Translations under genes and position numbers: made by a program
NCBI GenBank assembly: GCA_963785745.1
Contig: CAWAWR010000019.1
Span: 20,662-84,661 of the forward strand
Reading direction: 5' to 3'
DNA: 64,000 bases
DNA from: an uncultured Alphaproteobacteria bacterium
Lineage (GTDB): Bacteria > Pseudomonadota > Alphaproteobacteria > Rhizobiales > Xanthobacteraceae
Notes under the pieces: generated by a model
Told to the model about the DNA's origin: nothing
The model's database searches: none
What the model saw: the letters and a program-made list of their open reading frames with translations, nothing else
Shown: positions 1-64,000 of the stretch, piece by piece
How the letters are laid out: each line of letters begins with the position of its first letter
How positions within the stretch are numbered: position 1 is the first letter of the stretch

Positions 1-491
1 AAATCTACAAGGCGCGTCCGGACGTGCACGCGATCCTGCACAGCCATTCGCCGACCGTCATTCCGTTCGGCGCCTCGAATGTGCCGCTGCGTCCGATCGT
101 CAACACCGCCGGATTCCTGTCGCCCGACGTTCCGGTGTTCGAGATGCGCCGGGTCGCGGGGTCTCGCAGCCTGCTGGTCACCGATGCCAAGCTCGGCAAG
201 GCGCTCGCCGACACATTGGGCAGCCGCTCGGTCGCGCTGATGCGCGGCCACGGCAATGTCGTGGTGGGACCGAACGTCCGGCGCATGGTGTCGCGCGCGA
301 TCTACACCGAGGTGAACGCGCGCCTGCAAATGCAGGCGCTCACGCTCGGCAGCCCGATCATCTATCTCGACGAGACCGAGGCGCGGGCCGGCGAAGAGAA
401 CCGGGACAAATCCGAGCGCGGCCACAGCACCGACCGCACCTGGCAGATGTGGGTCGAGGAAGCGATGGGACCGGGCAGCGGCGGCCGCTGA
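1..491 (+). CDS. class II aldolase/adducin family protein (5'-truncated by window edge)
   Basis: Frame 3 ORF running off the 5' edge; translation HAILHSHSP...LMRGHGNVVVG matches class II aldolase metal-binding motifs; stop at 489-491. Confidence 0.6.
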   Translation, partial: IYKARPDVHAILHSHSPTVIPFGASNVPLRPIVNTAGFLSPDVPVFEMRRVAGSRSLLVTDAKLGKALADTLGSRSVALMRGHGNVVVGPNVRRMVSRAIYTEVNARLQMQALTLGSPIIYLDETEARAGEENRDKSERGHSTDRTWQMWVEEAMGPGSGGR

Positions 492-574
492 TCCGGCGAT
501 GGCGAGCGCCGTTCGGATAGCCACATCCCGCCCAAAATAGAGGCAAAATCCACGCCGACGGATGCCCGCGGGCT

Positions 575-2084
575 GTGCAAAAGTCCAATTGGTTTGGCGC
601 GCGGCTTGCTACTACACTTCCAGATCGTTCCAGAGCGGCGGACCGCCGCCCGGGGGCAGTAACGGTGGCAGTTGTTTTCGATGAGATGAGAGGGACCGAC
701 GGGTCGGTTCGCCCGCCCTATGGCGAACTGTCGCGCTGGCTCACCGAGGTTCCGCCCGAGGTGCTCGATCACCGGCGGCGCGAGGCGGAACTGATCTTCC
801 AGCGGATCGGCATCACCTTCGCGGTCTATGGCGAGACCGACGCCCAGGAGCGCCTGATCCCCTTCGACGTGGTCCCGCGCATCCTTGCTGCGGCCGAATG
901 GGACTTCGTCAGCCGCGGCCTCGAACAGCGCGTGAAGGCGATCAACGCCTATATCGGCGACGTCTATGGCCGGCGCGAGATTCTCAAGGCGGGCGTGATC
1001 CCGGAGGATCTGGTGTTCCAGAATCCGGTGTTCCGGCCCGAGATGAACGGCCAGAAAGTCCCGCACGACATCTACGTCCATATCGCCGGCATCGACATCG
1101 TCCGCGTCGACGCCTCGACGTTCTATGTGCTCGAGGACAACGCCCGCACGCCCTCCGGCGTCTCCTACATGCTGGAGAACCGCGAGATCATGCTGCGGCT
1201 GTTTCCGGAACTGTTCTCCCGCCATCGCGTTGCACCGGTCGAGAACTATCCCGATGAATTGCTGGCGACGCTCAAGTCCGTGGCACCCGTGACCGCCTCG
1301 TCCGATCCGACGGTCGTGTTGCTCACGCCCGGCATCTACAATTCCGCCTATTACGAGCACTCGTTCCTGGCCGACAAGCTCGGCGTCGAGCTCGTCGAAG
1401 GCCGCGATCTGTTCGTGAAGGACGAGACCGTCTACATGCGCACGACCCAGGGGCCGCAGCGCGTGGACGTGATCTACCGCCGCATCGACGACGACTTCCT
1501 CGATCCGCTGGCCTTCCGTCCCGAATTCAGCGCTCGGCGTGCCGGGCGTCATGTCCGCCTACCAGGCCGGCAACGTCACGCTGGCGAACGCCGTCGGCAC
1601 CGGCATCGCCGACGACAAGGCGGTCTACAGCTACATGCCCGCGATCGTGAAGTTCTACCTCGGCGAAGAGCCGCTGTTGAACAACGTGCCGACCTGGCGC
1701 TGCCGTGAGGAGGACCACCTCTCTTATGTGCTCGACCACCTCGAGGAATTGGTCGTCAAGGAAGTCCACGGCTCCGGCGGCTACGGCATGCTGATCGGAC
1801 CGAAGGCGGACAAGGCCCAGATCGAGGCGTTCCGGGCCAAGCTGAAATCGTCGCCGAAAAACTTCATCGCACAGCCCACGCTGGCCCTGTCGACGGTCCC
1901 GACCTGCGTGGAAGAAGGAATCGCGCCGCGGCATGTCGATCTGCGGCCGTTCGTGCTGGTCGGCCGCGACCGCGTCCGGATCGTTCCGGGCGGGCTCACT
2001 CGCGTCGCTCTGCAAAAAGGATCGCTGGTCGTCAATTCGAGTCAGGGCGGCGGCACCAAGGATACCTGGGTGTTGGACACTTAA
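575..2084 (+). CDS. circularly permuted type 2 ATP-grasp protein, first gene of an Anbu-type operon; apparent +1 frameshift near 1520-1540 (possible pseudogene or sequencing error); start codon uncertain (GTG 575 or GTG ~665)
   Basis: ORF 575..1708 (..[14 protein letters not shown].., [17 protein letters not shown]) and ORF 1539..2084 ([20 protein letters not shown]...) are the N- and C-terminal parts of one family; the two frames overlap at 1539-1708. Confidence 0.7.
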
Positions 2085-2086
2085 AG

Positions 2087-3028
2087 ATGCTTTCCCGTAC
2101 CGCCGACAATCTGTACTGGCTTTCACGCTACGTCGAGCGCGCGGAATACCTCGCGCGCATTCTGGAAGTGACGCAGCGGCTGACCACGCTTCCGCTCTCC
2201 TATGTCGGCACCGGCAACGAATGGGAATCCGCCGTCGCCACCGCCGGCTGCGCCGGCGCGTTCTCCGCGCATTATTCGGAAGCCAACGAGGAGACGGTCA
2301 CCGAATTCCTGTGCTTCTCGACCGCCAACCCGTCGTCGATCCGAAGTTGCTTCGAGCTCGCGCGCACCAATGCCCGCGCGGTGCGCACCGCGCTGACCAT
2401 GGAAATGTGGGACGCGATCAACGGCACCTGGCTCCAGCTCAAGCGCTTCGGCAACGGACCGACCTCGCGCGAGGAATTCATGCGCTTCCTGCGCTGGGTA
2501 CAGGAAGCCTCGCTGCGCTTCGACGGCCGGGCCTACCGCACCATGCTGCGCAACGACGCCTATTGGTTTTCGCGGCTGGGGCTCTACCAAGAGCGTGCCG
2601 ACAACACCGCGCGCATCCTCGACGTCAAGTTTCACCTGCTGCTGCCGACCAACGAACGCGTCGGCGGTCCGCTCGACTATTTTCAATGGTCGGCGATCCT
2701 GCGTTCGGTGTCGGCACTGACGGCGTATCACTGGGTCTACAAGGAAAGCGTCAAGCCGTGGCTGATTGCCGACCTGCTCATCCTCAAGGATGAAATGCCG
2801 CGCTCGCTCGCAAGCTGCTACGGCAACCTGGTCCAGAACCTCGACTACATCGCGCAGGCCTATGGCCGTCAGGGCCCCGCGCAGCGCCAAGCCCGGGCGG
2901 TGCGCACGCGGATTCAGAACAGCCGCATGGAAGAGATATTCCAGCAGGGCCTGCACGAATTCATCGGCGAGTTTATCTCCTCCAACAACCGTCTGGGCGC
3001 GGCGATCACCGAGCAGTATTTGCAGTGA
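2087..3028 (+). CDS. alpha-E domain protein (Anbu operon gene 2)
   Basis: 313-aa ORF MLSRTADNLYWLSRYVERAEY... typical alpha-E N-terminus; starts 3 nt after the ATP-grasp stop. Confidence 0.8.
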   Translation: MLSRTADNLYWLSRYVERAEYLARILEVTQRLTTLPLSYVGTGNEWESAVATAGCAGAFSAHYSEANEETVTEFLCFSTANPSSIRSCFELARTNARAVRTALTMEMWDAINGTWLQLKRFGNGPTSREEFMRFLRWVQEASLRFDGRAYRTMLRNDAYWFSRLGLYQERADNTARILDVKFHLLLPTNERVGGPLDYFQWSAILRSVSALTAYHWVYKESVKPWLIADLLILKDEMPRSLASCYGNLVQNLDYIAQAYGRQGPAQRQARAVRTRIQNSRMEEIFQQGLHEFIGEFISSNNRLGAAITEQYLQ

Positions 3029-3072
3029 TCCCACAGTAGACATTTCCAATGCCATCGTGATGATGGCTGTCC

Positions 3073-3900
3073 ATGCGCATCCGCGTCGTCCACCGGACCA
3101 CCTACCACTACGACACGCCGGCCAGCGGCGTGATCCAGATGCTGCGCCTGACGCCGCGCAATCATGACGGCCAATTCGTCGTCAACTGGCACATCGACGT
3201 GTCGACGGACTGCCGGCTGGATCAGCACGAAGACGCGTTCGGAAATATCTGCCATGCCTTCACCGCGGAAGGGCCGTTCAGCGATCTCGTCGTGTCGGTG
3301 GAAGGCGAGGTTGAGACCCGCAACACCAACGGCGTTGTGACCGGCGCGATCGAACGGTTCCCCCCTTCGCTCTTCCTGCGTGAGACGCCGTTGACGAGGC
3401 CTGACGAAGCCATTGCCGGCTTTGCTTCCGCGGCCCGCGCGGAGGCCGGGGATGACAACCTCAAGGTCTTGCACGCTGTGCTGGCGGGCCTGCACCAGGA
3501 CATGACTTTCGATCCCGATCCGACGCATAGCGCGACGACGGCAGCCGAAGCCTTCGCCCTCAAGCGCGGCGTGTGCCAGGACCTCACCCACGTCTTCATT
3601 GCCGCGGCGCGCAGCGTCGGGATACCGGCCCGCTACATCAGCGGACACTTTCATCGCAACGACGGCGTCGTCGACCAGGAGGCCGGCCACGCCTGGGCCG
3701 AGGCTTTTGTGCCGGGTCTGGGCTGGGTCGCGTTCGATGCCGCGAATGGCATTTGCGCCACGGAAGCCCATGTCCGGATCGCGGCCGGGCTCGACTATCT
3801 GAGTGCGGCGCCAGTCCGCGGCACCCGCTACGGAGGCTCCGGCGAGACGCTGTCGGTCAATGTCCGTGTCGACCAGACACAACGGCAATCACAAAGCTGA
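3073..3900 (+). CDS. transglutaminase-like family protein (Anbu operon gene 3)
   Basis: 275-aa ORF MRIRVVHRTTYHYDTPASGVIQMLRLTPRNHDGQ.. (Bact_transglu_N-like) followed by a GVCQDLTH..HAWAE..D core Cys-protease region. Confidence 0.8.
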   Translation: MRIRVVHRTTYHYDTPASGVIQMLRLTPRNHDGQFVVNWHIDVSTDCRLDQHEDAFGNICHAFTAEGPFSDLVVSVEGEVETRNTNGVVTGAIERFPPSLFLRETPLTRPDEAIAGFASAARAEAGDDNLKVLHAVLAGLHQDMTFDPDPTHSATTAAEAFALKRGVCQDLTHVFIAAARSVGIPARYISGHFHRNDGVVDQEAGHAWAEAFVPGLGWVAFDAANGICATEAHVRIAAGLDYLSAAPVRGTRYGGSGETLSVNVRVDQTQRQSQS

Positions 3901-3904
3901 TCCA

Positions 3905-3994
3905 GTGTCCCGAAAACCGAAGTATGGTTGACTTCTGAGCCGCCACACTGGTGTCCCGAATTCGAAGTTCGCCTAACTTCTGAACCGCCACACT
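3905..3994. repeat. two tandem copies of a ~45-bp direct repeat in the transglutaminase-Anbu intergenic region
   Basis: gtgtcccgaaaaccgaagtatggttgacttctgagccgccacact / ggtgtcccgaattcgaagttcgcctaacttctgaaccgccacact. Confidence 0.6.
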
Positions 3995-4056
3995 AGCGTT
4001 GCCCCCCTGCCTACGGGGTCGCTATAAGTGCTTTGCATCCGGGGAGCGGCCGACAC

Positions 4057-4803
4057 ATGACCTATTGCTGCGGAATTCTGGTTCGCGACGGCCTGGTGAT
4101 GTTTGCCGACACCCGCACCAATGCCGGTGTCGACAACATCTCCACGTTCCGCAAGCTTCACGTCTTCAGCAAGCCGGGCGAGCGCATCATCGGCGTCGCG
4201 ACGGCCGGCAACCTTTCGATCAGCCAGTCGGTGGTGAGCATGCTGCGGGAAGGCTGGGAGAATCCCGACACCGGCGAGACCGAAACGCTGATGACCGCGC
4301 CGACCTTGTTTCAGGCGGCGCAACGCGTCGGGCGCACCATCCGCAAGATCCACGAGGAGGAAGCGACGGTGCTGGAAGCCAACGATGTCAGGTTCGATGT
4401 CTCGTTCCTGCTCGGGGGACAGGTCAAGGGCGAGCGCCCTCGCCTGTTCCTGCTCTACTCCGCCGGCAACTTCATCGAGTGCACCCAGGACACTCCGTAT
4501 TTGCAGATCGGCGAGCACAAATACGGCAAGCCGGTGCTCGACCGCGCCATCACCTATGACCTCGATCTTTATGACGCGCTGAAGATCGGGCTGGTGTCGG
4601 TCAACTCCACCATGCGTTCGAACCTGAGCGTCGGATTGCCGCTCGACATCCTGATCGCGCGCCGCGACGCCTACGAAGCCGAGGTCAACTATCGCATCGA
4701 GCCCGGCGAACCCTATTTCCACGATCTGCGCGAGCGCTGGTCGGCGGCATTGCGCAACGCCCACCTCAGCATTCCGCGCCCGCCCTACAAGAGCGCGCGC
4801 TGA
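4057..4803 (+). CDS. proteasome-type peptidase Anbu (ancestral beta-subunit homologue)
   Basis: ORF 4033..4803; likely start MTYCCGILVRDGLVMFADTRTNAG at 4057, a Thr-containing N-terminus typical of Anbu/HslV-like proteins. Confidence 0.75.
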   Translation: MTYCCGILVRDGLVMFADTRTNAGVDNISTFRKLHVFSKPGERIIGVATAGNLSISQSVVSMLREGWENPDTGETETLMTAPTLFQAAQRVGRTIRKIHEEEATVLEANDVRFDVSFLLGGQVKGERPRLFLLYSAGNFIECTQDTPYLQIGEHKYGKPVLDRAITYDLDLYDALKIGLVSVNSTMRSNLSVGLPLDILIARRDAYEAEVNYRIEPGEPYFHDLRERWSAALRNAHLSIPRPPYKSAR

Positions 4804-5015
4804 GCTTACGAACTCATAAGCGCTGAGCTTAGGACTCATAAAAGGCGATAATCTATTTTGACCATTCGGCGGCGCTTTTTAACCGGCGATTAACGCCACC
4901 GTCTGAAATGCCAAGCCATTGTGCCGATAACCCGCGGAAAAGCGGCAAGGCAAGCCTATCGCAATTATTGCGACGGTATCTTTCAAGGCTAAAAAACCTC
5001 AAGGGGGGCAATCAG

Positions 5016-7307
5016 TTGGCCTTGGCTGTGCCGCATACGAGCGAAGGACGAGCGACCGCCGGCCGCTATTACGCGCGCCGCGGCGTCGTGATTCCGATCG
5101 GCATCATCGTCGCCGTCGCGATCGTCTGCGTCGTTGTCGCCGTGCTCGGCTCGGCGCAGCGTGCCGACGACGTCGCGATCGCGACCGAGCGTCAACTGTT
5201 CACGCGCGCGCTGCACAATCACGGCGAACGCATGCTGCGCGAGGTTGACGCCGTCGCCAATTCCGAATCCGCCTACCGCAAGATCCGCCTCAGCTTCGAT
5301 GCCGAGTGGGTTCAGGTCTACGTCGGACAGCGGCTGCAATCCTATTTTGATCATCATTTCGTCTTCGTGACGGATCCGTCCGACCGGTTCCAGTACGCCA
5401 CGCTCGGCAATCGCCGCGTCGATCCAAACTGGTTCAATTCGGTCCGCAACGATCTCAATGCCGCCCTCGATCAATTGCGAGGGCGCAGCAACGGCGCCTC
5501 CGGAAGCGCTCTCGCCGGCAACTCACCCGCCGGCGCCGACCATTTGCCGGCACATCAGCAAAGCCAGCGCATCACGCGGTTGCAGACGTTCCTCGGCCGT
5601 CCTGCCATCGTTGTCGCGGTCGCGATCGCAAGCCCCGAAGATCTCGCGAAGAATTCGGCGGACAAGGCCCCGATCGTGATGAGCGTGAAGCTCGTCGACA
5701 ACGACGTGCTGGCGGAAATCGCGTCGCACCTGCAGTTGCGCAACCTTCGCCAGATCGGCGTCGAGCCCATTACGCCGGGCGACTACGTCTTCAAGCTGAC
5801 CGATCCGCAAGCGCAGCAGGTCGCGACCTTCGCGTGGACGCCCAAGCGGCCCGGCGCGGAGATCGTCAGCAGCGTCATTCCCTTCATTGCCGTCGCGGTC
5901 GCGGGTTTCGCGCTCCTGGCCGCGCTTGTGCTCGGCCACATGCGCCGCACCGCCGCGACCATTGCATCCGGTGAATCGAGACTGCGCCACCTTGCGCTGC
6001 ATGATCCGCTGTGCGGCCTGCCCAACCGTATCTTCTTCGGCGAGCGCCTCGAAGCCGTGATCGCGGACGTCCAGAGGGGCAACGCGCCGGCGGCGGTGCT
6101 CTATATCGACCTCGACCATTTCAAAGACGTCAACGACACGCTTGGCCATCCCATCGGCGACGAATTGATCCGCGCGGTGACGCAGCGGCTCACCCATACG
6201 GTCCGCGAAAAAGACCTTGTCGCCCGCATCGGCGGCGACGAATTCGCCGTCATCACCGCCGTGGGCTCCGACCACTCGACGCTGCTGAACATCGCCAACC
6301 GCCTGATCGCGGCGATCTGCGCGCCCTACACGATCAGCAACCAGACCATCGTGATCGGAGCTAGCATCGGCATCGCCGTGATCAACGAGAAGATCACCGG
6401 CGCGGCCGACATCATGCGTCATGCCGACATGGCGCTCTACCGCGCCAAGAACGAAGGCCGCAACCGCGCCTGCATCTATGACACGGCGATGGACACCGAT
6501 CTCCTCAACCGCAAGCTGGTTGAGAACGACCTGCGGCAGGCCATCGAGCGCAACGAGCTGCGGGTGGCCTATCAGCCGATCGTCAACAACAGCGGAGAGA
6601 CGGTGGTCGGCGTCGAGGCGCTGTGCCGCTGGACGCATCCGGTTCGCGGCGAGATTTCTCCGGCGGAGTTTATTCCGATCGCGGAAAACTCAGGCCTGAT
6701 CATCGCGCTGGGCGAATGGGTGCTGCGCCGCGCCTGCATCGACGGCAAGGCTTGGAAGGACGTGATGGTCTCCGTCAACGTTTCGCCGCTGCAATTCCGC
6801 CGCGCCGACTTCGTCGACGTGGTCGAACGCATCCTCGCCGAAACCGGCTTCGACCCGACGCGGCTCGAGCTCGAGGTCACCGAGAGCACGCTGCTCGGCA
6901 ACGTCGACACCGCGGAACTCGCGATGTTCCGCCTCAAGGCGCTCGGCGTGCGGCTCGCCCTCGACGACTTCGGCACCGGCTATTCGAGCCTGCTCTATCT
7001 GCGCCGCTTCCCGTTCGACAAGCTCAAGATCGACCGCAGCTTCGTCCATTCGATCGAGCGCGCCGCCGACGCCGCCGCGATCGTCCACGCCGTGGTCAGC
7101 CTCGGCCGCGGCCTCGGCATGAAGGTCACGGCGGAAGGCGTCGAGACCGCCGAGCAGCACCTGTTCCTGCGCGCAGCGGGCATCCATTCCATGCAGGGCT
7201 TCCGCTTCGGACGCCCCGGCCCGGCGGCGGACATCAGCACGCGACTGGCCGAACCGGGCTCGTTCCGGATCAAGGACGATGCGTCCGACCTCGCGATGAC
7301 GGCCTGA
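5016..7307 (+). CDS. membrane sensor diguanylate cyclase/phosphodiesterase (TM, ~250-aa periplasmic domain, TM, GGDEF, EAL)
   Basis: ORF 4908..7307; SD aaggggggcaatcag then in-frame TTG at 5016; two hydrophobic segments; RIGGDEFAVI and VVGVEALCRW motifs. Confidence 0.7.
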   Translation: MALAVPHTSEGRATAGRYYARRGVVIPIGIIVAVAIVCVVVAVLGSAQRADDVAIATERQLFTRALHNHGERMLREVDAVANSESAYRKIRLSFDAEWVQVYVGQRLQSYFDHHFVFVTDPSDRFQYATLGNRRVDPNWFNSVRNDLNAALDQLRGRSNGASGSALAGNSPAGADHLPAHQQSQRITRLQTFLGRPAIVVAVAIASPEDLAKNSADKAPIVMSVKLVDNDVLAEIASHLQLRNLRQIGVEPITPGDYVFKLTDPQAQQVATFAWTPKRPGAEIVSSVIPFIAVAVAGFALLAALVLGHMRRTAATIASGESRLRHLALHDPLCGLPNRIFFGERLEAVIADVQRGNAPAAVLYIDLDHFKDVNDTLGHPIGDELIRAVTQRLTHTVREKDLVARIGGDEFAVITAVGSDHSTLLNIANRLIAAICAPYTISNQTIVIGASIGIAVINEKITGAADIMRHADMALYRAKNEGRNRACIYDTAMDTDLLNRKLVENDLRQAIERNELRVAYQPIVNNSGETVVGVEALCRWTHPVRGEISPAEFIPIAENSGLIIALGEWVLRRACIDGKAWKDVMVSVNVSPLQFRRADFVDVVERILAETGFDPTRLELEVTESTLLGNVDTAELAMFRLKALGVRLALDDFGTGYSSLLYLRRFPFDKLKIDRSFVHSIERAADAAAIVHAVVSLGRGLGMKVTAEGVETAEQHLFLRAAGIHSMQGFRFGRPGPAADISTRLAEPGSFRIKDDASDLAMTA

Positions 7308-7320
7308 CGGACGACCGCCT

Positions 7321-8298
7321 TCAGTCCAGCTTCAAGCCGATTGACCTGATCACCGGCGTCCAGTACGCGATTTCATCGGCCAGAAGCCTCTCGGCCTTCT
7401 TGGGCGTGGATTCGAAATCAGGCGTGAACCCCGACGCGTTGAACATCCGCTGCAGATCCTTGTCAGCCACCGCCTTACGCGTGGCTTGCGTGAGCTGCTC
7501 AAGGATCGCTTTCGGCGTGCCGCTGGGCGCGTAGAGGCCGATGAAATTCTCCGAAGTCAGTCCGGGAAATCCCGCCTCTCCAACCGTCGGAATGTCGGAC
7601 GCGACCCGCTTCGCGCCGGTCGACGCGAGGATGCGCAGCTTTCCAACCTTGTGCAGCTCGAACGCACCCGCGCTCGCGCTCTGCACCACCATCGGGATGT
7701 GACCGCTGATCAGGTCGGTCATGGCCGGCCCCGCGCCGCGATAGGGGACGTGCGGGATATCGGTTCCGGTCAGCGACTTGAACCGCTCGCCGACCAGATG
7801 ATTCATCGAGCCCGTGCCCGACGATCCGTATGACAGTTTCCCGGGATTGGCTTTGGCGTAGTCGGCAAGGTCCTTCAACGTCCGGACCGGCAGCGTCGGA
7901 TGCACGCCGATCAGGGTCGCGTTGTAGCCGAGGATCGCGATCGGCTCGAAATCCTTGACGGGATGGTACGGCAAGCGGGTCGACGCGATCGGGTGGACGA
8001 CCAGCATCGGGGTGCCGCCGAACAGGATCGTATAGCCGTCCGGCTGCGCGCGGGCGACCGCTGCGGCGCCGAGCGAACCGCCGCCGCCGCCCATGTTCTC
8101 GGCGACGACCGTTCCCAGATGCGGCTTCACGCTCTCGACAAACGGACGGGCGGTGGAGTCGTAGAGCCCGCCGGGCGCAAACGGAACAATGAGCCGGATT
8201 GGCCGATCGGGGTATTTCGACTGGGCGAGCGCAGTTTGTGCCAGCGCCGAAGCGGCGAATGCGACCGGAACCAACGCAAGCAGATCACGTCGTTTCAT
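7321..8298 (-). CDS. Bug/TctC-family tripartite tricarboxylate transporter substrate-binding protein
   Basis: Likely start MKRRDLLALVPVAFAASALA (signal peptide); Bug-family core ..GGGGSLGAAAVARAQPDGYT.. Confidence 0.8.
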   Translation of the reverse strand: MKRRDLLALVPVAFAASALAQTALAQSKYPDRPIRLIVPFAPGGLYDSTARPFVESVKPHLGTVVAENMGGGGGSLGAAAVARAQPDGYTILFGGTPMLVVHPIASTRLPYHPVKDFEPIAILGYNATLIGVHPTLPVRTLKDLADYAKANPGKLSYGSSGTGSMNHLVGERFKSLTGTDIPHVPYRGAGPAMTDLISGHIPMVVQSASAGAFELHKVGKLRILASTGAKRVASDIPTVGEAGFPGLTSENFIGLYAPSGTPKAILEQLTQATRKAVADKDLQRMFNASGFTPDFESTPKKAERLLADEIAYWTPVIRSIGLKLD

Positions 8299-8405
8299 GA
8301 CGCGTCCCTCCCTGTGGTGTCGCTTTTCTATTTTTCTGGATATTAGCGCATTGCCTGGGTCGGCGCAGTGCTGATAATGCGCTCCGACCAGCAAGGATTT
8401 CCGAC

Positions 8406-9167
8406 ATGGCACAACAAAAAATCGCGGTCGTTACCGGCGCGGGCACCGGCATCGGCAGGGCCGTTGCGCTTGCGCTGATGAAGGACGGCTTTGCCGTCGC
8501 GCTGGCCGGTCGCCGGAAGGACAAGCTCGACGAGACCGCGACCGAGGGCGTCAAGACCAACGGGCAGAGCCTGGTGGTCCCGACCGACGTCAGCGACCCG
8601 GCGTCGGTGAAGGCGCTGTTCGCCAAGACCAAGGAGACGTTCGGCCGCTGCGACGTGCTGTTCAACAATGCCGGCATCGGAGCGCCGGCGACGCCGATCG
8701 AGGACCTTCCCTACGAAACCTGGAAGAAGGTCGTCGACATCAATCTCACCGGCATGTTCCTGTGCACCCAAGAAGCGATCCGGCTGATGAAGGCGCAGAA
8801 CCCGCGCGGCGGCCGCATCATCAACAACGGCTCGATCTCCGCCCACACGCCGCGGCCGGGCGCCGCCGCCTATACCGCGACCAAGCATGCCGTCACCGGC
8901 CTGACCAAGCAGACCGCGCTCGACTGCCGCGGCAAGGACATCGTCTGCGGGCAGATCGACATCGGCAACGCCGCGACGCCGCTGACCGAACGCATGGTGC
9001 AGGGCCAGGGCGTGCTGCAACCGGACGGCCGGATGGCGGTCGAGGCGCGCATGGACGCCGGCGACGTCGGCCGCGCCGTGGTCTATATGGCGGGCCTGCC
9101 GCTCGACACCAACGTGCTGTTCATGACGGTGATGGCGAACGCGATGCCGTTCGTCGGGCGGGGCTGA
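8406..9167 (+). CDS. SDR-family oxidoreductase
   Basis: 253 aa; [10 protein letters not shown] Rossmann motif; NNAG; catalytic YTATKHA. Confidence 0.8.
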
Positions 9168-9193
9168 GAAGGCGCCTGTCAACAGCACCGCGA

Positions 9194-10540
9194 TTATTGT
9201 CGACCGGTTGGCGGCCAATTTGTATCCGCGGGTGGCGTCAATGTGAAGGGGGCCAATTTGGACGGCGGGTGGCATCGATACGAAGGGCGGCCAATTGAAC
9301 CGCGTGGCGGCCAATATGCATCGGCGGGCTTCGATACCAAAGGCGGCCTTGGAGGTGGCTCAGGCGGTGGCGCCTGGATTGTCAATGCAGGGTCGTAACG
9401 TCGTGTCTCCACCCATTGGTGCGCGTGCGTCCTCGAAACGCTTACGGTTCGGAAGGGAATCCCGCTTGCTTTCTCCACGAACATGGATCGGTGGCTATAG
9501 AACGTTCTGGCTGACTCACTGTCTCGGTAGAAGTCATATTCGTACCAATCGTGGTCGCGGCCATCCACCGAGACCCTACCCAGACATTTGACCTGCCCGA
9601 CATACTCAGACGGTGGAAACAAGCGTCCTGACGATCTTGTCTACGAAGTTCGGCTTTTCGGGAGTCTCTACCCAACTGTCCGGCATCGATCTGCTTTGCC
9701 CAAGCTCGCCCGTCCGCTGCAATGGTTTCGCCGAAACGCCCGCCAACGAACTGATGTGAACCGGTACTGAATCGCATCGGAGGGAACAAAGGTGCCTGTC
9801 AAGCAGCAAGGAATGGATTCAAACGATCCTTTGATCTCAAACTCAAAGGCCGCCATCCTGCCGCGTTGGACCGCGGTAAAAAACTCGGCCCGGCATGCGG
9901 GATCGCCTTTCTGCGCTTCTTGCGAGAGACGCCGCAGCGACTCCGACCACCGCTTTTCAAAGTCGACGGCAGGCGGATCGATGCGGATCGAGGGATCATG
10001 GCGATAAATTGCCATGGACGCCCGAACTTGCATCGCTCCGTCCGCGCGTCTCGAATTGAACCGGGAGTCCGGAATGCTCGTCGGTAAAAATCGTCTCGAC
10101 CCAAACCCGCTCGGCGATCTGCTTGGCGAATTCGTATTTGTTCATTGCGCGACCGTCGATGACGACGCGGCCCAGGCATGTCACTTGACCGGCTGAAAAT
10201 GGCACCCCGGGTGCGGGCACTCTGTCTTGGTGAGTCCAAATCGTTGAATATGGACCTCGCCACCCGGCGCGATCCTTCTCCCACTTGCGATCGCCAATCC
10301 ACACCGTCTCGCGCTCTGTGCCGGCAGCGGCGTCGCAGTTGCGCTCGCGCTGGGCGATGCCAGGCACAATCTCTCCACAGATTTTCATCCGGACGTCTTT
10401 GCTCCAGCGCGTAGTCTCGAAATGGAATGGCCCCGAATTCCATGCACGCGTCCACGAGCAGCGTGAGCTTCGTCTTCGCAGTGGGAGGCTGCGGGCACGC
10501 CCCAAACACAGGCGATCAGCGCAATGACGAGCCGGCGCAA
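9194..10540 (-). pseudogene. secreted Cys/Trp-rich repeat protein of unknown family, disrupted copy (composite of ORFs 9996..10640, 9668..10033 and 9194..9622)
   Basis: Signal peptide (M)RRLVIALIACVWGVPAASHCEDEA is in a different frame from the downstream SGPFHFETTRW..CGEI..CLGRVVIDGR domain; second shift at ..FETRGRSDASSGVHGNLSP* / AIYRHDPSIRIDPPAVD; two in-frame TAG stops (9668-9670, ~9641-9643) before the C-terminal PSEYVGQVKCLGRVSVDGRD module; homologous to 10713..11982. Confidence 0.6.
9205..9350. repeat. degenerate ~35-bp tandem repeat (3-4 units, ggcggccaat-type) encoding the Trp/Pro-rich tail of the disrupted paralogue
   Basis: tggcggccaatttgtatccgcgggtggcg... ggggccaatttggacggcgggtggcatcgatacgaag ggcggccaattgaaccgcgtggcggccaatatgcatc; translates on the minus strand to WPPRGSIGRP / WPPTGRQ. 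Confidence 0.55.
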
Positions 10541-10712
10541 TTTCGTCTCCCCGATCCTTGGCCGGCATGGCGCTTCTGGTCAGAGCCCTTGTGCCAGGCG
10601 CGTCTAAGTTGAATTTCGACTGCGGCAAGATCGAGACCAACGTGCCGTTGCCGACCGCGTTGGCGAACGCAATGCCGTTCGTCGGACGATTAAAGACCGT
10701 CCGACGGCCGGG

Positions 10713-11982
10713 CTATCTCGGGGAAACCTCCTGAGCAAACCGCTCCGGAAGCATCGCCCGGCGATGTTCTTCATCTGTCATCGAGCGTAACGGTGGGGCC
10801 GGGCTTTGGCCGGCACTCGATTCGGTCGGAGGAGCCTCGACCGTGAGCCCCGGCTCATACCAACGCATTTCGACCCACGACCGGGCGCCGCCTCTCGACA
10901 AGCCTACGGTTTGCGTGGGAAGCCCGGTCGCGTCATCGACCAGAACGCGCCGCGTATCGTAGAACTTCAGCGCCGACTCCCAATTCCGATACAGATCATA
11001 GTTGTAGACCCGATAGTCGCGGCCCGAGATCGTAACTTTGCCCAGACACCGCACATGGCCCACATGTTCCGGATTCGGCATCAATTCGCCTATGACCCAA
11101 TCCACGCTGGGGCGTTGGTCAAGCGCTTCCAACCACTGCGGATCGACCCATTTCCATATCTGATCGCCAACGGCAATGAACTCCATTGCGTATTGGAATG
11201 AAAGCATCCTGTTATAGATGGACCTGGGCGCGACAAAGACACCGCGCATTCCGTGCAGGTGGGTGTGAAAGAAACGCCTCAAGTCATAGTGAAAGCTCGC
11301 CGTCCGTCCGCGCCGAAGGGCACTCATGACCTCCTGACGGCAGGCGGTGTCGGTGTCTTGCACGATATCCTCGAATTGCCGCACCGACCTTGCCCACCTC
11401 TTGTCGAGATCGACTGCGGGCGGCTTGATCGCGATCAAGGGATCATGGCGATAGACCGTCACGGTCGCGACCGAATCTCCGCTCCTGGTCTCAAAGCGAA
11501 ACGGAAGGCGCGTGCCGGCATCGACGAATACAGTCTCGGCGACGTCAACCCGATCCCCGGTTTGTGCAATGAATTCGTACTGGTACCGACTCGCGGCCTT
11601 CCATCTTGACGCGGCCGTGACAGCGGACATGGTTGAACGCTCGGACCAGCGACCAAGTCGGCAGCTTGCTGCCATGAGACCAGCCGCTTGGATGCGAGCC
11701 TCGCCAACCAAAGCCGTCGTTCACCCAGCTCTGGCTCTGACTTTGGATTCGGATGTGTTCGAGGCGATTGCCGCTTGCCGGTTCGCAACTGCGTTCGAAC
11801 TCGGCCTTGAGCGGATCGATTTCTCCGCATGTCCGCACGCCGGGGCTCGCTCTCGTCTCAAAATGGAAGGGGCCCGACATCCACACGCTCTTGCGCGCAG
11901 CATACGCCTCGTCTTCGCAATCGGCGGCGGCAGGCAATATCCATAGGAAGGCAAGAATGCAGATGCACCGGTTCAAAATCAT
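10713..11982 (-). pseudogene. secreted Cys/Trp-rich repeat protein of unknown family; signal-peptide ORF 11545..11982 and body ORF 10713..11711 joined by an apparent frameshift near 11570-11590
   Basis: Start MILNRCICILAFLWILPAAADCEDEAYAARKSVWMSGPFHFETR..CGEI..VRCHGRVKMEGRESVP, then in the other frame YQYEFIAQ..LPFRFETR..VYRHDPLIAIKPPAVDLDKRW..HVGHVRCLGKVTISGRDYRVYNYDLYR; in 9996..10640 the same junction is continuous (CLGRVVIDGRAMNKYEFAKQ). Confidence 0.6.
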
Positions 11983-12044
11983 GGCTCCAACCCTCGTCGC
12001 ATGAGTTCGGAATCTCGCCGGAGTATTGCTGGCCAGTGTACTCC

Positions 12045-12629
12045 TTACCGCGGCTTCCGCAGCATCGGCACCAGCGGCGGCGACGAGCCGACCTGGATCG
12101 TGCCGAGCGGCTCGAAGCCGTGACGCCGATAGAGCGAAATGTTTCGCGGATTGGTGGATTCCAGATAAGCCGGCACTCGCTCGCGGTCGCAACGCGCAAG
12201 CACATACGCTATCAACGCGTCGCCATGGCCCTTGCCCTGACGCGCCGGATCGACGCCGATCAGCGGCAGATACCAATGCGGCTCGTGCGGGTGATAGGCC
12301 GCCATCTGTTCGAATATTCCGGCGCCATCCTGCAGACGTGATGGCGATACCGTACTCTGCATCACCGCGCTGAGACCCGCCTCATCGGGCTCGACCCCGG
12401 GCGGCAGCCACAGCGCCACGCCGGTGTAGCCATCGGTCGCAAGCGCGCCGCCGTGGGCAAACCCACGGCCACCGAAGGCCCGCGCCATCCGTGGCATGGC
12501 CGCGAGGTATTGGTCCGGGTTCGGCCACGTCCAGCGCGTCATCGGATCCGCGGCAAAGGCCAGGACGATCGTCGCGATCGCCGCGCTTTCCTCGACCGGC
12601 GCTAGGGCTCTGACCGTTGGAACATCCAT
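12045..12629 (-). CDS. GNAT-family N-acetyltransferase
   Basis: 194-aa ORF with acetyl-CoA-binding-like ARQGKGHGDALIAYVL motif. Confidence 0.7.
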   Translation of the reverse strand: MDVPTVRALAPVEESAAIATIVLAFAADPMTRWTWPNPDQYLAAMPRMARAFGGRGFAHGGALATDGYTGVALWLPPGVEPDEAGLSAVMQSTVSPSRLQDGAGIFEQMAAYHPHEPHWYLPLIGVDPARQGKGHGDALIAYVLARCDRERVPAYLESTNPRNISLYRRHGFEPLGTIQVGSSPPLVPMLRKPR

Positions 12630-12705
12630 GCCGTCCTCCCGGCTGACACTCCGAAGCCGACGTCCTGTCCTGCATTGCGATGGCCAAACTGAGGCTGCGG
12701 CGCAG

Positions 12706-13152
12706 TCAGCGGCGTGCTTTCGCCTTCACCTTGCGGACTGCGCCGCTCATAGCCGCGCGCATGTCGGCGATGAGGCGATCATTGTCGCGGGTGAAACGCG
12801 TAACCACGCTCTTGGGACAGAGGGAATTCGGATCGTGCCGCCCACCCCAACGGACCATCTCGACGAGCACGGGCGCGAGATCGCGGCCCTTGTCAGTCAG
12901 GGTGTAGATCACCTGCTTGCGGTTGTCGGGATCGGGGCAGCGCTCGATCAGGCCGCGCTCTTCAAGCTTCTTGAGCCGCGCGGTCAGGATGTTCGATGCG
13001 ATGCGTTCCGGCGACTCCATCAACTCCTTGAAATGCCGCTTACCCGCGAACAACAAGTCGCGGATGACGAGCAAGGTCCAGCGGTCGCCGAAAAAATCGA
13101 GCGCATAATCGATCGGACAACCGGAGAGCCGGCGCTTGCGGCCGTCGCTCAT
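12706..13152 (-). CDS. HxlR-family (MarR-like winged-helix) transcriptional regulator
   Basis: 148 aa; CPIDYALDFFGDRWTLLVIRDL..FKEL..RIASNILTARLKKLEERGLI is the HxlR signature. Confidence 0.8.
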   Translation of the reverse strand: MSDGRKRRLSGCPIDYALDFFGDRWTLLVIRDLLFAGKRHFKELMESPERIASNILTARLKKLEERGLIERCPDPDNRKQVIYTLTDKGRDLAPVLVEMVRWGGRHDPNSLCPKSVVTRFTRDNDRLIADMRAAMSGAVRKVKAKARR

Positions 13153-13192
13153 CGAACCTCCAAAGAATACCTGTGATTATCAGGTCATTAGA

Positions 13193-13238
13193 TGACTTGC
13201 AAAATGCAATTGATCTGCTACGGTTAACTTGCAAAATG
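13193..13238. promoter_or_regulatory. duplicated operator-like site (ACTTGCAAAATGCAA x2, each containing TTGCA-N3-TGCAA) between divergent hxlR-like and GST genes
   Basis: gatgacttgcaaaatgcaattgatctgctacggttaacttgcaaaatgcaactaatgg; lies between HxlR start (13152, minus) and GST start (13258, plus). Confidence 0.55.
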
Positions 13239-13257
13239 CAACTAATGGAGGGATGTC

Positions 13258-13923
13258 GTGGAAACGCCGATCAGAGTAAGCGCATTCCGTTGGGTACCGC
13301 CGTTCGCGCAGGGCCTGGCGCGCGATTTTCGCGTGCGCTGGGCGCTGGAAGAGGCCGGCCTTCCCTATGAGGAGCGGCTGATCGGGCCGGAGGATCAATC
13401 CACCGAGAGCTACCGCGCGCTGCAGCCGTTCGGGCAAATCCCGGCGATCGAGGACGACGGGCTTCCCCTGTTCGAATCCGGCGCCATCGTCCTGCACATC
13501 GCGGAGCGTTCGGAAGCGCTGATGCCGTCCGATCCTGCCGGACGGGCGCGCGTGATGTGCTGGGCGTTCGCCGCGCTCAACTCGATCGAGCCGCGCGTGA
13601 ATGCGCTTTCGGAGATCGACCTTTTCCATTCCGACGCGGAATGGGCGAAGCTACGCCGCCCCGCGGTCGAGCAGGCGGCGAAGGCCCGGCTGACATTGCT
13701 CGCGGACCGCTTCAAGGGACGCGACTATCTCGAGGACCGGTTCACCGCCGCCGACATCCTGATGACGACGGTGTTGCGCGTCCTGCGCCACACCGATCTG
13801 GTCGCGCAGATCCCGCCGCTCGAGGCCTACCGGCTGCGCTGCGAAGCGCGTCCGGCATTCAAAAAGGCGATGGCCGACCACCTGGCGCCGTCTGCGAAGC
13901 ATGCGCCGGCGCCCGTAAACTAG
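13258..13923 (+). CDS. glutathione S-transferase family protein
   Basis: 221 aa; N-terminal thioredoxin-like GST fold (..ESGAIVLHIAE..) and C-terminal helical domain. Confidence 0.7.
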   Translation: METPIRVSAFRWVPPFAQGLARDFRVRWALEEAGLPYEERLIGPEDQSTESYRALQPFGQIPAIEDDGLPLFESGAIVLHIAERSEALMPSDPAGRARVMCWAFAALNSIEPRVNALSEIDLFHSDAEWAKLRRPAVEQAAKARLTLLADRFKGRDYLEDRFTAADILMTTVLRVLRHTDLVAQIPPLEAYRLRCEARPAFKKAMADHLAPSAKHAPAPVN

Positions 13924-13937
13924 GTGAGGACCGGCCC

Positions 13938-14360
13938 ATGACGACGCGCTTCCTGCTCGCCGCCCTCGCCTACATCGTGCCGACCTTCCCGCTCGGCTAT
14001 CTCTGGCATCTGGTCTTCTTCAAGAACTACTACGCGTCGCTCCTGGTCTATCGCCCGGATATGGCCTTCTCCTTGGGCGTGACGTCGATGGCGATCCAGA
14101 GCGTCATCTGGGCCTACCTCTACAACCGCCTGTTCTCCGGCGAGCCGGTGCTGCGCGGCGCCGTCAAATTCGCGGCGCTGGCCTTCCCGCTCGCCTGGAG
14201 CTTTTTGGTGCTGCCGATCGGCGCCAAGCACCTGATGGCCGACGTGCAGGGCTTCGTTCTGATCGAGACAGCGTTTGTCGCCGTTCAATACCTGATCGTC
14301 AGCCCGCTGATCGCGCTGGCGTTCTCGTATGGAAGAGCGCCACAAGCCGCAGCCGCTTAG
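13938..14360 (+). CDS. small integral membrane protein (4 predicted TM), unknown function
   Basis: MTTRFLLAALAYIVPTFPLGYLWHLVFF...; SD gtgagga 8 nt upstream of ATG 13938. Confidence 0.6.
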   Translation: MTTRFLLAALAYIVPTFPLGYLWHLVFFKNYYASLLVYRPDMAFSLGVTSMAIQSVIWAYLYNRLFSGEPVLRGAVKFAALAFPLAWSFLVLPIGAKHLMADVQGFVLIETAFVAVQYLIVSPLIALAFSYGRAPQAAAA

Positions 14361-14430
14361 CGTACATTCCGGCGGTATTTTCCTCCCGAGCCGCTACAAT
14401 CCCCCGCGAATCCTTTGGGTTTGCGGGGGC

Positions 14431-15681
14431 ATGCTGCAACTTCAATCGGCCTTGGGCGTCGTCGGCTTGCTCGCCATCGCCTGGCTTGTCAGTGAGCGGC
14501 GGCGTGCCGTGCGCTGGAAGCAGGTCGGTCTTTCGCTGGCGCTCACCATCGTTGTCGCCGTCATCCTGCTCAAGATTCCGCAGGTCGTCGCGGCCTTCGC
14601 CTATGTGAACCAGGCGGTGGGCGCGATCGCCGCGGCGACCCGCGCCGGCACGACGTTCGTGTTCGGCTATCTCGGCGGCGGCACCCTGCCCTACGACCTG
14701 AAGACGCCGGGCGCCGAGTTCGTGCTCGCCATGCAGGCGCTGCCGGTGCTGCTGGTGATGAGCGTGCTGACGACGCTGCTGTTCTACTGGCGCGTGCTGC
14801 CGCCCTTGGTGCGCGGCTTCTCCTGGGCGCTGGAGCGCACCATCGGCGTCGGCGGCGCGGTCGGGCTTGCGACCGCGACCAACATCTTCGTTGGCCACGT
14901 CGAGGCGCCGCTATTCATCCGGCCTTACCTTGCGCGGCTGACGCGTACCGAGCTGTTCATCGTGATGACCGGCGGCATGGCCGGCATCGCCGGCACCGTG
15001 CTGGTGCTCTACGCCACCATGCTCGTTCCGATCATCCCGGATGCCGCCGCGCATCTCGTGATCGCCTCGGTGCTGGGCGCGCCGGCGGCGATCCTGATCA
15101 GCCTGATCATGGTGCCGGAGACCACCGAGAGGCAGACCGGCGGCGATCTCATCGAGCCCGAGCCGGTGGCGTCGAGCACGATGGACGCGATCGTGAAGGG
15201 CACCGTCGCCGGGCTCGAGCTGCTGATGACCATCGTCGCCATGCTGATCGTGCTGGTCGCGCTGGTCTACCTCGCCAATGCCATCCTCGGCTTGCTGCCC
15301 GACGTCGCCGGTGCGCCGCTCTCGCTGCAACGCATGCTCGGCTGGATCATGGCGCCGGTCACCTGGCTGATGGGCATCCCCTGGGATCAGGCGCAGACCG
15401 CCGGCAGCCTGATGGGCATCAAGACGATCCTCAACGAGCTGATCGCCTATGTGGAACTGTCGAAGCTCGCCCCCGACGCGCTCGACGCGCGCTCGCGGCT
15501 GATCATGCTCTACGCGATGTGCGGCTTCGCCAATTTCGGCTCGCTCGGCATCATGATCGGCGGCATGGCCACGATGGTGCCGGAGCGCCGCGACGACATC
15601 GTGTCGCTCGGGCTCCGGTCGATCGTGTCGGGCACGCTCGCGACCTGCCTGATCGGCGCGATCGTCGGCGTGCTGAATTGA
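14431..15681 (+). CDS. NupC/NupG-family (CNT) nucleoside transporter
   Basis: ORF 14329..15681; likely start MLQLQSALGVVGLLAIAWLV after gcggggg; multi-TM; CNT-type C-terminal domain. Confidence 0.75.
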   Translation: MLQLQSALGVVGLLAIAWLVSERRRAVRWKQVGLSLALTIVVAVILLKIPQVVAAFAYVNQAVGAIAAATRAGTTFVFGYLGGGTLPYDLKTPGAEFVLAMQALPVLLVMSVLTTLLFYWRVLPPLVRGFSWALERTIGVGGAVGLATATNIFVGHVEAPLFIRPYLARLTRTELFIVMTGGMAGIAGTVLVLYATMLVPIIPDAAAHLVIASVLGAPAAILISLIMVPETTERQTGGDLIEPEPVASSTMDAIVKGTVAGLELLMTIVAMLIVLVALVYLANAILGLLPDVAGAPLSLQRMLGWIMAPVTWLMGIPWDQAQTAGSLMGIKTILNELIAYVELSKLAPDALDARSRLIMLYAMCGFANFGSLGIMIGGMATMVPERRDDIVSLGLRSIVSGTLATCLIGAIVGVLN

Positions 15682-15684
15682 AAA

Positions 15685-15713
15685 GACCCTGCCGCTCGCG
15701 CGGCAGGGTCTTG
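15685..15713. terminator. 10-bp GC-rich hairpin between convergent genes (possible bidirectional terminator)
   Basis: gaccctgccg ctcgcg cggcagggtc, then ttgtcgc (weak U-tract). Confidence 0.45.
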
Positions 15714-15738
15714 TCGCAAACTCACATAAACCTTCGGC

Positions 15739-16677
15739 CTATCCCGGCGTCGGCGCGTAGCGGCCGGTCGCCTGCGGCGCGTATCCGCCCTTGCCGCCCT
15801 TGGTCTCCCATTCGAGCCGCGTGTCGCGGGGCCAGGTGCGCTTGAGGTCGTCCTTCACGTCGACGCGCAAGCGGCCAAGCCCGTCGATTTCGAGTTCGAC
15901 CTTGTCGCCGTTCTGGAACGCATGCAGGCCGCGATGGTTGGTGCCGGTTGCGAGCACGTCGCCCGGCTCCAGGCCGTGGATCGAGCTGACGAACTCGATG
16001 CAGCGCGGGATTTTGTGCGCCATGTCGTCGGTGTTGTAGTTCTGCTTCAGCGTCCCGTTGTTCCAGAGCCGGACCTGCAGCTTGTGCGGATCCTTGATCT
16101 CGTCGGCGGTGACGATGTAGGGCCCGATCGGCGCGAAGGTGTCGCGCGATTTCATCTGATAGAAGGTGTTGCCCGGCGGCTTCAGTCCGCGGGCGGAGCC
16201 GTCGATGAAGTTGGTGTAGCCGAACACGTAGCTCATCGCGTCGGCTTCTTTGATATTGCTGCCACGCTTGCCGATGATCACCGCAAGCTCGGCCTCGCCT
16301 TCAAAGTGGGTCGCTGGCACATCGGGCAGCACCATCGTACCGGCAGTTGGCAGCACGCAATTCGGTGACTTGAGGAACGCGTTGATCGGCGCCGGCTCCT
16401 TGCGGGTGCCGTCCTCCATGTAGTTGACCGCCATGCAGTCGATATTGATCGGGCGCGGCAGCGGCGAACGGATCGTCACCTTATCGAGCGGAATCGAGCG
16501 GCCGCGGCCGGCCGCCTGCTCGATCCTATTGCGGTAATCGCCCCAGCGTTCGATGACACCATTGATCAGGTCGTGCGGCCCGAGCTGCGGCACGTCCTTG
16601 ACCGCATCCATGACGTCGACGACGACGTCATCCTTGAGCACACCAAGCCGGAAATCATCGAAAAACAGGATCTTCAC
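15739..16677 (-). CDS. fumarylacetoacetate hydrolase (FAH) family protein
   Basis: 312 aa; FAH-fold motifs ..GTNHRGLHAFQNGDKVELEIDGLG.. Confidence 0.75.
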   Translation of the reverse strand: MKILFFDDFRLGVLKDDVVVDVMDAVKDVPQLGPHDLINGVIERWGDYRNRIEQAAGRGRSIPLDKVTIRSPLPRPINIDCMAVNYMEDGTRKEPAPINAFLKSPNCVLPTAGTMVLPDVPATHFEGEAELAVIIGKRGSNIKEADAMSYVFGYTNFIDGSARGLKPPGNTFYQMKSRDTFAPIGPYIVTADEIKDPHKLQVRLWNNGTLKQNYNTDDMAHKIPRCIEFVSSIHGLEPGDVLATGTNHRGLHAFQNGDKVELEIDGLGRLRVDVKDDLKRTWPRDTRLEWETKGGKGGYAPQATGRYAPTPG

Positions 16678-16878
16678 GGCGTCCTCCCTTGTGACTTTTT
16701 TGTCAGTGCGACACGCTAGTCCCTGAGGACGGATGTGATCAAGAGCCTATTCGCAAATCGTTGCCGATCGTCTTTTTGACCCTTCCTTCCCGGCAGGCAG
16801 CCATGTATTTTTGAATCAAAGCGCTCAGGGAACATGAGCGTGCAACGCGCGCATTGCGCGATGACAAGGGAGGATCTG

Positions 16879-17844
16879 ATGACGCTTCCCCGCCGTACGT
16901 TCGTCCGGCTCGCTGCAGGGGCTGTCGCGGCCCCGGCCATCTCACGCTTCGCATGGGCGGCCCCGTCACGGCCGGTGCATATTGTTGTCGGGTTCGCCCC
17001 TGGCAGCTCAACCGACATCATCGCGCGCGTGCTGGCGCGCTCGCTGTCGGAACGGCTTAGTCAGGAATTTATCGTCGATAACCGTGCCGGTATCGGCGGC
17101 AATCTCGCCACCGAGGCCGTCGTGAACGCGGCGCCCGACGGCCATACGCTGCTCATGGCCGGTCCCTCGGACGCGATCAACGCAACGCTCTACGACAAGC
17201 TCACCTTCAATTTCCGCCGCGACATCGCGCCAGTCGCCGCTGTCGTCTACTCTCCCAATGTCGTGCTGGTCGGCCCATCGGTTGCAGCCGAGACGGTGGG
17301 GGACCTGATGGCGCTGGCAAAAGCCGACCCGGGCAAGCTCCGCATGGCATCGGCCGGCGTCGGCTCCGCGAGCCACCTCGCCGGCGAGGTGTTCAAGATG
17401 ATGACCGGCACCGAAATGGTGCATGTCGCCTATCGTGGAGGCGGCGCGGATACGTTTGCCGATCTCATCGCCGGCCGAGCCGATGTCTATTTCCCGGCGC
17501 TCGCGTCCTCGATCGACCATATCAGGGACGGCAGGCTCAGAGCTCTGGCGGTGACCACGCCGCGCGGGCAACTCGGCATTCCGAGCATCGGTGAATTTGT
17601 GCCGTGCTATGAAACCAACACTTGGTTTGGCATCGGCGCCCCGCGCAACACGCCGGCGGAGATCGTCGAGCGGCTTAATCGGGCGATCAATACAGTTCTC
17701 GCCGACCCCGAGGTAGCAGCGTGGATTGTTGATTTCGGTGGCACGGCCGCCGGCGGTTCACCGGGCGACTTTGGCACGCTGATCGCGGGCGAAACCGAGC
17801 AGTGGGCAAGCGTCATCAAGGCCACCGGCACGACGTTGAGCTGA
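16879..17844 (+). CDS. Bug/TctC-family substrate-binding protein
   Basis: SD agggagga before ATG 16879; MTLPRRTFVRLAAGAVAAPAISRFAWAA Tat-like signal; Bug core. Confidence 0.8.
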   Translation: MTLPRRTFVRLAAGAVAAPAISRFAWAAPSRPVHIVVGFAPGSSTDIIARVLARSLSERLSQEFIVDNRAGIGGNLATEAVVNAAPDGHTLLMAGPSDAINATLYDKLTFNFRRDIAPVAAVVYSPNVVLVGPSVAAETVGDLMALAKADPGKLRMASAGVGSASHLAGEVFKMMTGTEMVHVAYRGGGADTFADLIAGRADVYFPALASSIDHIRDGRLRALAVTTPRGQLGIPSIGEFVPCYETNTWFGIGAPRNTPAEIVERLNRAINTVLADPEVAAWIVDFGGTAAGGSPGDFGTLIAGETEQWASVIKATGTTLS

Positions 17845-17854
17845 CAGGCCCCTC

Positions 17855-18844
17855 ATGAAACTCCACCGCCGTCGCTTCCTGCATCTGGCCGCGGGCGCGG
17901 TGGCCGTGCCCGCCGCTTCGCGCACGGCTTGGGCGCAAGCCTATCCGGCGCGTCAGATCACGATGATCGTACCGTTCGCGGCCGGCGGCCCGGCCGATAC
18001 GGTCGCGCGGGTCATGGCCGAGCGCATGCGCGGGTCGCTCGGCCAAACCGTGGTCATCGAGAACGTCGCGGGCGCAGGCGGCAGCATTGGCGTCGGCCGG
18101 ATCGCGCGCGCGACGCCTGACGGCTACACGTTCGGAATGGGCATCTCCAGCACCCAGGTCGTGAACCCGGTCATCTATTCCCTGCCGTACGACGTGCAGA
18201 CCGATTTCGAGCCGATCGCGCTGCTTGCGAGCAATCCGCATTTCATCGTCGCGAAGAAGGCGAACCCGGCCAACGACCTCAAGGAGTTCATCGCCTGGCT
18301 CAAGGCCAACCCCGACAAGGCGACGGCCGGCACGGCGGGCAACGGCAGCCCGCCCCACCTCGGCGCGGTTTTCTTCCAGCACGCATCCGGCACCCGCTTC
18401 GGGTTCGTGCCCTATCGCGGCGGCGGACCGGCGATGCAGGATCTGGTCGCCGGACAGATCGACCTGATGATCGACGCGCCGGCGACGGTGCTGCCGCAAC
18501 TGCGCGCCGGCGCCATCAAGGTCCATGCCCTGGCAGCCAAGAGCCGGATCGCGAGCGCGCCCACCGTGCCGACGACCGATGAAGCGGGTCTGCCCGGGTT
18601 TCATTTCTCCGCCTGGTTTGCGCTCTTCGCGCCCAAGGGCACGCCGAAGCCGATCATCGACCGGCTCAATGCCGCAGCCGTCGAAAGCCTGGCCGACGGC
18701 GGCGTGCGTGGTCGGCTCGCCGAGTTCGGCCTCGACATCTATCCGCGCGAACAGCAGACGCCACAGGCGGTGACGGCGTTGCAGAAGGCCGAAATCGAGA
18801 CGTGGTGGCCGATCATCAAGGCCGCCAAGATCAAGGGCGACTAA
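17855..18844 (+). CDS. Bug/TctC-family substrate-binding protein
   Basis: MKLHRRRFLHLAAGAVAVPAASRTAWAQAYPARQITMIVPFAAGGPADT... Confidence 0.85.
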   Translation: MKLHRRRFLHLAAGAVAVPAASRTAWAQAYPARQITMIVPFAAGGPADTVARVMAERMRGSLGQTVVIENVAGAGGSIGVGRIARATPDGYTFGMGISSTQVVNPVIYSLPYDVQTDFEPIALLASNPHFIVAKKANPANDLKEFIAWLKANPDKATAGTAGNGSPPHLGAVFFQHASGTRFGFVPYRGGGPAMQDLVAGQIDLMIDAPATVLPQLRAGAIKVHALAAKSRIASAPTVPTTDEAGLPGFHFSAWFALFAPKGTPKPIIDRLNAAAVESLADGGVRGRLAEFGLDIYPREQQTPQAVTALQKAEIETWWPIIKAAKIKGD

Positions 18845-18846
18845 TC

Positions 18847-19824
18847 ATGATGAGCTCCCGCCGCCGATTTCTGCAACTGGCGGCGGGCGCCGGCGCGCTC
18901 CCTGCCGTCTCCGGCAGCGCATGGGCGCAAACCTATCCGTCGCGGCCGGTGCGCATCATCGTCGGTCTCGCAGCCGGCGGCGCTACCGACATCGTCGCGC
19001 GGCTGATGGGGCAATGGCTGTCGGATCGCCTCGGCCAGCAATTCGTCGTCGAGAACCGGCCGGGCGCCAATGGCAATATCGCCACCGAAGCTGTCGTGCA
19101 CGCCAGCCCCGATGGCCATACGCTGCTGGCGGTCTCGCCGGCAGCCGCGACCAACGGTGCGCTCTACGACAAGCTCAATTTCGATTTCCAACGCGATATC
19201 GCGCCGGTCGCCGGCATCCTCCGCGTTCCGAACGTAATGGCGGTGAGCCTGTCGCTTCCGGTCAAGACCGTTCCCGAGTTCATCGCCTATGCCAAGGCCA
19301 ACCCGAACAAGATCAACATGGCATCGGCCGGCATCGGCTCCTCCAATCATCTGTCCGGCGAGCTGTTCAAGCTGATGAGCGGCGCGCCCATGCTGCACGT
19401 GCCCTATCGTGGCGCCGCGCCTGCATTGACCGACCTCATCGGTGGACAGGTGCAGGTGATCTTTTCCGCCGTGCCGTCGACGGTCGAATATATCAAGGCC
19501 GGCAAGGTGCGCGCGCTCGCCGTCACGTCGACGTCACGCGCCGACGCCCTGCCGGACGTTCCCGCGGTGGCCGAATTCGTGCCCGGCTACGAGGCGAGCA
19601 ATTGGTGGGGCATCGGCGCACCCAAGAGCACGCCCGCCGCCGTCGTGGACAAGCTCAACCGCGAGATCAATGCGGCGTTCGCCGATCCCAAGATGAAGGC
19701 GCGGCTTTTGGAGCTCGGCGGCGCCGGCCTTGCAGGCCCACCCTCCGACTTCGAGAAGCTCATCGCCGACGAAACCGAAAAGTGGGGAAAGGTGATCCGA
19801 ACGGCCAACATCAAGGCGAACTAG
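18847..19824 (+). CDS. Bug/TctC-family substrate-binding protein
   Basis: ATG 2 nt after the previous stop; MMSSRRRFLQLAAGAGALPAVSGSAWAQTYPSRPVRIIVG... Confidence 0.85.
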   Translation: MMSSRRRFLQLAAGAGALPAVSGSAWAQTYPSRPVRIIVGLAAGGATDIVARLMGQWLSDRLGQQFVVENRPGANGNIATEAVVHASPDGHTLLAVSPAAATNGALYDKLNFDFQRDIAPVAGILRVPNVMAVSLSLPVKTVPEFIAYAKANPNKINMASAGIGSSNHLSGELFKLMSGAPMLHVPYRGAAPALTDLIGGQVQVIFSAVPSTVEYIKAGKVRALAVTSTSRADALPDVPAVAEFVPGYEASNWWGIGAPKSTPAAVVDKLNREINAAFADPKMKARLLELGGAGLAGPPSDFEKLIADETEKWGKVIRTANIKAN

Positions 19825-19904
19825 TTCCATTCCGGAGTTCACATTGCATCGCTTGGTTCCGCAATTTCGGTCCCCAACAACCTGACAACAGTCGAGGAAA
19901 CGCC

Positions 19905-20876
19905 ATGACTGGTTCCCGTCGCCGATTTCTGCAGTTGGCGGCAGGCGCCGTCGCCCTTCCCGCCGTCTCCGGCAGAGCATGGTCGCAAGCCTATCCGTCG
20001 CGGCCGGTGCGCTTCATCGTCGGCTTTCCCGCCGGCAACGCCCCCGACATCATCGCCCGCCTCATCGGCCAAATTCTGTCGGAACGGCTCGGCCAGCAAT
20101 TCGTGATCGAGAACCGCCCGGGCGCCGCCAGCAACATCGCCACCGAGGTGGCGCTGTCCGCGCCGCCGGACGGCTACACGATCCAGATGATCGTCTTGAC
20201 CAACGTGTTCAACCAGACGCTCTTTCCGCACCTCAAGTTCAATTTCATGCGCGACATCACGCCGGTCGGCGGCATCGCCGATGCGCCCTACCTCATCGTG
20301 GTCAATCCCTCACTGCCGGTGAAGACGATCCCGGAGTTCATCGCCTATGCCAAGGCGCACCCCGGCAAGATCAACTACGCCTCCGGCGGCAACGGCAGCT
20401 CGTCGCACATCTTTGGCGAGATGCTGAAGAAGATGGCCGGCATCGACCTCACCCATGTGCCCTATCGCTCGAGCTTCATGCCCGACTTGCTGGCCAACCA
20501 GATTCAGATGACCATCAATCCGATCCCGCAAGCGATGGAGTATGTCCGCACCAACACACTGCGCGCCATTGCGGCGACGACCGCGAAGCGGCTCGATTTC
20601 CTGCCGGACATCCCGACCGTGGGCGAATCCGTCCAGGGCTACGAAGCGACCGGCTGGTATGGCCTCAGCATGCCGAGGAACACGCCGGCGGAGTTCGTCA
20701 ACGCGATCAACAAGGCCACCAATTCCGCCCTCGCAGATCCCAAGGTGAAGGCGCGGTTCGCCACCTTGGGCGTCCAGCCGATGCCGTTGACACCGGCCGG
20801 CTTCGCGAAATTCATCAATGACGACTACGACAAGTGGTCGAACGTGATCAAGACCACGGGCATCAAGACGGATTGA
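19905..20876 (+). CDS. Bug/TctC-family substrate-binding protein
   Basis: SD gaggaaacgcc then ATG; MTGSRRRFLQLAAGAVALPAVSGRAWSQAYPSRPVRFIVGFPAGNAPD... Confidence 0.85.
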   Translation: MTGSRRRFLQLAAGAVALPAVSGRAWSQAYPSRPVRFIVGFPAGNAPDIIARLIGQILSERLGQQFVIENRPGAASNIATEVALSAPPDGYTIQMIVLTNVFNQTLFPHLKFNFMRDITPVGGIADAPYLIVVNPSLPVKTIPEFIAYAKAHPGKINYASGGNGSSSHIFGEMLKKMAGIDLTHVPYRSSFMPDLLANQIQMTINPIPQAMEYVRTNTLRAIAATTAKRLDFLPDIPTVGESVQGYEATGWYGLSMPRNTPAEFVNAINKATNSALADPKVKARFATLGVQPMPLTPAGFAKFINDDYDKWSNVIKTTGIKTD

Positions 20877-20904
20877 GCTTCGACCGCAAGCTTGCCGCGA
20901 TCGT

Positions 20905-21861
20905 CTATTTCGGGACGCGCCCGGCGCCTGAATGCGACTTGAGAGTCCGGTGAGCGCATTCGACAAAGACCTTCGCGATCGGACTTAGTGTACGATTCCT
21001 GAGTGTCACAATCCCGACCGGGCGCGGCTGTGTGACCAACTTGATCGGCAGTATCTTCAAAGGCAGGTCACGGCCGCCGAAGCGCAGGACCGAGCTTGGC
21101 AGCATCGTGACGAAGCGTCCCGTCGCAACCAGCCGGCAGCAGATATGCATCGAGAGTGTGGTGACCGGCGCGCGCGGCGTCTCGGCGCCGGCGGCACGAA
21201 ACAACTCGACCGCAAGCAAATCGGCCAATGTTCCGGCCGGCGGCAGAACCCAAGGTTCATCGCCAAGGTCGGCAAGCTTGAGCTTGCGTGCGCGGGCCCA
21301 CTTGCTCGAACGGCCCACCACAACGACGACCTGGTCGTCATAGACGACATCCACGTCGAGATCGTCCTCGGTCAACGGCGTCGGAATCCGGCCGAGCAAC
21401 AAATCGATGCGACGTTCGCGAAGTTCGCGATAGTGCAGCGTACTCATCACAGCCTGGGCAACATCGAGGTGAACAAGCGGATATTCGCGCGTGAAGCGCT
21501 CGATAATGGCCGGCAGCAAACCGGCCGCTACGCTCTCGGTGCTGCCGATGCGCAGTTCGCCGCCGGTCGGATCGGCCAAAAACTCGAGCTCCTCCACCCC
21601 GTGCTTGAGTTCATCAAAGATCGCGACGCCCCGTTTGACGAGCACGCGGCCGTAAGGCGTAGGCTCGATACCGTTTCGGCTGCGGTCCAGCAGGCGGAGC
21701 CCCACCGCGTGCTCCATGTCGGCGATCGCTTTCGATACCGCGGGCTGCGAGATCGCAAGTTCAGCCGCCGCCTTGGCCATGCTGCCACGCTGCACCACGC
21801 TCAGCAGAATATGCAGATCACGAAGCTTGAGACGCCGTCCGACGCGATTGGTCCATTGCAT
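20905..21861 (-). CDS. LysR-family transcriptional regulator
   Basis: 318 aa; N-terminal HTH LRDLHILLSVVQRGSMAKAAAELAISQPAVSKAIADME; divergent from the following Bug/UbiD pair. Confidence 0.8.
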   Translation of the reverse strand: MQWTNRVGRRLKLRDLHILLSVVQRGSMAKAAAELAISQPAVSKAIADMEHAVGLRLLDRSRNGIEPTPYGRVLVKRGVAIFDELKHGVEELEFLADPTGGELRIGSTESVAAGLLPAIIERFTREYPLVHLDVAQAVMSTLHYRELRERRIDLLLGRIPTPLTEDDLDVDVVYDDQVVVVVGRSSKWARARKLKLADLGDEPWVLPPAGTLADLLAVELFRAAGAETPRAPVTTLSMHICCRLVATGRFVTMLPSSVLRFGGRDLPLKILPIKLVTQPRPVGIVTLRNRTLSPIAKVFVECAHRTLKSHSGAGRVPK

Positions 21862-21976
21862 GGAGCAAGCTTATGAAAATGGTTATGCTTAGGTCAAACA
21901 ATAGAATTGGACGTTTATGTCTCCGGGGGTCACGCTGGTCCGCTTGCTTCGCCACTGCTCAGACAAGGAGGCGCCC

Positions 21977-22978
21977 ATGACCGGATCGACCGTCTTCCGC
22001 GCACGCAACCTTGCCGCCCTCGTCTTGTTGGGTACCGTCGTACTTGGCGTTGGGCCCTTGGCGCACGCACAGAGTTATCCATCGCGGCCCGTCAGGATCG
22101 TCGTACCCTTCCCGCCCGGCGGCCCGCTTGATCTGACGACGCGCTTACTCGCCGAGAAGCTCACGGCGAGCTTGAAGCAGCCGTTCGTGGTGGAGAACCG
22201 GGCGGGCGCCGCCGGCAACATCGGAACCGCTTCGGTCGCGAAAGCGAGTGGCGATGGCCATACGCTGCTGCTCGTCCTCGACACGCCGCTGACCGTCAAT
22301 CCGTGGCTCTACGCCAAACTTCCGTTCGAGCCGGTTCAGGATTTCGCACCGATCTCGACGGTCGCAAGCTTCTCGCTGATGCTGGTCGCGCACCCCTCCA
22401 TGACCGTGAACACGGTGGCGGAGTTCGTCGCCCACGCCAGAGCCCGCAAGGACCGCCCACTGATCTATGGCAGTGGCGGCGCGCCGGGCAGTCCTGGCCA
22501 TCTCGCGATGGAATATCTTCGCATGCAGGCCGCCTTCCCCGGCGTTCATGTCCCCCACAAGGGCAACGCAGAGGTCGTCATCAGCCTCGTTGGGGCGCAA
22601 GTCGAGGCCGGCTTTCTGGCGACACCCGGGGTCATACAGAACGTGCGCGACGGCCGGCTGAAGGCGTTCGCCGTCTCCAGCCCCCGGCGCACGCCACTGG
22701 CGCCCGATGTCCCAACGATGGCGGAGAGCGGCTACCCCGATTTCGAGGTGAGGTTCTTCCTGATGCTGCTCGCTCCGGCGTCCACGCCCGAACCGATACG
22801 CGCCGTCCTCGAACGCGAGGTCCAGGCTGCAATGCAGTCGCCTGACGTGCGAGAAAAACTTCGCGCGCAAGATCTTGAGCCGATCGTGAGCACCGGCGCC
22901 GAGACGAAGGCCCTGATCCAGACCACTGGCGAACGCTGGAGGACCGTCGTCAAGTCCGCCAACATCCGAGCCGACTGA
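21977..22978 (+). CDS. Bug/TctC-family substrate-binding protein
   Basis: SD aaggagg then ATG 21977; MTGSTVFRARNLAALVLLGTVVLGVGPLAHAQSYPSRPVRIVVPFPPGGP.. Confidence 0.8.
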   Translation: MTGSTVFRARNLAALVLLGTVVLGVGPLAHAQSYPSRPVRIVVPFPPGGPLDLTTRLLAEKLTASLKQPFVVENRAGAAGNIGTASVAKASGDGHTLLLVLDTPLTVNPWLYAKLPFEPVQDFAPISTVASFSLMLVAHPSMTVNTVAEFVAHARARKDRPLIYGSGGAPGSPGHLAMEYLRMQAAFPGVHVPHKGNAEVVISLVGAQVEAGFLATPGVIQNVRDGRLKAFAVSSPRRTPLAPDVPTMAESGYPDFEVRFFLMLLAPASTPEPIRAVLEREVQAAMQSPDVREKLRAQDLEPIVSTGAETKALIQTTGERWRTVVKSANIRAD

Positions 22979-23078
22979 TCCTCGCGGGGCTGATCCGGAC
23001 GACTTCTGAAACGACGGCACCGACCCTATCGCCCGCGGCGACCGCGCACTAAAGTTGCGGCCGGACAACGCGGGCGAA

Positions 23079-24617
23079 ATGATGGAAGAGCAAGCAGTCG
23101 AACGAACCGGTGGCTTTGCCGGCTCCAACCAGGCAAGCCCTGTTGCGTGGAAAGACCTCCGCGAGTGGATCGCGCTGGTCGAGGCCAACGGGCTGCTCAA
23201 GCGCATCGACAAGCCGGTCGACGCCGACGAAGAGCTTGCCGCCATCGCCTATCTCGCGACGCGACGCGAGGATGCTCCTGCCCTGATGTTCGACTCCATC
23301 GCGGGCGACCGTACCGACACCAGCATCCTCACCAACATGCTGGGCTCCAGCAAGGAGCGCTACGCCCTCGCGGTCGGGCTCGACCCCACCCTGTCCACCG
23401 CCGAGATGATCGCGGCGACCCGCGACATCATGCAACGGCGGATCAAGCCGGTGCCGGTGGCGAAAGCCAAAGCGCCGGTCAATGAAATCGTCCTGCGCGG
23501 CGACGAGATCGATCTCACGCAATTTCCGGTGCCGAAATTCTGGCCGGGCGACGGCGGCCGCTACATCGGCACCGGCGACATCACGCTGACGAAAAATCCC
23601 GACACCGGCCGCATCAATGTCGGCTGCTACCGGCAGATGCTGCATGGGCCGCGCCGGGTCGGACTCTACTGCTCGCCGGGCAAGCACGGCCTGATCGACC
23701 GTGAAGCCTGGTGGGCGCGCGGCAAGCCGTGCGAGGTGGTCGCGGCCTACGGTATCGATCCGGTGCTGTTCATGCTGGCCGCGCAGGTGTTCGGCATCAA
23801 GGAGTCGGAGCTCGACGTTGCCGGCGGCCTGATGGGCCGCGGCGTTGAACTGACCGAGGCCGAATTTGTGAGCCTGCCGATCCCCGCCAACGCCGAGCTG
23901 GTGATCGAGGGATTGCTGCATCCCGGCGACATGGAAGATGAAGGCCCGCTCGGCGAGTTCACCGGCTATTACGGCCGCGAGCGCGCGCCGCAGCCGGTGA
24001 TCGAGGTGAAGGCGGTGCATCACCGCCGCGCGCCGATCCTCACCGCCGCGCTGATGGCGAAATATCCGTCGTGCGAGATCGGCGCCTATTACGCGATCAT
24101 GCGCTCGGCGCGCATCCTCGACGATCTCGACCGCATCGGCGTGTCGGGCGTTCTCAGCGCCTATGCGCATCCGGCCGCCGCGTCGGGGTGGGGCATGGTC
24201 GTGGTGTCGATGCAGCAGCAATATGCCGGGCACGCGGCGCAGGTGCTGGCGCTGACCGCGCAATGTCCGGCCGCCGCCTACTACACCAAATGGATCATCG
24301 CGGTGGACGAGGACGTCGACCCGACCGATTTCAACGACGTGATGTGGGCGCTGTCGACGCGCTGCAATCCCGCCGACGATCTCGACGTGTTGCGCAACAC
24401 CTGGTCGACCGGCCTCGATCCGAGCCAGTATCCGCCGGAGCTGCGGCCGTACGGATCGAAAGTGCTGATCAACGCCTGCAAGCCGCACAAGCACATCAAG
24501 CAATTCCCCCAGGCGACGCTGCTGCGGCAGAGCGTGTACGAGCGCGCGGCCGCACGCTGGGACGAGCTTGGCTTCGAGGGATCGCCGCCGAAGCCGACGG
24601 CGTTTCACAAGGAGTGA
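23079..24617 (+). CDS. UbiD-family (prFMN-dependent) decarboxylase
   Basis: ORF 23055..24617; UbiD-type core ..FWPGDGGRYIGTGDITLTKNPDTGRINVGCYR..; start is ATG 23079 or TTG 23055. Confidence 0.8.
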   Translation: MMEEQAVERTGGFAGSNQASPVAWKDLREWIALVEANGLLKRIDKPVDADEELAAIAYLATRREDAPALMFDSIAGDRTDTSILTNMLGSSKERYALAVGLDPTLSTAEMIAATRDIMQRRIKPVPVAKAKAPVNEIVLRGDEIDLTQFPVPKFWPGDGGRYIGTGDITLTKNPDTGRINVGCYRQMLHGPRRVGLYCSPGKHGLIDREAWWARGKPCEVVAAYGIDPVLFMLAAQVFGIKESELDVAGGLMGRGVELTEAEFVSLPIPANAELVIEGLLHPGDMEDEGPLGEFTGYYGRERAPQPVIEVKAVHHRRAPILTAALMAKYPSCEIGAYYAIMRSARILDDLDRIGVSGVLSAYAHPAAASGWGMVVVSMQQQYAGHAAQVLALTAQCPAAAYYTKWIIAVDEDVDPTDFNDVMWALSTRCNPADDLDVLRNTWSTGLDPSQYPPELRPYGSKVLINACKPHKHIKQFPQATLLRQSVYERAAARWDELGFEGSPPKPTAFHKE

Positions 24618-24702
24618 GCGGAACGCACTTGCTCTGCCCTGGTCATTCCGGAAACCGCGAAAGCGGCGGTCCGGAGTGGCGCCGGAGAATTTTTAGCCTG
24701 TA

Positions 24703-24972
24703 TTAGTGCAGCCGGAATTCCCCGTTCAGCGCGCGGATTTCGGCGGGCTTGATCAGGCGGGCGTGTGCGACCGTCACCGAATGCAGCGGCCCTTCGAGCT
24801 TCTCCAGCCAGAACGCGAGAAACTTGTTGAGCACCGGAAACTTCGGACAGAGGTCGTAGTCCTGCCACACGTAAGTCTGCAGCAACGCGGGGTGATCGGG
24901 CAGCCGATAGAGGATTTCCGCCGTGGTGAGACCGTAGCCTTCCAGCTGCTTCCTGAAGCCTTCCGAAACCAT
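24703..24972 (-). CDS. usg: Usg-family protein
   Basis: Start MVSEGFRKQLEGYGLTTAEILYRLPDHPALLQTYVWQDYDL..; SD ggagga 8 nt upstream of ATG 24972. Confidence 0.65.
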   Translation of the reverse strand: MVSEGFRKQLEGYGLTTAEILYRLPDHPALLQTYVWQDYDLCPKFPVLNKFLAFWLEKLEGPLHSVTVAHARLIKPAEIRALNGEFRLH

Positions 24973-25179
24973 GCAATGTCCTCCATATCGGGGACAACGA
25001 GTGTCAGGGAACCAGTGTTCCAATTTCAAGCCTAAAAGATAAATTATGTGTGTATTTTCAATGCATTAGCAGCATCAGCCAACGGCTGCTGACAAGCCCA
25101 TTTTGGACCGTTCGAGCCCCGTCGGCTCAGCGCGGCTACCGAAATTAACCAAATAAATTCAGATATTTGGAAGGGCTGG

Positions 25180-25205
25180 TAGCACTCCACTGAAATGAGT
25201 GCTAA
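25180..25205 (+). promoter_or_regulatory. CIRCE element (HrcA operator) upstream of groES
   Basis: TAGCACTC-cactgaaat-GAGTGCTAA matches the CIRCE consensus TTAGCACTC-N9-GAGTGCTAA. Confidence 0.85.
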
Positions 25206-25340
25206 AAAATCGCCGTGCCCCTCTTGCGGGCCAAAGTGTGCGCCCTATGTCGCTCACAAGCAGTCGCCGGAAGTTCTTCCACGCGGCTGTTCATCAAAGA
25301 CCGAAAAGACCGACCGAATCACTCAACGAGGAGGATTTCC

Positions 25341-27363
<2,023 letters not shown>

Positions 27364-27388
27364 GTCCTTCTTCGCTCCACGAAATGCG

Positions 27389-27420
27389 AGAGGCCGCCCC
27401 ACGGGCGGCCTCTTTGCTTT
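27389..27420 (+). terminator. rho-independent terminator after groEL
   Basis: gaggccgcc ccac ggcggcctc tttgcttt. Confidence 0.75.
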
Positions 27421-27454
27421 GGACAACGCGACGATCCCTACATCCGCCGCCTTC

Positions 27455-28426
27455 CTATTCTCCTTTGCGGAATCGCCCCGGCGTATCGCCGAAGCGGCGG
27501 CGGAACACGCGATTGAAATAGGACAGGTCGCCGAATCCCGCTTCCAATGCCAGGCTTGCAATCGTTCGGGAACGGTTGGGCTGCGCCAGCAGCAGCTGAT
27601 ACGCGATCGCGAGCCGACGATCGAGGACGTGTTCGGAAAACGTCCGGCCGCTGTCTTCCAGCAGGAGATTGACGTAGCGGCGCGTCACACCGAGCTCGCG
27701 AGCGACCGCGTTCGCGCTGAAAGCCGGGTCCGTGGAGCACGCCTGGATCTTCTCAAGAACCAATTGACGGCGGGCCGCCATCAGTCCGCGCTTGGCTATC
27801 GCGTCGCCGCCGTCGCGATTGGCGCCTAGTTGCAACGCCACGATGTCTGCGAGATAGCGCCCAAACGCTTCCGACGCCTGCGCGTCTTTCGGGTCCGCTA
27901 AACGGAAATGCGTCTCCAGCATCGCGATCAGAAGAGGCGCGTACGACTTCGCCGTATGCAAAACCTGCGGATACGCGCCATAGGCACGCAGCGGCTGAAC
28001 GACTTCGTCGCGAACCTGGATCACCCAGGTGTCGGATTGATTGGCATGCGATTGCGCGGCGTCAAGCTGCCCGAGGCAATGCCCTTCGTGTGACCGCTCA
28101 GCGTCGAATACGAATCCCTCTCCCGGGCTCAAGATCGAGGCGACATCGCCCTGACCGACGCCCATGCGCCCGTCCCGCGCCAGCAAAAGCCAGACGCCCC
28201 TCTCGCACTGGCGGGCCACATTCGGCGTCCGCACGAAATCGGCGGCCGAGCCGCACACCCGCCCAAAGACTGCCGGCCCCGTCACGTCGAGGTCGACAAG
28301 GCCGCGATACGGGCCGTCGCTCCGGCTAACCAGATCGAGTTGAAACAGACGGCGAACCAGATGGTCGCGAAACGCTTCGAAACGCGCCGCGGGCTCAAGG
28401 TCGTCGGTGTTGAAAGAAAATCGCAT
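27455..28426 (-). CDS. AraC-family transcriptional regulator
   Basis: 323 aa; C-terminal double HTH ..VARELGVTRRYVNLLLEDSGRTFSEHVLDRRLAIAYQLL...FRRRFGDTPGRFR. Confidence 0.8.
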   Translation of the reverse strand: MRFSFNTDDLEPAARFEAFRDHLVRRLFQLDLVSRSDGPYRGLVDLDVTGPAVFGRVCGSAADFVRTPNVARQCERGVWLLLARDGRMGVGQGDVASILSPGEGFVFDAERSHEGHCLGQLDAAQSHANQSDTWVIQVRDEVVQPLRAYGAYPQVLHTAKSYAPLLIAMLETHFRLADPKDAQASEAFGRYLADIVALQLGANRDGGDAIAKRGLMAARRQLVLEKIQACSTDPAFSANAVARELGVTRRYVNLLLEDSGRTFSEHVLDRRLAIAYQLLLAQPNRSRTIASLALEAGFGDLSYFNRVFRRRFGDTPGRFRKGE

Positions 28427-28799
28427 CGACGCAGTCCGAAACTAAAAAAGTAATGAGCCCCAAGCGCTCCAGTAAATCCACCATCGTGTCAAGCCGCTAC
28501 CGGCGGCTCACATTTCCCAACAGGACAATAGATGCTTCCATCTAGGACAAAATCGTTTTTGATCTGCGCTCCTGGCGTTGCCGATACGCAACAGTCACCG
28601 AGAGAACTGTCGCCGACTACCCACCAGGCCAATGCCGCTGCTGTCCAAGCCGAGACCGCGCCCACCTCTGCGCACATGATGGCAAGAAGTCGGCCGAATC
28701 TCGGAGAGCGACATGCGGCAACGAATTTTCCTTGAACGCCATAGTGTCCGTTCGGTTGTCGCACGCCGCGTAACCGACTCGGGCCTCGCCGCGACGCTC

Positions 28800-29474
28800 A
28801 TGATCAAACGCAGTTTGTTGGCGACGGTTTCGTGTCTGGCTTTGGGCGCCCCTGCGGCTGCCGAAGTTCCGATCTGGGCAGGTTCCTATGTCGGACTGAA
28901 CGGCGGGATCGTTTCTCACCGCGTGGCCACCGACACCGTGTATGGCAGCGCCAACCTTGCGAACGGTGAACCACATGACTCGGCAAGAACGACCGCAACC
29001 AGCGGGACGTTCGGCGCACAGTTTGGCTACAACTGGCAATCGCAGAATTTTGTATACGGCCTGGAAGCGGATCTGAACTGGGTCAACGAGCGCAGCTCAT
29101 TCTCGCAAGGACCGTCCTTCTTTACTGTCGTCTACAACACCAAACTTGGCTGGCTTGCCACCGCACGCTTGCGCGGCGGCATCGCGTTCGGCCGGACTCT
29201 GGTGTATGGCACCGGCGGCGTGGCGGCGGGCTATGTCGAAAGCAGTTGGGGCGTAAACGGGTCCCCTCTCATCGTGAGCAATGGGACGCGGACAGGCTGG
29301 ACCGCCGGCGGCGGTGTCGAGCACTTCATCAGCAATCAGCATGTGACCGTGAGGGCCGAGGTGCTTTACGTCGACCTCGGAAGCAGGACCCGGGAAACGC
29401 AGGATCGTGGCTACAGAGCCCGCTTCAAGACCGACGCTGTTGTCGGCCGTCTGGGGCTGAACCTGAAATGGTGA
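28800..29474 (+). CDS. outer-membrane beta-barrel protein (OmpA-like/OmpW-like porin family)
   Basis: MIKRSLLATVSCLALGAPAAA signal; alternating beta-strand pattern; C-terminal ..GRLGLNLKW ending in aromatic residue. Confidence 0.7.
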   Translation: MIKRSLLATVSCLALGAPAAAEVPIWAGSYVGLNGGIVSHRVATDTVYGSANLANGEPHDSARTTATSGTFGAQFGYNWQSQNFVYGLEADLNWVNERSSFSQGPSFFTVVYNTKLGWLATARLRGGIAFGRTLVYGTGGVAAGYVESSWGVNGSPLIVSNGTRTGWTAGGGVEHFISNQHVTVRAEVLYVDLGSRTRETQDRGYRARFKTDAVVGRLGLNLKW

Positions 29475-29567
29475 CGTGTCCGGCTTGCTGACAGCCGGCA
29501 TGGTTCGGCCCCGCAATTTACCTGGGGCTGCAAGTGAAACGTGAATTCGGATCGTCTGCGCCCCGCG

Positions 29568-29978
29568 TCACACCGAGATGTCGAACAGCGACTTGACCAT
29601 CTGATTGTGCGACGTCACCACCCGCGCATTGGCGGCGTAGGTGTAGGAGGCGATCAGTTGCTGGACGAGTTCGTCCGCCAAGTCGACGCTGGGCGCCGCG
29701 ACCAGGCCGTCCTGATTGGCATAGGGCGCGGACGGGTTGTAGGTCGCCACATAGCCCGGCGACACCTCGCTGACCACCGCCCGCGTGCCGCCGGTCGCCA
29801 GTTCGACCTGATCGACGCGCAACGGCGTATAGGGCCGCGGCGCATCGGGCGCGTAGTTGCCCTGTGCATCAGGAAGCGCGCCGTCGGAACGCACGTTCGC
29901 GACATTCTGCGCCGAAACCTCCAGGCGCCGGCTCGCCGCCAGCATTCCCGATACCGCAATGGACTGCACGCTACTCAT
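29568..29978 (-). CDS. flagellar basal-body rod protein FlgC-like (orphan, 136 aa)
   Basis: Start MSSVQSIAVSGMLAASRRLEVSAQNVANV (rod N-terminal motif); C-terminal PSVDLADELVQQLIASYTYAANARVV..M (rod C-terminal motif). Confidence 0.6.
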   Translation of the reverse strand: MSSVQSIAVSGMLAASRRLEVSAQNVANVRSDGALPDAQGNYAPDAPRPYTPLRVDQVELATGGTRAVVSEVSPGYVATYNPSAPYANQDGLVAAPSVDLADELVQQLIASYTYAANARVVTSHNQMVKSLFDISV

Positions 29979-30175
29979 GAACCGACCGGACAACCGTTCC
30001 TTGGCCGGCGACTTTAGGCTGTCCCGATCAACACTTCCCTGCAAAGATCCCTTTGAATTGTCATCTTGCTGTTTACGCTTGGTTCACCGCGCCGGGCGGC
30101 AACAGGCGCCAGTGCTGTCGATGACCAGCGAGGCCCCTGGGCCAGGGATCAGGAACGGATCGAGCCCGTGAAAAT

Positions 30176-30219
30176 GAAACGACCACGAACGAAAAGGGGC
30201 GCGTACATCCGGCGTCACC
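30176..30219. repeat. ~45-bp sequence repeated (direct) on both sides of the DUF72 gene, copy 1
   Basis: gaaacgaccacgaacgaaaaggggcgcgtacatccggcgtcacc versus 31165-31215 gaaaacgacaacgaccacgaaccaagaggtgcgcgtacatccggcgtcacc. Confidence 0.6.
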
Positions 30220-30305
30220 TTCTCGAAGCGCGGTCGTCGGCGATGGTACACTGTACAAAGCCATCGCCACTTGTATGACACCTAGCAGAGGCACACGACA
30301 CCGCC

Positions 30306-31124
30306 ATGACAGCGAAAGCAGGCCAAATCCGCATCGGAATCGGGGGCTGGACGTTCGAGCCGTGGCGCGGCGAGTTCTATCCGAAGGGGCTGCCGCACGC
30401 GAAGGAGCTCAGCTACGCCAGCGAGCGGCTGACCTCGATCGAGGTCAACGGCACGTTCTATCGCACGCAGACGCCGGCCACCTTCCGCAAATGGGCGAGC
30501 GAGGTGCCCGACGGTTTCGTGTTTGCGCTCAAGGGCCCGCGCTACGCGACCAACCGGAGCGTGCTGAAAGAGGCAGGCGAGTCCATCCAGCGGTTCCTGG
30601 ACAGCGGCGTCACCGAGCTCGGACCGCATCTCGGCCCCCTGTTCTGGCAGTTCGCACCGACCAAGAAATTCGACGAAGCCGATTTCGGCGGCTTTCTGGA
30701 ATTGTTACCGAACAAATTCAACGGCTGTCATATTCGGCACGTCGTCGAGGTCCGGCATGACAGTTTCAAGACGCCCGAATTCGCCGCGCTGTTGCGCAAA
30801 TTCTCGATCCCGGCGGTGTACACGGACCATGCGCGTTACCCGAACATTGCCGATGTGACCGGCGACTTCGTGTATGCGCGGCTGCAACGCGGCGATGACA
30901 AGATCCCGACCGCCTATCCTCCCAAGGCCATCTCAGAATGGAGCAGGCGGCTCACCGACTGGGCAAGCGGCGGCGAGCCAGGCGATCTCGAGCGCATCGA
31001 GCCGTCTGCGAAAGGAAAGGGCAAGCCGCGCGACGTCTTCGCCTATGTCATTCACGAAGGAAAAATCCGCGCGCCGGCGGCGGCGATGGCACTGATCGAA
31101 AAAATTGGAAAAGCCGCCTTGTGA
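30306..31124 (+). CDS. DUF72-family protein
   Basis: 272 aa; MTAKAGQIRIGIGGWTFEPWRGEFYP.. is the characteristic DUF72 N-terminus. Confidence 0.75.
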   Translation: MTAKAGQIRIGIGGWTFEPWRGEFYPKGLPHAKELSYASERLTSIEVNGTFYRTQTPATFRKWASEVPDGFVFALKGPRYATNRSVLKEAGESIQRFLDSGVTELGPHLGPLFWQFAPTKKFDEADFGGFLELLPNKFNGCHIRHVVEVRHDSFKTPEFAALLRKFSIPAVYTDHARYPNIADVTGDFVYARLQRGDDKIPTAYPPKAISEWSRRLTDWASGGEPGDLERIEPSAKGKGKPRDVFAYVIHEGKIRAPAAAMALIEKIGKAAL

Positions 31125-31164
31125 CAGGGATATCCCCAGAAGTCACAACTCAACATGACAGCCT

Positions 31165-31215
31165 GAAAACGACAACGACCACGAACCAAGAGGTGCGCGT
31201 ACATCCGGCGTCACC
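31165..31215. repeat. ~45-bp direct repeat, copy 2 (downstream of DUF72); lies in a potential 10-bp-stem hairpin (acgaccacga...tcgtggtcgt)
   Basis: See copy 1; 31178-31218 nearly identical to 30181-30219. Confidence 0.6.
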
Positions 31216-31384
31216 CAATGATCGTGGTCGTCCTGGACGGTATCCGATCTCTCGAAGGCCGCCCCAGCAAAGGAACCTTAGCGGCTCAACTTCGCCTTTG
31301 ACGTCATATAGGTGTCGAATGTGACACCCGCAAGACAGTGGAGAACATTGTTTTTCGCTGTCATGTGCGGCCGTTCGCAAGATC

Positions 31385-31417
31385 GGGAGGGCCACCGTTT
31401 CGCGCCGGTGGCCCTCC
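31385..31417. terminator. 12-bp perfect GC-rich hairpin downstream of the SPFH gene (no clear U-tract)
   Basis: gggagggccaccg tttcgcgc cggtggccctcc. Confidence 0.4.
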
Positions 31418-31424
31418 GTCTTCG

Positions 31425-32576
31425 TCACGCAGCATCGGGCGCCTTCAGCCGCACGAGCTTCGTGAGCAGCGCATCGAGACCTGCACCCTCACCGGCATGC
31501 AGATCGATGCGGCCGACCTTCTCCACCAGGCGCTCGAGCGACTCGAGCTCCTTGAGCCGAAGCAGGAGCGGGTTGTCCTCCATCAGCTTCGCGGTGTTGA
31601 GGAGCGAACGCGTTGCCGCGGTCTCCTCCTGGCGGCGGATCAGGTTCGCCTTCGCGAGCCGCTCCGCCTCCACGACCTTGTTCACCAGCTCGCGGACTTC
31701 GCCCGGCAGGATCACGTCCTTGACGCCAAGCTCGGTCACCTCGATGCCGGTCTCCGCGAGCCGCTCGCGCACGAAGGCACGCAGCTCCGCGTCGAGCGCG
31801 TTCTTCGCCGAGAGCACCTCGTCGAGCGTGCGCGACGCCACCGCCTCGCGGATCGCGAACTGCACCAGCCGGTACAGCCACTCGTCCACATTGGCGACCA
31901 CCGCCACCGTACGCTCCGGATCGACGATCCGGCGGAACGCGGTCAGCGTCACGCGCAGCGCGATGCGGTCCTTGGTCAGCATCTCCTGCGCCGTGATCTC
32001 GAGCGCCTGCGGACGCAGGTCGAGGCGCTTGACCTCGATCTTGCGGCCTGCGGTCCAGAACGCGTGCCGGCCTGCCGGCAGGCGCTCCACGAGACGGCCC
32101 TCGACGTAGAGCAGACCGGCCTCCTGGTTCTCGACCACGTGCTCGGCGACCAGCGAGTTGCGCTCGCGCGCGATCATCGCCAGATGCCGCGGCGAAACCT
32201 TCGCCTCGCCGGCGACGTCGATGCGCTCGACCTCGACCGTGGTCGCGACCTTCCAGAACACGCGGGTCTGCCACGGGCCCATCAGGTGCGTCGGCCGGCC
32301 GTCGAGCTTGACGATCGCGACCTCGTCCGACTTGGTCTCGACCGCCTCGAACATCGCCGCAGCGAGGTCCGGCCGCGCCGCCTTCAGCACGGCGAAACGC
32401 TCCGCCGAGAATTCGGCGCGAACGACATTGTGCAGCTCGGCGGTGAGCTCGCGCCGCGGGTCGAACAGCGAATGACGGCCCGGCTCGAGCACACGCTCGA
32501 GGCGGCCGTTGCGCATGAGGAAGGCGCGCTCGCCGTCCTTCACCGTCACGCGCAGTACAAACAGGTGCCGGGTCAT
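31425..32576 (-). CDS. SPFH/band-7 (stomatin/prohibitin-like) domain protein
   Basis: ORF 31425..32714; likely start MTRHLFVLRVTVKDGERAFLMRNGRL.. at 32576; coiled-coil-rich C-terminus. Confidence 0.65.
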   Translation of the reverse strand: MTRHLFVLRVTVKDGERAFLMRNGRLERVLEPGRHSLFDPRRELTAELHNVVRAEFSAERFAVLKAARPDLAAAMFEAVETKSDEVAIVKLDGRPTHLMGPWQTRVFWKVATTVEVERIDVAGEAKVSPRHLAMIARERNSLVAEHVVENQEAGLLYVEGRLVERLPAGRHAFWTAGRKIEVKRLDLRPQALEITAQEMLTKDRIALRVTLTAFRRIVDPERTVAVVANVDEWLYRLVQFAIREAVASRTLDEVLSAKNALDAELRAFVRERLAETGIEVTELGVKDVILPGEVRELVNKVVEAERLAKANLIRRQEETAATRSLLNTAKLMEDNPLLLRLKELESLERLVEKVGRIDLHAGEGAGLDALLTKLVRLKAPDAA

Positions 32577-32921
32577 GGCACGTCTCCTTCGTTGGCCGTC
32601 CCGGATGGCGACGGCCGGATTTCGTTTCCGAGGAACTGGGTTCCGGACGCGACTTCCCGTGCGACAAGCGGGCCGTGGCTTTAGTCCGCGTGAGCGGCGG
32701 GCGTGCGCATCCACCCGCCGTGCGCAAGCACGGCGGCCGAATGGACGACCCGACGTTCGCGCGGGCGGTATCCGCCGCGGCGCAAAGCCGGTGTTACGGT
32801 GTCGAGATACGAGCGAGGAGCCTTTCGGCGCGACGACCGGACCGCGACTGAAGTGCGCGTCCGGTCCCCTTCATTGGGCAATCAGCTTGGAAGGCTGATG
32901 GATCGGTTTTTCAGGCCGAAC

Positions 32922-32997
32922 CGGAGCGTTGGAGCGGGAGTCGAACCCGCGACAGCATGATTAAATGTCATGTGCTCTCACCACTGAGCTATCCTCG
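32922..32997 (-). tRNA. tRNA-like sequence with UUU (Lys) anticodon-like loop but non-complementary 5' acceptor strand (possible pseudo-tRNA)
   Basis: Minus strand: D-arm TAGCTCAGTGGTGAGAGC, anticodon arm CATGA-CATTTAA-TCATG (A at position 33), T-arm GCGGG-TTCGACT-CCCGC; 3' acceptor TCCAACG does not pair with 5' GCGAGGA; no encoded CCA. Confidence 0.4.
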
Positions 32998-33001
32998 CGT
33001 T

Positions 33002-33071
33002 TGGCGAAAATGACAGGAATCGAACCTGCGCCTCCGGGTCTTCCCCGGCGCTCTCCATGAGCTACATCCTC
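33002..33071 (-). tRNA. tRNA-like sequence with encoded CCA and GGTTCGATT T-loop but short D and anticodon loops (anticodon unclear)
   Basis: Minus strand: GAGGATG-TA-GCTC..GAGC..CCGGG-GAAGA-CCCGG..GCAGG-TTCGATT-CCTGT-CATTTTC-G-CCA; acceptor pairs with two G.U; about 70 nt. Confidence 0.4.
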
Positions 33072-33297
33072 AACCTTCGTTCGGCGGAACACGAAGCCGC
33101 AGCGCGGCCCGCGCCAGCCAGGTGTTTAAAGCCTGGACACAAGGCGTCCCGAAGGAGCGCGGGCGAGTAAAGGTGAAGCAAGGCGGAAAAATGGCCGAGT
33201 TCCATCGCCGTGAAACTCGACCGAAGATTTCAAAAGACGAGATCGCGCGCGCGCAGAAAAGTTCAAGAGCGTCGTCGATCTTATCTCGTTTGTGTCC

Positions 33298-34536
33298 CTA
33301 CTCCGCCGGCTGCGGGATGGACGCGCGCTCCTTCTCGACACTGTTCACCAGCACGGCGATCGCGGCGGTGGCGATGACGAAGCCGAGCGCGATCACCGCG
33401 GTGACGGCGAGCACGAGATCGAATCCGCCGCGCCCGTGCAGCAGCGCGATCAGCGACACCGCGGCGCCCGACACCAGGAAGGTCAGGAAATAGCGTACCG
33501 CGAAGACGCGGCCGCGCCACGCATCGGCGGTGTAGCGCGCGATCACCATGTCGTTGACGGTCACCTGCGCATAAATGCCGATGATCGCGGCGGCGAGCGC
33601 GAACAGGATGGTGATGCCGGTCGCATAGGCCGCCCACAGCACCCCGGCGAACTGCCAGAGCGCGACACCGGCGAACAGGACGTGCAGCGGGAATTTCTCG
33701 ACCAGGCGGCCCATCGCCAGTTGCGCCAGCGCGCCGAATACGAAGATGAGCGTCGCAAGCCCGCCCACCAGGACCAGCGAGACATCGCCGAGCCGCTCGT
33801 CGACGATCTTCGGCAGCGCCACGGTCACGATGTGAAAGACCAGACCGGCGGTGAGCGCAATGACGATAAAGAGACAGAATACGGTCGCGGCCACCCAGGC
33901 AGCGAGCCGCACGTCCGGAGTGGCGTCGCGCTTCACCGACTTGCGATGATCATCGGGAACGAGCCGAAGATAGGCCACCCCCGTGAGGATGCAGACCACC
34001 GCCGGCACGATGAAAGCGCCGCGCCAGCCGATCACGGAGGCGAGCACGGCGGTGATGCCGGCCGCGAACGCAACTCCGAGGTTGCCGCACACGCCGTTGA
34101 AGGCGAGCGAGCGGCCGCGCGAGGTCGCCTGCGCAATCAGCATCGCGGTGCCGACCGGATGGTAGATCGCCGCGAACATGCCGAGCGCCGACAGCGCGAT
34201 CGCGAGCGCGATCAGGTTCGGCGCCAGCGACGCGCCGATCAGCGACATGCCGCAGCCGAAATAGAATAGCGCCATCATGTTGCGCCGGCTCCAGCGGTCC
34301 GCGAGCCAGCCGGCCGGCAGCGAGAAGATTCCGAAGGTGACGAAGGACGCCGTGCCGAGCGCGATGAGCTCGGCATAGGGCCGGCCGTGGATGGCCTCGA
34401 GCGCGATCGCCACGGTCGGGAAGATCAGGATCACATAGTGATCGATCGCATGCGCGAAATTGATGAAGCCGATGGAAATCCGCCGCGCCTGATCGGCGGC
34501 GGCCTGATCGGGGGATGGAGCAGCGACGTCCGCCAT
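33298..34536 (-). CDS. MFS transporter
   Basis: 412 aa, 12 predicted TM; ..GWLADRWSRRNMMAL.. Confidence 0.75.
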   Translation of the reverse strand: MADVAAPSPDQAAADQARRISIGFINFAHAIDHYVILIFPTVAIALEAIHGRPYAELIALGTASFVTFGIFSLPAGWLADRWSRRNMMALFYFGCGMSLIGASLAPNLIALAIALSALGMFAAIYHPVGTAMLIAQATSRGRSLAFNGVCGNLGVAFAAGITAVLASVIGWRGAFIVPAVVCILTGVAYLRLVPDDHRKSVKRDATPDVRLAAWVAATVFCLFIVIALTAGLVFHIVTVALPKIVDERLGDVSLVLVGGLATLIFVFGALAQLAMGRLVEKFPLHVLFAGVALWQFAGVLWAAYATGITILFALAAAIIGIYAQVTVNDMVIARYTADAWRGRVFAVRYFLTFLVSGAAVSLIALLHGRGGFDLVLAVTAVIALGFVIATAAIAVLVNSVEKERASIPQPAE

Positions 34537-34647
34537 GGTTTGGAACCCGGTTCTTATCCATCGCCGGCAAGACTCGGCCCGGCGATCGCGGCTGCCTTGT
34601 TTCTATTGCCTGAGCGGCGGAAAGTCGAGCCGACGCCGCTCAGGAAA

Positions 34648-35805
34648 TCAATCCAGCGTGCGCCGGAAACGGGTGACCGCGATCGCCATGGCGAGCAACA
34701 TCAGCCCCGCGAGCGCGAACGTATCGAAATAGAGGTCTTGCAGCGACGCCCCCTTAAGCATGATCGAACGCACGATGCGCAGGTAGTGCGTCAGCGGCAG
34801 CGCCTCGCCGATCCACTGCGCCCACACCGGCATGCCGGCAAACGGGAACATGAAGCCCGAGAGCAGGATGTTCGGCAGGAAGAACATCAGCGACATCTGC
34901 ATCGCCTGCAGCTGGTTCTGCGCCAGGGTCGAGAACGTGTAGCCGATCGCGAGATTGGCCGTAATGAACAGCGTGCTCAGCATCGCCAGCAGCAGCAGAC
35001 TGCCGAGCAACGGCACGCCAAACAGCAGGATCCCGATACTGAGGATGAGCGCCGCCTGAATGAAGCCGACCATGATGTAGGGCACGATCTTGCCCAGCAT
35101 GATCTCCACCGGCGTGATCGGCATCGACAGCAGGCTTTCCATGGTGCCGCGCTCGATCTCGCGCGTGACCGACAGCGCGGTGAAGATCAGCATGGTCATG
35201 GTGAGGATGGTGCCGACCAGCCCCGGCACGATGTTGAGCGAGGTCTCACCGGCCGGATTGTAGCGGGCGTGGGTGCGGAATTCGAACGGCGACGTCGCGG
35301 CCTCGGGCACGCCGTGGTCGTAGCGCAAGGCCGTCTGCAAGACGCCATTGAGCGCGGCGATGGCCGAGCCCGACGCGATCGGGTCGGTCGCGTCGCTCGC
35401 CACCAGGATCGCCGGGCGGTCGCCGCGCCGCAAGTCGCGCTCGAAGTTGGCCGGTATCTCGATCGCGAACAGCACCTTGCCGGACGCGAGCAGCCGATCG
35501 AATTCCGCTTCGCTGCGCACCAAATGCGTGACCTTGAAGTACTGGGTGTTCTCCAGCGCGCGCAGGATCGAGCGCCCGACGTCGCTGCTTTCCTGCAGCA
35601 GCACCGCGGTCGGCAGATGGCGCGGATTGGTGTTGATCGCGTAGCCGAACAGCAGGAGTTGGATCAGCGGGATCATGATGATCATCGCGAACGACACGCG
35701 GTCGCGCTTGAGCTGGATGAACTCCTTCACCAGCATCGCCCAGGTGCGCCGCCAGAACTCGCCGCGCCGGGACAACCTTGCAGACGGGCTCTGCATCACG
35801 GTCAT
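34648..35805 (-). CDS. ABC-2 type transporter permease
   Basis: 385 aa; N-terminal TM, large periplasmic loop, then 5 C-terminal TM (YhhJ/YbhR-like architecture). Confidence 0.75.
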   Translation of the reverse strand: MTVMQSPSARLSRRGEFWRRTWAMLVKEFIQLKRDRVSFAMIIMIPLIQLLLFGYAINTNPRHLPTAVLLQESSDVGRSILRALENTQYFKVTHLVRSEAEFDRLLASGKVLFAIEIPANFERDLRRGDRPAILVASDATDPIASGSAIAALNGVLQTALRYDHGVPEAATSPFEFRTHARYNPAGETSLNIVPGLVGTILTMTMLIFTALSVTREIERGTMESLLSMPITPVEIMLGKIVPYIMVGFIQAALILSIGILLFGVPLLGSLLLLAMLSTLFITANLAIGYTFSTLAQNQLQAMQMSLMFFLPNILLSGFMFPFAGMPVWAQWIGEALPLTHYLRIVRSIMLKGASLQDLYFDTFALAGLMLLAMAIAVTRFRRTLD

Positions 35806-36743
35806 TGGAAATTGTCCTGCGCCCGGCTCATCAGGTCGATGAACACGTCTTCGAGGGTCGCATCGGAGCGCGCCCAGGTGAGATCGGGGCGTTCGCGATA
35901 GGGCGCGATCGCGGCATCAAGCGCCGCCTGATCGCGTCCGGAGACATGCAGGCTCGACCCGAACGGCGCCGCCATGTCGACGCCCGGGCGATCCGCAAGC
36001 TCGTCGCCGAGCTTGGTCAGGATCTGTGTATCGGGCGCGCTCACGGTGTAGGTGACGAGATGCGCCTGCGCGATCACCTCCGGCACGGTGCCGTGCGCCA
36101 GCAGCACGCCGTAGGCGATGTACGCGATCTCGTGACAGCGCTCGGCCTCGTCCATGTAATGGGTCGAGACCAGCACGGTGAGCCCGAGCGCCGCGAGCGC
36201 ATGGATCTCGTTCCAGAATTCGCGGCGCGCCTTCGGGTCGACGCCGGCAGTCGGCTCGTCGAGCAGCAGAAGCTGCGGGTTCGGCAGGGTACAGGCGCCG
36301 AGCGCCAGGCGCTGTTTCCAGCCGCCGGACAATTCGCCGGCGAGTTGCTCCTCGCGACCGGTGAGGCCAAGCCGCTCGATCATCACGCGCGCCGCCGCGA
36401 CCGGCTTTTCGAGCCCGTAGAGCCGCGCGACGAATTCAAGATTCTCGCGCACCGAGAGGTCCTGATACAGGCTGAAGCGCTGCGTCATGTACCCGACGTG
36501 ACGCTTGATCTCGTCCGCCTGGGTCCTGATGTTGTAGCCGAGGCAGGTCCCCTCGCCTTCGTCCGGCGTCAGCAGCCCGGTCAGCATCCGGATCGTAGTG
36601 GTCTTGCCGGAACCGTTGGGACCGAGAAAACCGTAGATCGTGCCGCGCTTCACCTGCATCGACAGGTCGCGCACGACCTTGCGATTGCCGAACGACTTCG
36701 ACAGCCCGTGCACATCGATGGCGATGTCGGACGCCGGGATCAT
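35802..36743 (-). CDS. ABC transporter ATP-binding protein
   Basis: Start MIPASDIAIDVHGLSKSFG; Walker A GPNGSGKTT, signature LSGGWKQRL, Walker B LLLLDE; ATGA overlap with the upstream HlyD stop. Confidence 0.85.
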   Translation of the reverse strand: MIPASDIAIDVHGLSKSFGNRKVVRDLSMQVKRGTIYGFLGPNGSGKTTTIRMLTGLLTPDEGEGTCLGYNIRTQADEIKRHVGYMTQRFSLYQDLSVRENLEFVARLYGLEKPVAAARVMIERLGLTGREEQLAGELSGGWKQRLALGACTLPNPQLLLLDEPTAGVDPKARREFWNEIHALAALGLTVLVSTHYMDEAERCHEIAYIAYGVLLAHGTVPEVIAQAHLVTYTVSAPDTQILTKLGDELADRPGVDMAAPFGSSLHVSGRDQAALDAAIAPYRERPDLTWARSDATLEDVFIDLMSRAQDNFQ

Positions 36744-37519
36744 TTTGGCCGCTCCTTGGAGCGATCCTTGGGCGCGAGCGTCACGGTGACCGGCTGCCCG
36801 ACCCGCAGCTTTTCGGGGGTCGCCGGTAGGGCCTCCACCATGAAGACGAGTTTGTTGCGCTCTTCCAGGCTGTAGATGACCGGCGGCGTGAATTCGGCGG
36901 TACGGGCGATGAAGCTGACGCGGGCGGTCAGGTCGCCGGGGCAACCGTCGCATTGGATATTGATGGTGTCGTCGAGCGCGATCGTCGGCAGCATCGCCTC
37001 GCTCACGAAGAAGCGCACCTTCATGTTGCCGGGCGGCAATATCGCCACCACCGGCCGCCCCGCGGGAACCAGCTCCCCGACCCGGAAATAGATCTGCTGC
37101 ACCGTGCCGTCCGCCGGGCTGAACGCCTTGCGCCGCGCCAGCTTGGTCTGCGCCGAATTGAGCCGTGCCTGCGTGGAGCGCAGCGCGGACTCGGCTTCGT
37201 CGTATGACTTCTGCGTGCCGGCTGCGGACTTCAGCAGGGCGACCGCGCGATTGAAGGCCTGCTTGGCGTTCTCGACCGCGGCCTCGCGCTCCGCGACCTC
37301 GGCGCGCTGCAGATCGTCGTCGAGCGTGAAGAGCAATGTCTTCGGCTCGACCCGATCGCCCTCGCGCACCGGCTGCTTCTCGATCCGGCCGGTCTCGTCG
37401 GGGCTGACGAAGATCAAGTTCGCCTCGATCCAGCCCTGATAGGCCTGATCCGAATTCTTGGCACAGGCGGCAAGGACGATGAGGCACGCCAGAGATGCAC
37501 GCATTGCGAGGCGGATCAT
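36740..37519 (-). CDS. HlyD-family membrane-fusion/secretion protein
   Basis: 259 aa; N-terminal anchor, coiled-coil, beta-barrel C-terminus typical of HlyD/EmrA-like proteins. Confidence 0.75.
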   Translation of the reverse strand: MIRLAMRASLACLIVLAACAKNSDQAYQGWIEANLIFVSPDETGRIEKQPVREGDRVEPKTLLFTLDDDLQRAEVAEREAAVENAKQAFNRAVALLKSAAGTQKSYDEAESALRSTQARLNSAQTKLARRKAFSPADGTVQQIYFRVGELVPAGRPVVAILPPGNMKVRFFVSEAMLPTIALDDTINIQCDGCPGDLTARVSFIARTAEFTPPVIYSLEERNKLVFMVEALPATPEKLRVGQPVTVTLAPKDRSKERPK

Positions 37520-38205
37520 GACGACGACCTTTCACCGAACAGAATATCCAAATGGGCGCGCATGAGCTCGCGGATGTCGAGCGGCGCGAACCGGTCGAAC
37601 ATTCCGTTCCAGACCAGCGCGACGAGCGCCGGCGCGACCAGAAGCTGCGGAAAACGCGCGAGCGCGTCGCTCGACAGTTCGCCGCGCGCGGCGGCGCGGC
37701 TCATGATGGCGCGCAGCGCTGCCGTCACGCGCTCGATCACCTCGTGATAGTAGAACTCGGCGAGCTTCGGAAACCGCGCGCCCTCGGTGATGACCAGCCG
37801 GATCACGTCCTTGCGACGGGTGCCGAAAATCTCGCGCACGAACAAATCGGCGATGGTTTCCGCGATGACGCGGGCCGGAAGGTCGGCAATCTGCGCGGTC
37901 TCGATGGTGCCGACCATCGGACTGAGCGATGCGCGCACGAGCTCCTGGAACAGGCTCTCCTTGTCGCGGAAGTAGAGGTAGATCGTCCCCTTGGCGACGC
38001 CGGCGCGGCGGGCGACGTCGTCGAGCCGCGTCGCCGCAAAGCCCGAAGCGGCGAACTCTTCGAGCGCGGCGGCGAGGATCGCGTCGCGCCGCTCGGCCTG
38101 GCGGACCGCCCGGACGTTGCGAACCGGCGCCGGCGCGGAGCGGCGGGAGGAAGGCGCCTCCCCTTTCATGCGTTTTGCGGCCTGCTTTCGAGCCATTTGC
38201 GTCAT
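37516..38205 (-). CDS. TetR/AcrR-family transcriptional regulator
   Basis: 229 aa; HTH ..FAATRLDDVARRAGVAKGTIYLYFRDKESLF.. Confidence 0.8.
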   Translation of the reverse strand: MTQMARKQAAKRMKGEAPSSRRSAPAPVRNVRAVRQAERRDAILAAALEEFAASGFAATRLDDVARRAGVAKGTIYLYFRDKESLFQELVRASLSPMVGTIETAQIADLPARVIAETIADLFVREIFGTRRKDVIRLVITEGARFPKLAEFYYHEVIERVTAALRAIMSRAAARGELSSDALARFPQLLVAPALVALVWNGMFDRFAPLDIRELMRAHLDILFGERSSS

Positions 38206-38213
38206 TTCTCAAA

Positions 38214-38233
38214 TGACTGACTGGTCAGTCATA
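38214..38233. promoter_or_regulatory. perfect 20-bp palindrome (ATGACTGAC-TG-GTCAGTCAT), putative TetR operator 8 nt upstream of the tetR-like start
   Basis: aaatgactgactggtcagtcataat directly upstream (minus strand) of start codon 38205. Confidence 0.6.
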
Positions 38234-38677
38234 ATATAGTGCCACTGCTTCTGTTGCAAGAGCGGCCAAAAGGTTCAATCGCCCAATGCGCAGCAGTTCC
38301 CTCGTCCCGAAAGCCGAGGGCACCCTTTCGCGGACCAGTGACGCAGGTCCACAGGTGCACTTGCGCGCCGAAGACGCGCGTGAACGCGCTTCTGCGAGGC
38401 GCCTTGCGTCTCGGCGGAGACGCTCGCCTCTCGGCGCTCCACCTCGGCTCGGTGTTGAGCAATTGATCTTTAGATCGAATTGCCCCTGTTGCTCGATGAG
38501 CATCGCCATAACCCCATTGAAGGAGGCATCAGGCGTGCCGCGATGCGTGGCGCGTTCTCGCCGGTCGAAGCGCCGGCGTTGATGGCACCGACAGCGACCG
38601 GCCAGAGGGTCGAAGTCAGCGGGAACCGGCTATGACCGCCGGGCGTTCTTGTTGCAGTCCCTAAAGGGAGATATCCC

Positions 38678-38974
38678 ATGCGGCAAACACTAACTCGCGG
38701 CCTCGTCCTGGTCCCGCTGCTGATCGGGTCGCCGGTCGTCGCTCAGGTTACGCCCAACCAAGTACCAGAACCTACCGACGGCAGGTCACTCGGCATGCCG
38801 CATCACCAGCAGCAGGCAGACGGCGCCATGAATACGCCGTCGGGGCGCGCCGGTACGGACCAGCCGGGTGTGCACGCACCAACCCAAGATGTGCCCGTAT
38901 TTAAAAACGGAGTGTTCGACGTTCCGGGTGGCGCACGGATATCTGGCAGTGCTCCGCCGTCGCGACCGCCGTGA
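38678..38974 (+). CDS. small secreted protein (signal peptide; Pro/Gln-rich), unknown function
   Basis: MRQTLTRGLVLVPLLIGSPVVAQV..; SD gggagatatccc. Confidence 0.45.
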   Translation: MRQTLTRGLVLVPLLIGSPVVAQVTPNQVPEPTDGRSLGMPHHQQQADGAMNTPSGRAGTDQPGVHAPTQDVPVFKNGVFDVPGGARISGSAPPSRPP

Positions 38975-39062
38975 CAGTCACGACGGGTGCTGCACAGGCG
39001 ATCCGGGCCTTCAGGGCTCACGCACGACGTTGCCTGATCGCTCGTCGCGTCACGCTCTATGC

Positions 39063-39257
39063 TTATCGACCTGAAAGCCAATTCCGGATTGCACGGCCCC
39101 CAAGCCAAACAAGGATGCCCCAGCCGACGATTACAAATCCCAAAGGATCCTTGTTCGGCTGAGCGAAATAGAGCCAGACGACGATCCCAGCAGCGATCAG
39201 GATCACAGCGATCCATGACGCGATCCAATACAACAGATAACCGAGGCGCGGTACCAT
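39063..39257 (-). CDS. small two-TM membrane protein, unknown function
   Basis: MVPRLGYLLYWIASWIAVILIAAGIVVWLYFAQPNKDPLGFVIVGWGILVWLGG. Confidence 0.4.
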   Translation of the reverse strand: MVPRLGYLLYWIASWIAVILIAAGIVVWLYFAQPNKDPLGFVIVGWGILVWLGGRAIRNWLSGR

Positions 39258-39860
39258 TTAGCGAATTGCCTTAGAGCGGCCGGCAAGTGCTCAGAACGGT
39301 GACTGCTCGATTTTGCCGATGACATACTCCCCAATCAACCGCGTTGTTCTATGGGCAAACTGAAAACCCTAGCGCGCCGAAATGGCGCGCCGTCGCGCCG
39401 GATTTTTGCCGGCCCCCTGCAAGTTTTCTTACAGCCCCTGGCCCAGACTTGTTCTGGGCCGAACGGGGGGCGATGATTGGCTACTCAGGCTTCCATTTGA
39501 TCAGAGGGACGGGCTTCAATGGTCGACATCATGACGCTACGGAACGAAACTTCTGAAATGCTGAAAACGGCCACGAGTTACGGCATTGACAAGGAGCATG
39601 GGCAAGCGACAGTCCACGCTGTCAATGCGCAGAACCAAATTCTGATTGCACTCTTGGAAGAAATTCAGGGCCTTCGTGCCGATCTCAAAAACAGATCTAC
39701 ATAGCGATGTTGTACCTACGAAAGACCTATTTTAGGCCAACGCCCGATGGTATTGGTCAGCCAACGGGTCCATTCACTTTCGACGATATTTTACGCGAGG
39801 CATTTACGTCCATCCGATACTGTTGGCGCGTCTAGGTAACTGCGGCTCGGAGATAGGACC

Positions 39861-40136
39861 ATGGGCAAGGCGGCGGATAACGAGCGCCTAAGACTGCGAG
39901 CCATGTTCTTCAACACCTTGGCAGCGGCGTGCGTTGTAACAGGCCTGTTCGTACCGTATTTCGTTATGTTGACAGCGTGGGGACGAATGGTCGCTACGTT
40001 CGAATCTCTCATTACCGGCGATTGGGTGCGCCTACACGGTTTAGTGGTGGGCCTGTTCGCTACCGCGGTGGCTCTCCTTCTCGGTTTTCTATTCCGGCGC
40101 AGAGCCGACAAGATCGCACAATCCATTCGCGACTAG
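39861..40136 (+). CDS. small membrane protein (2-3 TM), unknown function
   Basis: SD ggagatagg; MGKAADNERLRLRAMFFNTLAAACVVTGLFVPYFVML... Confidence 0.45.
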   Translation: MGKAADNERLRLRAMFFNTLAAACVVTGLFVPYFVMLTAWGRMVATFESLITGDWVRLHGLVVGLFATAVALLLGFLFRRRADKIAQSIRD

Positions 40137-40414
40137 TGCTTCAACGCCTGCCTTCGGCAAGTCCGCTCGCATTCGAATCGCCTCGCAGGCTTGGCCGCTC
40201 CTAAGTATACGTAAGTATCGGGAACTCCCACCTTTAACAAATTGATCCCTAAGGACCTGAATGCGAGGTTCAACGGCGATATGCTCGCGCTCTATCCGAG
40301 CTGCGTCGTCCTCGCCTTCGTGGCGAGCCGCCTCCTTCGTCACATCAATACCCAAGTAGGCGCGGGTTGAGACGACCATGGGCAGAGACATTTTGGCGTT
40401 GTTGGAGGAATCAA

Positions 40415-41557
40415 ATGAAGCGGCGAGACTTCAATCGCGCGGCTCTCGGACTTGGCCTAAGCCCATTACTGGCAAATCGCAGCCTTGCTCAATGGTACGA
40501 AGGACCATCACCGCCGGCTTCCGCGCCGCCGAAAAAATTCAATGTCGTCATCAAGAATTCTCCACGGACTTACAACCAAGTAAATGTACCGCGCAAGTAC
40601 GGCTCTGGCCGTCGGTTTAGCATCTATTGGACCTGGAGTTATCCCTGGGAGGCCAACCGCAATGTGGCCGAAATGGACAATCGCTTTTCCACGATGACAG
40701 AGGTGCGCCGAGTGGCGTGGCCCAATTATGAAACGCCGGAATTCTCCGAGAAGGCGTTCCTGCAAGGAATTGATGGTGTACTCGAGCTATTCCACCTTTC
40801 GACGATACGATTCCAAAATATCGTCGGCGAAGTGACCGGGCAGCCCGTCGTCGTCTACCAGCGAATCGATCAGGCTGGACAGCGGCTGCCGATCGAGGAG
40901 CGGATGCTGGCCGACACCGACACGTTGATGGTGTTCGGGCTAGATCACATGGTCACCGAGCAAGAGGCTTCCGCAGAAGAGATAGAAGCGATCAAGCAGT
41001 TTTTAACGCGTGAGGGCACCTGTCTGCTCCTCAGCCCCCATCACGACGTAGGTGCGTCACGGGACCCGAAACGGCTGCAAATGGAGTATGCCCATCACGG
41101 CGATCCGCTGGTGCCTCGCCAGCAGCGATTCGGCCTTTACACGCGCAGCCTCATGAAAGGTCTCGGGGTGCCGGTGGAGAACCGGTTTGGTCTTCGCCCG
41201 GCCGTCATCAAGGGCACAAACCAGCTTGCCCCGCTCACGGTCATGCGCGATATCGACACGCCTCGTTGGCTGGAGAACGTGACAACTTTCAATTTTCATC
41301 AGCACCTGCCGCACTACGCATTGACCACGGAGGACACAAAATCCATTCGCTTGCTGGCTCGGCAGCCGATCGACTTGACGAACCCGCATCCATTCATTGA
41401 AGCCGGAAACACCGAATTCAACATGTTCCTCTGGATGCCGCCGGCCGGCACACGCGCCGGCCACATCCTGCTGGCGGACCTGACCATCTTTACCACTTTG
41501 TTCGGCGGCTCCGAGAGTCTCGACAATTTTTGGTACAACCTCGCAACAAAAGGCTAG
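40415..41557 (+). CDS. Tat-signal secreted protein of unknown function (380 aa)
   Basis: SD ggaggaatcaa then ATG; MKRRDFNRAALGLGLSPLLANRSLA twin-arginine signal; no family recognised. Confidence 0.6.
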   Translation: MKRRDFNRAALGLGLSPLLANRSLAQWYEGPSPPASAPPKKFNVVIKNSPRTYNQVNVPRKYGSGRRFSIYWTWSYPWEANRNVAEMDNRFSTMTEVRRVAWPNYETPEFSEKAFLQGIDGVLELFHLSTIRFQNIVGEVTGQPVVVYQRIDQAGQRLPIEERMLADTDTLMVFGLDHMVTEQEASAEEIEAIKQFLTREGTCLLLSPHHDVGASRDPKRLQMEYAHHGDPLVPRQQRFGLYTRSLMKGLGVPVENRFGLRPAVIKGTNQLAPLTVMRDIDTPRWLENVTTFNFHQHLPHYALTTEDTKSIRLLARQPIDLTNPHPFIEAGNTEFNMFLWMPPAGTRAGHILLADLTIFTTLFGGSESLDNFWYNLATKG

Positions 41558-41683
41558 GCCCTCATCGATTGGAACTCATCATGATCGAGACGGTCATTCA
41601 AACAGATGTAGCCAAGCACATGCAGTTCAGGGGCTAGTGCGGACTAGAACCAAGGACATTCCTAAGTACGGAAAGGACTCTTC

Positions 41684-42415
41684 ATGTCGAACGAACCGCT
41701 AGGAAACACAACTCGCCGGGGCTTCCTGGGCACGGCAACCGCTGTCACGGCACTTACGTTGACCACTCCGCCTGCCGCTGAGGCACAGAGTGGGATCAAG
41801 TCCACGGATGAAATCAAAATGGCGCAAGTGAATGCCCCTAACAGTCCGCCGGCGACAGCGGCCGCCACAAGCGACTGGACGAAGCCAGCAGCCATGGCAA
41901 TCCCGAAAGAGGGATACTTCAAACTTGAGCAAGGCCGTTATGGCCCGATCTTTCCAAGAACTCCTGCAAACTATGGCTTTACCGTCATTGCGAAAGTGAA
42001 GCCCGGAAGGGAAAACGCAATTCGTGACTACGGCAAAACGATTGAACAGGCAGTAAAGGACAGCCCGACGGTACTGGCGCCGCTGCGGCTTCATTATCTG
42101 CGTTGGGTCCTGTTCGATGTCGGTTCCGGCTTGCACTTCATGTATCAGGGCATCTTCGATACCGACTTTGATAAGTATCTCGAGGACGCTGTAGCCCTTT
42201 TCCTGGCGACGGGGATCACAACCGTGTTTGTGAATTTGGAAGGCTGGCCCGAAGACTGGAAGACAAACTCGCCGGCCGTGATCAAATTCTTTCGTGATCA
42301 CCAGAGGCCCAGCTTTCTGGAATACGGAGAATATCCGTATGTCACCGCAGACGAGGTGAAGAAAGCACTCAAAGTAAAAGGTGCGGTCTCCACCATGCTT
42401 GACCAGATGCAGTGA
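41684..42415 (+). CDS. Tat-signal secreted protein of unknown function (243 aa)
   Basis: MSNEPLGNTTRRGFLGTATAVTALTLTTPPAAEA twin-arginine signal; SD aaggac upstream. Confidence 0.6.
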   Translation: MSNEPLGNTTRRGFLGTATAVTALTLTTPPAAEAQSGIKSTDEIKMAQVNAPNSPPATAAATSDWTKPAAMAIPKEGYFKLEQGRYGPIFPRTPANYGFTVIAKVKPGRENAIRDYGKTIEQAVKDSPTVLAPLRLHYLRWVLFDVGSGLHFMYQGIFDTDFDKYLEDAVALFLATGITTVFVNLEGWPEDWKTNSPAVIKFFRDHQRPSFLEYGEYPYVTADEVKKALKVKGAVSTMLDQMQ

Positions 42416-42506
42416 CCCCGAAAGGTGCATAGGCAGGACCTGCGAAGCAAACGCGGCGACCAAGTACGCTGATGGTGGCGTAAGCGAAGCTGGGAGTAAC
42501 GATGAC

Positions 42507-43034
42507 ATGAAACGTCACGCCTTAAGCCGCTTCGCGTTCGGTATCGGTGTAAGTCTAACATTGGCAAATGCGGCGATCGCCCAGGAAGTCGCGCAACGAG
42601 AGCCCTTTGCGCCACCGCCATCAAAGAACGTAGTGTCAGACGATCCGATGTCGGCAGTGCGCAAGTACGTCAATGCCTTCAACAAAGGTGATACGGCCGA
42701 AATGGGGATGGCTTTCGCTGTCCCTGGCTCCATCCTTGACGGGATGGCTCCGCACGTGTGGCAGGGGCCAACGGCGACCCATGATTGGTACAGAGATGTT
42801 TTGGTTGAAGGCAAGCAACACGGTGCTTCGGATTATTTCATCACTCTGAATGAGCCATTGCACAACGATATAACCGGCGACAGTGCGTATGTGGTCATTC
42901 CCGCAACCATGAATTTTAAACTGCGCGGCAAGCAGATCACGCAATCCGGAGCCGTATTTACAGTGGCGCTGCGCAAGTCCGCCGAAGGGTGGCGGATAGC
43001 ATCATGGGCCTGGGCGAAAGGTACCCCTCGATAA
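42507..43034 (+). CDS. secreted NTF2-like/SnoaL-like (DUF4440-type) small protein
   Basis: MKRHALSRFAFGIGVSLTLANAAIAQE signal; ..VRKYVNAFNKGDTAEMGMAF..GWRIASWAWA typical NTF2-like fold. Confidence 0.55.
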   Translation: MKRHALSRFAFGIGVSLTLANAAIAQEVAQREPFAPPPSKNVVSDDPMSAVRKYVNAFNKGDTAEMGMAFAVPGSILDGMAPHVWQGPTATHDWYRDVLVEGKQHGASDYFITLNEPLHNDITGDSAYVVIPATMNFKLRGKQITQSGAVFTVALRKSAEGWRIASWAWAKGTPR

Positions 43035-43104
43035 ACTTGAAGAGGTCCTATGGTGAGATTGGTCATTCAGGCTGACCAGGCGGTGCGATCAGATGCCTTG
43101 ATCA

Positions 43105-44436
43105 TTGCGGCCACACGTCATGCTTGAGTTCGATGATATCCAGCACCTCGTCGTAACCCGTTTGCCCGCGCTCACGGGTCGGTACGAGTTCCTTTCGTTT
43201 CGGCAGGCTGCTCAAGGACGGGCTTGGCTCTCAGGGATGCTCGACAAGGTGGCGTCCGTTCAGGAGGCTAGGGATTCCATCGAACGAGAGCAAAGATGGG
43301 TGTCGATCGCCTTTACTTGGCAAGGACTTCGTGCACTCGGGGTGGACGAACAGGCACTGGCAACATTCCCGGCGGAATTTCGGCAGGGCATGGTCGCGCG
43401 CGCTGAAGTGCTTGGCGATACAGGCAGGAACCATCCCGATCGGTGGGTTGGCGGCCTCGCCAGTCCGAGACTGCACGCCATTGCCATTCTTTTCGCGCGC
43501 AATGCTACTGAGCGCCAGCGCGCCACGAAAGAACACCAGACTTTCTTGGAAAGAATTTCGGGAGTGGAAGTGATCTCATCATTGGATTTGGACGGTTTTC
43601 CGCCATTTGACTATGCGCACGAACATTTCGGTTATCGGGACCGGCTCTCTGAGCCACAAATCGAAGGAGCGGGAGTGGTGCCGACGCCCGGCTCGGGCGC
43701 GCCTGTAAAAGCGGGCGAGTTCATTCTCGGACATGTCGATGAGAGCGGTGAGCTGGTTCCGTTGCCGCAGCCGGAAATCCTCTCCCGAAATGGCACCTTC
43801 ATGGCTTATCGCAGATTGCAGGAGCACGTTGGCGCGTTCCGCGACTTTTTGCGACAGCATGGCGGACCAACAACCGAGGGTCAGGAGCTGATCGCCGCGA
43901 AGTTGATGGGGCGCTGGCGGAGTGGAGCTCCGCTCGTCCTGGCAGCAGAGAAGGACGATCCAGCACTTGCAGCCGATTACCAGCGCAACAACAACTTCAA
44001 CTACGCGCAAATGGACCCTCACGGGTATCGCGTTCCGCTGGGAGCGCATATCCGACGAATGAATCCTCGGGACACGGCGGTGAACATGCAGCGGCGAAGA
44101 ATGATTCGCCGGGGCGCGACCTACGGACCTCCTTTGCCAGAGGGTGCACCTGAGGATGGTGTTGATCGCGGCATTGCAGCTTTCGTTCTGTGTGCAAGCC
44201 TCGTGCGGCAATTTGAGTTTGCGCAGAACGTTTGGATCAATGACCCTAACTTTCACGAACTGGGCAACGAACGCGACCCATTGATTGGCAACCAGGACGG
44301 CACGTTCGACATGACAATTCCGAAGCGGCCGATCCGGAAAAAGATAACGGGCCTGCCGGCCTTCACCACGCTATTGGGAGGTGCTTATTTCTTCCTTCCG
44401 GGCATCAAGGCACTGCGATATCTAGCGGCCCTTTAG
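43105..44436 (+). CDS. Dyp-type peroxidase family protein (large, no signal peptide)
   Basis: 443 aa; ..FDYAHEHFGYRDRLSEPQIEGAG..GEFILGHVDESGE..HIRRMNPRD..GLPAFTTLLGGAYFFLPGIKAL matches the DyP heme-binding region; alternative start ATG 43120. Confidence 0.7.
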   Translation: MRPHVMLEFDDIQHLVVTRLPALTGRYEFLSFRQAAQGRAWLSGMLDKVASVQEARDSIEREQRWVSIAFTWQGLRALGVDEQALATFPAEFRQGMVARAEVLGDTGRNHPDRWVGGLASPRLHAIAILFARNATERQRATKEHQTFLERISGVEVISSLDLDGFPPFDYAHEHFGYRDRLSEPQIEGAGVVPTPGSGAPVKAGEFILGHVDESGELVPLPQPEILSRNGTFMAYRRLQEHVGAFRDFLRQHGGPTTEGQELIAAKLMGRWRSGAPLVLAAEKDDPALAADYQRNNNFNYAQMDPHGYRVPLGAHIRRMNPRDTAVNMQRRRMIRRGATYGPPLPEGAPEDGVDRGIAAFVLCASLVRQFEFAQNVWINDPNFHELGNERDPLIGNQDGTFDMTIPKRPIRKKITGLPAFTTLLGGAYFFLPGIKALRYLAAL

Positions 44437-44948
44437 AGATGTATTTTGGCTCTTACCTAGTCGGCACTGGCCAAGCCACCCATGTCCGCCAAACTCGTGC
44501 GCACCGTCCGCTCCATGGATGGAGCGGCTCTCGGCGGCGTATCTGGCCGGAAATATAGCGAAGCGCGTGTGCCGCGTTGCGCGACGCGTGACACCCGAAT
44601 GGCAGGGATATCTATCGAACGCGCCTATGCACAAAATTGATGTGTGACAGAAGGAAGACCAGGAATTGCCGAATGTCCGCTCGGGCCAGGAGCACACGCT
44701 CGCATTGGAATCACCGCCTTATAAACGGGTGGCAGAACAGTCAGTGGTGAAGCCAAAGCAGGGACGCGGAGGTAGACGCGGCCGCAACTCACAGGCCGGC
44801 CGAGGAACCTCTCTCCTAGGTGCTGATTTCCCTGACGGAAAATAAACATATCCACAACACACCGACACACCACGCCGGGGCAAAGATCGACACCTTTGTT
44901 CAGGACGTTCGACGACGTTCGGCGAACTGGGAAATCCGGAGTTGAGTC

Positions 44949-45260
44949 ATGTCCTATGATTGTTCGATTCAGTGGCGTGCGCGTGCTGAACAGATGCGGG
45001 CTCTCGCGGAAGAAACCAAGGGCGGAATATCCAAGCATGTGATGCACAGAATCGCAGACGACTATGACCGTCTCGCTCAAACGATCGAGCACCGGCCGAA
45101 CCGCTTTTTACCGATCCCCCCAGTCGTGCCTGCCGAAGTGAGACGATTCGCCCCCTGCAAGAATTCCTTCGGCGCAGCACCCGCGATCATCGATCTTGAA
45201 CTCCCCGGTTTCCTCAAGCGAGGGCCGGCGACGGCGGATGAGTTGGGGGCTTCGATATGA
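44949..45260 (+). CDS. hypothetical protein
   Basis: 103-aa ORF with ggag upstream; no family recognised. Confidence 0.3.
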   Translation: MSYDCSIQWRARAEQMRALAEETKGGISKHVMHRIADDYDRLAQTIEHRPNRFLPIPPVVPAEVRRFAPCKNSFGAAPAIIDLELPGFLKRGPATADELGASI

Positions 45261-45690
45261 CAACGCAACACGTGCGCGCGGAATCCGCGGATCAGTTGCA
45301 GCAGCCATCGCAAGGATTTCGACGACATCGCGGCGAGCATTTCTGCGCTTGAGAAAGCGATGCTGGAGCCGCCGGCGCGGGACCGCGAAGCGATCCACGA
45401 GCTCGGATGCAGGATCGTCGCTCAGGCGCTCAAGAGAAAATAGCGGCTCGGCACGCGGACGATGCGAAGCGTTAGGCGCTCGTTCAGTCTCCTTTATTGG
45501 GAATCCGGTGCTAGCGTAGCGAACGCAGGTAACGGGATGACGCCACTCCGTCCATGCTGATCATTGCTGCGCCCGACGTCGATATTATCGCGCGCTCCCG
45601 CCTTCCTTCTGTCACACCGTGCAGGTTTCTTGCAGCATCAGTCAGCCGCGCGGAAAATCCGGCTGGTCCCTGCGATTGAAGTCGGCGTGA

Positions 45691-46287
45691 GTGGAGGTGC
45701 CAGTGTATTCCTCGCAAGATCTGCCTCGGAGCAATGGGTATCACGAGCGGGATGTCGCGCGCGATCTGGATGCTGAACGCGAGTTGTCCTCCAGGCGTAG
45801 CGGGAGAGCCAGGCGAGGACGGCCGTCGATTGGCCGGCGCGTATTCCGTACCCTTTTCCGGTTTCTCTTTGCGGTTCTGGTCGGTGTCGCCGCCACGCTT
45901 GGCTGGCAATCCCATGGTGACGAAGCAAAGGAGATGGTCAGCGCATGGAATCCAGCCCTGGGCGAATTGTTACCCGGCTCGATGACGAAGTCGCCGGTCG
46001 CGGCTTCAACTGCATCTGGGCTAGTGCCGCAACTCGAACCCATGGCGCGCGATCTCGCCGTCGTGCGTCGCAGCCTCGAACAGCTCGCGGCCAAGCAAGA
46101 GCAGATAGCGCTCCAAGTCGCGACGCTGCAGACAGTTGACAAACCGTCATCCGCGGTTCCGTCCTGGGCGGCGCCGATCCTGCCGAACAGGGCTCCGCCA
46201 CCCGCGGCGAGGCCATCGGTGGCGCCCTCATCCTCATCGCCGCCGGCGCGACAACCTTTGGCCCTGGATCGCTTCGGCAGCCGGTAG
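45691..46287 (+). CDS. hypothetical membrane-anchored coiled-coil protein
   Basis: 198 aa; TM RTLFRFLFAVLVGVAATLGW; coiled-coil RSLEQLAAKQEQIALQVATLQ; Pro/Ser-rich tail. Confidence 0.4.
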   Translation: MEVPVYSSQDLPRSNGYHERDVARDLDAERELSSRRSGRARRGRPSIGRRVFRTLFRFLFAVLVGVAATLGWQSHGDEAKEMVSAWNPALGELLPGSMTKSPVAASTASGLVPQLEPMARDLAVVRRSLEQLAAKQEQIALQVATLQTVDKPSSAVPSWAAPILPNRAPPPAARPSVAPSSSSPPARQPLALDRFGSR

Positions 46288-46370
46288 CACGCGGACCGCC
46301 TCAGGGGCAAAAGCGGAAGGGCTCGCGCTCAGCAGCTACGGCTTGGGAGCAAGCCGCAGGAGAGAGCGCC

Positions 46371-47048
46371 TCAGCGCGGCTTCGGCCGGCTGTTCTTGCG
46401 CGGTCGCGGCTTTGCCAATTCGAGCCCGCAGGTCTTGTCCAGCCACGCTTTGACCGCCGGCCAGTACCGCCTGTCTCCCCATACTTTCTGCTTCTCCAGC
46501 AAGCCCGGATGATTGGCGTCGAAGTCCTGGAGGATGGCCTGCCCGAGTTCGTCCGGCACGCCGAGCCGGCGGATCAGCTCCGCTTCGGTGACAAACAGTG
46601 TGCGGGATTTTCCGGCTTGATCGACGAGAGCCTCAATGTCCTTCAGCAAGTCATGCAGCGTTCGCGCCGTGGCGCTATTGTTTTCAATCGCCGGCGTTCT
46701 CAATTTCGGGGTTTCTTCGACAATGAACCGTGTTGCTTCACGGATCCTGTCGATGTCGGCGGCTTGAGGGCCGCCATGGGTCAGGTAGTCGTCCACTTCG
46801 GACCACTTCCACATCAATTCGCCACCACGCTTGCGCGGCTGCGGCAAAATTCCTTGCGCGACCCAATTATTCACCGTGTCCGGAGAACATGAGATGTGCC
46901 TGCACAACGTCCTCATGTCCTGCCAAGGCGGGATGGGCCCGCTCTGAACTGGCGGCGTAATGATCGGTCCAATGTCGTCAGAACCCGGGTCACTCATGCG
47001 GCAGCAGTCTGGCTTGCACCTCGCCGGGTCGCAATGGCCGAAAGCCAA
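46371..47048 (-). CDS. AlpA/Xis-like helix-turn-helix DNA-binding protein with extended C-terminal domain
   Basis: MRTLCRHISCSPDTVNNWVAQGILPQPRKRGGELMWKWSEVDDYL resembles AlpA-family HTH; start codon uncertain (46923/46997/47048). Confidence 0.4.
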   Translation of the reverse strand: MAFGHCDPARCKPDCCRMSDPGSDDIGPIITPPVQSGPIPPWQDMRTLCRHISCSPDTVNNWVAQGILPQPRKRGGELMWKWSEVDDYLTHGGPQAADIDRIREATRFIVEETPKLRTPAIENNSATARTLHDLLKDIEALVDQAGKSRTLFVTEAELIRRLGVPDELGQAILQDFDANHPGLLEKQKVWGDRRYWPAVKAWLDKTCGLELAKPRPRKNSRPKPR

Positions 47049-47314
47049 AGTCTCAGCCCCGCTTCATTTTCTGTTCCATTGAGGGCTTCCGCAGGTCGTT
47101 TTCATGCGGTTGCGGTCCCCGGTGCCGTGGCAGGCGAGCGGGCCGTGGTCTTGAGCCGACCGGCGGCTATGACAACGGTATCGCGCAGGCGCCATGGACC
47201 GTCAGCATCTCACCGGAAGGGGTCGCCCGGAAACATCCTCGGGAATTTTTGCGGCATAATCGCCGCCAACGCGGAGCGTGCCGATGCGGCCGGCACCGTC
47301 AATCGCAAATGTCG

Positions 47315-47416
47315 TTACTGGAGATACCAGACGAGAAACGGGCTGACGACGGTCACCAGAGCAAGCGACGAAACGCCCACCCAGATCGCCGCTGCGAAAC
47401 CTTCGCGAATTTGCAT
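47315..47416 (-). CDS. possible 33-aa single-TM small protein
   Basis: MQIREGFAAAIWVGVSSLALVTVVSPFLVWYLQ with SD gggag 7 nt upstream. Confidence 0.25.
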   Translation of the reverse strand: MQIREGFAAAIWVGVSSLALVTVVSPFLVWYLQ

Positions 47417-47622
47417 GGGACGCTCCCGCCAGAAACCACGAATTGCCGACTGCTGCGAAGCGTATAGCGCAACGGGCCGCAAAGTTTGTGGCGCAAATGG
47501 TCAACTCGCCAATGATTTTCCTGTAGAGACAGAAATGACACACCGTGACCGCAAATCAACACGCGGAACAATAGTCATGATCGGCGCACGCACATTGCCG
47601 CGTATCGCCTTTGTCCAGTGCG

Positions 47623-48771
47623 CTATTGGATGCTGTCCAGGATCACCTCGCGAAGCACGCGGGTCGGCGGGACCCACTGATCGTCGGCAAGGTAGTTTCC
47701 GGCGGTGATGGCGACGGCGAGCTTGAGCCCCGGTATCAGGAACAGCCGCTGGCCGCCTTCGCCGTATCCGATCCAGGCGCGTTCAAGATGTCGTGGTGCC
47801 CATCCCAGCGGCTTGCCGAATGAAATGTCGGCGACGAACCACTGATAGCCGAAGCGGCGCACTTCATCGACGCTCACGATGGGCGACGTGCAGCGCTCAA
47901 GCCATTGCGACGAGATCACGCGACGGCCTTCCGACATGCCACCGCGCAACATCATCGTGCCGATCCGGGCCAGATCGCGCGGCGTCATGCGTAACCCCGA
48001 TGCGGCAATGGGCTCGCCGTCCCGGCCGGTATGCCATTCGGTCGGACCGAGCCCGAGCGGATCGAACAAGGTTTCGCGTGCGAAAGCATGCAGAGACTTG
48101 CCGGTCGCCTTCGCAATGATCCGCGCCAGCAGCGCGGTCGCGCCGCCGGAGTAAGTAAACCTGAGGCCGGGCTCCCGCACGACGCGCCGCTCCAGGACAT
48201 AGCGGTAGCGGTCGGGCGCCAAATCCATCGCGATCTCACTGTTTTTCGGGTCGGAATAGGGAAGGCTCGTCTCATCCCAGTCCGTTCCCATGGTCATGGA
48301 GAGTGCGTGATGGATGGTGAGCCGCTCGCGTCCCTCGTGCGCGGCCAAGTCGGCATATTCGGGGAAAGCGGCGAACAGCGGCGCTTCCGGCGGCGGTACC
48401 TTTCCCTGCTCGAGCGCAATGCCATACAGCAGTGCAACGACGCCTTTCGATAGCGAGCGCATGTCATGCAGCGTGTCGGGCTTGAACGTCACCTTCCCCA
48501 GCGGACGGCCGCGCGCGTTGTCTTCGCCCTCAAAATAGCGCTCAAGCACCAGCCGGTTGTCGCGCACCACGACGACGCCATGCAGATTCCACACGCGTTT
48601 GCCGGCGATGGCTTTGTCCAACCGCGCTTCAAGGTCGGGGGCGAAGCCGGCCTCGGCGGGGCGGATCGGCAGCAACGGTGCGGCGCACGACGGCCGCGCC
48701 TGCATCACGAATATGGCCCCTGCGCCGAGCATGGCTTGGCGGCGGCTTATCACCGATCGGGTATATGTCAT
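47623..48771 (-). CDS. serine hydrolase (beta-lactamase/PBP-like family)
   Basis: ORF 47623..48966; likely start MTYTRSVISRRQAMLGAGAIFVMQA; SxxK-type motif RSLSKGVVALL. Confidence 0.7.
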   Translation of the reverse strand: MTYTRSVISRRQAMLGAGAIFVMQARPSCAAPLLPIRPAEAGFAPDLEARLDKAIAGKRVWNLHGVVVVRDNRLVLERYFEGEDNARGRPLGKVTFKPDTLHDMRSLSKGVVALLYGIALEQGKVPPPEAPLFAAFPEYADLAAHEGRERLTIHHALSMTMGTDWDETSLPYSDPKNSEIAMDLAPDRYRYVLERRVVREPGLRFTYSGGATALLARIIAKATGKSLHAFARETLFDPLGLGPTEWHTGRDGEPIAASGLRMTPRDLARIGTMMLRGGMSEGRRVISSQWLERCTSPIVSVDEVRRFGYQWFVADISFGKPLGWAPRHLERAWIGYGEGGQRLFLIPGLKLAVAITAGNYLADDQWVPPTRVLREVILDSIQ

Positions 48772-48902
48772 GGCTCCAGCCCCTCTAGGCTTTCGGGCCG
48801 GGGGATTCTTGCGCCTATTGGCAGGGAAGCCAAGGCGCCAACGGAGTGCCGAGGAAGCGAAAACGCGCGGACAGGCCGGTCGCCGCGATGACCGCGCCGA
48901 CG

Positions 48903-49283
48903 TCAGCCGCGGGCGTCGCAGACAAAGGCGCGGATCACACAATCCTTGCCGCCGTTGCCGTAGCACTGGCGCAGCGCCGTGTTCTGCGCCGGCCCGAGCC
49001 GGGCGGCGGCGGCAAAGCCGTAGGAGCCGCAGGCGTTACGCAAGTCGACCGCGAACGCCGCGCAATTAAGTTTCGTGGACACCACCACCTTGCAGCCCTT
49101 GCCGGTGCATTTGCGCAGCGCCTCCGCGCGGGCGCCATCGTCCTCGGCGTGGTCGTAGGCAACGCCGTAGGCGCCGCAGGGTCCGATCGCGAGCGCGCCG
49201 GCGGCGTGCACCAGACTGATCGCCGAAATCACCAAGACTCCCGCGACTGCAATGCGCGCGAAGGCGCGGCCGAACGCCGTCAT
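48903..49283 (-). CDS. DUF4189-domain secreted protein
   Basis: 126 aa; signal peptide; GPCGAYGVAYD..C.GKGCKVVV..CGSYGFAAA..CYGNGGKDCVIR pattern. Confidence 0.6.
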   Translation of the reverse strand: MTAFGRAFARIAVAGVLVISAISLVHAAGALAIGPCGAYGVAYDHAEDDGARAEALRKCTGKGCKVVVSTKLNCAAFAVDLRNACGSYGFAAAARLGPAQNTALRQCYGNGGKDCVIRAFVCDARG

Positions 49284-49363
49284 GAGGTCCCTCCCCCGAG
49301 GAATGGTATGAGCTTACGCGGCAACGGTTTCGACTTGGTGAATTCGGAACGTCGGTCGTACCG

Positions 49364-50332
49364 TTATGCGCGGTGCGTCCTGCCGCGCCCCGCCGTGCCG
49401 CCACGCTTTGGCTCGGACGGGCGTGTGATCGGGAAGGTTTCGCGTACGTGCGCCGCCAGCATCTCGCAAAAGGCCGTAGCATAACGCGGAAGCGGTCGCC
49501 GCTTGTCCCAATAGATTGTCAACGGCTCGCGCAACGGCCTGCCCTGGTAAGTCACGCCGACGATCCGCAACGCGTACCGATAAGTCCGCAGAGTCGACGG
49601 GATGATCGCGACGCCGTGCCCATCCTCCGCCATCGCGAGCAGGGTGTGCGGCGCCTGGCTTTCAAACCTGACGTTCGGTTCGAGGCCCCAGAGGCGGCAG
49701 GCGGCGTCGAAGGTCCGGCGAAACACAAAGCTGCCATCCAGGAGGAGCAAAGGGTACGGTGCGAGCTGGCCGATTTCGATGCGGCGCCTGCCGCTGCCAA
49801 GCGCCAGACGCGGATGGCATGCCGCGAGCAAGTCGACCGGTGCCAGCGGGTGACTCGCGAAGCGCTGGTCGCCGGGTTGAACCGCATGAACGAGTTGCTG
49901 CCCAAGGTGTACTTCACCACGTTCCAGCATCGTCAGCACGTTGGTGCCGATCGCCTCGATCAATTTCAACTCGACGTTCGGGTAACGCTTTGCGTAGCGG
50001 GGCAAGAAACTCGCGATGGCGCCTTCGATAAATTGCGGAGAGGCTGCAACTTTCAGCACACCGGTGTCCCCGCGCTTGAGCATCTGGGCCCGCTCGCCGA
50101 GTGCGCCGGCGTAGCTCAACAGAGTGTGACAGTCGCTCAGCAACTGCTCGCCTTCGCCCGTGAGGATGAGGCGGCCGCCGACACGATCAAAGAGCTTCAG
50201 ACCGAGCTCCTGCTCCAGGGCGCTGATCTGCCGTGACAACGCAGGCTGGGCAATGCGCAGACGCAGCGCCGCCTTGGAGACGGTACCCAGCTCGGCCACA
50301 GTCACAAAGGTTCGAGCGTGTTTCAGATCCAC
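49364..50332 (-). CDS. LysR-family transcriptional regulator
   Basis: MDLKHARTFVTVAELGTVSKAALRLRIAQPALSRQISALEQELG.. Confidence 0.85.
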   Translation of the reverse strand: MDLKHARTFVTVAELGTVSKAALRLRIAQPALSRQISALEQELGLKLFDRVGGRLILTGEGEQLLSDCHTLLSYAGALGERAQMLKRGDTGVLKVAASPQFIEGAIASFLPRYAKRYPNVELKLIEAIGTNVLTMLERGEVHLGQQLVHAVQPGDQRFASHPLAPVDLLAACHPRLALGSGRRRIEIGQLAPYPLLLLDGSFVFRRTFDAACRLWGLEPNVRFESQAPHTLLAMAEDGHGVAIIPSTLRTYRYALRIVGVTYQGRPLREPLTIYWDKRRPLPRYATAFCEMLAAHVRETFPITRPSEPKRGGTAGRGRTHRA

Positions 50333-50460
50333 CCCAATTCCCTATGCCGAAACGGCATAGAGGGCTAGATGATTTATGTATTGGACGTTCGGCGCCGCCG
50401 GGGATCATTTATGTCGGAAACTGTACGGCTTCACGCAAGCGAGATTCAAGAAAGAGCGTC

Positions 50461-51429
50461 ATGAATGCATTCCGCTCGGTGACGATACTTGCGCTTGGCC
50501 TTACCGTGGCGGCGGCCCAAACCGCCGCGCAGACTTGGCCGGTCAAACCCATCAAAGCGATTGTGCCCATTGCGGCGGGCAGCCTCACGGACATCGTCCC
50601 GCGCATCGTTTTCGAGCAACTTTCCACGCAACTCGGCCAGAATATCGTCGTGGAGAACCGTCCTGGCGCGGGACAGACGACCGGCGTCGCTCTCGTCGCC
50701 AAGTCGGACCCGGATGGCTACACGCTCCTCGCCAACTCCTCGGCACAAACGATCGCGCCGGCGTTCTATCCGAACCTGAGCTACGATCCGGGACGGGATC
50801 TTGCCGCCGTTGCCACACTCGGCGTTTCGCCATTCGTCCTCGTGGTTTCGCCCAACCGAGGATTTAAATCGGTCAGCGACCTTATCGCCGCCGCCAAGGC
50901 GAAACCGGGCGCGTTCAACTTCTCTTCGCCTGGTGTCGGAAGCGCGTCGCACCTGAGCGCCGAACGTTTCCGGCTGAGCGCAGGCGTGCAAGCGGTGCAC
51001 GTCCCGTTCAAGGGCGGGGTCGAGGCCATGACCGAAGTGATGGCCGGGCGGATTGACTTCTTTTTCATGGCGCTCGGTGCGGCGCTCCCGCAAATCCGCG
51101 ACGGCAAGCTTTCTGCGCTTGCGGTGAATGGCGCCGCGCGATCTCCGGCACTGCCTGACGTACCCACGATTCGGGAAGCGGGCTTGAACGATGCCGAATA
51201 CCCGACATGGTTCGGGGTTTTCGTCCCCGCAAAAACCTCGCGCACGACTGTCGACCGGCTTCACCAGCAGACGCTCAAGGCGCTGCAGGAACCCAAGGTA
51301 AAGGATCGCCTTTCGAAACTCGGCGTCGATCCCATGACGATGACGCCGGCGGAGTTTGATGCGCTTGTCCGAAAGGAAATCTCCCTCAACACCGCACTCG
51401 TCAAGGCAATCGGCCTAAAGCCGGATTGA
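50461..51429 (+). CDS. Bug/TctC-family substrate-binding protein
   Basis: MNAFRSVTILALGLTVAAAQTAAQTWPVKPIKAIVPIAAGSLTD...; divergent from the LysR gene. Confidence 0.8.
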   Translation: MNAFRSVTILALGLTVAAAQTAAQTWPVKPIKAIVPIAAGSLTDIVPRIVFEQLSTQLGQNIVVENRPGAGQTTGVALVAKSDPDGYTLLANSSAQTIAPAFYPNLSYDPGRDLAAVATLGVSPFVLVVSPNRGFKSVSDLIAAAKAKPGAFNFSSPGVGSASHLSAERFRLSAGVQAVHVPFKGGVEAMTEVMAGRIDFFFMALGAALPQIRDGKLSALAVNGAARSPALPDVPTIREAGLNDAEYPTWFGVFVPAKTSRTTVDRLHQQTLKALQEPKVKDRLSKLGVDPMTMTPAEFDALVRKEISLNTALVKAIGLKPD

Positions 51430-51451
51430 AGATCGGTCCGTTTACTCAAAA

Positions 51452-52258
51452 ATGACTGCTGCAACGACCTTCGTATCCTCGGACGGCGACGGATACGAGC
51501 TTCAGATGGGGCGATGGAGCCGCCGCCTTGCTCCCGCTTTCATCGAATTTGCCGGGATCACTGCCGCGCAATCCGTTCTGGATGTAGGGTGCGGCACGGG
51601 CAACTTGAGTTTTTGCTTCGCGGCGAACCCGTGCATTGCGAGCGTTACTGGCGTCGACCTGTCCGCGGCCTATATCGAACACGCCAAGCGCAACAATCAG
51701 GACGCACGCGTGGAGCTTCGGGTCGGTGACGCCTGCGCTCTGCCGTTTGCCGATGCCTCGTTCGACCACGCCCTCGCAATGCTGGTGCTGCAATTCATTC
51801 CGCGGCCCGAACGGGCAATACGCGAGATGCGCCGTGTCACTCGCTCCGGCGGTACCATTGCGGCGGCCACATGGGACACCGCTGGAGGACTTATCCCTTA
51901 TCGCATGATCTTCGACACCGCCGCGATGCTCGACCGCGACGGCGAGGCCGTGAGGGCCAAAGCTTATGCGAGGCCTCTGTGCCGTCCCGGGGAATTGGCC
52001 AGCGCCTGGCGTGATGCCCGTCTTGTTGATGTCGCGCAGGATATGATCACGATCCGCATGGACTTTGTGTCCTTCGTTGATTTCTGGGCGCCGGCGGAAA
52101 GTCGGGAAGGCCCGGCAGCGGCGTACGTCGGCACTCTTGGTCCCGCCGCGAAATCAAAGTTGCGAGACGCGGTCAGGCTGGCGTACCTGAATGGCGAGCC
52201 CGACGGGGCCCGCTCCTACGCCGCGACAGCCTGGGTCGTGCGGGGCAAGGTACCTTAG
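51452..52258 (+). CDS. class I SAM-dependent methyltransferase
   Basis: VLDVGCGTGNLS motif I; 268 aa. Confidence 0.8.
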   Translation: MTAATTFVSSDGDGYELQMGRWSRRLAPAFIEFAGITAAQSVLDVGCGTGNLSFCFAANPCIASVTGVDLSAAYIEHAKRNNQDARVELRVGDACALPFADASFDHALAMLVLQFIPRPERAIREMRRVTRSGGTIAAATWDTAGGLIPYRMIFDTAAMLDRDGEAVRAKAYARPLCRPGELASAWRDARLVDVAQDMITIRMDFVSFVDFWAPAESREGPAAAYVGTLGPAAKSKLRDAVRLAYLNGEPDGARSYAATAWVVRGKVP

Positions 52259-52259
52259 C

Positions 52260-53882
52260 TCAGCCGCCTTCGATCTCGGCTTTGACGCCGCGCAGCGCCT
52301 CCGGCGTGTCGACGTCGACCAGCGTTCCGCCGCCGGTGACGGGGACCTCGAAGACGGCTTCGCTATAGCGGCCGATCAGATGCCGCGCGCCAATGTCGCC
52401 CTCGATCGCCATGAGATCGGGGAAGAACCGCCGCGACCACAGCACCGGATTGCCGCGCCTTCCGTCGAATACCGGCACCACCGCGAGCGCGCCCTTCTCC
52501 GGATCGAAGCCCGCGATCAACTGGTCGATCAGCGCCGCGTCCACCTGCGGCATGTCGCCGAGGCACACGACGACGCCGTCCGCCTCCGGCGGCACGACCG
52601 CAATGCCGGTCTTGAGCGAGCCGCCAAGACCCGACGCGTAGTCGGGATTGTGCACGATCTTGACCGGCAGGCCGGCGAGCGCCGCGCTGACGCCCTCGTG
52701 CTGGTGGCCGGTCACGACGATGACGGGCGAGGCCTTGGAGGCGAGCGCCTGCTCGGCGGCGATCCGCACCAACGGCTTGCCGTTGATCTCGGCGAGGAGC
52801 TTGTTCGGCCCGCCCATCCGCGTGGAACGCCCGGCCGCCAGCACGATCGCCGCGATGTGATGGTCGGTCGGCAGGACCGGCTCGTCACGCGGCTGCGGCC
52901 GCGTCACGATCTCCATCAGCAGGCCGCCGACGCCGAGGCCGGTGATCGCCTCCCGCGGCACCTCAAGGCCGGCGAGTAAGCGCATCAGGACCCAATCGAA
53001 TCCGTTCTCCTTGGGCGAGCGCGCGCAGCCCGGCGCACCGAGCAACGGACGCCCACGAGCCTCGGCAAGCAGCAGCAGGTTGCCCGGGTCGACCGGCATG
53101 CCGAAATGCTCGACCCGGCCGCCGATCGCCTCGACCGCAGCCGGGATCACGTCGCGCCGGTCGGCTATTGCCGAGGCGCCAAACACGATGACCAGCTCGG
53201 CGCCTTCGCGCAGCACCTCTTCCAGCGCCTTCACCAGCGCGTCCTTATCATGCGGGATGCGGCGCTCGGCGACGATCACCGCGCCCGCCGGCGCCAGCCG
53301 CTCGGCGGTCACCCGCATGGTCTTGTCGATCACCTTGGCGGCGAGGCCCGGCAGCATGGTCGAGATCACGCCAACCTTGCGGATGCGATAGGGCGCGACC
53401 TGGATCAGTGGCGCGGCGGCGCGCGCCACCGATACGGCCGCATCTCGCACCGCGCCGGCAACCGCAAACGGAATGATCTTCACGGTCGCGATCATCTCGC
53501 CGGCGACCACCGGCTTGAACGCGGGCAAGGTCGCGAAGGTGACGGCTTCGTCGATCAGGTTCAGCGCGTCGATCGCCGGCTTGTTGACGACGAGCACGCC
53601 CGGAACGTCTGAGAACAGGTTGGCCCGGCCGGTGAAGGCGCGGTCAACGCGCACCCCCTCGCCCGCGACCGCGGTGGCGATAGCGGCGGCAGCGACATCC
53701 TCCGATACGTCGCCGGGCTCGAGTCGCGCGACCACGATCTCGGGGATTCCCGCGGCCTGCAACGCCGAGATCTCGGCGCGTCCGATCACCGTGCCTTTCT
53801 TGAGCACCAGCGAGGCCTGGCGGATGGAATGGACGGCGACGCCGCCCTCCGCCTCGGCAATCGGAACCGCGCCGAATTTCAC
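52260..53882 (-). CDS. fusion of a molybdopterin-binding (MoeA/CinA-like) domain and a MobA/MocA-like nucleotidyltransferase (molybdenum cofactor cytidylyl/guanylyl-transferase)
   Basis: GTG 53882 (SD ggaga; GTGA overlap with upstream stop); C-terminal AIVLAAGRSTRMGGPNKLLAEINGKPLV nucleotidyltransferase motif; the N-terminal 60 aa of ORF 52260..54227 are an artefact. Confidence 0.65.
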   Translation of the reverse strand: MKFGAVPIAEAEGGVAVHSIRQASLVLKKGTVIGRAEISALQAAGIPEIVVARLEPGDVSEDVAAAAIATAVAGEGVRVDRAFTGRANLFSDVPGVLVVNKPAIDALNLIDEAVTFATLPAFKPVVAGEMIATVKIIPFAVAGAVRDAAVSVARAAAPLIQVAPYRIRKVGVISTMLPGLAAKVIDKTMRVTAERLAPAGAVIVAERRIPHDKDALVKALEEVLREGAELVIVFGASAIADRRDVIPAAVEAIGGRVEHFGMPVDPGNLLLLAEARGRPLLGAPGCARSPKENGFDWVLMRLLAGLEVPREAITGLGVGGLLMEIVTRPQPRDEPVLPTDHHIAAIVLAAGRSTRMGGPNKLLAEINGKPLVRIAAEQALASKASPVIVVTGHQHEGVSAALAGLPVKIVHNPDYASGLGGSLKTGIAVVPPEADGVVVCLGDMPQVDAALIDQLIAGFDPEKGALAVVPVFDGRRGNPVLWSRRFFPDLMAIEGDIGARHLIGRYSEAVFEVPVTGGGTLVDVDTPEALRGVKAEIEGG

Positions 53883-54595
53883 GATGTCGTCTCCGGCACT
53901 TTTTCGCGCGCCTTTTCCGGCGAGAGGCGCAGCCGCGCCGTGATCTCGCCCATGATCGAGACCGCGATCTCGGCCGGCGACACCGCGCCGATCGCGAGCC
54001 CGATCGGGGCGTGGATGCGCCCGAGGTCGGCGTCGGAAAAGCCCTGCTCTTTCAAACGGTCGAGGCGGCGGGCGTGGGTCTTTCGTGAGCCCAGCGCGCC
54101 GATATAGAAGCAGTCGCGCGCGAGCGCGTGGCTGAGCCCGGGATCGTCGATCTTGGGATCGTGGGTCAGCGCCAGGAACGCCGTGTAGCGGTCGACCCCG
54201 AGCGGCGGCAGCGCGACGTCCGGCCATTCCGCGATCACCTTCACGTCCGGGAAGCGCTCCTGGGTGGCGAAGGCCGTGCGCGGATCGACGATGGTGACGT
54301 CATAACCGAGGAGCTTTGCAATCGGCGCCAGCGCCTGGCTGATGTGCACCGCGCCGGTGACGACGATGCGCGGCGCGGGGACGTGCACGGTCAGGAAGAA
54401 CTTGCCCTGCGGCGTCTCCTCCATGCCGCTCTTGCCGCTGCGGATGTGCTTCTCGATCAAGTCCTTGAGCGGGTCCTTCGCCACGTCGGCGGCCTTGACC
54501 AGGCGCTGCTCGCCGCTCGCCTGATCGGTGACGACGACGGCGGCGCGGCGCGCGTTGCGCTCGGCGTTCAGCGATTTGAGGATGTCGAGTTTCAC
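53879..54595 (-). CDS. XdhC/CoxI-family molybdoenzyme maturation factor (Rossmann-like domain)
   Basis: 238 aa; ..RIVVTGAVHISQALAPIAKLLGYDVTIVDPR.. Confidence 0.75.
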   Translation of the reverse strand: MKLDILKSLNAERNARRAAVVVTDQASGEQRLVKAADVAKDPLKDLIEKHIRSGKSGMEETPQGKFFLTVHVPAPRIVVTGAVHISQALAPIAKLLGYDVTIVDPRTAFATQERFPDVKVIAEWPDVALPPLGVDRYTAFLALTHDPKIDDPGLSHALARDCFYIGALGSRKTHARRLDRLKEQGFSDADLGRIHAPIGLAIGAVSPAEIAVSIMGEITARLRLSPEKAREKVPETTS

Positions 54596-54596
54596 G

Positions 54597-54926
54597 CTAC
54601 TCCACCTTCTCGACGTAGACGCGGATGGTGCCGCCGCAGGACAGCCCGACCTTCCAGGCGGTCTCGTCGGCGACGCCGAATTCCAGCGTCTTGGGCTTGC
54701 CGCTCTCGATCACGTCGATCGCCTCGGTGACCACCGCGCCCTCGACGCAGCCGCCGGAGACGCTGCCGAGGAAATTGCCCTCGCTGTCGATCACGAGGTT
54801 CGAGCCGACCGGCCGGGGCGCCGAGCCCCAGGTCTCGACCACGGTCGCCAGCGCCACGCCCTTCCCGGCCTTGCGCCAGTCTTCGGCGGCTTTCAGGATA
54901 TCGTCGTCGGTTGCGAGCGTAGCCAT
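54597..54926 (-). CDS. XdhC/CoxF-type N-terminal domain protein (standalone)
   Basis: Start MATLATDDDILKAAEDWRKAGKGVALATVVETWGSAPRPVGS..; SD aagggag. Confidence 0.7.
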   Translation of the reverse strand: MATLATDDDILKAAEDWRKAGKGVALATVVETWGSAPRPVGSNLVIDSEGNFLGSVSGGCVEGAVVTEAIDVIESGKPKTLEFGVADETAWKVGLSCGGTIRVYVEKVE

Positions 54927-54945
54927 AGCCTGCTCCCTTATTGGT

Positions 54946-56142
54946 TTAAGCGGCCTTCTCAAGCCATTCCTTGGGATTCCCGGTCCGGCCGCCGTGCGAT
55001 GACAGCGCGCGGACCAGGTCGCCCATGGCCTCCAGATTGTGAATCGGACGCAATTCGTCAACATGCGGCAGCATCGACCTTATGCCGCGCGCCTTGGCCT
55101 CGAAGCCGGAGAACCGCAGCAGCGGGTTGAGCCAGATCAGCCGCCGGCACGAGCGGTGCAGCCGGTCGATCTCGAATTCGAGCTCGTCGCCGCCGTCGCG
55201 CTCGAGCCCGTCGGTGATCAGGAGCACGATCGCGCCCTGGGTCAGCACGCGGCGGGCCCAGAGCTTGTTGAAGGCGTGCAGCGAGGTCGCAATACGCGTG
55301 CCGCCCGACCAGTCGTCGACGCTGGCGGTCACCGCGGCGAGCGCCTCGTCGGGATCCTTGTGCTTGAGGTCGCGGGTGACGTTGGTCAGCCGCGTCCCGA
55401 ACATGAAGGTGTGCACGCGCTTGCGCGCATCGGTCACCGCATGGAGGAAATGCAGGAACAGCCGCGTGTACTGGCTCATCGAGCCGGAGATATCGAGCAG
55501 CGCGACGATCGGCGGCTGGCGCGTCTTCGGCCCGAGGAATTTCAGGTCGATCAGCGCGCCGCCGGCCTTGAGGCTTGCGCGCAGCGTGCGGCGCATGTCG
55601 ACGATGTGGCCGCGCGGATGCGGCGCAAGCCGCCGGGTCTTGATCTCGTCGAGCGACAGCACCAGCCGCTTGATCGCGGCCTTGGCGGCGGCGATCTCGG
55701 CCGCCGACATCTGCGCGAAATCCTTCTTCTGCAAGAGCTCGCGGTCGGACACCGTGAGCCGCGCATCGATCTCGACGTCGCGGGCGTCGCGCTCGAGCTC
55801 GCGCAGCCCCGAGAACAGCGCGTCCTCGATGCGCTGCGCGCCGGGGCGCGGCTTCTCCTCCTCGCGCGGCGGCGCTTCCGACACCAGCGAGGCCATGAGC
55901 TTGTCGAGATAGTCGCGGCGGCGGAAGAAAATGCCGAACGCCTGGTCGAACAGTTGCGTATGCTCGTGTCGCTTCACGAACACCGCATGCAGCGTCCAGT
56001 AGAAATCCGCGCGCGTCCCGACCCCGGCGACGCGCAACGCGTCGAGCGCGTCGAGCACCGCGCCGGGCCCGACCGGAATCCCGGCGGCGCGCAGCGCGCG
56101 CGCGAAATAGACGATGTTTTCTGCGAGCCGTCCGTCGGCCAT
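54946..56142 (-). CDS. VWA-domain protein (CoxE-like)
   Basis: Start MADGRLAENIVYFARALRAAGIP..; VWA MIDAS motif ..VALLDISGSMS..; the longer ORF 54946..56820 overlaps the upstream gene and is rejected. Confidence 0.75.
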   Translation of the reverse strand: MADGRLAENIVYFARALRAAGIPVGPGAVLDALDALRVAGVGTRADFYWTLHAVFVKRHEHTQLFDQAFGIFFRRRDYLDKLMASLVSEAPPREEEKPRPGAQRIEDALFSGLRELERDARDVEIDARLTVSDRELLQKKDFAQMSAAEIAAAKAAIKRLVLSLDEIKTRRLAPHPRGHIVDMRRTLRASLKAGGALIDLKFLGPKTRQPPIVALLDISGSMSQYTRLFLHFLHAVTDARKRVHTFMFGTRLTNVTRDLKHKDPDEALAAVTASVDDWSGGTRIATSLHAFNKLWARRVLTQGAIVLLITDGLERDGGDELEFEIDRLHRSCRRLIWLNPLLRFSGFEAKARGIRSMLPHVDELRPIHNLEAMGDLVRALSSHGGRTGNPKEWLEKAA

Positions 56143-56150
56143 CGGCGCTC

Positions 56151-57089
56151 TCACTCCGCCGCGCGAAGTTGCGTCCGCACTTCGTCGAGCAGTTCCTTCG
56201 CCTTGGTGCCCTCGATGCGGGCGATGTCGTCCTGATATTTCAGGAGCACGCCGAGCGTGTCCGACACCGTGGTCGGATCGAGCGCCGCGACGTCGAGCTC
56301 GGCCAGCGCGCCGGCCCAGTCGAGCGTCTCGGCGACGCCGGGCGACTTGAACAGGTCCTGCTTGCGCAACGTCTGCACGAAGTGCACGACCTGCTCCGAC
56401 AGCGCCTTGCTGATGCCTGGCACCTTGGCGCGCACGATCTGCAATTCGCGCTCCGCGGTCGGATAGCCGACCCAGTGATAGAGACAGCGGCGCTTGAGCG
56501 CGTCGTGGATCTCGCGCGTGCGGTTCGAGGTGATGACCACGATCGGCGGCTTCTCGGCCTTCACAGTGCCGAGCTCGGGGATCGTCACCTGGAAGTCGGC
56601 GAGGATTTCGAGCAGGAACGCCTCGAACGCCTCGTCGGCGCGGTCGAGCTCGTCGATCAGCAGCACCGGCGCGCCGGCGGGGTCGGGTTCGAGCGCCTGG
56701 AGGAGCGGCCGCTTGATCAGGAAGCGTTCGGAGAACACGTCGTGCTCGATCCGCTCGCGGTCGTGGTCGCCCTCGGCTTCGGCGACGCGGATCGCGATCA
56801 TCTGCGCGGCGTAATTCCACTCATAGACCGCCGCCGCGACGTCGAGGCCCTCGTAGCATTGCAGGCGGATCAGGCGGCGGCCGAGCGTCGCGGACAGCAC
56901 CTTGGCGATCTCGGTCTTGCCGACGCCGGCCTCGCCTTCGAGGAAGATCGGCCGGCCCATGCGCAGCGCCAGGAACAGCACGGTCGCGAGCGAACGGTCG
57001 GCGAGGTAGTCCGCCGCCGACAGGAGTTCGAGCGTCTGGTCGATGGTCGCGGGCAGCGGCCGGGGGGAAGCAGGCTTCATCGTTGGCAT
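56151..57089 (-). CDS. MoxR-family AAA+ ATPase (CoxD-like)
   Basis: Walker A GEAGVGKTE; Walker B LLIDELDRA; 312 aa. Confidence 0.85.
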   Translation of the reverse strand: MPTMKPASPRPLPATIDQTLELLSAADYLADRSLATVLFLALRMGRPIFLEGEAGVGKTEIAKVLSATLGRRLIRLQCYEGLDVAAAVYEWNYAAQMIAIRVAEAEGDHDRERIEHDVFSERFLIKRPLLQALEPDPAGAPVLLIDELDRADEAFEAFLLEILADFQVTIPELGTVKAEKPPIVVITSNRTREIHDALKRRCLYHWVGYPTAERELQIVRAKVPGISKALSEQVVHFVQTLRKQDLFKSPGVAETLDWAGALAELDVAALDPTTVSDTLGVLLKYQDDIARIEGTKAKELLDEVRTQLRAAE

Positions 57090-57298
57090 GTTGGCATGTT
57101 TATCGTGTCCGGAACCGGCGGGCCACCGCTAAGCGGCCTCAAGAAGACGTCGCGCGCCGTCACGCCTGGGCTTGGTGCGCTCAGCCTTGGTGCATAGTTA
57201 ACGTCGAGTCGGCAAATCCGTTCATAAGTGGCCTGCCGGCGACCAAATCTCCTCGCAATATGCAGGGCATTTGGCGGCCGCGACACCGACCAGCCAGC

Positions 57299-58432
57299 AT
57301 GCCAGCAATGCACCCGTCCCCTCCCCGCCCGCTTCGTCCGACCTTGCGTCAGCGCCTCGGATTCCGGGCAGCGCGGCTGTTGTTCTCTCTCCCGGCCGCG
57401 CTGCAGCTACGCCTCTCGCACCGGCCGCCGGTGGTGATCGAGGGGGCCGTGCTGCATCCGCAGATGCAGCTCCTGATCGCCTTTCGCGACCTCTGGCGCG
57501 GCGCGCCGATCACGGCGCTGACCCCGGAGGTCGCGCGGCGGAATTTCCGCAACGACACCGCGACCATCGCCGGCCCGCCGATCGCGGTCGGCGCCGTGAC
57601 GGACATCGCCATCGACGGCGGCGACGGCGCCCTCGCCGCGCGCCACTATGCGCCGGCCGCGAGCGGTCCACGGCCGTTGCTGGTCTACTTTCACGGCGGC
57701 GGTTTCGTGCTCGGCGACCTCGACGGCCACGACAACCTGTGCCGCCGCATCTGCCGCGACGCCGAGATGCACGTCCTCTCGGTCGACTACCGGCTGGCGC
57801 CCGAGCATCGGTTTCCTGCCGCCGTGGACGATGCCGTCGCCGCCTTCCGCTGGGCTCGCGCGAACGCCGCCACGCTCGGCGCGCTGCCGGACCAGGTGGC
57901 GGTCGGCGGCGACAGCGCCGGCGGCAATCTCGCGGCGGTCGTGTCGCAGAAGGCGGTGACCGACGGCGGGCCCAGGCCCTGCGCGCAGGTGCTGCTCTAT
58001 CCGGCGCTCGACCGCACCGTTGCGCGGCCTTCTCTCGGACTTTTCCGCGAAGGGTTTCTGATCGGCCGCGACGACATCGATTGGTATCACCTCCAATACA
58101 CCGGCTCGACCGTCCCGCAGCCGGACCCGGCGCAGAATCCGCTATGCGCGAAAGATTTCTCCGGGCTCGCGCCGGCGCTGATCGTCACGGCCGGCTTCGA
58201 TCCGCTGCGCGACGAAGGCGAGGCCTATGCCGACGCGCTGCGGCAGGCCGGCGTCCCGGTCGTGTTGAAGCGCTTCGACGGACTGCTGCACGGCTTCGCC
58301 AGCATGGCGGCGATCAGCCCGGCCTGCGACGCCGCCGTCGGCGAGATCATCGCAGCCCTGCGGCGCATGATTGCGGATCGCGGCAGCCGGGGGTTCTTGA
58401 CCGATGACGGTATTATTTTACTGTCTCTTTGA
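57299..58432 (+). CDS. alpha/beta-hydrolase (hormone-sensitive-lipase-like esterase/lipase)
   Basis: HGGGF oxyanion motif (YFHGGGFVLGD) and GDSAGG nucleophile elbow; start ATG 57299 or 57308. Confidence 0.75.
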   Translation: MPAMHPSPPRPLRPTLRQRLGFRAARLLFSLPAALQLRLSHRPPVVIEGAVLHPQMQLLIAFRDLWRGAPITALTPEVARRNFRNDTATIAGPPIAVGAVTDIAIDGGDGALAARHYAPAASGPRPLLVYFHGGGFVLGDLDGHDNLCRRICRDAEMHVLSVDYRLAPEHRFPAAVDDAVAAFRWARANAATLGALPDQVAVGGDSAGGNLAAVVSQKAVTDGGPRPCAQVLLYPALDRTVARPSLGLFREGFLIGRDDIDWYHLQYTGSTVPQPDPAQNPLCAKDFSGLAPALIVTAGFDPLRDEGEAYADALRQAGVPVVLKRFDGLLHGFASMAAISPACDAAVGEIIAALRRMIADRGSRGFLTDDGIILLSL

Positions 58433-58491
58433 ACCTTTTTGCCCGTCGCTGCGAATAAGGAGTGTCAGTCCCCAATGCCGGGAAGGCTCCA

Positions 58492-58797
58492 ATGTCGCGT
58501 CACCTTGTCCAAGTCCTCGTCGCCGCCGTCGTTCTGAATTCCGCCGCCGTGGCATCGACCATGCTGTGGCCCAGCACCGCAACGTCGACGGCAAGCCAGG
58601 TCTCCACGGCCAGCGCCGACTTCGATCACGTCTTCGCCAGCGTGACGACCCCGCCCGTCCGCACCCCGGTCGATCTGACAACCCCCGATTTTGACAAGGT
58701 CTTCGCCAGCGTGAGCGCCCCACGCCGAGAAAACACGCCGCCAAATCGCGAGCGGCTTCGTAACATCGGCTGGCAGCGAATTCTCGGATCGAGCTAG
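58492..58797 (+). CDS. small secreted protein with internal repeat (DFD[HK]VFASV)
   Basis: SD gggaagg; MSRHLVQVLVAAVVLNSAAVAS signal; DFDHVFASVTTPP / DFDKVFASVSAPR. Confidence 0.4.
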   Translation: MSRHLVQVLVAAVVLNSAAVASTMLWPSTATSTASQVSTASADFDHVFASVTTPPVRTPVDLTTPDFDKVFASVSAPRRENTPPNRERLRNIGWQRILGSS

Positions 58798-58978
58798 GCG
58801 ACGCCGCAGACTTCGGGCGTTGCGGCGCGGTTCTCACCGCACCTGCAGGAAGCGGTCTGGGGTTGCTTGCCCGCGGATGGGTCCGTGCTAGGCTCGCTGC
58901 GCTGTGCAGTGAGACCAGGCCGCCGCATCACAAAAAATGGCGGAAGCGTCTCGACCAATCGTCGGGAGGAGACCGCAC

Positions 58979-59943
58979 ATGCTGAGCAGGCGTTCGATCG
59001 TCGCTGCCGGACTATTGTCGCCCTTTGCGGCGCAAGCCCAAACAGCGCCGCCGGGAATGGTGCGGATCATCAATCCGTTTCCCGCCGGCGGCACCTCTGA
59101 CGCCATGGCGCGGCTGCTGCAGCCCGCCTTGCAACAGAGCTTCGGCGCCACCGTCATCGTGGAGAACCGGCCCGGCGCTTCCGCCTCGATCGGAGCGACC
59201 GCGGTGGCGAAATCGCCACCGGACGGCACGACCTGGCTGCTGACTTCGGAGACATTCCTGGTCTCGACGCTGCTGCTCCCCAATCTGCCGTTCGATGTGC
59301 AGAAGGATTTCGAGCCGGTGACGATGATCGCGCGCGGACCGATGGTGCTGTGCGCGCACCCCTCGCGGCCCTATCGCACGCTGCCCGAGCTGGTCGCCGC
59401 GGCGAAGGCAGCGCCCGACAAGCTGACCTACGGGACCACCGGCCTCGGCAGCAACGGACATCTCACGGTGGCCGCGTTGTGCCAGCTCATGGGAATACGC
59501 TGGTGCATGTCCCCTATCGGGGCGCCGCGCCGCTCTTGAATGACGGCACCGCCGGTCACGTCGACATGGTGATCTCGTCGAGCGCGACGGTCGCGCCGCA
59601 GGTCGAGTCCGGACAATTGCGCGCGCTGATCCAGTTCGGCGAGCAGCGCGCATCGTTCATCCCGGATACGCCGACCGCGGTCGAGCAGGGCATCACCAGC
59701 CTGCGCGCCTATTCATGGTTCGGCTTCTTCGGCCCGGCAGGAACGCCGAAGCCCGTCATCGACCGGTTCTACCGGGATATCGTCGCGGCGGTGCGTGACG
59801 AGAAAACCCACGGGATCTTCATCAACAAGTTCCGGGTCGACGTGCCGCTTCCCACGCCGGAAGAGCTGCGCAAGATGATCGCCGACGGGCTGCCGTTCTG
59901 GGCCAAGATTATCAGCGATAACAACATCAAGGGCGGATCCTGA
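58979..59943 (+). CDS. Bug/TctC-family substrate-binding protein with apparent -1 frameshift near 59490-59500 (A-run aaa to aa)
   Basis: SD gggaggag then ATG 58979; MLSRRSIVAAGLLSPFAAQAQT..; ORFs 58937..59539 and 59350..59943 meet at LMG|NTLVHVPYRGAAP. Confidence 0.7.
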
Positions 59944-60043
59944 ACCCGCTCGAAACGCATCGCTGAGCGCCGCGGCGCGGATAGCGCCGTGGTTGAAACC
60001 CTGATAGAACGGCCCGCCAGAAAATTGCAGAGAACGGAATCAC

Positions 60044-60928
60044 GTGCTCGATCGGACAAAAAGCGGAAACGTCGAAGAGCTTGGCGCCGACAAGCTTTAT
60101 GCCCTCCAGAACCCGATGTTGCTCGACGGCCGGGTCAGCTCCTATCCGGGGAGCGCGCGCGGCTATTCGGTCACCAACTGCTACCTGCTGCGGCAACCCG
60201 ATGCCGCCTGGCTGATCGACACCGGCTTCGGCGGCGATGAGCCGGCGCTGCGCGCGCAGATCGAGTCGCTGATCCCGCGCACGCTGCCGCTCTCGCTCTT
60301 GCCGCTGCGCTTGAACGAGTTCATGTCGATCCAGAACATCGATCCGTTCACGCTCTACTTCAACGTCAAGGAATGCTTCACCGGCAATCCCGACGCTGCG
60401 TTCTGGTTCGACTTCGGCGCCGGCTCGGATTCCGGCAAGAACACGCTCGACCAGCTCAACATCACCACCATCAGCCGCGAGGAAACGATCCCGATCGGCA
60501 ACCTCGGCCGGCCGGTGGTCGTCTATCAGGCGCCGATCCGCCTGATCGCGACGCGCTGGATCTACGACGAAGCGACCAAGACGATGTTCACCTCCGACAT
60601 GTTCACGCACACCTGGCGCGACCGGCCGGACGGCCCCTGGATCATCGAGGACGGCGACGACGATCCGACCGATTTCGATCACGTACGCTCGTTCCTGCTC
60701 AACACCCGCTACTGGTGGCTGGAAGGCGTCGACACCGCGAAACTGCGCAAGGGCATCGACAAGATCCTGTCGAAGCACGACATCGAGACGATCGCGCCCG
60801 GCTACGGCTGCATCCTGCGCGGCAAGAAGACCGTCGAGAAGCACATCACGCTGGTCGACGACGTGCTGAAGTCGCTCGACAAGTCGGTCGCGACATCGCG
60901 CTACGTCGACCGCGACGAGGAAAGATAA
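60044..60928 (+). CDS. MBL-fold-like protein lacking the canonical HxHxDH motif
   Basis: 294 aa; YLLRQPDAAWLIDTGFGGDEP resembles MBL strand 1-2 but no His cluster follows; TAATG overlap with the next gene. Confidence 0.5.
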   Translation: MLDRTKSGNVEELGADKLYALQNPMLLDGRVSSYPGSARGYSVTNCYLLRQPDAAWLIDTGFGGDEPALRAQIESLIPRTLPLSLLPLRLNEFMSIQNIDPFTLYFNVKECFTGNPDAAFWFDFGAGSDSGKNTLDQLNITTISREETIPIGNLGRPVVVYQAPIRLIATRWIYDEATKTMFTSDMFTHTWRDRPDGPWIIEDGDDDPTDFDHVRSFLLNTRYWWLEGVDTAKLRKGIDKILSKHDIETIAPGYGCILRGKKTVEKHITLVDDVLKSLDKSVATSRYVDRDEER

Positions 60929-61785
60929 TGCCAGTCCGTCATCAAGGCACCCTCAACCGCCCCAACCCGCTGCCGCGCGAGGTCGCGCCCGGCATCTTCT
61001 GGCTGGGCGAGTGCCTGGAGCAGCGCCAGCAGGGCAAGATCTATCACGGCTGCAACGCCTGCTTCCTGATCGTCGGCGGCACCGCCTCGATGCTGGTCGA
61101 GACCGGGCACCCGAAGGATTTCCCGATCATCGAGGGGCAACTCAACACGCTCCTCCCCGGCAAGCCGCCGCTGAAATATCTGTTCGTCACCCATCAGGAG
61201 ACGCCGCATTGCGGCGGGCTCGGCCGCGTGCTGTCGCGCTTTCCCGACGCGATCCTCTGCGGCGACGTCAGCGACTACCACCTCGCCTTCCCGCAATACG
61301 AACACCGCATGCGCATGATGAAGGACGGCGACGAGATCGACCTCGGCGGCCGCGGCTTCCGCGCCGTCGAGCCTGTCGTGCGCGACATGCGCACCACCTG
61401 GTGGGGTTTTGAGACGCGCGACCGCGTGCTGTTCCCCGGCGACGGCTTCGCCTACAGCCACTATCACGAGGACGGCCACTGCGGCCTGGTCGCCGAGGAA
61501 GCGGCCTCGCTCGATCTGCAGGACACCACCGCCGTGTTCGCCGACCTGGCGCTGTGGTGGACCAAGTGGGCCGATATGCGGAACTACTGCGAAAGGCTGG
61601 ACCACTTGATGACGACGCTCGACGTCAAGACCGTCTGCCCGACGCACGGGCTGGTCATCACCGACGTCGCCACGACCATGCCGAAGGTGAAGGAAGGCCT
61701 GCTCTACGGCTCGAGCGTCGCCGAGCGCGGCACCAACGACGCGTCATTCGGCAAGAAGCCGGCGGCGGCTGCGGCTACGACCTGA
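60928..61785 (+). CDS. MBL-fold metallo-hydrolase-like protein (variant motif THQETPHCGG)
   Basis: MPVRHQGTLNRPNPLPREVAPGIFWLGE...LFVTHQETPHCGG..; translationally coupled to 60044..60928. Confidence 0.55.
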   Translation: MPVRHQGTLNRPNPLPREVAPGIFWLGECLEQRQQGKIYHGCNACFLIVGGTASMLVETGHPKDFPIIEGQLNTLLPGKPPLKYLFVTHQETPHCGGLGRVLSRFPDAILCGDVSDYHLAFPQYEHRMRMMKDGDEIDLGGRGFRAVEPVVRDMRTTWWGFETRDRVLFPGDGFAYSHYHEDGHCGLVAEEAASLDLQDTTAVFADLALWWTKWADMRNYCERLDHLMTTLDVKTVCPTHGLVITDVATTMPKVKEGLLYGSSVAERGTNDASFGKKPAAAAATT

Positions 61786-62001
61786 TCGGCCCTCGGAAGT
61801 TTCACAGGCAAGACCAGCGGGCACTTGCGGTGGGGGCCGCCGGCTGCGCCGACGGCAATTTGATGCATTGCCGTCACACCTTCCAGAAATTCATCCGCGC
61901 AAGCGGGAAAACCCTTTGAATGTTGTTGCGCACGCGCGACCAAGGCCCCTAGCTAGCAGTCAATCTGAATCGCAGTGCCGGGCTTGATGGAGGTGGCGCA
62001 C

Positions 62002-62232
62002 ATGCGTGTCGCCAAGCGTTCCGCTATTCTCGTCGTTGCCGCAGGCTTGTTTGTCGCAACGAGCGGCACAGCCGCGCTGAGCAACGAGAGCAACTGCCGG
62101 CAACTGGAAGACCTTGCGCGGCAATATGCCGGGGTCAAATTGACCAGCGCACAGCAGCAGATCAAGCGCAGGCTGGTCGCCTGGTACAACGACAATTGCA
62201 AGCGGACGCGAAGCGTCCACGCGCGGCGCTGA
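62002..62232 (+). CDS. small secreted protein (2 Cys), unknown function
   Basis: MRVAKRSAILVVAAGLFVATSGTAALS signal peptide. Confidence 0.35.
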   Translation: MRVAKRSAILVVAAGLFVATSGTAALSNESNCRQLEDLARQYAGVKLTSAQQQIKRRLVAWYNDNCKRTRSVHARR

Positions 62233-62566
62233 CGATCAACGCCCGGCGCGCCCTTACCTCCCCATCAGATGCACGCGATACTCCACGCCGCCTTGATGCG
62301 CGGCTTGGCGCCAAAGCGCTTCCTGTTGGACCAAGAATTGGGCCAGGAAGCCCGGCGCCGGCGAAAGAGCCCTCGCCAAGTCCGCCTTGCGCCAAACCAC
62401 GAACGAACTCGGTGGTTATCGATCAACAAGACGTGAGCGGAAGCCCGGTACTTCAGTCTTTCTTGCGCCTTCCTCCCGCGTGAGGAATTTTCCTGCTTCC
62501 ATTGAACCAGAACGGGTGCTGGCGCGACCAACCGCGTTAGCCCAGTTCCCAAGCCGGAGGTACCCC

Positions 62567-63142
62567 ATGGCCATGGCCAATACAGCGACCAAAACAGCTC
62601 CCGTCAACAACGGCGTCAACGTCGAAGCTCTGATCGGCGCCCGCGAGGCGCTCACCGCAGCCCCCGCGGCCGCGCAATTCAAGTGGCGCGCGGCATGCGA
62701 ATGGAAAAACGGCACCCATAGTCATTCCACCGTCGAAGGCTTCTATGGGCTGGGTGAAGAACAGCACCGCAAGACCACGTTCAAATTCGATGCCGACCAT
62801 CCGGAAGTGTTCGCCTCCGAAGACAAAGGCGCCACCCCGGTCGAGTATGTCCTGGTGGGCCTCGCAAGCTGCCTGACCGCGGGCGTCGCGGCGATCGCGC
62901 AACATCGCAACATTCAACTGCGCAAGGTCACGGCCACCATCGAAGGCAACATGGACCTGCAGGGCATTCTCGGCATCGACAGCGACGTCCGCAACGGATT
63001 CGGCGGCATCAAGGTCACCTACAAGATCGACGCCGATGCGAAACGCGAAGACATCGAGGCCCTCGTCGCGCAATCGCAGAAGCGCTCCGCGGTGTACGAC
63101 ATCGTCACCAATCCGACGAACGTCACCGTCGAGGTGGTTTGA
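62567..63142 (+). CDS. OsmC/Ohr-family peroxiredoxin-like protein
   Basis: SD ggagg; ..PVEYVLVGLASCLTAGVAAIA.. OsmC Cys motif. Confidence 0.75.
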   Translation: MAMANTATKTAPVNNGVNVEALIGAREALTAAPAAAQFKWRAACEWKNGTHSHSTVEGFYGLGEEQHRKTTFKFDADHPEVFASEDKGATPVEYVLVGLASCLTAGVAAIAQHRNIQLRKVTATIEGNMDLQGILGIDSDVRNGFGGIKVTYKIDADAKREDIEALVAQSQKRSAVYDIVTNPTNVTVEVV

Positions 63143-63283
63143 GCATTGCCGACGCGCTCAGCTCTATCCCGCTCGTCCCCGCGAAAGCGGGGACCCAGGA
63201 GCCACCAAGGAAGGTTCTGGATTCCCGCTTACGCGGGAATGAGCGGCGGATAGAACTCAGCCCGCCAACCACGGCCTGAAGGA

Positions 63284-64000
63284 TTGACTGCCATTCGTAC
63301 CGTCACAACAGTCGTGATCGGGGCCGGACACGCCGGTCTCGCCATGAGCCGTTGCCTCGCCGAGCGCTCCATCGACCATGTGGTCCTGGAGCGCGGCGAG
63401 GTCGCGAACACATGGCGCAGCGAGCGCTGGGACTCGCTGCGGCTGCTCACGCCAAACTGGCAAAGCCGCCTGCCCGGCTTCGGCTACAAAGGCGACGATC
63501 CGGACGGTTACAGGACCGTGCCGGAGGTCGTCCGCTTCATCGAAGACTATGCCAAGGCGATCGCGGCCCCGGTGGAAACCAACACAAGGGTGACATCCGT
63601 TCGCAGTACCGGCACAGGCTATCTGGTCCGGACGGAATGCGGCGACTGGCAATGCCGGACCGTCGTGCTGGCGTCGGGCGCGTGCAATCGCCCGCGTCTG
63701 CCTGCGATTGCCGATGTAGTGCCATCATCGGTCACCTACCTGGCCGCGCAGCAATATCGCAATCCCGGTCAATTGGCCGATGGCGGGGTGCTGGTGGTCG
63801 GGGCATCGGCGAGCGGCACCCAGCTCGCCCATGAGATCCAGCGCTCGGGGCGGCAGGTTTATCTGTCGGTGGGCGAGCATATCCGGGCGCCGCGCATGTA
63901 TCGCGGCAAGGACATTCAGTGGTGGATGGATGCCGCCGGCGTGCACGACGAACGCTATGACGCCGTCGATGACATCGCGAGGGCGCGGAAGGTTCCCTCC
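63284..64000 (+). CDS. FAD/NAD(P)-binding flavin-containing monooxygenase-like oxidoreductase (3' end outside window)
   Basis: TTG start after SD gaagga; VVIGAGHAGLAMS dinucleotide-binding motif; second GxGxxG VVGASASGTQLA. Confidence 0.65.
   Translation, partial: MTAIRTVTTVVIGAGHAGLAMSRCLAERSIDHVVLERGEVANTWRSERWDSLRLLTPNWQSRLPGFGYKGDDPDGYRTVPEVVRFIEDYAKAIAAPVETNTRVTSVRSTGTGYLVRTECGDWQCRTVVLASGACNRPRLPAIADVVPSSVTYLAAQQYRNPGQLADGGVLVVGASASGTQLAHEIQRSGRQVYLSVGEHIRAPRMYRGKDIQWWMDAAGVHDERYDAVDDIARARKVPS

Follow-up and report, generated by a model that had tools for sequence, protein, structure and literature searches.

The Anbu operon of Proteobacteria and Cyanobacteria was reportedly described by Valas and Bourne in 2008 and by Iyer et al. 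in 2009. Examples that have been studied structurally include those of Yersinia bercovieri, Hyphomicrobium sp., and Pseudomonas aeruginosa. In Pseudomonas putida, the ATP-grasp gene (PP_2688) has a promoter that responds to nitrogen limitation, and the Anbu gene (PP_2685) has a constitutive one (PMC8050072). Both genes are induced by nitrate when compared with ammonium (log2 4.4 and 4.0; PMC8050072), and a note added in proof places the operon among the genes most induced under nitrogen limitation (PMC3235984).

Here we describe a locus at 665..4803 on the plus strand of a 64,000-nt stretch of DNA (the window) from an uncultured soil alphaproteobacterium. Our best explanation, which we consider likely, is that the locus as a whole represents a canonical Anbu operon, probably intact, from an uncultured member of the Xanthobacteraceae in the Pseudolabrys/Pseudorhodoplanes neighborhood. 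A reading of this DNA made earlier from its letters alone (the sequence-only reading) had valued the locus as a useful intact copy. It is not especially so, with more than 580 related loci turning up in one scan of species-representative genomes, and good descriptions of the very common Anbu system already exist. Only the two regulatory features, which we infer from motif matches, would be new.

Gene content and surroundings

The locus encodes, in canonical order, a circularly permuted ATP-grasp enzyme, an Alpha-E protein, a transglutaminase-like Cys hydrolase, and Anbu. The identity and order of the four genes are shown by Pfam, PDB matches, agreement with the published order (PMC6376114, PMC5666114), and synteny: 71 of 72 related Xanthobacteraceae loci preserve the gene order. 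The sequence-only reading had named these four families for four adjacent same-strand genes; the genes are all present on the plus strand, and HMM or PDB searches bore out every assignment. The Pfam matches are strong for the first three genes and weak for Anbu (Proteasome, 30.8 bits).

The ATP-grasp gene (665..2084) encodes a type-2 enzyme (COG2308-type amide ligase) of 472 aa after removal of one extra A. In the sequence as given, a frame-2 ORF at 575..1708 covers positions 1-216 of the CP_ATPgrasp_1/2 profile (Pfam, E 3e-102) and a frame-3 ORF at 1539..2084 covers positions 221-374 (E 1e-63). The start at 575 proposed earlier lies about 90 nt too far upstream; the true start is GTG 665, where gene calls of conspecific contigs begin. 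The corrected protein matches PDB 3n6x (E 2e-202), shares 82-97% identity over its full length with relatives, and differs by one residue from each conspecific protein, with no further stops or indels. The Alpha-E gene (COG2307; 2087..3028, plus strand, 313 aa) starts 2 nt past the ATP-grasp stop and matches PF04168 over the full-length profile (E 5e-94). Its protein is identical across three ENA contigs, and searching by sequence found no solved relative. The transglutaminase-like cysteine hydrolase (COG1305; 3073..3900, plus strand, 275 aa) carries PF08379 (Bact_transglu_N) and PF01841 (Transglut_core). Cys168, His206, and Asp222 are present, and the alignment to PDB 3isr spans the GVCxD, H, and FDA motifs of the Cys-His-Asp triad.

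Anbu (ancestral beta subunit), a homologue of proteasome beta and HslV, lies within an ORF at 4033..4803. Its real start is ATG 4057, which gives MTYCCG and hence Thr1, so that the gene occupies 4057..4803 on the plus strand and encodes 248 aa with no propeptide. Thr1, Asp17, and Lys32 are present, and 71 of 73 relatives retain the catalytic residues. A phmmer comparison with PDB returned the Anbu entries 5loy (3e-86), 5nyj (4e-72), 5nyf (2e-71), 5nyw (6e-69), and 5lox (3e-65), and the match to the NCBIfam archaeal beta subunit TIGR03634 is weak (32.6 bits against a cut-off of 224).

The spacer between the transglutaminase-like gene and Anbu holds two tandem copies of a ~45-nt repeat (3906..3996, plus strand) with the core ACTTCTGARCCGCCACACT, which has two exact matches here and none elsewhere in the window. 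Related copies in one relative (L001) have the opposite orientation and lie downstream of the promoter-like box, and the predicted folding of the tandem repeat is not significantly stable (z -1.4). The element is probably a small mobile or REP-like repeat that stands outside the Anbu system. Beyond Anbu, a CHASE4-GGDEF-EAL gene (Pfam; 4908..7307, plus strand, with conspecific gene calls starting at ~5015) has a homologue directly after Anbu in 57 of the 61 relatives with enough sequence. This gene is a conserved neighbor and at most a candidate member of the Anbu system. The upstream aldolase is retained in just 2 of 80 relatives.

The extra A and other differences at GANTC sites

The frameshift that the sequence-only reading saw in ATP-grasp exists in the sequence as given and is almost certainly not a biological event. 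One additional A at 1524 on the plus strand (A1524 or A1525) splits the gene within CCCGAATTC at 1523-1528, where relatives read GATTC and the window reads GAATTC; deleting one A restores a 472-aa ORF. The base is missing from 80 of 80 relatives, all of them in frame. It is also missing from three conspecific contigs (L081, L082, and L083), which share 99.6-99.8% identity with the window along 7 kb and have ATP-grasp intact at 472 aa. The site at 1523 is a GANTC motif in L082 and L083 and AATTC in L081. A second extra A private to the window, at 4811 (plus strand), is intergenic, reads GAACTC where conspecifics have GACTC, and sits within a 23-nt tandem duplication (4797..4841). The third difference of this kind falls in Anbu, where the codon AAC at 4603..4605 (plus strand) encodes Asn182 (Thr1 numbering). 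This position is Asp in conspecifics, in 69 of 73 relatives, and, by alignment, in solved Anbu chains. In the conspecifics and those relatives, the Asp codon GAY precedes TC, and the two together form a GANTC site; the private change is G to A. Asn is also found in three relatives (L001, L005, and L045), all of which are MFD MAGs with 'contig_N' names.

Nine private differences were counted in 9.2 kb, and three of them lie within GANTC sites; such sites account for 0.93% of columns (binomial P = 6e-5). A three-way comparison of a further 6.8 kb contained no private indel, and the two extra As are the only private 1-nt indels in the ~16 kb polarized comparison, both of them turning GANTC into GAANTC. 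GANTC is the CcrM methylation motif. It occurs 108 times in the window against 332 ± 16 expected, a three-fold under-representation of the kind that an alphaproteobacterium with CcrM should show. Sister contigs from the same ENA series contain many indels and fragmented genes. Nanopore G-to-A and A-to-G errors centered on methylation motifs have been reported to survive into SNP-like calls, in a study that documents substitutions and not insertions (bioRxiv 10.64898/2026.01.14.699587). On these statistical grounds, the extra A at 1524 is very likely to be a long-read consensus or basecalling error at an m6A-methylated CcrM site (GANTC). We strongly infer the same cause for the extra A at 4811 and for Asp182-to-Asn in Anbu, both of them long-read basecalling artifacts and not decay. 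The organism therefore most likely makes the full-length ligase.

Two other accounts would keep the frameshift real. ATP-grasp could be a new pseudogene in this strain, with decay of the operon starting and Asp182Asn as a second lesion; the insertion does stand in the sequence as given, Anbu too has a substitution at a nearly invariant Asp, and the operon is dispensable without stress in other bacteria (PMC5666114). We find this improbable. One base aside, the gene is identical or near-identical to the intact copies of three closely related strains and has gathered no additional stops or indels. Moreover, GANTC sites are the exact position of both supposed lesions and of a third, neutral indel between genes, a pattern that neutral mutation has no known reason to produce, and the identical G-to-A change recurs independently in the three other MFD MAGs. 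The split could instead be programmed, with a shift of the ribosome by one base at the site yielding full-length ligase as a form of translational control, and the sole point for this idea is that both halves are intact in adjacent frames. The context CCC GAA TTC AGC offers no slippery heptamer and no rare-codon or stop context, an Rfam search of the region found no element, and the extra base is shared by 0 of 80 relatives and 0 of 3 conspecifics. This lack of conservation effectively refutes programmed frameshifting, to which we give almost no weight.

Predicted promoters and transcriptional organization

A sigma-54 (RpoN)-type -24/-12 box, TGGCGCGCGGCTTGCT (GG-N10-GC; 595..610, plus strand), lies 55 nt before the ATP-grasp start codon. 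It is the sole match to TGGC-N7-TTGCW on either strand of the 64-kb window. In 77 of 80 relatives, a TGG[CT]-N7-T[TC]GC box precedes ATP-grasp by 45-143 nt even though spacers and flanks have diverged; the background for the strict pattern is ~0.1% per 270-nt piece with true sites discounted. The box is missing in three of four distant plasmid-borne copies examined and is thus not universal. A candidate upstream activator site, the dyad GCCCAAAATAGAGGCA (GCCYA-N6-TRGGC; 530..545, plus strand), precedes the -24 element by about 65 nt. Of 76 relatives, 45 have a 16-nt motif of this form ahead of the sigma-54 box, at a distance of 54-97 nt (median 67), compared with 9 of 1196 control pieces of 110 nt (0.75%). 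The protein that binds it may be an NtrC-type enhancer-binding protein.

Before Anbu, a sigma-70-like internal promoter is predicted at 3999..4028 on the plus strand (TTGCCC-N18-TATAAG, with GCTATAAG at 4021-4028), followed by the Shine-Dalgarno sequence GGGGAG at 4041-4046 (plus strand). A simple consensus scanner missed this promoter because G is the last base of its -10 hexamer. Of 72 relatives, 50 carry a [CG][CGT]TATA[AT]N box no more than 100 nt from the Anbu ATG, and 42 of these have TTGC at -35 distance as well; for each of the other three genes, one upstream region in 72 contains the box, as do 6% of coding controls. From these conserved motif matches, we think it probable that sigma-54 with an activator controls the first genes and a sigma-70-like promoter controls Anbu. 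The sigma-54 promoter, with an enhancer-binding protein on the dyad, would drive ATP-grasp, Alpha-E, and the transglutaminase-like gene with read-through into Anbu. Its activator would most plausibly be NtrC, acting under nitrogen limitation. From the 156-nt spacer, the sigma-70-like promoter would supply a basal, constitutive level of Anbu. The earlier description of the locus as one operon therefore simplifies a layout with two probable promoters.

Under a rival account, the locus would not be a single functional unit: ATP-grasp, Alpha-E, and the transglutaminase-like protein would make up a self-sufficient sigma-54-controlled module, with Anbu as an adjacent, separately transcribed housekeeping peptidase. 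The conserved promoter in the spacer fits such a division, as do the constitutive Anbu promoter of P. putida (PMC8050072), the Anbu-less three-gene modules on pSymB of S. meliloti and on plasmids of D. deserti and A. caldus, and the failure to detect a physical complex among operon proteins (PMC6376114). We nevertheless judge it unlikely, since 71 of 72 relatives have Anbu after the transglutaminase-like gene and oriented like it, an arrangement that spans proteobacterial classes and cyanobacteria (PMC3235984). The spacer is just 19 nt in Limimaricola, a scan of the spacer here gave no terminator-like site, and Anbu of P. putida is co-induced with ATP-grasp on nitrate (PMC8050072).

Proposed biochemistry and comparison with known systems

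Knowledge of the families tentatively suggests a tag-and-process or turnover cycle. Under nitrogen limitation, ATP-grasp and its Alpha-E partner would activate a carboxylate as an acyl-phosphate and, on a peptide or protein substrate, form an amide or isopeptide bond. The modified substrate would next have amide bonds cut by the Cys-His-Asp hydrolase and Anbu, and the net effect would aid nitrogen recycling. The Y. bercovieri ATP-grasp enzyme does release phosphate from ATP (PMC6376114). Against the cycle, neither peptidase nor amidase activity was detected for Anbu in vitro, nor a complex between the operon's proteins (PMC6376114), and co-expression left the form of Anbu unchanged (PMC5666114). 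The module might instead make or recycle a small molecule, such as a glutathionylspermidine-like compound or a gamma-glutamyl amide, with the two hydrolases acting as amidases on the metabolite. The nearest solved ATP-grasp structure, 3n6x, was deposited as a 'putative glutathionylspermidine synthase', but the depositor's name is a prediction and not an assay. Some Ntn hydrolases cleave non-peptide amides, and Anbu shows no activity on proteasome peptide substrates (PMC6376114). Against this, Anbu builds large proteasome-like oligomers that would be unusual for a metabolite amidase (PMC5666114), and no conserved transporter or metabolite-pathway gene adjoins the module here. We regard the small-molecule role as somewhat unlikely.

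Among known systems, HslVU and the 20S proteasome share with Anbu the Ntn-hydrolase beta-subunit fold family and catalytic residues. In contrast to them, the locus here has neither an AAA+ unfoldase partner nearby nor an alpha subunit, and published Anbu assemblies are open dodecameric 'lock-washers' in place of closed rings (PMC5666114). The Anbu-less modules of S. meliloti pSymB, Deinococcus deserti plasmid 1, and the Acidithiobacillus caldus megaplasmid have homologues of the first three genes in the same order, with ATP-grasp 52-63% identical to the copy here; the Anbu gene is missing from them and present at this locus. The nitrogen-limitation-induced genes PP_2688-PP_2685 of P. putida KT2440 belong to a different class (Gammaproteobacteria), and the promoter layout predicted here, purely from sequence, matches their reporter results (PMC8050072): the nitrogen-responsive and constitutive promoters correspond to the conserved sigma-54 and sigma-70-like boxes, respectively. 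With the known Anbu operon, the locus shares COG2308, COG2307, COG1305, and Anbu in order (PMC6376114, PMC5666114, PMC3235984), an Anbu without propeptide and with Thr1, Asp17, and Lys32, and the lack of an adjacent AAA+ ATPase gene. Its own features are the uncultured Xanthobacteraceae lineage, the spacer of 156 nt with its small repeat, and the one extra ATP-grasp base that we attribute to sequencing; nothing essential sets it apart from the operon already known.

The operon and its four proteins

Near the start of the window, four genes follow one another on the + strand: a gene for a circularly permuted ATP-grasp (665..2084), an Alpha-E gene (2087..3028), a gene for a transglutaminase-like Cys hydrolase (3073..3900), and an Anbu gene (4057..4803). 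The ATP-grasp and Alpha-E genes are tightly coupled across a 2-nt gap, and gaps of 44 and 156 nt separate Alpha-E from the transglutaminase and the transglutaminase from Anbu. With a G+C content of about 63-66% in window 1..9000, long spurious ORFs appear on both strands, and the + strand run of genes was singled out by G+C at the third codon position. The ORFs and their Pfam matches place the genes in conserved order on one strand, exactly as published for the Anbu operon: ATP-grasp, Alpha-E, transglutaminase, Anbu (PMC6376114, PMC5666114, PMC3235984). The sequence-only reading had proposed both this adjacency and the four family assignments, and both are borne out, the families by Pfam and, for Anbu, also by solved Anbu chains. 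Its span of 575-4803 stands for the operon as such and fails at the upstream end, where the gene calls on conspecific contigs start ATP-grasp at a GTG at 665 and not at 575. The expected synteny with other Anbu loci was also recovered, with the four-gene order kept in 71 of the 72 loci that are long enough to show it among the best 80 of 581 relatives.

These relatives were gathered in one scan of species-representative genomes, which gave 581 confirmed homologues of the ATP-grasp protein. The best 80 share 82-97% amino-acid identity and all come from metagenome-assembled genomes (MAGs) labeled as uncultured Alphaproteobacteria, Hyphomicrobiales, or Xanthobacteraceae, including Pseudolabrys and Pseudorhodoplanes bins. 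An exact-protein look-up found an identical Alpha-E protein in three ENA metagenome contigs, and their 99.6-99.8% DNA identity to window 1..7029 marks them as conspecific strains. The Anbu operon has been known since 2008, with structural work since 2017. The present locus is the Anbu operon of an uncultured soil lineage, and its architecture is without novelty. Although an intact copy had been expected to be useful, the locus itself matters little when a single scan returns 581 relatives and nothing distinguishes its architecture. Every testable defining feature of an Anbu operon is present except an intact first frame, and that one failure is probably technical rather than biological.

The ATP-grasp protein is read from the window as two halves in different frames of the + strand, at 575..1708 (Pfam profile positions 1-216, E 3e-102) and 1539..2084 (positions 221-374, E 1e-63). 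Once corrected to a single frame, the 472-aa protein matches the structural-genomics entry PDB 3n6x over residues 5-470 (E 2e-202). Alpha-E (PF04168, COG2307) covers profile positions 1-294 of 294 (E 5e-94) and has ER dipeptides at residues 17, 169, and 190; no solved relative was found for it by sequence. The Cys hydrolase combines Bact_transglu_N (PF08379) and Transglut_core (PF01841), both above Pfam cut-offs, and its Cys168, His206, and Asp222 align with their equivalents in PDB 3isr. An NCBIfam search left three of the four operon proteins without a named family. The Anbu ORF extends over 4033..4803 with its true start at the ATG at 4057, and the 248-aa product begins MTYCCG, with Thr directly after Met and no propeptide. 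Its match to the Pfam Proteasome profile is weak (30.8 bits), and it aligns over nearly its full length with the solved Anbu chains 5loy, 5nyj, 5nyf, 5nyw, and 5lox (E 3e-86 to 3e-65). The segments MTYCCG, FADTRTN, and FRKLHV supply T2, D18, and K33 in Met numbering, which are Thr1, Asp17, and Lys32 when counted from the Thr. All three are also present in 71 of 73 relatives, and Thr1, Asp17, and Lys32/33 are the published candidate catalytic residues (PMC6376114).

A class II aldolase gene upstream was considered as part of the unit and excluded because only 2 of the best 80 relatives keep it. Directly after Anbu on the same strand comes a CHASE4-GGDEF-EAL cyclic-di-GMP gene at 4908..7307 (conspecific gene calls start it at about 5015), and its homologue is the next gene after Anbu in 57 of the 61 sufficiently long loci among the best 80 of 581 relatives. 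This adjacency may reflect a functional link or no more than synteny passed down by descent. Two tandem copies of a 23-nt sequence, GCGCTGAGCTTACGAACTCATAA, make up a duplication at 4797..4841 that spans the Anbu stop codon; each copy includes a GANTC site, and the GGDEF-EAL gene lies shortly downstream. Genes for TctC/Bug-family periplasmic binding proteins are unusually dense in this region, at about 16.8..23 kb, at 7321..8412 on the - strand, and upstream of the window. Four of them stand in tandem, a gene for a LysR-type regulator separates these from a fifth just beyond it, and the Anbu locus is flanked by others.

The broken ATP-grasp frame and GANTC sites

The first gene had been suspected of a frameshift, and it is indeed split in the given sequence by one extra A. 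The stretch CCCGAATTC at 1520-1528 reads CCNGAYTC, one base shorter, in all 80 of the best 80 of 581 relatives. The conspecific contigs are one base shorter at this site too, and gene calling on these three 99.6-99.8% identical contigs gives an unbroken protein of 472 aa. With one A deleted, the window sequence again encodes 472 aa in a single ORF, one residue away from each conspecific protein, and no further damage was found in the frame-corrected gene. Programmed frameshifting is effectively excluded because the slippery site is absent and the extra base is not conserved.

Where the insertion falls is telling, since GATTC matches GANTC, the motif methylated by the adenine methyltransferase CcrM of Alphaproteobacteria. 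A four-way alignment over 9.2 kb shows nine differences private to the window, meaning seen in that sequence only, and three of the nine fall on GANTC sites, which make up 0.93% of the columns (binomial P = 6e-5). On the + strand, these are the extra A at 1524 within ATP-grasp, an intergenic extra A at 4811 that turns GACTC into GAACTC, and a G-to-A substitution at 4603 that turns GACTC into AACTC. Both private single-base indels thus lie at GANTC sites and are the same event, GANTC to GAANTC; a further 6.8 kb polarized with two other contigs contained no private single-base indel in the window. One conspecific contig carries AATTC for GATTC at the ATP-grasp site, a G-to-A change at the same motif. 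The substitution at 4603 changes Asp182 of Anbu (counted from Thr1) to Asn. The solved Anbu chains have Asp at position 182, as do 69 of 73 relatives, in which the codon is always GAY followed by TC and hence a GANTC site. Asn at this position (AAYTC) recurs in L001, L005, and L045, three of the relatives, all MFD MAGs whose contigs carry "contig_N" names. Its appearance in three independent MFD MAGs suggests a recurrent systematic miscall in public MAGs.

Taken from the sequence comparisons, the frameshift, Asp182Asn, and the 4811 insertion are very probably long-read consensus errors at methylated GANTC sites. A real and very recent insertion in ATP-grasp is the other way to read the split frame, and we consider it very unlikely. 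Sister assemblies of the same ENA series are prone to indels, with UbiD and TctC genes fragmented in one contig and four private insertions in 7 kb of a second. Nanopore errors of the G-to-A and A-to-G kinds are reported to cluster at bacterial methylation motifs, with some persisting as SNP-like calls, in a study that covers substitutions and not insertions (10.64898/2026.01.14.699587). Within the window, GANTC is three-fold under-represented (108 observed vs 332 +/- 16 expected from a first-order Markov model). Such scarcity is usual for CcrM-bearing Alphaproteobacteria. GAANTC/GANTTC is slightly over-represented, at 157 vs 123 +/- 12 expected. A GC3 frame plot of the 64 kb, which would miss frameshifts near gene ends, together with inspection of every GAANTC/GANTTC site gave no clear case of another frameshift, and the remaining flagged frame changes coincide with ordinary gene junctions. 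The locus is a clear worked example of CcrM sites giving both insertions and G-to-A calls. Asp-Ser codon pairs (GAY TCN) are GANTC sites that can be miscalled in long-read assemblies of Alphaproteobacteria, and GANTC errors in such metagenome assemblies lead to false pseudogenes and false substitutions at conserved residues.

Strain differences and indels of other kinds occur farther along. The conspecifics are more than 99.5% identical to the window up to 9167, and about 9248..12033 is strain-variable, densely divergent with multi-base indels; the conspecific contig_71351 is without about 1.2 kb of it (10843..12033). A NupC-type nucleoside transporter gene, at 14329..15991 in the window, 10573..12054 in L093, and 3978..5168 in L094, has lengths of 450, 493, and 396 aa in the three assemblies because of single-base indels. 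Contig_71351 alone has insertions at 14487, 15602, and 15852; they stand in GTCG/CGTC-like contexts, which may be a second error-prone motif. The start of a GST gene at 13259 was considered as a window error and rejected by three-way comparison: only contig_71351 has the additional G, so the window sequence is probably correct at this point.

Two predicted promoters

The 173-nt region upstream of ATP-grasp contains a near-consensus sigma-54 -24/-12 element (GG-N10-GC), TGGCGCGCGGCTTGCT, at 595..610. Its GG and GC elements are exactly 10 nt apart in the right orientation (TGGCAC-N5-TTGCW), and across both strands of the 64-kb window there is no other TGGC-N7-TTGCW match. A box of this type stands 45-143 nt upstream of ATP-grasp in 77 of the best 80 of 581 relatives, with diverged spacer bases and flanks. 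With true sites set aside, the strict pattern turns up in the same loci at a background of about 0.1% per 270-nt stretch. About 65 nt farther upstream, at 530..545, is the dyad GCCCAAAATAGAGGCA. In 45 of 76 relatives, vs 0.75% of control pieces, the 16-nt motif GCCYA-N6-TRGGC is present at a distance of 54-97 nt from the box, and the position of the dyad suggests a site for an enhancer-binding protein. We presume a likeness to the enteric NtrC site TGCACC-N5-GGTGCA and take it as a lead only.

A sigma-70-like pair, TTGCCC-N18-TATAAG, lies at 3999..4028 in the 156-nt spacer, followed by a GGGGAG ribosome-binding site before Anbu. Among relatives, 50 of 72 loci have a GCTATAA-like -10 box no more than 100 nt from the Anbu start. 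Upstream of each of the other three genes the box is present in 1 of 72 regions, and among coding controls in 6%. No T-tract terminator was found in the transglutaminase-Anbu spacer, and an Rfam scan of 1..5200 returned only one chance-level match (snaR-A, E 0.82). The same spacer holds a repeat of about 45 nt (core ACTTCTGARCCGCCACACT) twice in tandem at 3906..3996 and nowhere else in the window. In L001, the closest species, related copies lie in opposite orientation at a different point of the spacer, at about 9390..9510. This repeat resembles a small mobile or REP-like element; its reading as a structured RNA or terminator was rejected because it folds no better than shuffles (z -1.4).

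These elements allow us to propose, at somewhat under an even chance, that the Xanthobacteraceae Anbu system has a dual input. A dedicated enhancer-binding protein would recognize GCCYA-N6-TRGGC and fire the sigma-54 promoter of the ligase, Alpha-E, and transglutaminase genes, and a separate sigma-70 promoter would keep Anbu at a basal level. The peptidase would then always be present, awaiting substrates made only under a specific signal. The regulator, if it can be identified, would point to the condition under which the system is induced. The sigma-54 box, the dyad, and the Anbu-proximal sigma-70-like box together form a testable regulatory model that could help find inducing conditions.

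Proposed working and comparison with known systems

We offer a biochemical cycle for the four proteins as a possible scheme, less likely than not. Under nitrogen limitation, a sigma-54 activator would induce the ligase together with Alpha-E and the Cys hydrolase. By way of an acyl-phosphate, the ligase, whose ATP-grasp homologue hydrolyzes ATP (PMC6376114), would attach a peptide or protein substrate through an amide or isopeptide bond, and the Cys hydrolase and constitutively present Anbu would process or degrade the product. A pathway that forms the amide on a small molecule instead is unlikely in our estimate. Anbu assembles as open dodecamers (PMC5666114), shows no activity on proteasome substrates, and forms no stable complex with the other three proteins (PMC6376114); that it is functionally independent of the three-gene module we judge distinctly improbable. 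More distant copies are found on plasmids and chromids: that of Limimaricola keeps all four genes, and those of S. meliloti pSymB, the A. caldus megaplasmid, and D. deserti plasmid 1 differ in carrying ATP-grasp, Alpha-E, and transglutaminase without Anbu. The cycle, the small-molecule pathway, and Anbu independence are not fully exclusive alternatives.

The sigma-54 box is not universal, since only A. caldus of these four distant plasmid-borne copies has one. There, an 842-aa transglutaminase-family gene precedes ATP-grasp, and the box is in the intergenic region between the two. The D. deserti ATP-grasp is about 130 aa longer. In contrast to the 20S proteasome and HslV, Anbu here scores below the curated beta-subunit cut-off (TIGR03634, 32.6 vs 224 bits), and precomputed Pfam labels on the conspecific contigs show no AAA+ protein within about 10 kb on either side; the low score and the absent AAA+ neighbor are as expected for Anbu. 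A note added in proof to PMC3235984 counts the Anbu operon among those induced most strongly when nitrogen is limiting. The promoter region of P. putida PP_2688 (ATP-grasp) responds to nitrogen limitation, that of PP_2685 (Anbu) is constitutive, and both genes are induced on nitrate relative to ammonium (PMC8050072). Although P. putida belongs to a different class, its reporter results agree with the two promoters predicted here.

Follow-up and report, generated by a model that had tools for sequence, protein, structure and literature searches.

Two bacterial multi-gene operons that include a DyP-type peroxidase, EfeUOB / YcdNOB and Sco-ECuC-DtpA, encode products that act together outside the cytoplasm, and export of the DyP is Tat-dependent in both (PMC9719856, PMC4736821). 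E. coli PaoABC is a documented ternary Tat hitchhiker (PMC4273604). The D. radiodurans DyP (DR_A0145; PDB 8re2/8re3), the closest solved relative of the DyP studied here and alike in its catalytic residues, has a haem that is six-coordinate and low-spin and shows no activity at neutral pH; which event activates it is a question raised by its authors (PMC10820274). Within the window (the whole 64,000-nt stretch of DNA that was analysed) we observed a low-GC block in which a self-contained cassette, X-Y-(SnoaL)-DyP, is the working part (Table 1). Three genes form its functional core: those for a 380-aa protein (X), a 243-aa protein (Y) and a 438-aa DyP peroxidase of class V. We found no description of the X-Y-DyP cassette in the searched literature.

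Table 1. Features of the low-GC block, in window coordinates.
Feature	Position	Strand	Basis or remark
98-aa ORF	38678..38974	+	hydrophobic signal-like N-terminus MRQTLTRGLVLVPLLIGSPVVAQ; GC3 0.66; no Pfam match
64-aa hypothetical small membrane protein, two hydrophobic helices	39063..39257	-	translation
terminator-like G+C-rich hairpin followed by T run	39383..39400	+	left edge of low-GC core
91-aa membrane protein	39861..40136	+	no family match
X, 380 aa	40415..41557	+	starts MKRRDFNR
Y, 243 aa	41684..42415	+	Tat signal, TIGR01409 match
SnoaL/NTF2-like protein, 175 aa	42507..43034	+	SnoaL_3 E 6.8e-6; N-terminal signal
class V (C/D-type) DyP-type haem peroxidase, 438 aa, without signal peptide	43120..44436	+	DyP_N, D. 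radiodurans DyP match
non-coding gap, 512 nt	44437..44948		without RNA family or convincing ORF
103-aa hypothetical ORF, island cargo	44949..45260	+	no family match
198-aa hypothetical ORF, one hydrophobic helix, Pro/Ala-rich tail	45691..46287	+	no family
225-aa HTH protein, excisionase/AlpA-like	46371..47048	-	HTH_17 and phrog_66

GC was 0.543-0.582 in 1-kb windows from 39001 to 45000, compared to 0.649-0.659 in the left-hand neighbouring windows and 0.61-0.66 in the right-hand ones. The 300-nt GC profile fell at ~38.95 kb and returned at ~45.2-45.9 kb, and the lowest-GC 6-kb window of the 64 kb started at 39000 (0.561; mean 0.635, sd 0.026). GC3 was 0.60-0.68 in the block genes versus 0.85-0.92 in five left-flank genes and 0.73-0.86 on the right. 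The initial annotation had described a GC-poor block of ~9 kb. Sliding GC and codon third positions, which both differ strongly from the flanks, bear out the low GC. The block is real, but its extent had to be reduced: strong deviation covers 39.0-45.2 kb, with only mild deviation from 45.2 to 47.6 kb, and the functional module is three to four genes at 40.4-44.4 kb. The genes are otherwise as annotated, except that the membrane protein at 39063-39257 lies on the minus strand and not, as had been stated, on the plus strand. The long non-coding gap noted at ~44440-44950 is real; we observed no Rfam match in it, and its ORFs are only antisense and of low GC3.

The 98-aa ORF may mark the island's left edge; its GC3 compares with at least 0.85 in the left flank. 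It has no relatives in other cassette loci and is absent from the recurrent clusters. The 91-aa membrane protein is missing from all 80 related loci and is island cargo outside the conserved cassette. Terminator-like hairpins with T runs do not exceed the number expected by chance in this region.

Horizontal acquisition of the block, as suggested from the initial inspection, is supported by several agreeing observations. Alphaproteobacterial cassettes have a GC of ~0.56-0.58 irrespective of the host flank (0.56-0.65), their neighbourhoods differ among related genomes, with adjoining transposases, and copies occur on plasmids of Nostoc and Streptomyces. In addition, the right end of the block carries an excisionase-like gene, the sole mobility-related gene of the block. 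This is the opposite-strand gene annotated as AlpA-like, an assignment that agrees with its matches to HTH_17 (E 4.9e-4, below cut-off) and to PHROG phrog_66, 'excisionase and transcriptional regulator' (E 1.1e-5). Across lineages, cassette GC follows that of the host (0.39 to 0.66), which marks the cassettes as old residents and not recent copies.

The cassette is conserved well beyond this island. Y and DyP were adjacent in 80/80 genome loci from at least seven phyla, and X adjoined them wherever the contig reached; X and Y thus always sit beside DyP in these soil bacteria. The trio also occurs on metagenome contigs, and a conserved, tightly packed three-gene cluster is present in at least 592 species-level genomes. 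Alphaproteobacteria have the gene order X-Y-DyP; in the other groups it is Y-DyP-X. The median gap from the Y stop to the DyP start is 32 nt (0 or negative in 9/67), and the DyP and X reading frames often overlap. This adjacency and close packing give strong comparative-genomic support to the earlier suggestion of a partnership between the peroxidase and the unknown Tat proteins. Within the window the intergenic gaps of the cassette are 85-126 nt, and its operon status is inferred from spacing only, as scans for promoters and terminators added no information. Core identity over 11 lineages averages 77.5% (Y), 67% (X) and 64% (DyP), and purifying selection on the cluster is very strong. Natural fusions of DyP to Y or to X were not observed; apparent cases were rejected as frameshift read-throughs or tandem Y copies.

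X and Y had been annotated as Tat proteins of no recognisable family. Neither matched a Pfam or NCBIfam family, although X has thousands of relatives, and Y has 7114; both represent new families. X consists of a twin-arginine-type signal (residues 1-25, MKRRDFNRAALGLGLSPLLANRSLA), a variable linker of ~20 aa and a conserved core of ~330 aa. The signal was not recognised by Tat HMMs and is assigned from its KRRDF motif, hydrophobic stretch and basic residue ahead of the cleavage site. Ninety X residues are invariant across 72 sequences. The core is predicted to adopt a GATase1/ThuA-like fold, in which a cluster of invariant His and Asp residues (H178, H209, H210, D211, H227, H228, D230, H325) would lie at the C-terminal edge of the sheet, although their clustering in space is unconfirmed. 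Compared to GATase1-like ThuA / GIFT-domain proteins, X has PHHDVG at the nucleophile elbow of the amidotransferases and a unique Trp/Arg-rich invariant insert, and we found no sequence-family membership.

Y consists of a Tat signal (residues 1-34, TTRRGFLG ... AEA), a variable linker of ~29 aa and a 180-aa core from D64. Its TIGR01409 score is 17.5 (cut-off 16.7), and Pfam Tat-signal models match 23-27 clade members. Structure prediction suggests a dimeric alpha+beta barrel, with TcmI, AbxO, ABM monooxygenases and olivetolic acid cyclase as best structural neighbours. Y differs from the ABM / Dabb / TcmI superfamily in extra elements at both ends, an invariant N-terminal segment and C-terminal helices, and again no sequence-family membership was found. 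Residues 72-119 of X and 64-99 of Y, the latter being the N-terminal core segment, are the most invariant segments; both have pLDDT <50 in the monomer models and are predicted to be unstructured. A distant form, Y2 (29% identical), lies immediately upstream of the D. radiodurans, Sphingomonas and Massilia DyPs.

The DyP matches the D. radiodurans DyP (8re2) over its full length (E 1.5e-101). Its ORF (43105-44436) opens at TTG 43105, whereas homologues begin at an ATG with MLEFDDIQH, which makes ATG 43120 the most likely start on sequence grounds. The 443 aa first assigned to this signal-less DyP thus become 438; the absence of a signal peptide stands. Upstream extension of the ORF is impossible, and no form of the cassette has a DyP signal peptide. 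In 69 cassette DyPs, D179, H315 and R335/R336 do not vary, and by alignment the haem ligand and the catalytic Asp and Arg are kept. The label "heme-related" holds in that sense only.

The SnoaL gene is an optional fourth member of the cassette. Relatives with 45-66% identity sit beside the cassette in ~8 loci, and the cluster reaches 12 loci once more distant copies are counted; the gene lies between Y and DyP in loci L014, L018, L059, L074, L079 and L083. Its product was correctly annotated as a secreted NTF2-like protein, and its signal is Sec-looking in the window. Alphaproteobacterial copies carry a signal, and actinobacterial copies do not.

X, Y and SnoaL bear signal peptides in alphaproteobacterial cassettes alone. 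Outside this clade we observed no signal peptide on any cassette protein: Nocardia Y starts MTTGDGDWSKPAAMA and Nocardia X starts MSTSTPARTYNQ, both without a signal, and N-termini are likewise signal-free in Acidobacteriota, Bacteroidota, Actinomycetota and others. As judged from these N-termini, the signals are a recent addition to an otherwise cytoplasmic system. Because only the alphaproteobacterial partners carry signals, the signal-less DyP probably leaves the cytoplasm attached to X/Y, although export itself is inferred. Identity within the alphaproteobacterial clade is 75% for DyP, 79% for X and 78% for Y. DyP is as conserved here as its partners, which suggests that its link to them has not loosened.

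We propose that a partner-dependent DyP system has moved to the periplasm in this lineage with the DyP riding via Tat, and we give this reading about an even chance. X, Y and DyP would act together as one obligate partner-dependent peroxidase system, for which there are no interaction data. Y may dock on DyP via its invariant N-terminal segment, unstructured in the isolated model. X would supply a site lined with His and Asp, probably metal-binding, for preparing, delivering or receiving the substrate in an H2O2-driven haem oxidation. In most phyla the reaction would be cytoplasmic. Here, haem-loaded DyP would be assembled in the cytoplasm and then carried by Tat bound to signal-bearing Y and/or X; by this hitchhiker route, known from PaoABC and NiFe hydrogenase 2, the whole system would end up in the periplasm. 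Against co-export, both X and Y carry Tat signals although one complex needs only one; together with the Sec-looking SnoaL signal, this fits separate export followed by periplasmic assembly, or no assembly. The predicted folds of X and Y, which answer the call for structure prediction, are generic and indicate no substrate.

The two independent Tat signals and the Sec-like SnoaL signal also fit a pathway rather than a complex, in which X, Y and SnoaL function in the periplasm as separate enzymes or binding proteins, the DyP is cytoplasmic or exported otherwise, and only a diffusible small molecule links them. The lack of fusions also speaks for this, and signal-less Pseudomonas DyPs are reported to exit cells by unconventional routes (PMC12398576). 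We nevertheless consider a pathway unlikely. The partners are all cytoplasmic together in every other phylum, a split across the membrane with unchanged operon and DyP constraint is less parsimonious, and contacts between the proteins are favoured by the invariant segments that lack structure in the monomer models.

Two further readings concern the substrate. Metal oxidation or handling would follow the logic of EfeUOB (Fe) or Sco-ECuC-DtpA (Cu): the X His/Asp residues would hold the metal, the acidic motif of Y (D159, D161, D163, E167, D168) would bind cations, and DyP would oxidise bound Fe, Mn or Cu. DyP2 of Amycolatopsis, a related class V DyP, oxidises Mn, at strand ends X carries eight His plus Asp that are invariant or nearly so, and invariant Asp residues are common to Y1 and Y2. 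Moreover, the sole two bacterial DyP operons of known physiological role oxidise protein-bound metal (PMC9719856). This reading remains quite unlikely, as no permease, chaperone or metal transporter recurs beside the cassette, no metal-binding family was matched, the system is cytoplasmic in most phyla and the His residues of X are not confirmed to cluster. Equally improbable to us is tailoring or detoxification of a hydrophobic aromatic, quinone or lipid-peroxide, in which Y would be an ABM/TcmI-like oxygenase or cyclase that needs no cofactor, SnoaL would act as a cyclase or isomerase and DyP would be the oxidant. The structural neighbours of Y and the recurrent SnoaL-like gene point this way, as does an SthA-like flavoprotein gene beside the cassette in 10 loci. 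Sister cassettes, which pair Y2-DyP with a catalase-related haem protein, also lie near genes for an oleate-hydratase-family protein (MCRA), a thioesterase and a 3-hydroxyacyl-CoA dehydrogenase.

Among known systems, encapsulin-DyP (class P, B-type) likewise encodes a DyP with a dedicated protein partner, but its DyP class differs from ours, and no encapsulin gene or recurrent shell protein was found near the cassette. NiFe hydrogenase 2 (HybO/HybC/HybA) and DmsAB are Tat hitchhiker complexes, the former, like the cassette, with two signal-bearing subunits and one passenger. They and PaoABC (PMC4273604) resemble the cassette in that a signal-less cofactor subunit is encoded beside signal-bearing partners. 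None of the three has a sequence relationship to the cassette, for which co-export is inferred only. The EfeUOB / YcdNOB and Sco-ECuC-DtpA DyPs are class I (A-type) with their own Tat signal, whereas the window DyP is class V, has none and scores 18.9 bits against TIGR01412 (cut-off 428). X and Y are unrelated to the partners in those operons, and no EfeU, EfeO, Sco or ECuC homologue was found with the cassette. At the D. radiodurans locus, a gene of the Y family (243 aa, core identity 29%) lies directly before the DyP gene with a gap of 1 nt, and we found no study of its product in the searched literature. In place of X, that locus has as third partner a DR_A0146-type haem protein related to catalase, all the proteins are cytoplasmic, and GXXDG carries Met at its fifth position, compared to Arg in the window DyP. 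In our preferred reading of a partner-dependent peroxidase, the Y-DyP pair would be the part held in common with this Deinococcus-type sister cassette.

The lower-GC block first recognised by eye was borne out by base composition at three scales. GC content was 0.543–0.582 in 1-kb windows across 39001–45000, compared to 0.61–0.66 in the flanks, and the lowest 6-kb window of the whole 64 kb started at 39000 (GC 0.561; mean 0.635, sd 0.026). In a 300-nt profile, GC fell at ~38.95 kb and recovered at 45.2–45.9 kb. The low-GC stretch is therefore real, but its strongly deviant core stops near 45.2 kb, short of the 47.6 kb proposed. Third-position GC (GC3) was 0.60–0.68 in the block genes, 0.73–0.86 in the right-flank genes and 0.85–0.92 in five left-flank genes (MFS, ABC-2, ABC ATPase, HlyD-like and TetR). 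Both flanks carry ordinary chromosomal genes. The left flank has TetR and an ABC export operon, and the right flank encodes a beta-lactamase-family hydrolase, DUF4189, LysR and TctC. Every gene listed in the initial annotation was present, including the DyP-type peroxidase, with two corrections: one small membrane protein lies on the minus strand, and the peroxidase most likely starts at ATG 43120, because every homologue begins MLE-DDIQH, which makes it 438 aa rather than 443 aa. A promoter and terminator scan for co-transcription gave signals at or below chance level and was uninformative. We found no RNA elements in the block or its 512-nt gap.

Positions of the genes and features discussed here
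Sequence	Feature	Position	Strand	Length
Window	three consecutive ORFs	9194-11711	-	142, 214, 332 aa
Window	region matched by the close relative L093	31.7-52.4 kb		20.7 kb
Window	tRNA (Leu)	33002-33071		
Window	single ORF in the left flank	35802-37535	-	577 aa
Window	small membrane protein	39063-39257	-	
Window	X	40415-41557	+	380 aa
Window	Y	41684-42415	+	243 aa
Window	SnoaL/NTF2-like protein	42507-43034	+	175 aa
Window	DyP-type peroxidase	43120-44436	+	438 aa
Window	beta-lactamase-family serine hydrolase	47623-48771	-	
L032	SthA-like gene	7579-8994		
L060	SthA-like gene	7575-8996		
L050	SnoaL-like gene with X signal	4938-5426		
L087 (D. radiodurans NZ_OV024759.1)	sister cassette	5788-9021		
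L088 (Nostoc sp. ATCC 53789 plasmid pNsp_c)	cassette	5992-8955		

Three other features of the window were observed. A second patch of lower GC3 (0.59–0.68) covers three consecutive ORFs without a Pfam match. The serine hydrolase that flanks the block has a twin-arginine-signal-like N-terminus (MTYTRSVISRRQAMLGAGAIFV); its longest ORF (447 aa from GTG 48966) is probably too long, and the sister-contig call is 382 aa. The single left-flank ORF corresponds to two sister-contig genes, an ABC ATPase (313 aa) and an HlyD-like protein (321 aa), and may reflect an indel in the window or an overlapping-frame artefact.

Y is encoded in at least 592 genomes (one genome per species scanned). We mapped the window proteins onto the best 80 of these loci and observed that Y and DyP were adjacent in all 80, with X adjacent wherever the contig reached far enough. 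This strongly supports the initial proposal that the unknown Tat proteins partner the peroxidase. The gene order was X-Y-DyP in alphaproteobacterial (Xanthobacteraceae-like) genomes. It was Y-DyP-X in Acidobacteriota, Actinomycetota (Nocardia, Mycobacterium, Mycolicibacterium), Bacteroidota (Chitinophagaceae), Eisenbacteria, Rokuibacteriota, Thermoanaerobaculia and Oligoflexales, and also on Nostoc plasmids; Streptomyces plasmids carry Y. The median distance from the Y stop to the DyP start was 32 nt, with 9 of 67 gaps at 0 or negative, and DyP/X overlap was frequent. ORF clustering of the 80 best loci revealed no other neighbour that recurs universally, so the functional unit is three genes plus an optional fourth. 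SnoaL-like genes formed a 12-locus cluster among these 80, and copies 45–66% identical to that of the window adjoin the cassette in ~8 loci, usually between Y and DyP.

Mean identity over 11 lineages, drawn from seven or more phyla, was 77.5% for the 180-aa Y core (minimum 69%), 64% for DyP and 67% for X, and 90 X residues were invariant in 72 sequences. In most lineages the cassette GC tracks that of the host (0.39–0.47 in Chitinophagaceae, 0.62–0.65 in Actinomycetota), which argues against recent copying: the proteins were held constant while synonymous sites drifted. These data show that the three-gene unit is self-contained, tightly packed and under very strong constraint. The candidates for a Rosetta-stone fusion between Y and either DyP or X proved to be frameshift read-throughs or tandem Y copies. 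Separately, an SthA-like flavoprotein gene of the FAD/NAD(P) disulfide-oxidoreductase family (NF003585, 404.7 bits; cut-off 465) adjoins the cassette in 10 of the 80 best loci, from several phyla. In two of these ten (L032, L060) it lies between Y and X, with a divergent DyP (42–44% identical) further downstream.

Homology places DyP in a known family, as class V (C/D type). It aligned end to end with the solved D. radiodurans enzyme DrDyP (8re2; residues 6–442, E = 1.5e-101) and with fungal DyPs; B. adusta DyP (2d3q) matched at E = 3.7e-42. Pfam DyP_N matched at 36.5 bits (cut-off 27.5) and TIGR01413 at 94.9 bits, slightly below its cut-off of 100.5. The catalytic residues of solved DyPs aligned with proximal H315, distal D179 and R335/R336, all invariant in 69 of 69 cassette DyPs. 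The GXXDG motif reads G-Y-R-D-R, with the Asp retained and the last Gly replaced by Arg, as it is in 61 of the 69. DrDyP, which binds haem, has Met at this position (PMC10820274); because it also deviates there, a strict GXXDG does not define membership. The peroxidase catalytic residues are intact, and haem binding and activity are inferred.

Apart from a Tat-signal model on Y, neither Y nor X had a sequence match in Pfam, NCBIfam or the PDB. Among 8000 candidates scored for each, relatives formed 7114 (Y) and 5618 (X) clusters at 90% identity, all named 'hypothetical' and without a precomputed Pfam domain. We scanned 92–94 members singly at E up to 5 and found no domain family for X or Y; the sole matches, weak noise on X aside, were Tat-signal models on alphaproteobacterial Y. 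A DUF7492 match on X (best E = 0.0043 over 40 residues) was treated as noise. Clustering at 50% identity left only a few full-length Y representatives, together with fragments.

The structural model of Y has a well-predicted core (pLDDT 80–94) with a beta-alpha-beta-beta-alpha ferredoxin-like unit and extra C-terminal helices. Foldseek was consistent with this fold, but its best match did not fall below E = 0.016, and the Y core gave no Pfam or NCBIfam match to ABM, Dabb, EthD or TcmI-like families (92 members, E up to 5). The model would place Y in the dimeric alpha+beta-barrel (ABM/Dabb) superfamily at the fold level only. The possibility that Y is a diverged half-domain of DyP was rejected (hhalign probability 0.7% against DyP ferredoxin-like domains). 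Tandem double Y genes occur in five cassettes (L011, L030, L033, L042 and L070), and two proteins (P0405, P0411) contain two units of a distant Y relative, Y2, in one chain. These arrangements are consistent with a protein that functions as a dimer and is able to become a heterodimer.

The X model adopts a flavodoxin-like GATase1 fold (class I glutamine amidotransferase-like/ThuA-like). At the amidotransferase nucleophile-elbow position, the loop after strand 203–208 is an invariant PHHDVG, not GxCxG. C203 is at least 95% conserved but sits at the strand start, and a Cys-His-Glu triad geometry was not established. Invariant His and Asp residues gather at the strand ends (PHHDVG, GLDH178, H227-H228-x-D230, H295/H297/H300 and H325). 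This dense set lies at the usual active-site edge of the fold and suggests a site for catalysis or metal binding, not a scaffolding role. The most invariant stretches of both models had pLDDT below 50 (Y 64–99, X 72–119). Being invariant yet poorly predicted, they are read as putative interface segments that fold only on a partner. The 175-aa protein matched SnoaL_3 modestly, above the cut-off.

Y begins with TTRRGFLG, followed by TATAVTALTLT and AEA. TIGR01409 matched it at 17.5 (cut-off 16.7), Pfam TAT_signal and UCR_Fe-S_N matched 23 and 27 Y members of the alphaproteobacterial clade, and R11, R12, F14, L15 and G16 are invariant in that clade. Y is thus predicted to have a canonical Tat signal. 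X begins with MKRRDFNR, followed by AALGLGLSPLLA and N-R-SLA, and this N-terminus is conserved in the clade. No Tat HMM matched the putative twin-arginine signal of X; MKRRDFNR resembles QRRDFLK of E. coli CueO. We observed no signal in any non-alphaproteobacterial locus examined, diderm Acidobacteriota and Bacteroidota included. In Nocardia niwae, for example, Y (186 aa) starts with MTTGDGDWSKPAAMA and X with MSTSTPARTYNQ, both without a signal. In alphaproteobacterial Y, the Tat signal (invariant RR-x-FLG, hydrophobic stretch, AEA) is joined to a variable linker of ~30 residues; in alphaproteobacterial X, MKRRDFNR, a hydrophobic stretch and SLA precede a linker of ~20 residues. Judged from the sequences alone, the signals are a clade-specific gain by alphaproteobacterial X and Y. 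The SnoaL-like protein likewise has a signal in alphaproteobacterial loci and none in Actinomycetota. In one related locus (L050), a SnoaL-like gene opens with X's own signal peptide (MKRRDFNRIALG..., MKRRDFNR), which suggests that the signal module was copied between cassette genes.

Y2 belongs to a sister cassette of the Deinococcus type. It is ~29% identical to Y, has 2763 relatives, and shares H137, R140 and an Asp-rich motif with Y. In D. radiodurans (1-nt gap), Sphingomonas and Massilia, the gene directly before the class V DyP encodes Y2. The D. radiodurans locus (L087) encodes the Y homologue (243 aa), DrDyP and the catalase-like DR_A0146; Sphingomonas and Massilia have the same three-gene set with the catalase-like gene first. 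This third gene encodes a catalase-related haem protein of the DR_A0146 type (47% identity between Deinococcus and Sphingomonas), not X, and a relationship between the two was rejected for lack of similarity. DR_A0146 is reported to lack catalase activity (PMC6300522). Because Y2-DyP is retained while the third gene differs, the invariant core of both systems is Y plus DyP. The haem of DrDyP is six-coordinate and low-spin, the enzyme shows no activity at neutral pH, and its authors ask what activates it (PMC10820274). We found no mention of its upstream partner in the literature searched, coverage of which was incomplete, and the D. radiodurans Y2 partner appears to be unstudied. The cassette offers a concrete lead for this puzzle: a conserved partner gene directly upstream.

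The horizontal acquisition inferred in the initial annotation gained support from deviant GC and GC3, changing neighbourhoods, transposases and plasmids, although the block's own mobility signature is thin. Alphaproteobacterial cassettes have a GC of 0.55–0.61 (mostly 0.56–0.58) regardless of flank GC (0.56–0.65). They are indistinguishable from their surroundings in hosts of ~0.56–0.58 and deviate by 0.06–0.08 in hosts of 0.63–0.65 (the window, L007, L008, L011, L013 and L015). This pattern suggests that the donor was a lineage of the same clade with ~57% GC. Window Y is 85% identical to an acidobacterial Y and 78% to another alphaproteobacterial Y, whereas X shows the opposite pattern, which indicates exchange between cassettes. 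On related contigs the trio lies in unrelated neighbourhoods or beside IS110/IS30-type transposases and a resolvase. The sole mobility gene in the block is an excisionase-like HTH gene, and no integrase was found there. The direct repeats anticipated at ~38.6 and ~47.6 kb did not materialise: a search for flanking direct or inverted repeats returned only short chance-level matches. A tRNA integration site was rejected, as the only tRNA (Leu) lies 6 kb left of the block. The expected absence from sister strains could not be demonstrated. The only close relative found by Y look-up (L093, ENA ERZ25039591 contig_71351; 99.36% identical, 118 mismatches, 12 gaps) has the same block and flanks. No empty site was found: an exact look-up of the TetR protein returned nothing, and of the 80 loci retrieved from metagenomes with the right-flank beta-lactamase-family protein, none was syntenic. 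Overall, we regard the conserved cassette and its horizontal acquisition as near certain.

Two of these loci merit separate description. In L093 the DyP frame is broken after ~residue 285, and either a genuine pseudogene or an indel introduced by long-read sequencing could explain this. On the Nostoc plasmid pNsp_c (L088), the cassette has a GC of 0.56 and the surrounding plasmid DNA one of 0.42. IS1 fragments immediately precede the cassette and Tn7-like TnsA genes lie close by; a cyanobacterial plasmid has clearly received it by recent transfer. Y is also present on another plasmid of this strain.

We propose that X, Y and DyP would act as one partner-dependent peroxidase system, in which Y would be bound to DyP and X would supply the His/Asp site, probably with a metal (metal binding is inferred). 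In this lineage, haem-loaded DyP would be exported via Tat while bound to Y and/or X. In NiFe hydrogenase 2, two subunits bear signals and one rides along. PaoABC is a further precedent for Tat hitchhiking (PMC4273604). The main rival is that X, Y and the SnoaL-like protein are exported separately, and DyP is left behind or leaves by another route. DyP has a signal in no locus, and its ORF in the window cannot be extended upstream. The gene arrangement of a hitchhiker is present, a signal-less cofactor subunit encoded with signal-bearing partners; a pre-export complex, with DyP export dependent on a partner's signal, is inferred. Between the window and a related locus (L012), identity is 75% for DyP, 79% for X and 78% for Y; DyP is about as conserved within the clade as X and Y, which argues that the functional link has not been relaxed. 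We consider an X-Y-DyP complex likely and the chances of hitchhiking export about even. The mechanism as a whole, partner dependence together with Tat hitchhiking of DyP, we regard as evenly balanced.

We put forward more tentatively, and with real doubt, the wider hypothesis that X, Y and class V DyP are obligate subunits of a heteromeric peroxidase, of a kind so far undescribed. Its partners would activate or feed a resting (six-coordinate) haem enzyme, and in Alphaproteobacteria the whole complex would have moved to the periplasm via Tat signals on the partners only. If true, hitchhiking would be a third DyP export route beside an own Tat signal and encapsulin. As to the chemistry of the cassette, metal oxidation like that of EfeUOB or DtpA would suit a metal site in X, which is itself only modelled. 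An ABM/SnoaL-like tailoring or detoxifying reaction on a lipid peroxide, a quinone or an aromatic compound would suit the predicted fold of Y and the SnoaL-like gene, of which the first holds at the fold level only and the second is optional. Sequence cannot decide between the two.

Described operon contexts of DyPs are EfeUOB (iron), Sco-ECuC-DtpA (copper) and encapsulin, outside which little is known of the physiological role or substrate of bacterial DyPs (PMC9719856). Bacterial DyPs are reported to be exported by their own Tat signal, by encapsulin and, as found recently for a Pseudomonas DypB, by T6SS/OMV; lignin-degradation research has yet to settle how signal-less DyPs exit the cell (PMC12398576). 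In the literature searched, which leaves out most subscription journals, we found no description of the cassette, of its Deinococcus neighbours or of a DyP Tat hitchhiker. Searches of the block for anti-phage defence systems gave no matches, nor did those for EfeUOB and encapsulin. EfeUOB comprises the EfeU permease, EfeO and a class I DyP that bears a Tat signal of its own, none of which is in the block or related loci; the window DyP lacks a signal and scored 18.9 with TIGR01412 (cut-off 428). For encapsulin, the block had no shell-protein match, and no further neighbour recurred in the 80 best loci. What is new is a DyP system in which both partner families are uncharacterised and exceptionally conserved, neither having a Pfam or NCBIfam model, together with a lineage-specific move to the periplasm, which is inferred. 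Few uncharacterised accessory proteins of soil bacteria are as conserved as X and Y. The cytoplasmic forms of most phyla and the signal-bearing forms of Alphaproteobacteria constitute a natural experiment, in which complex formation and Tat hitchhiking are directly testable. The cassette matches none of the three described operon contexts and represents a fourth, very widespread one, with at least 592 species-level genomes and thousands of metagenomic relatives.
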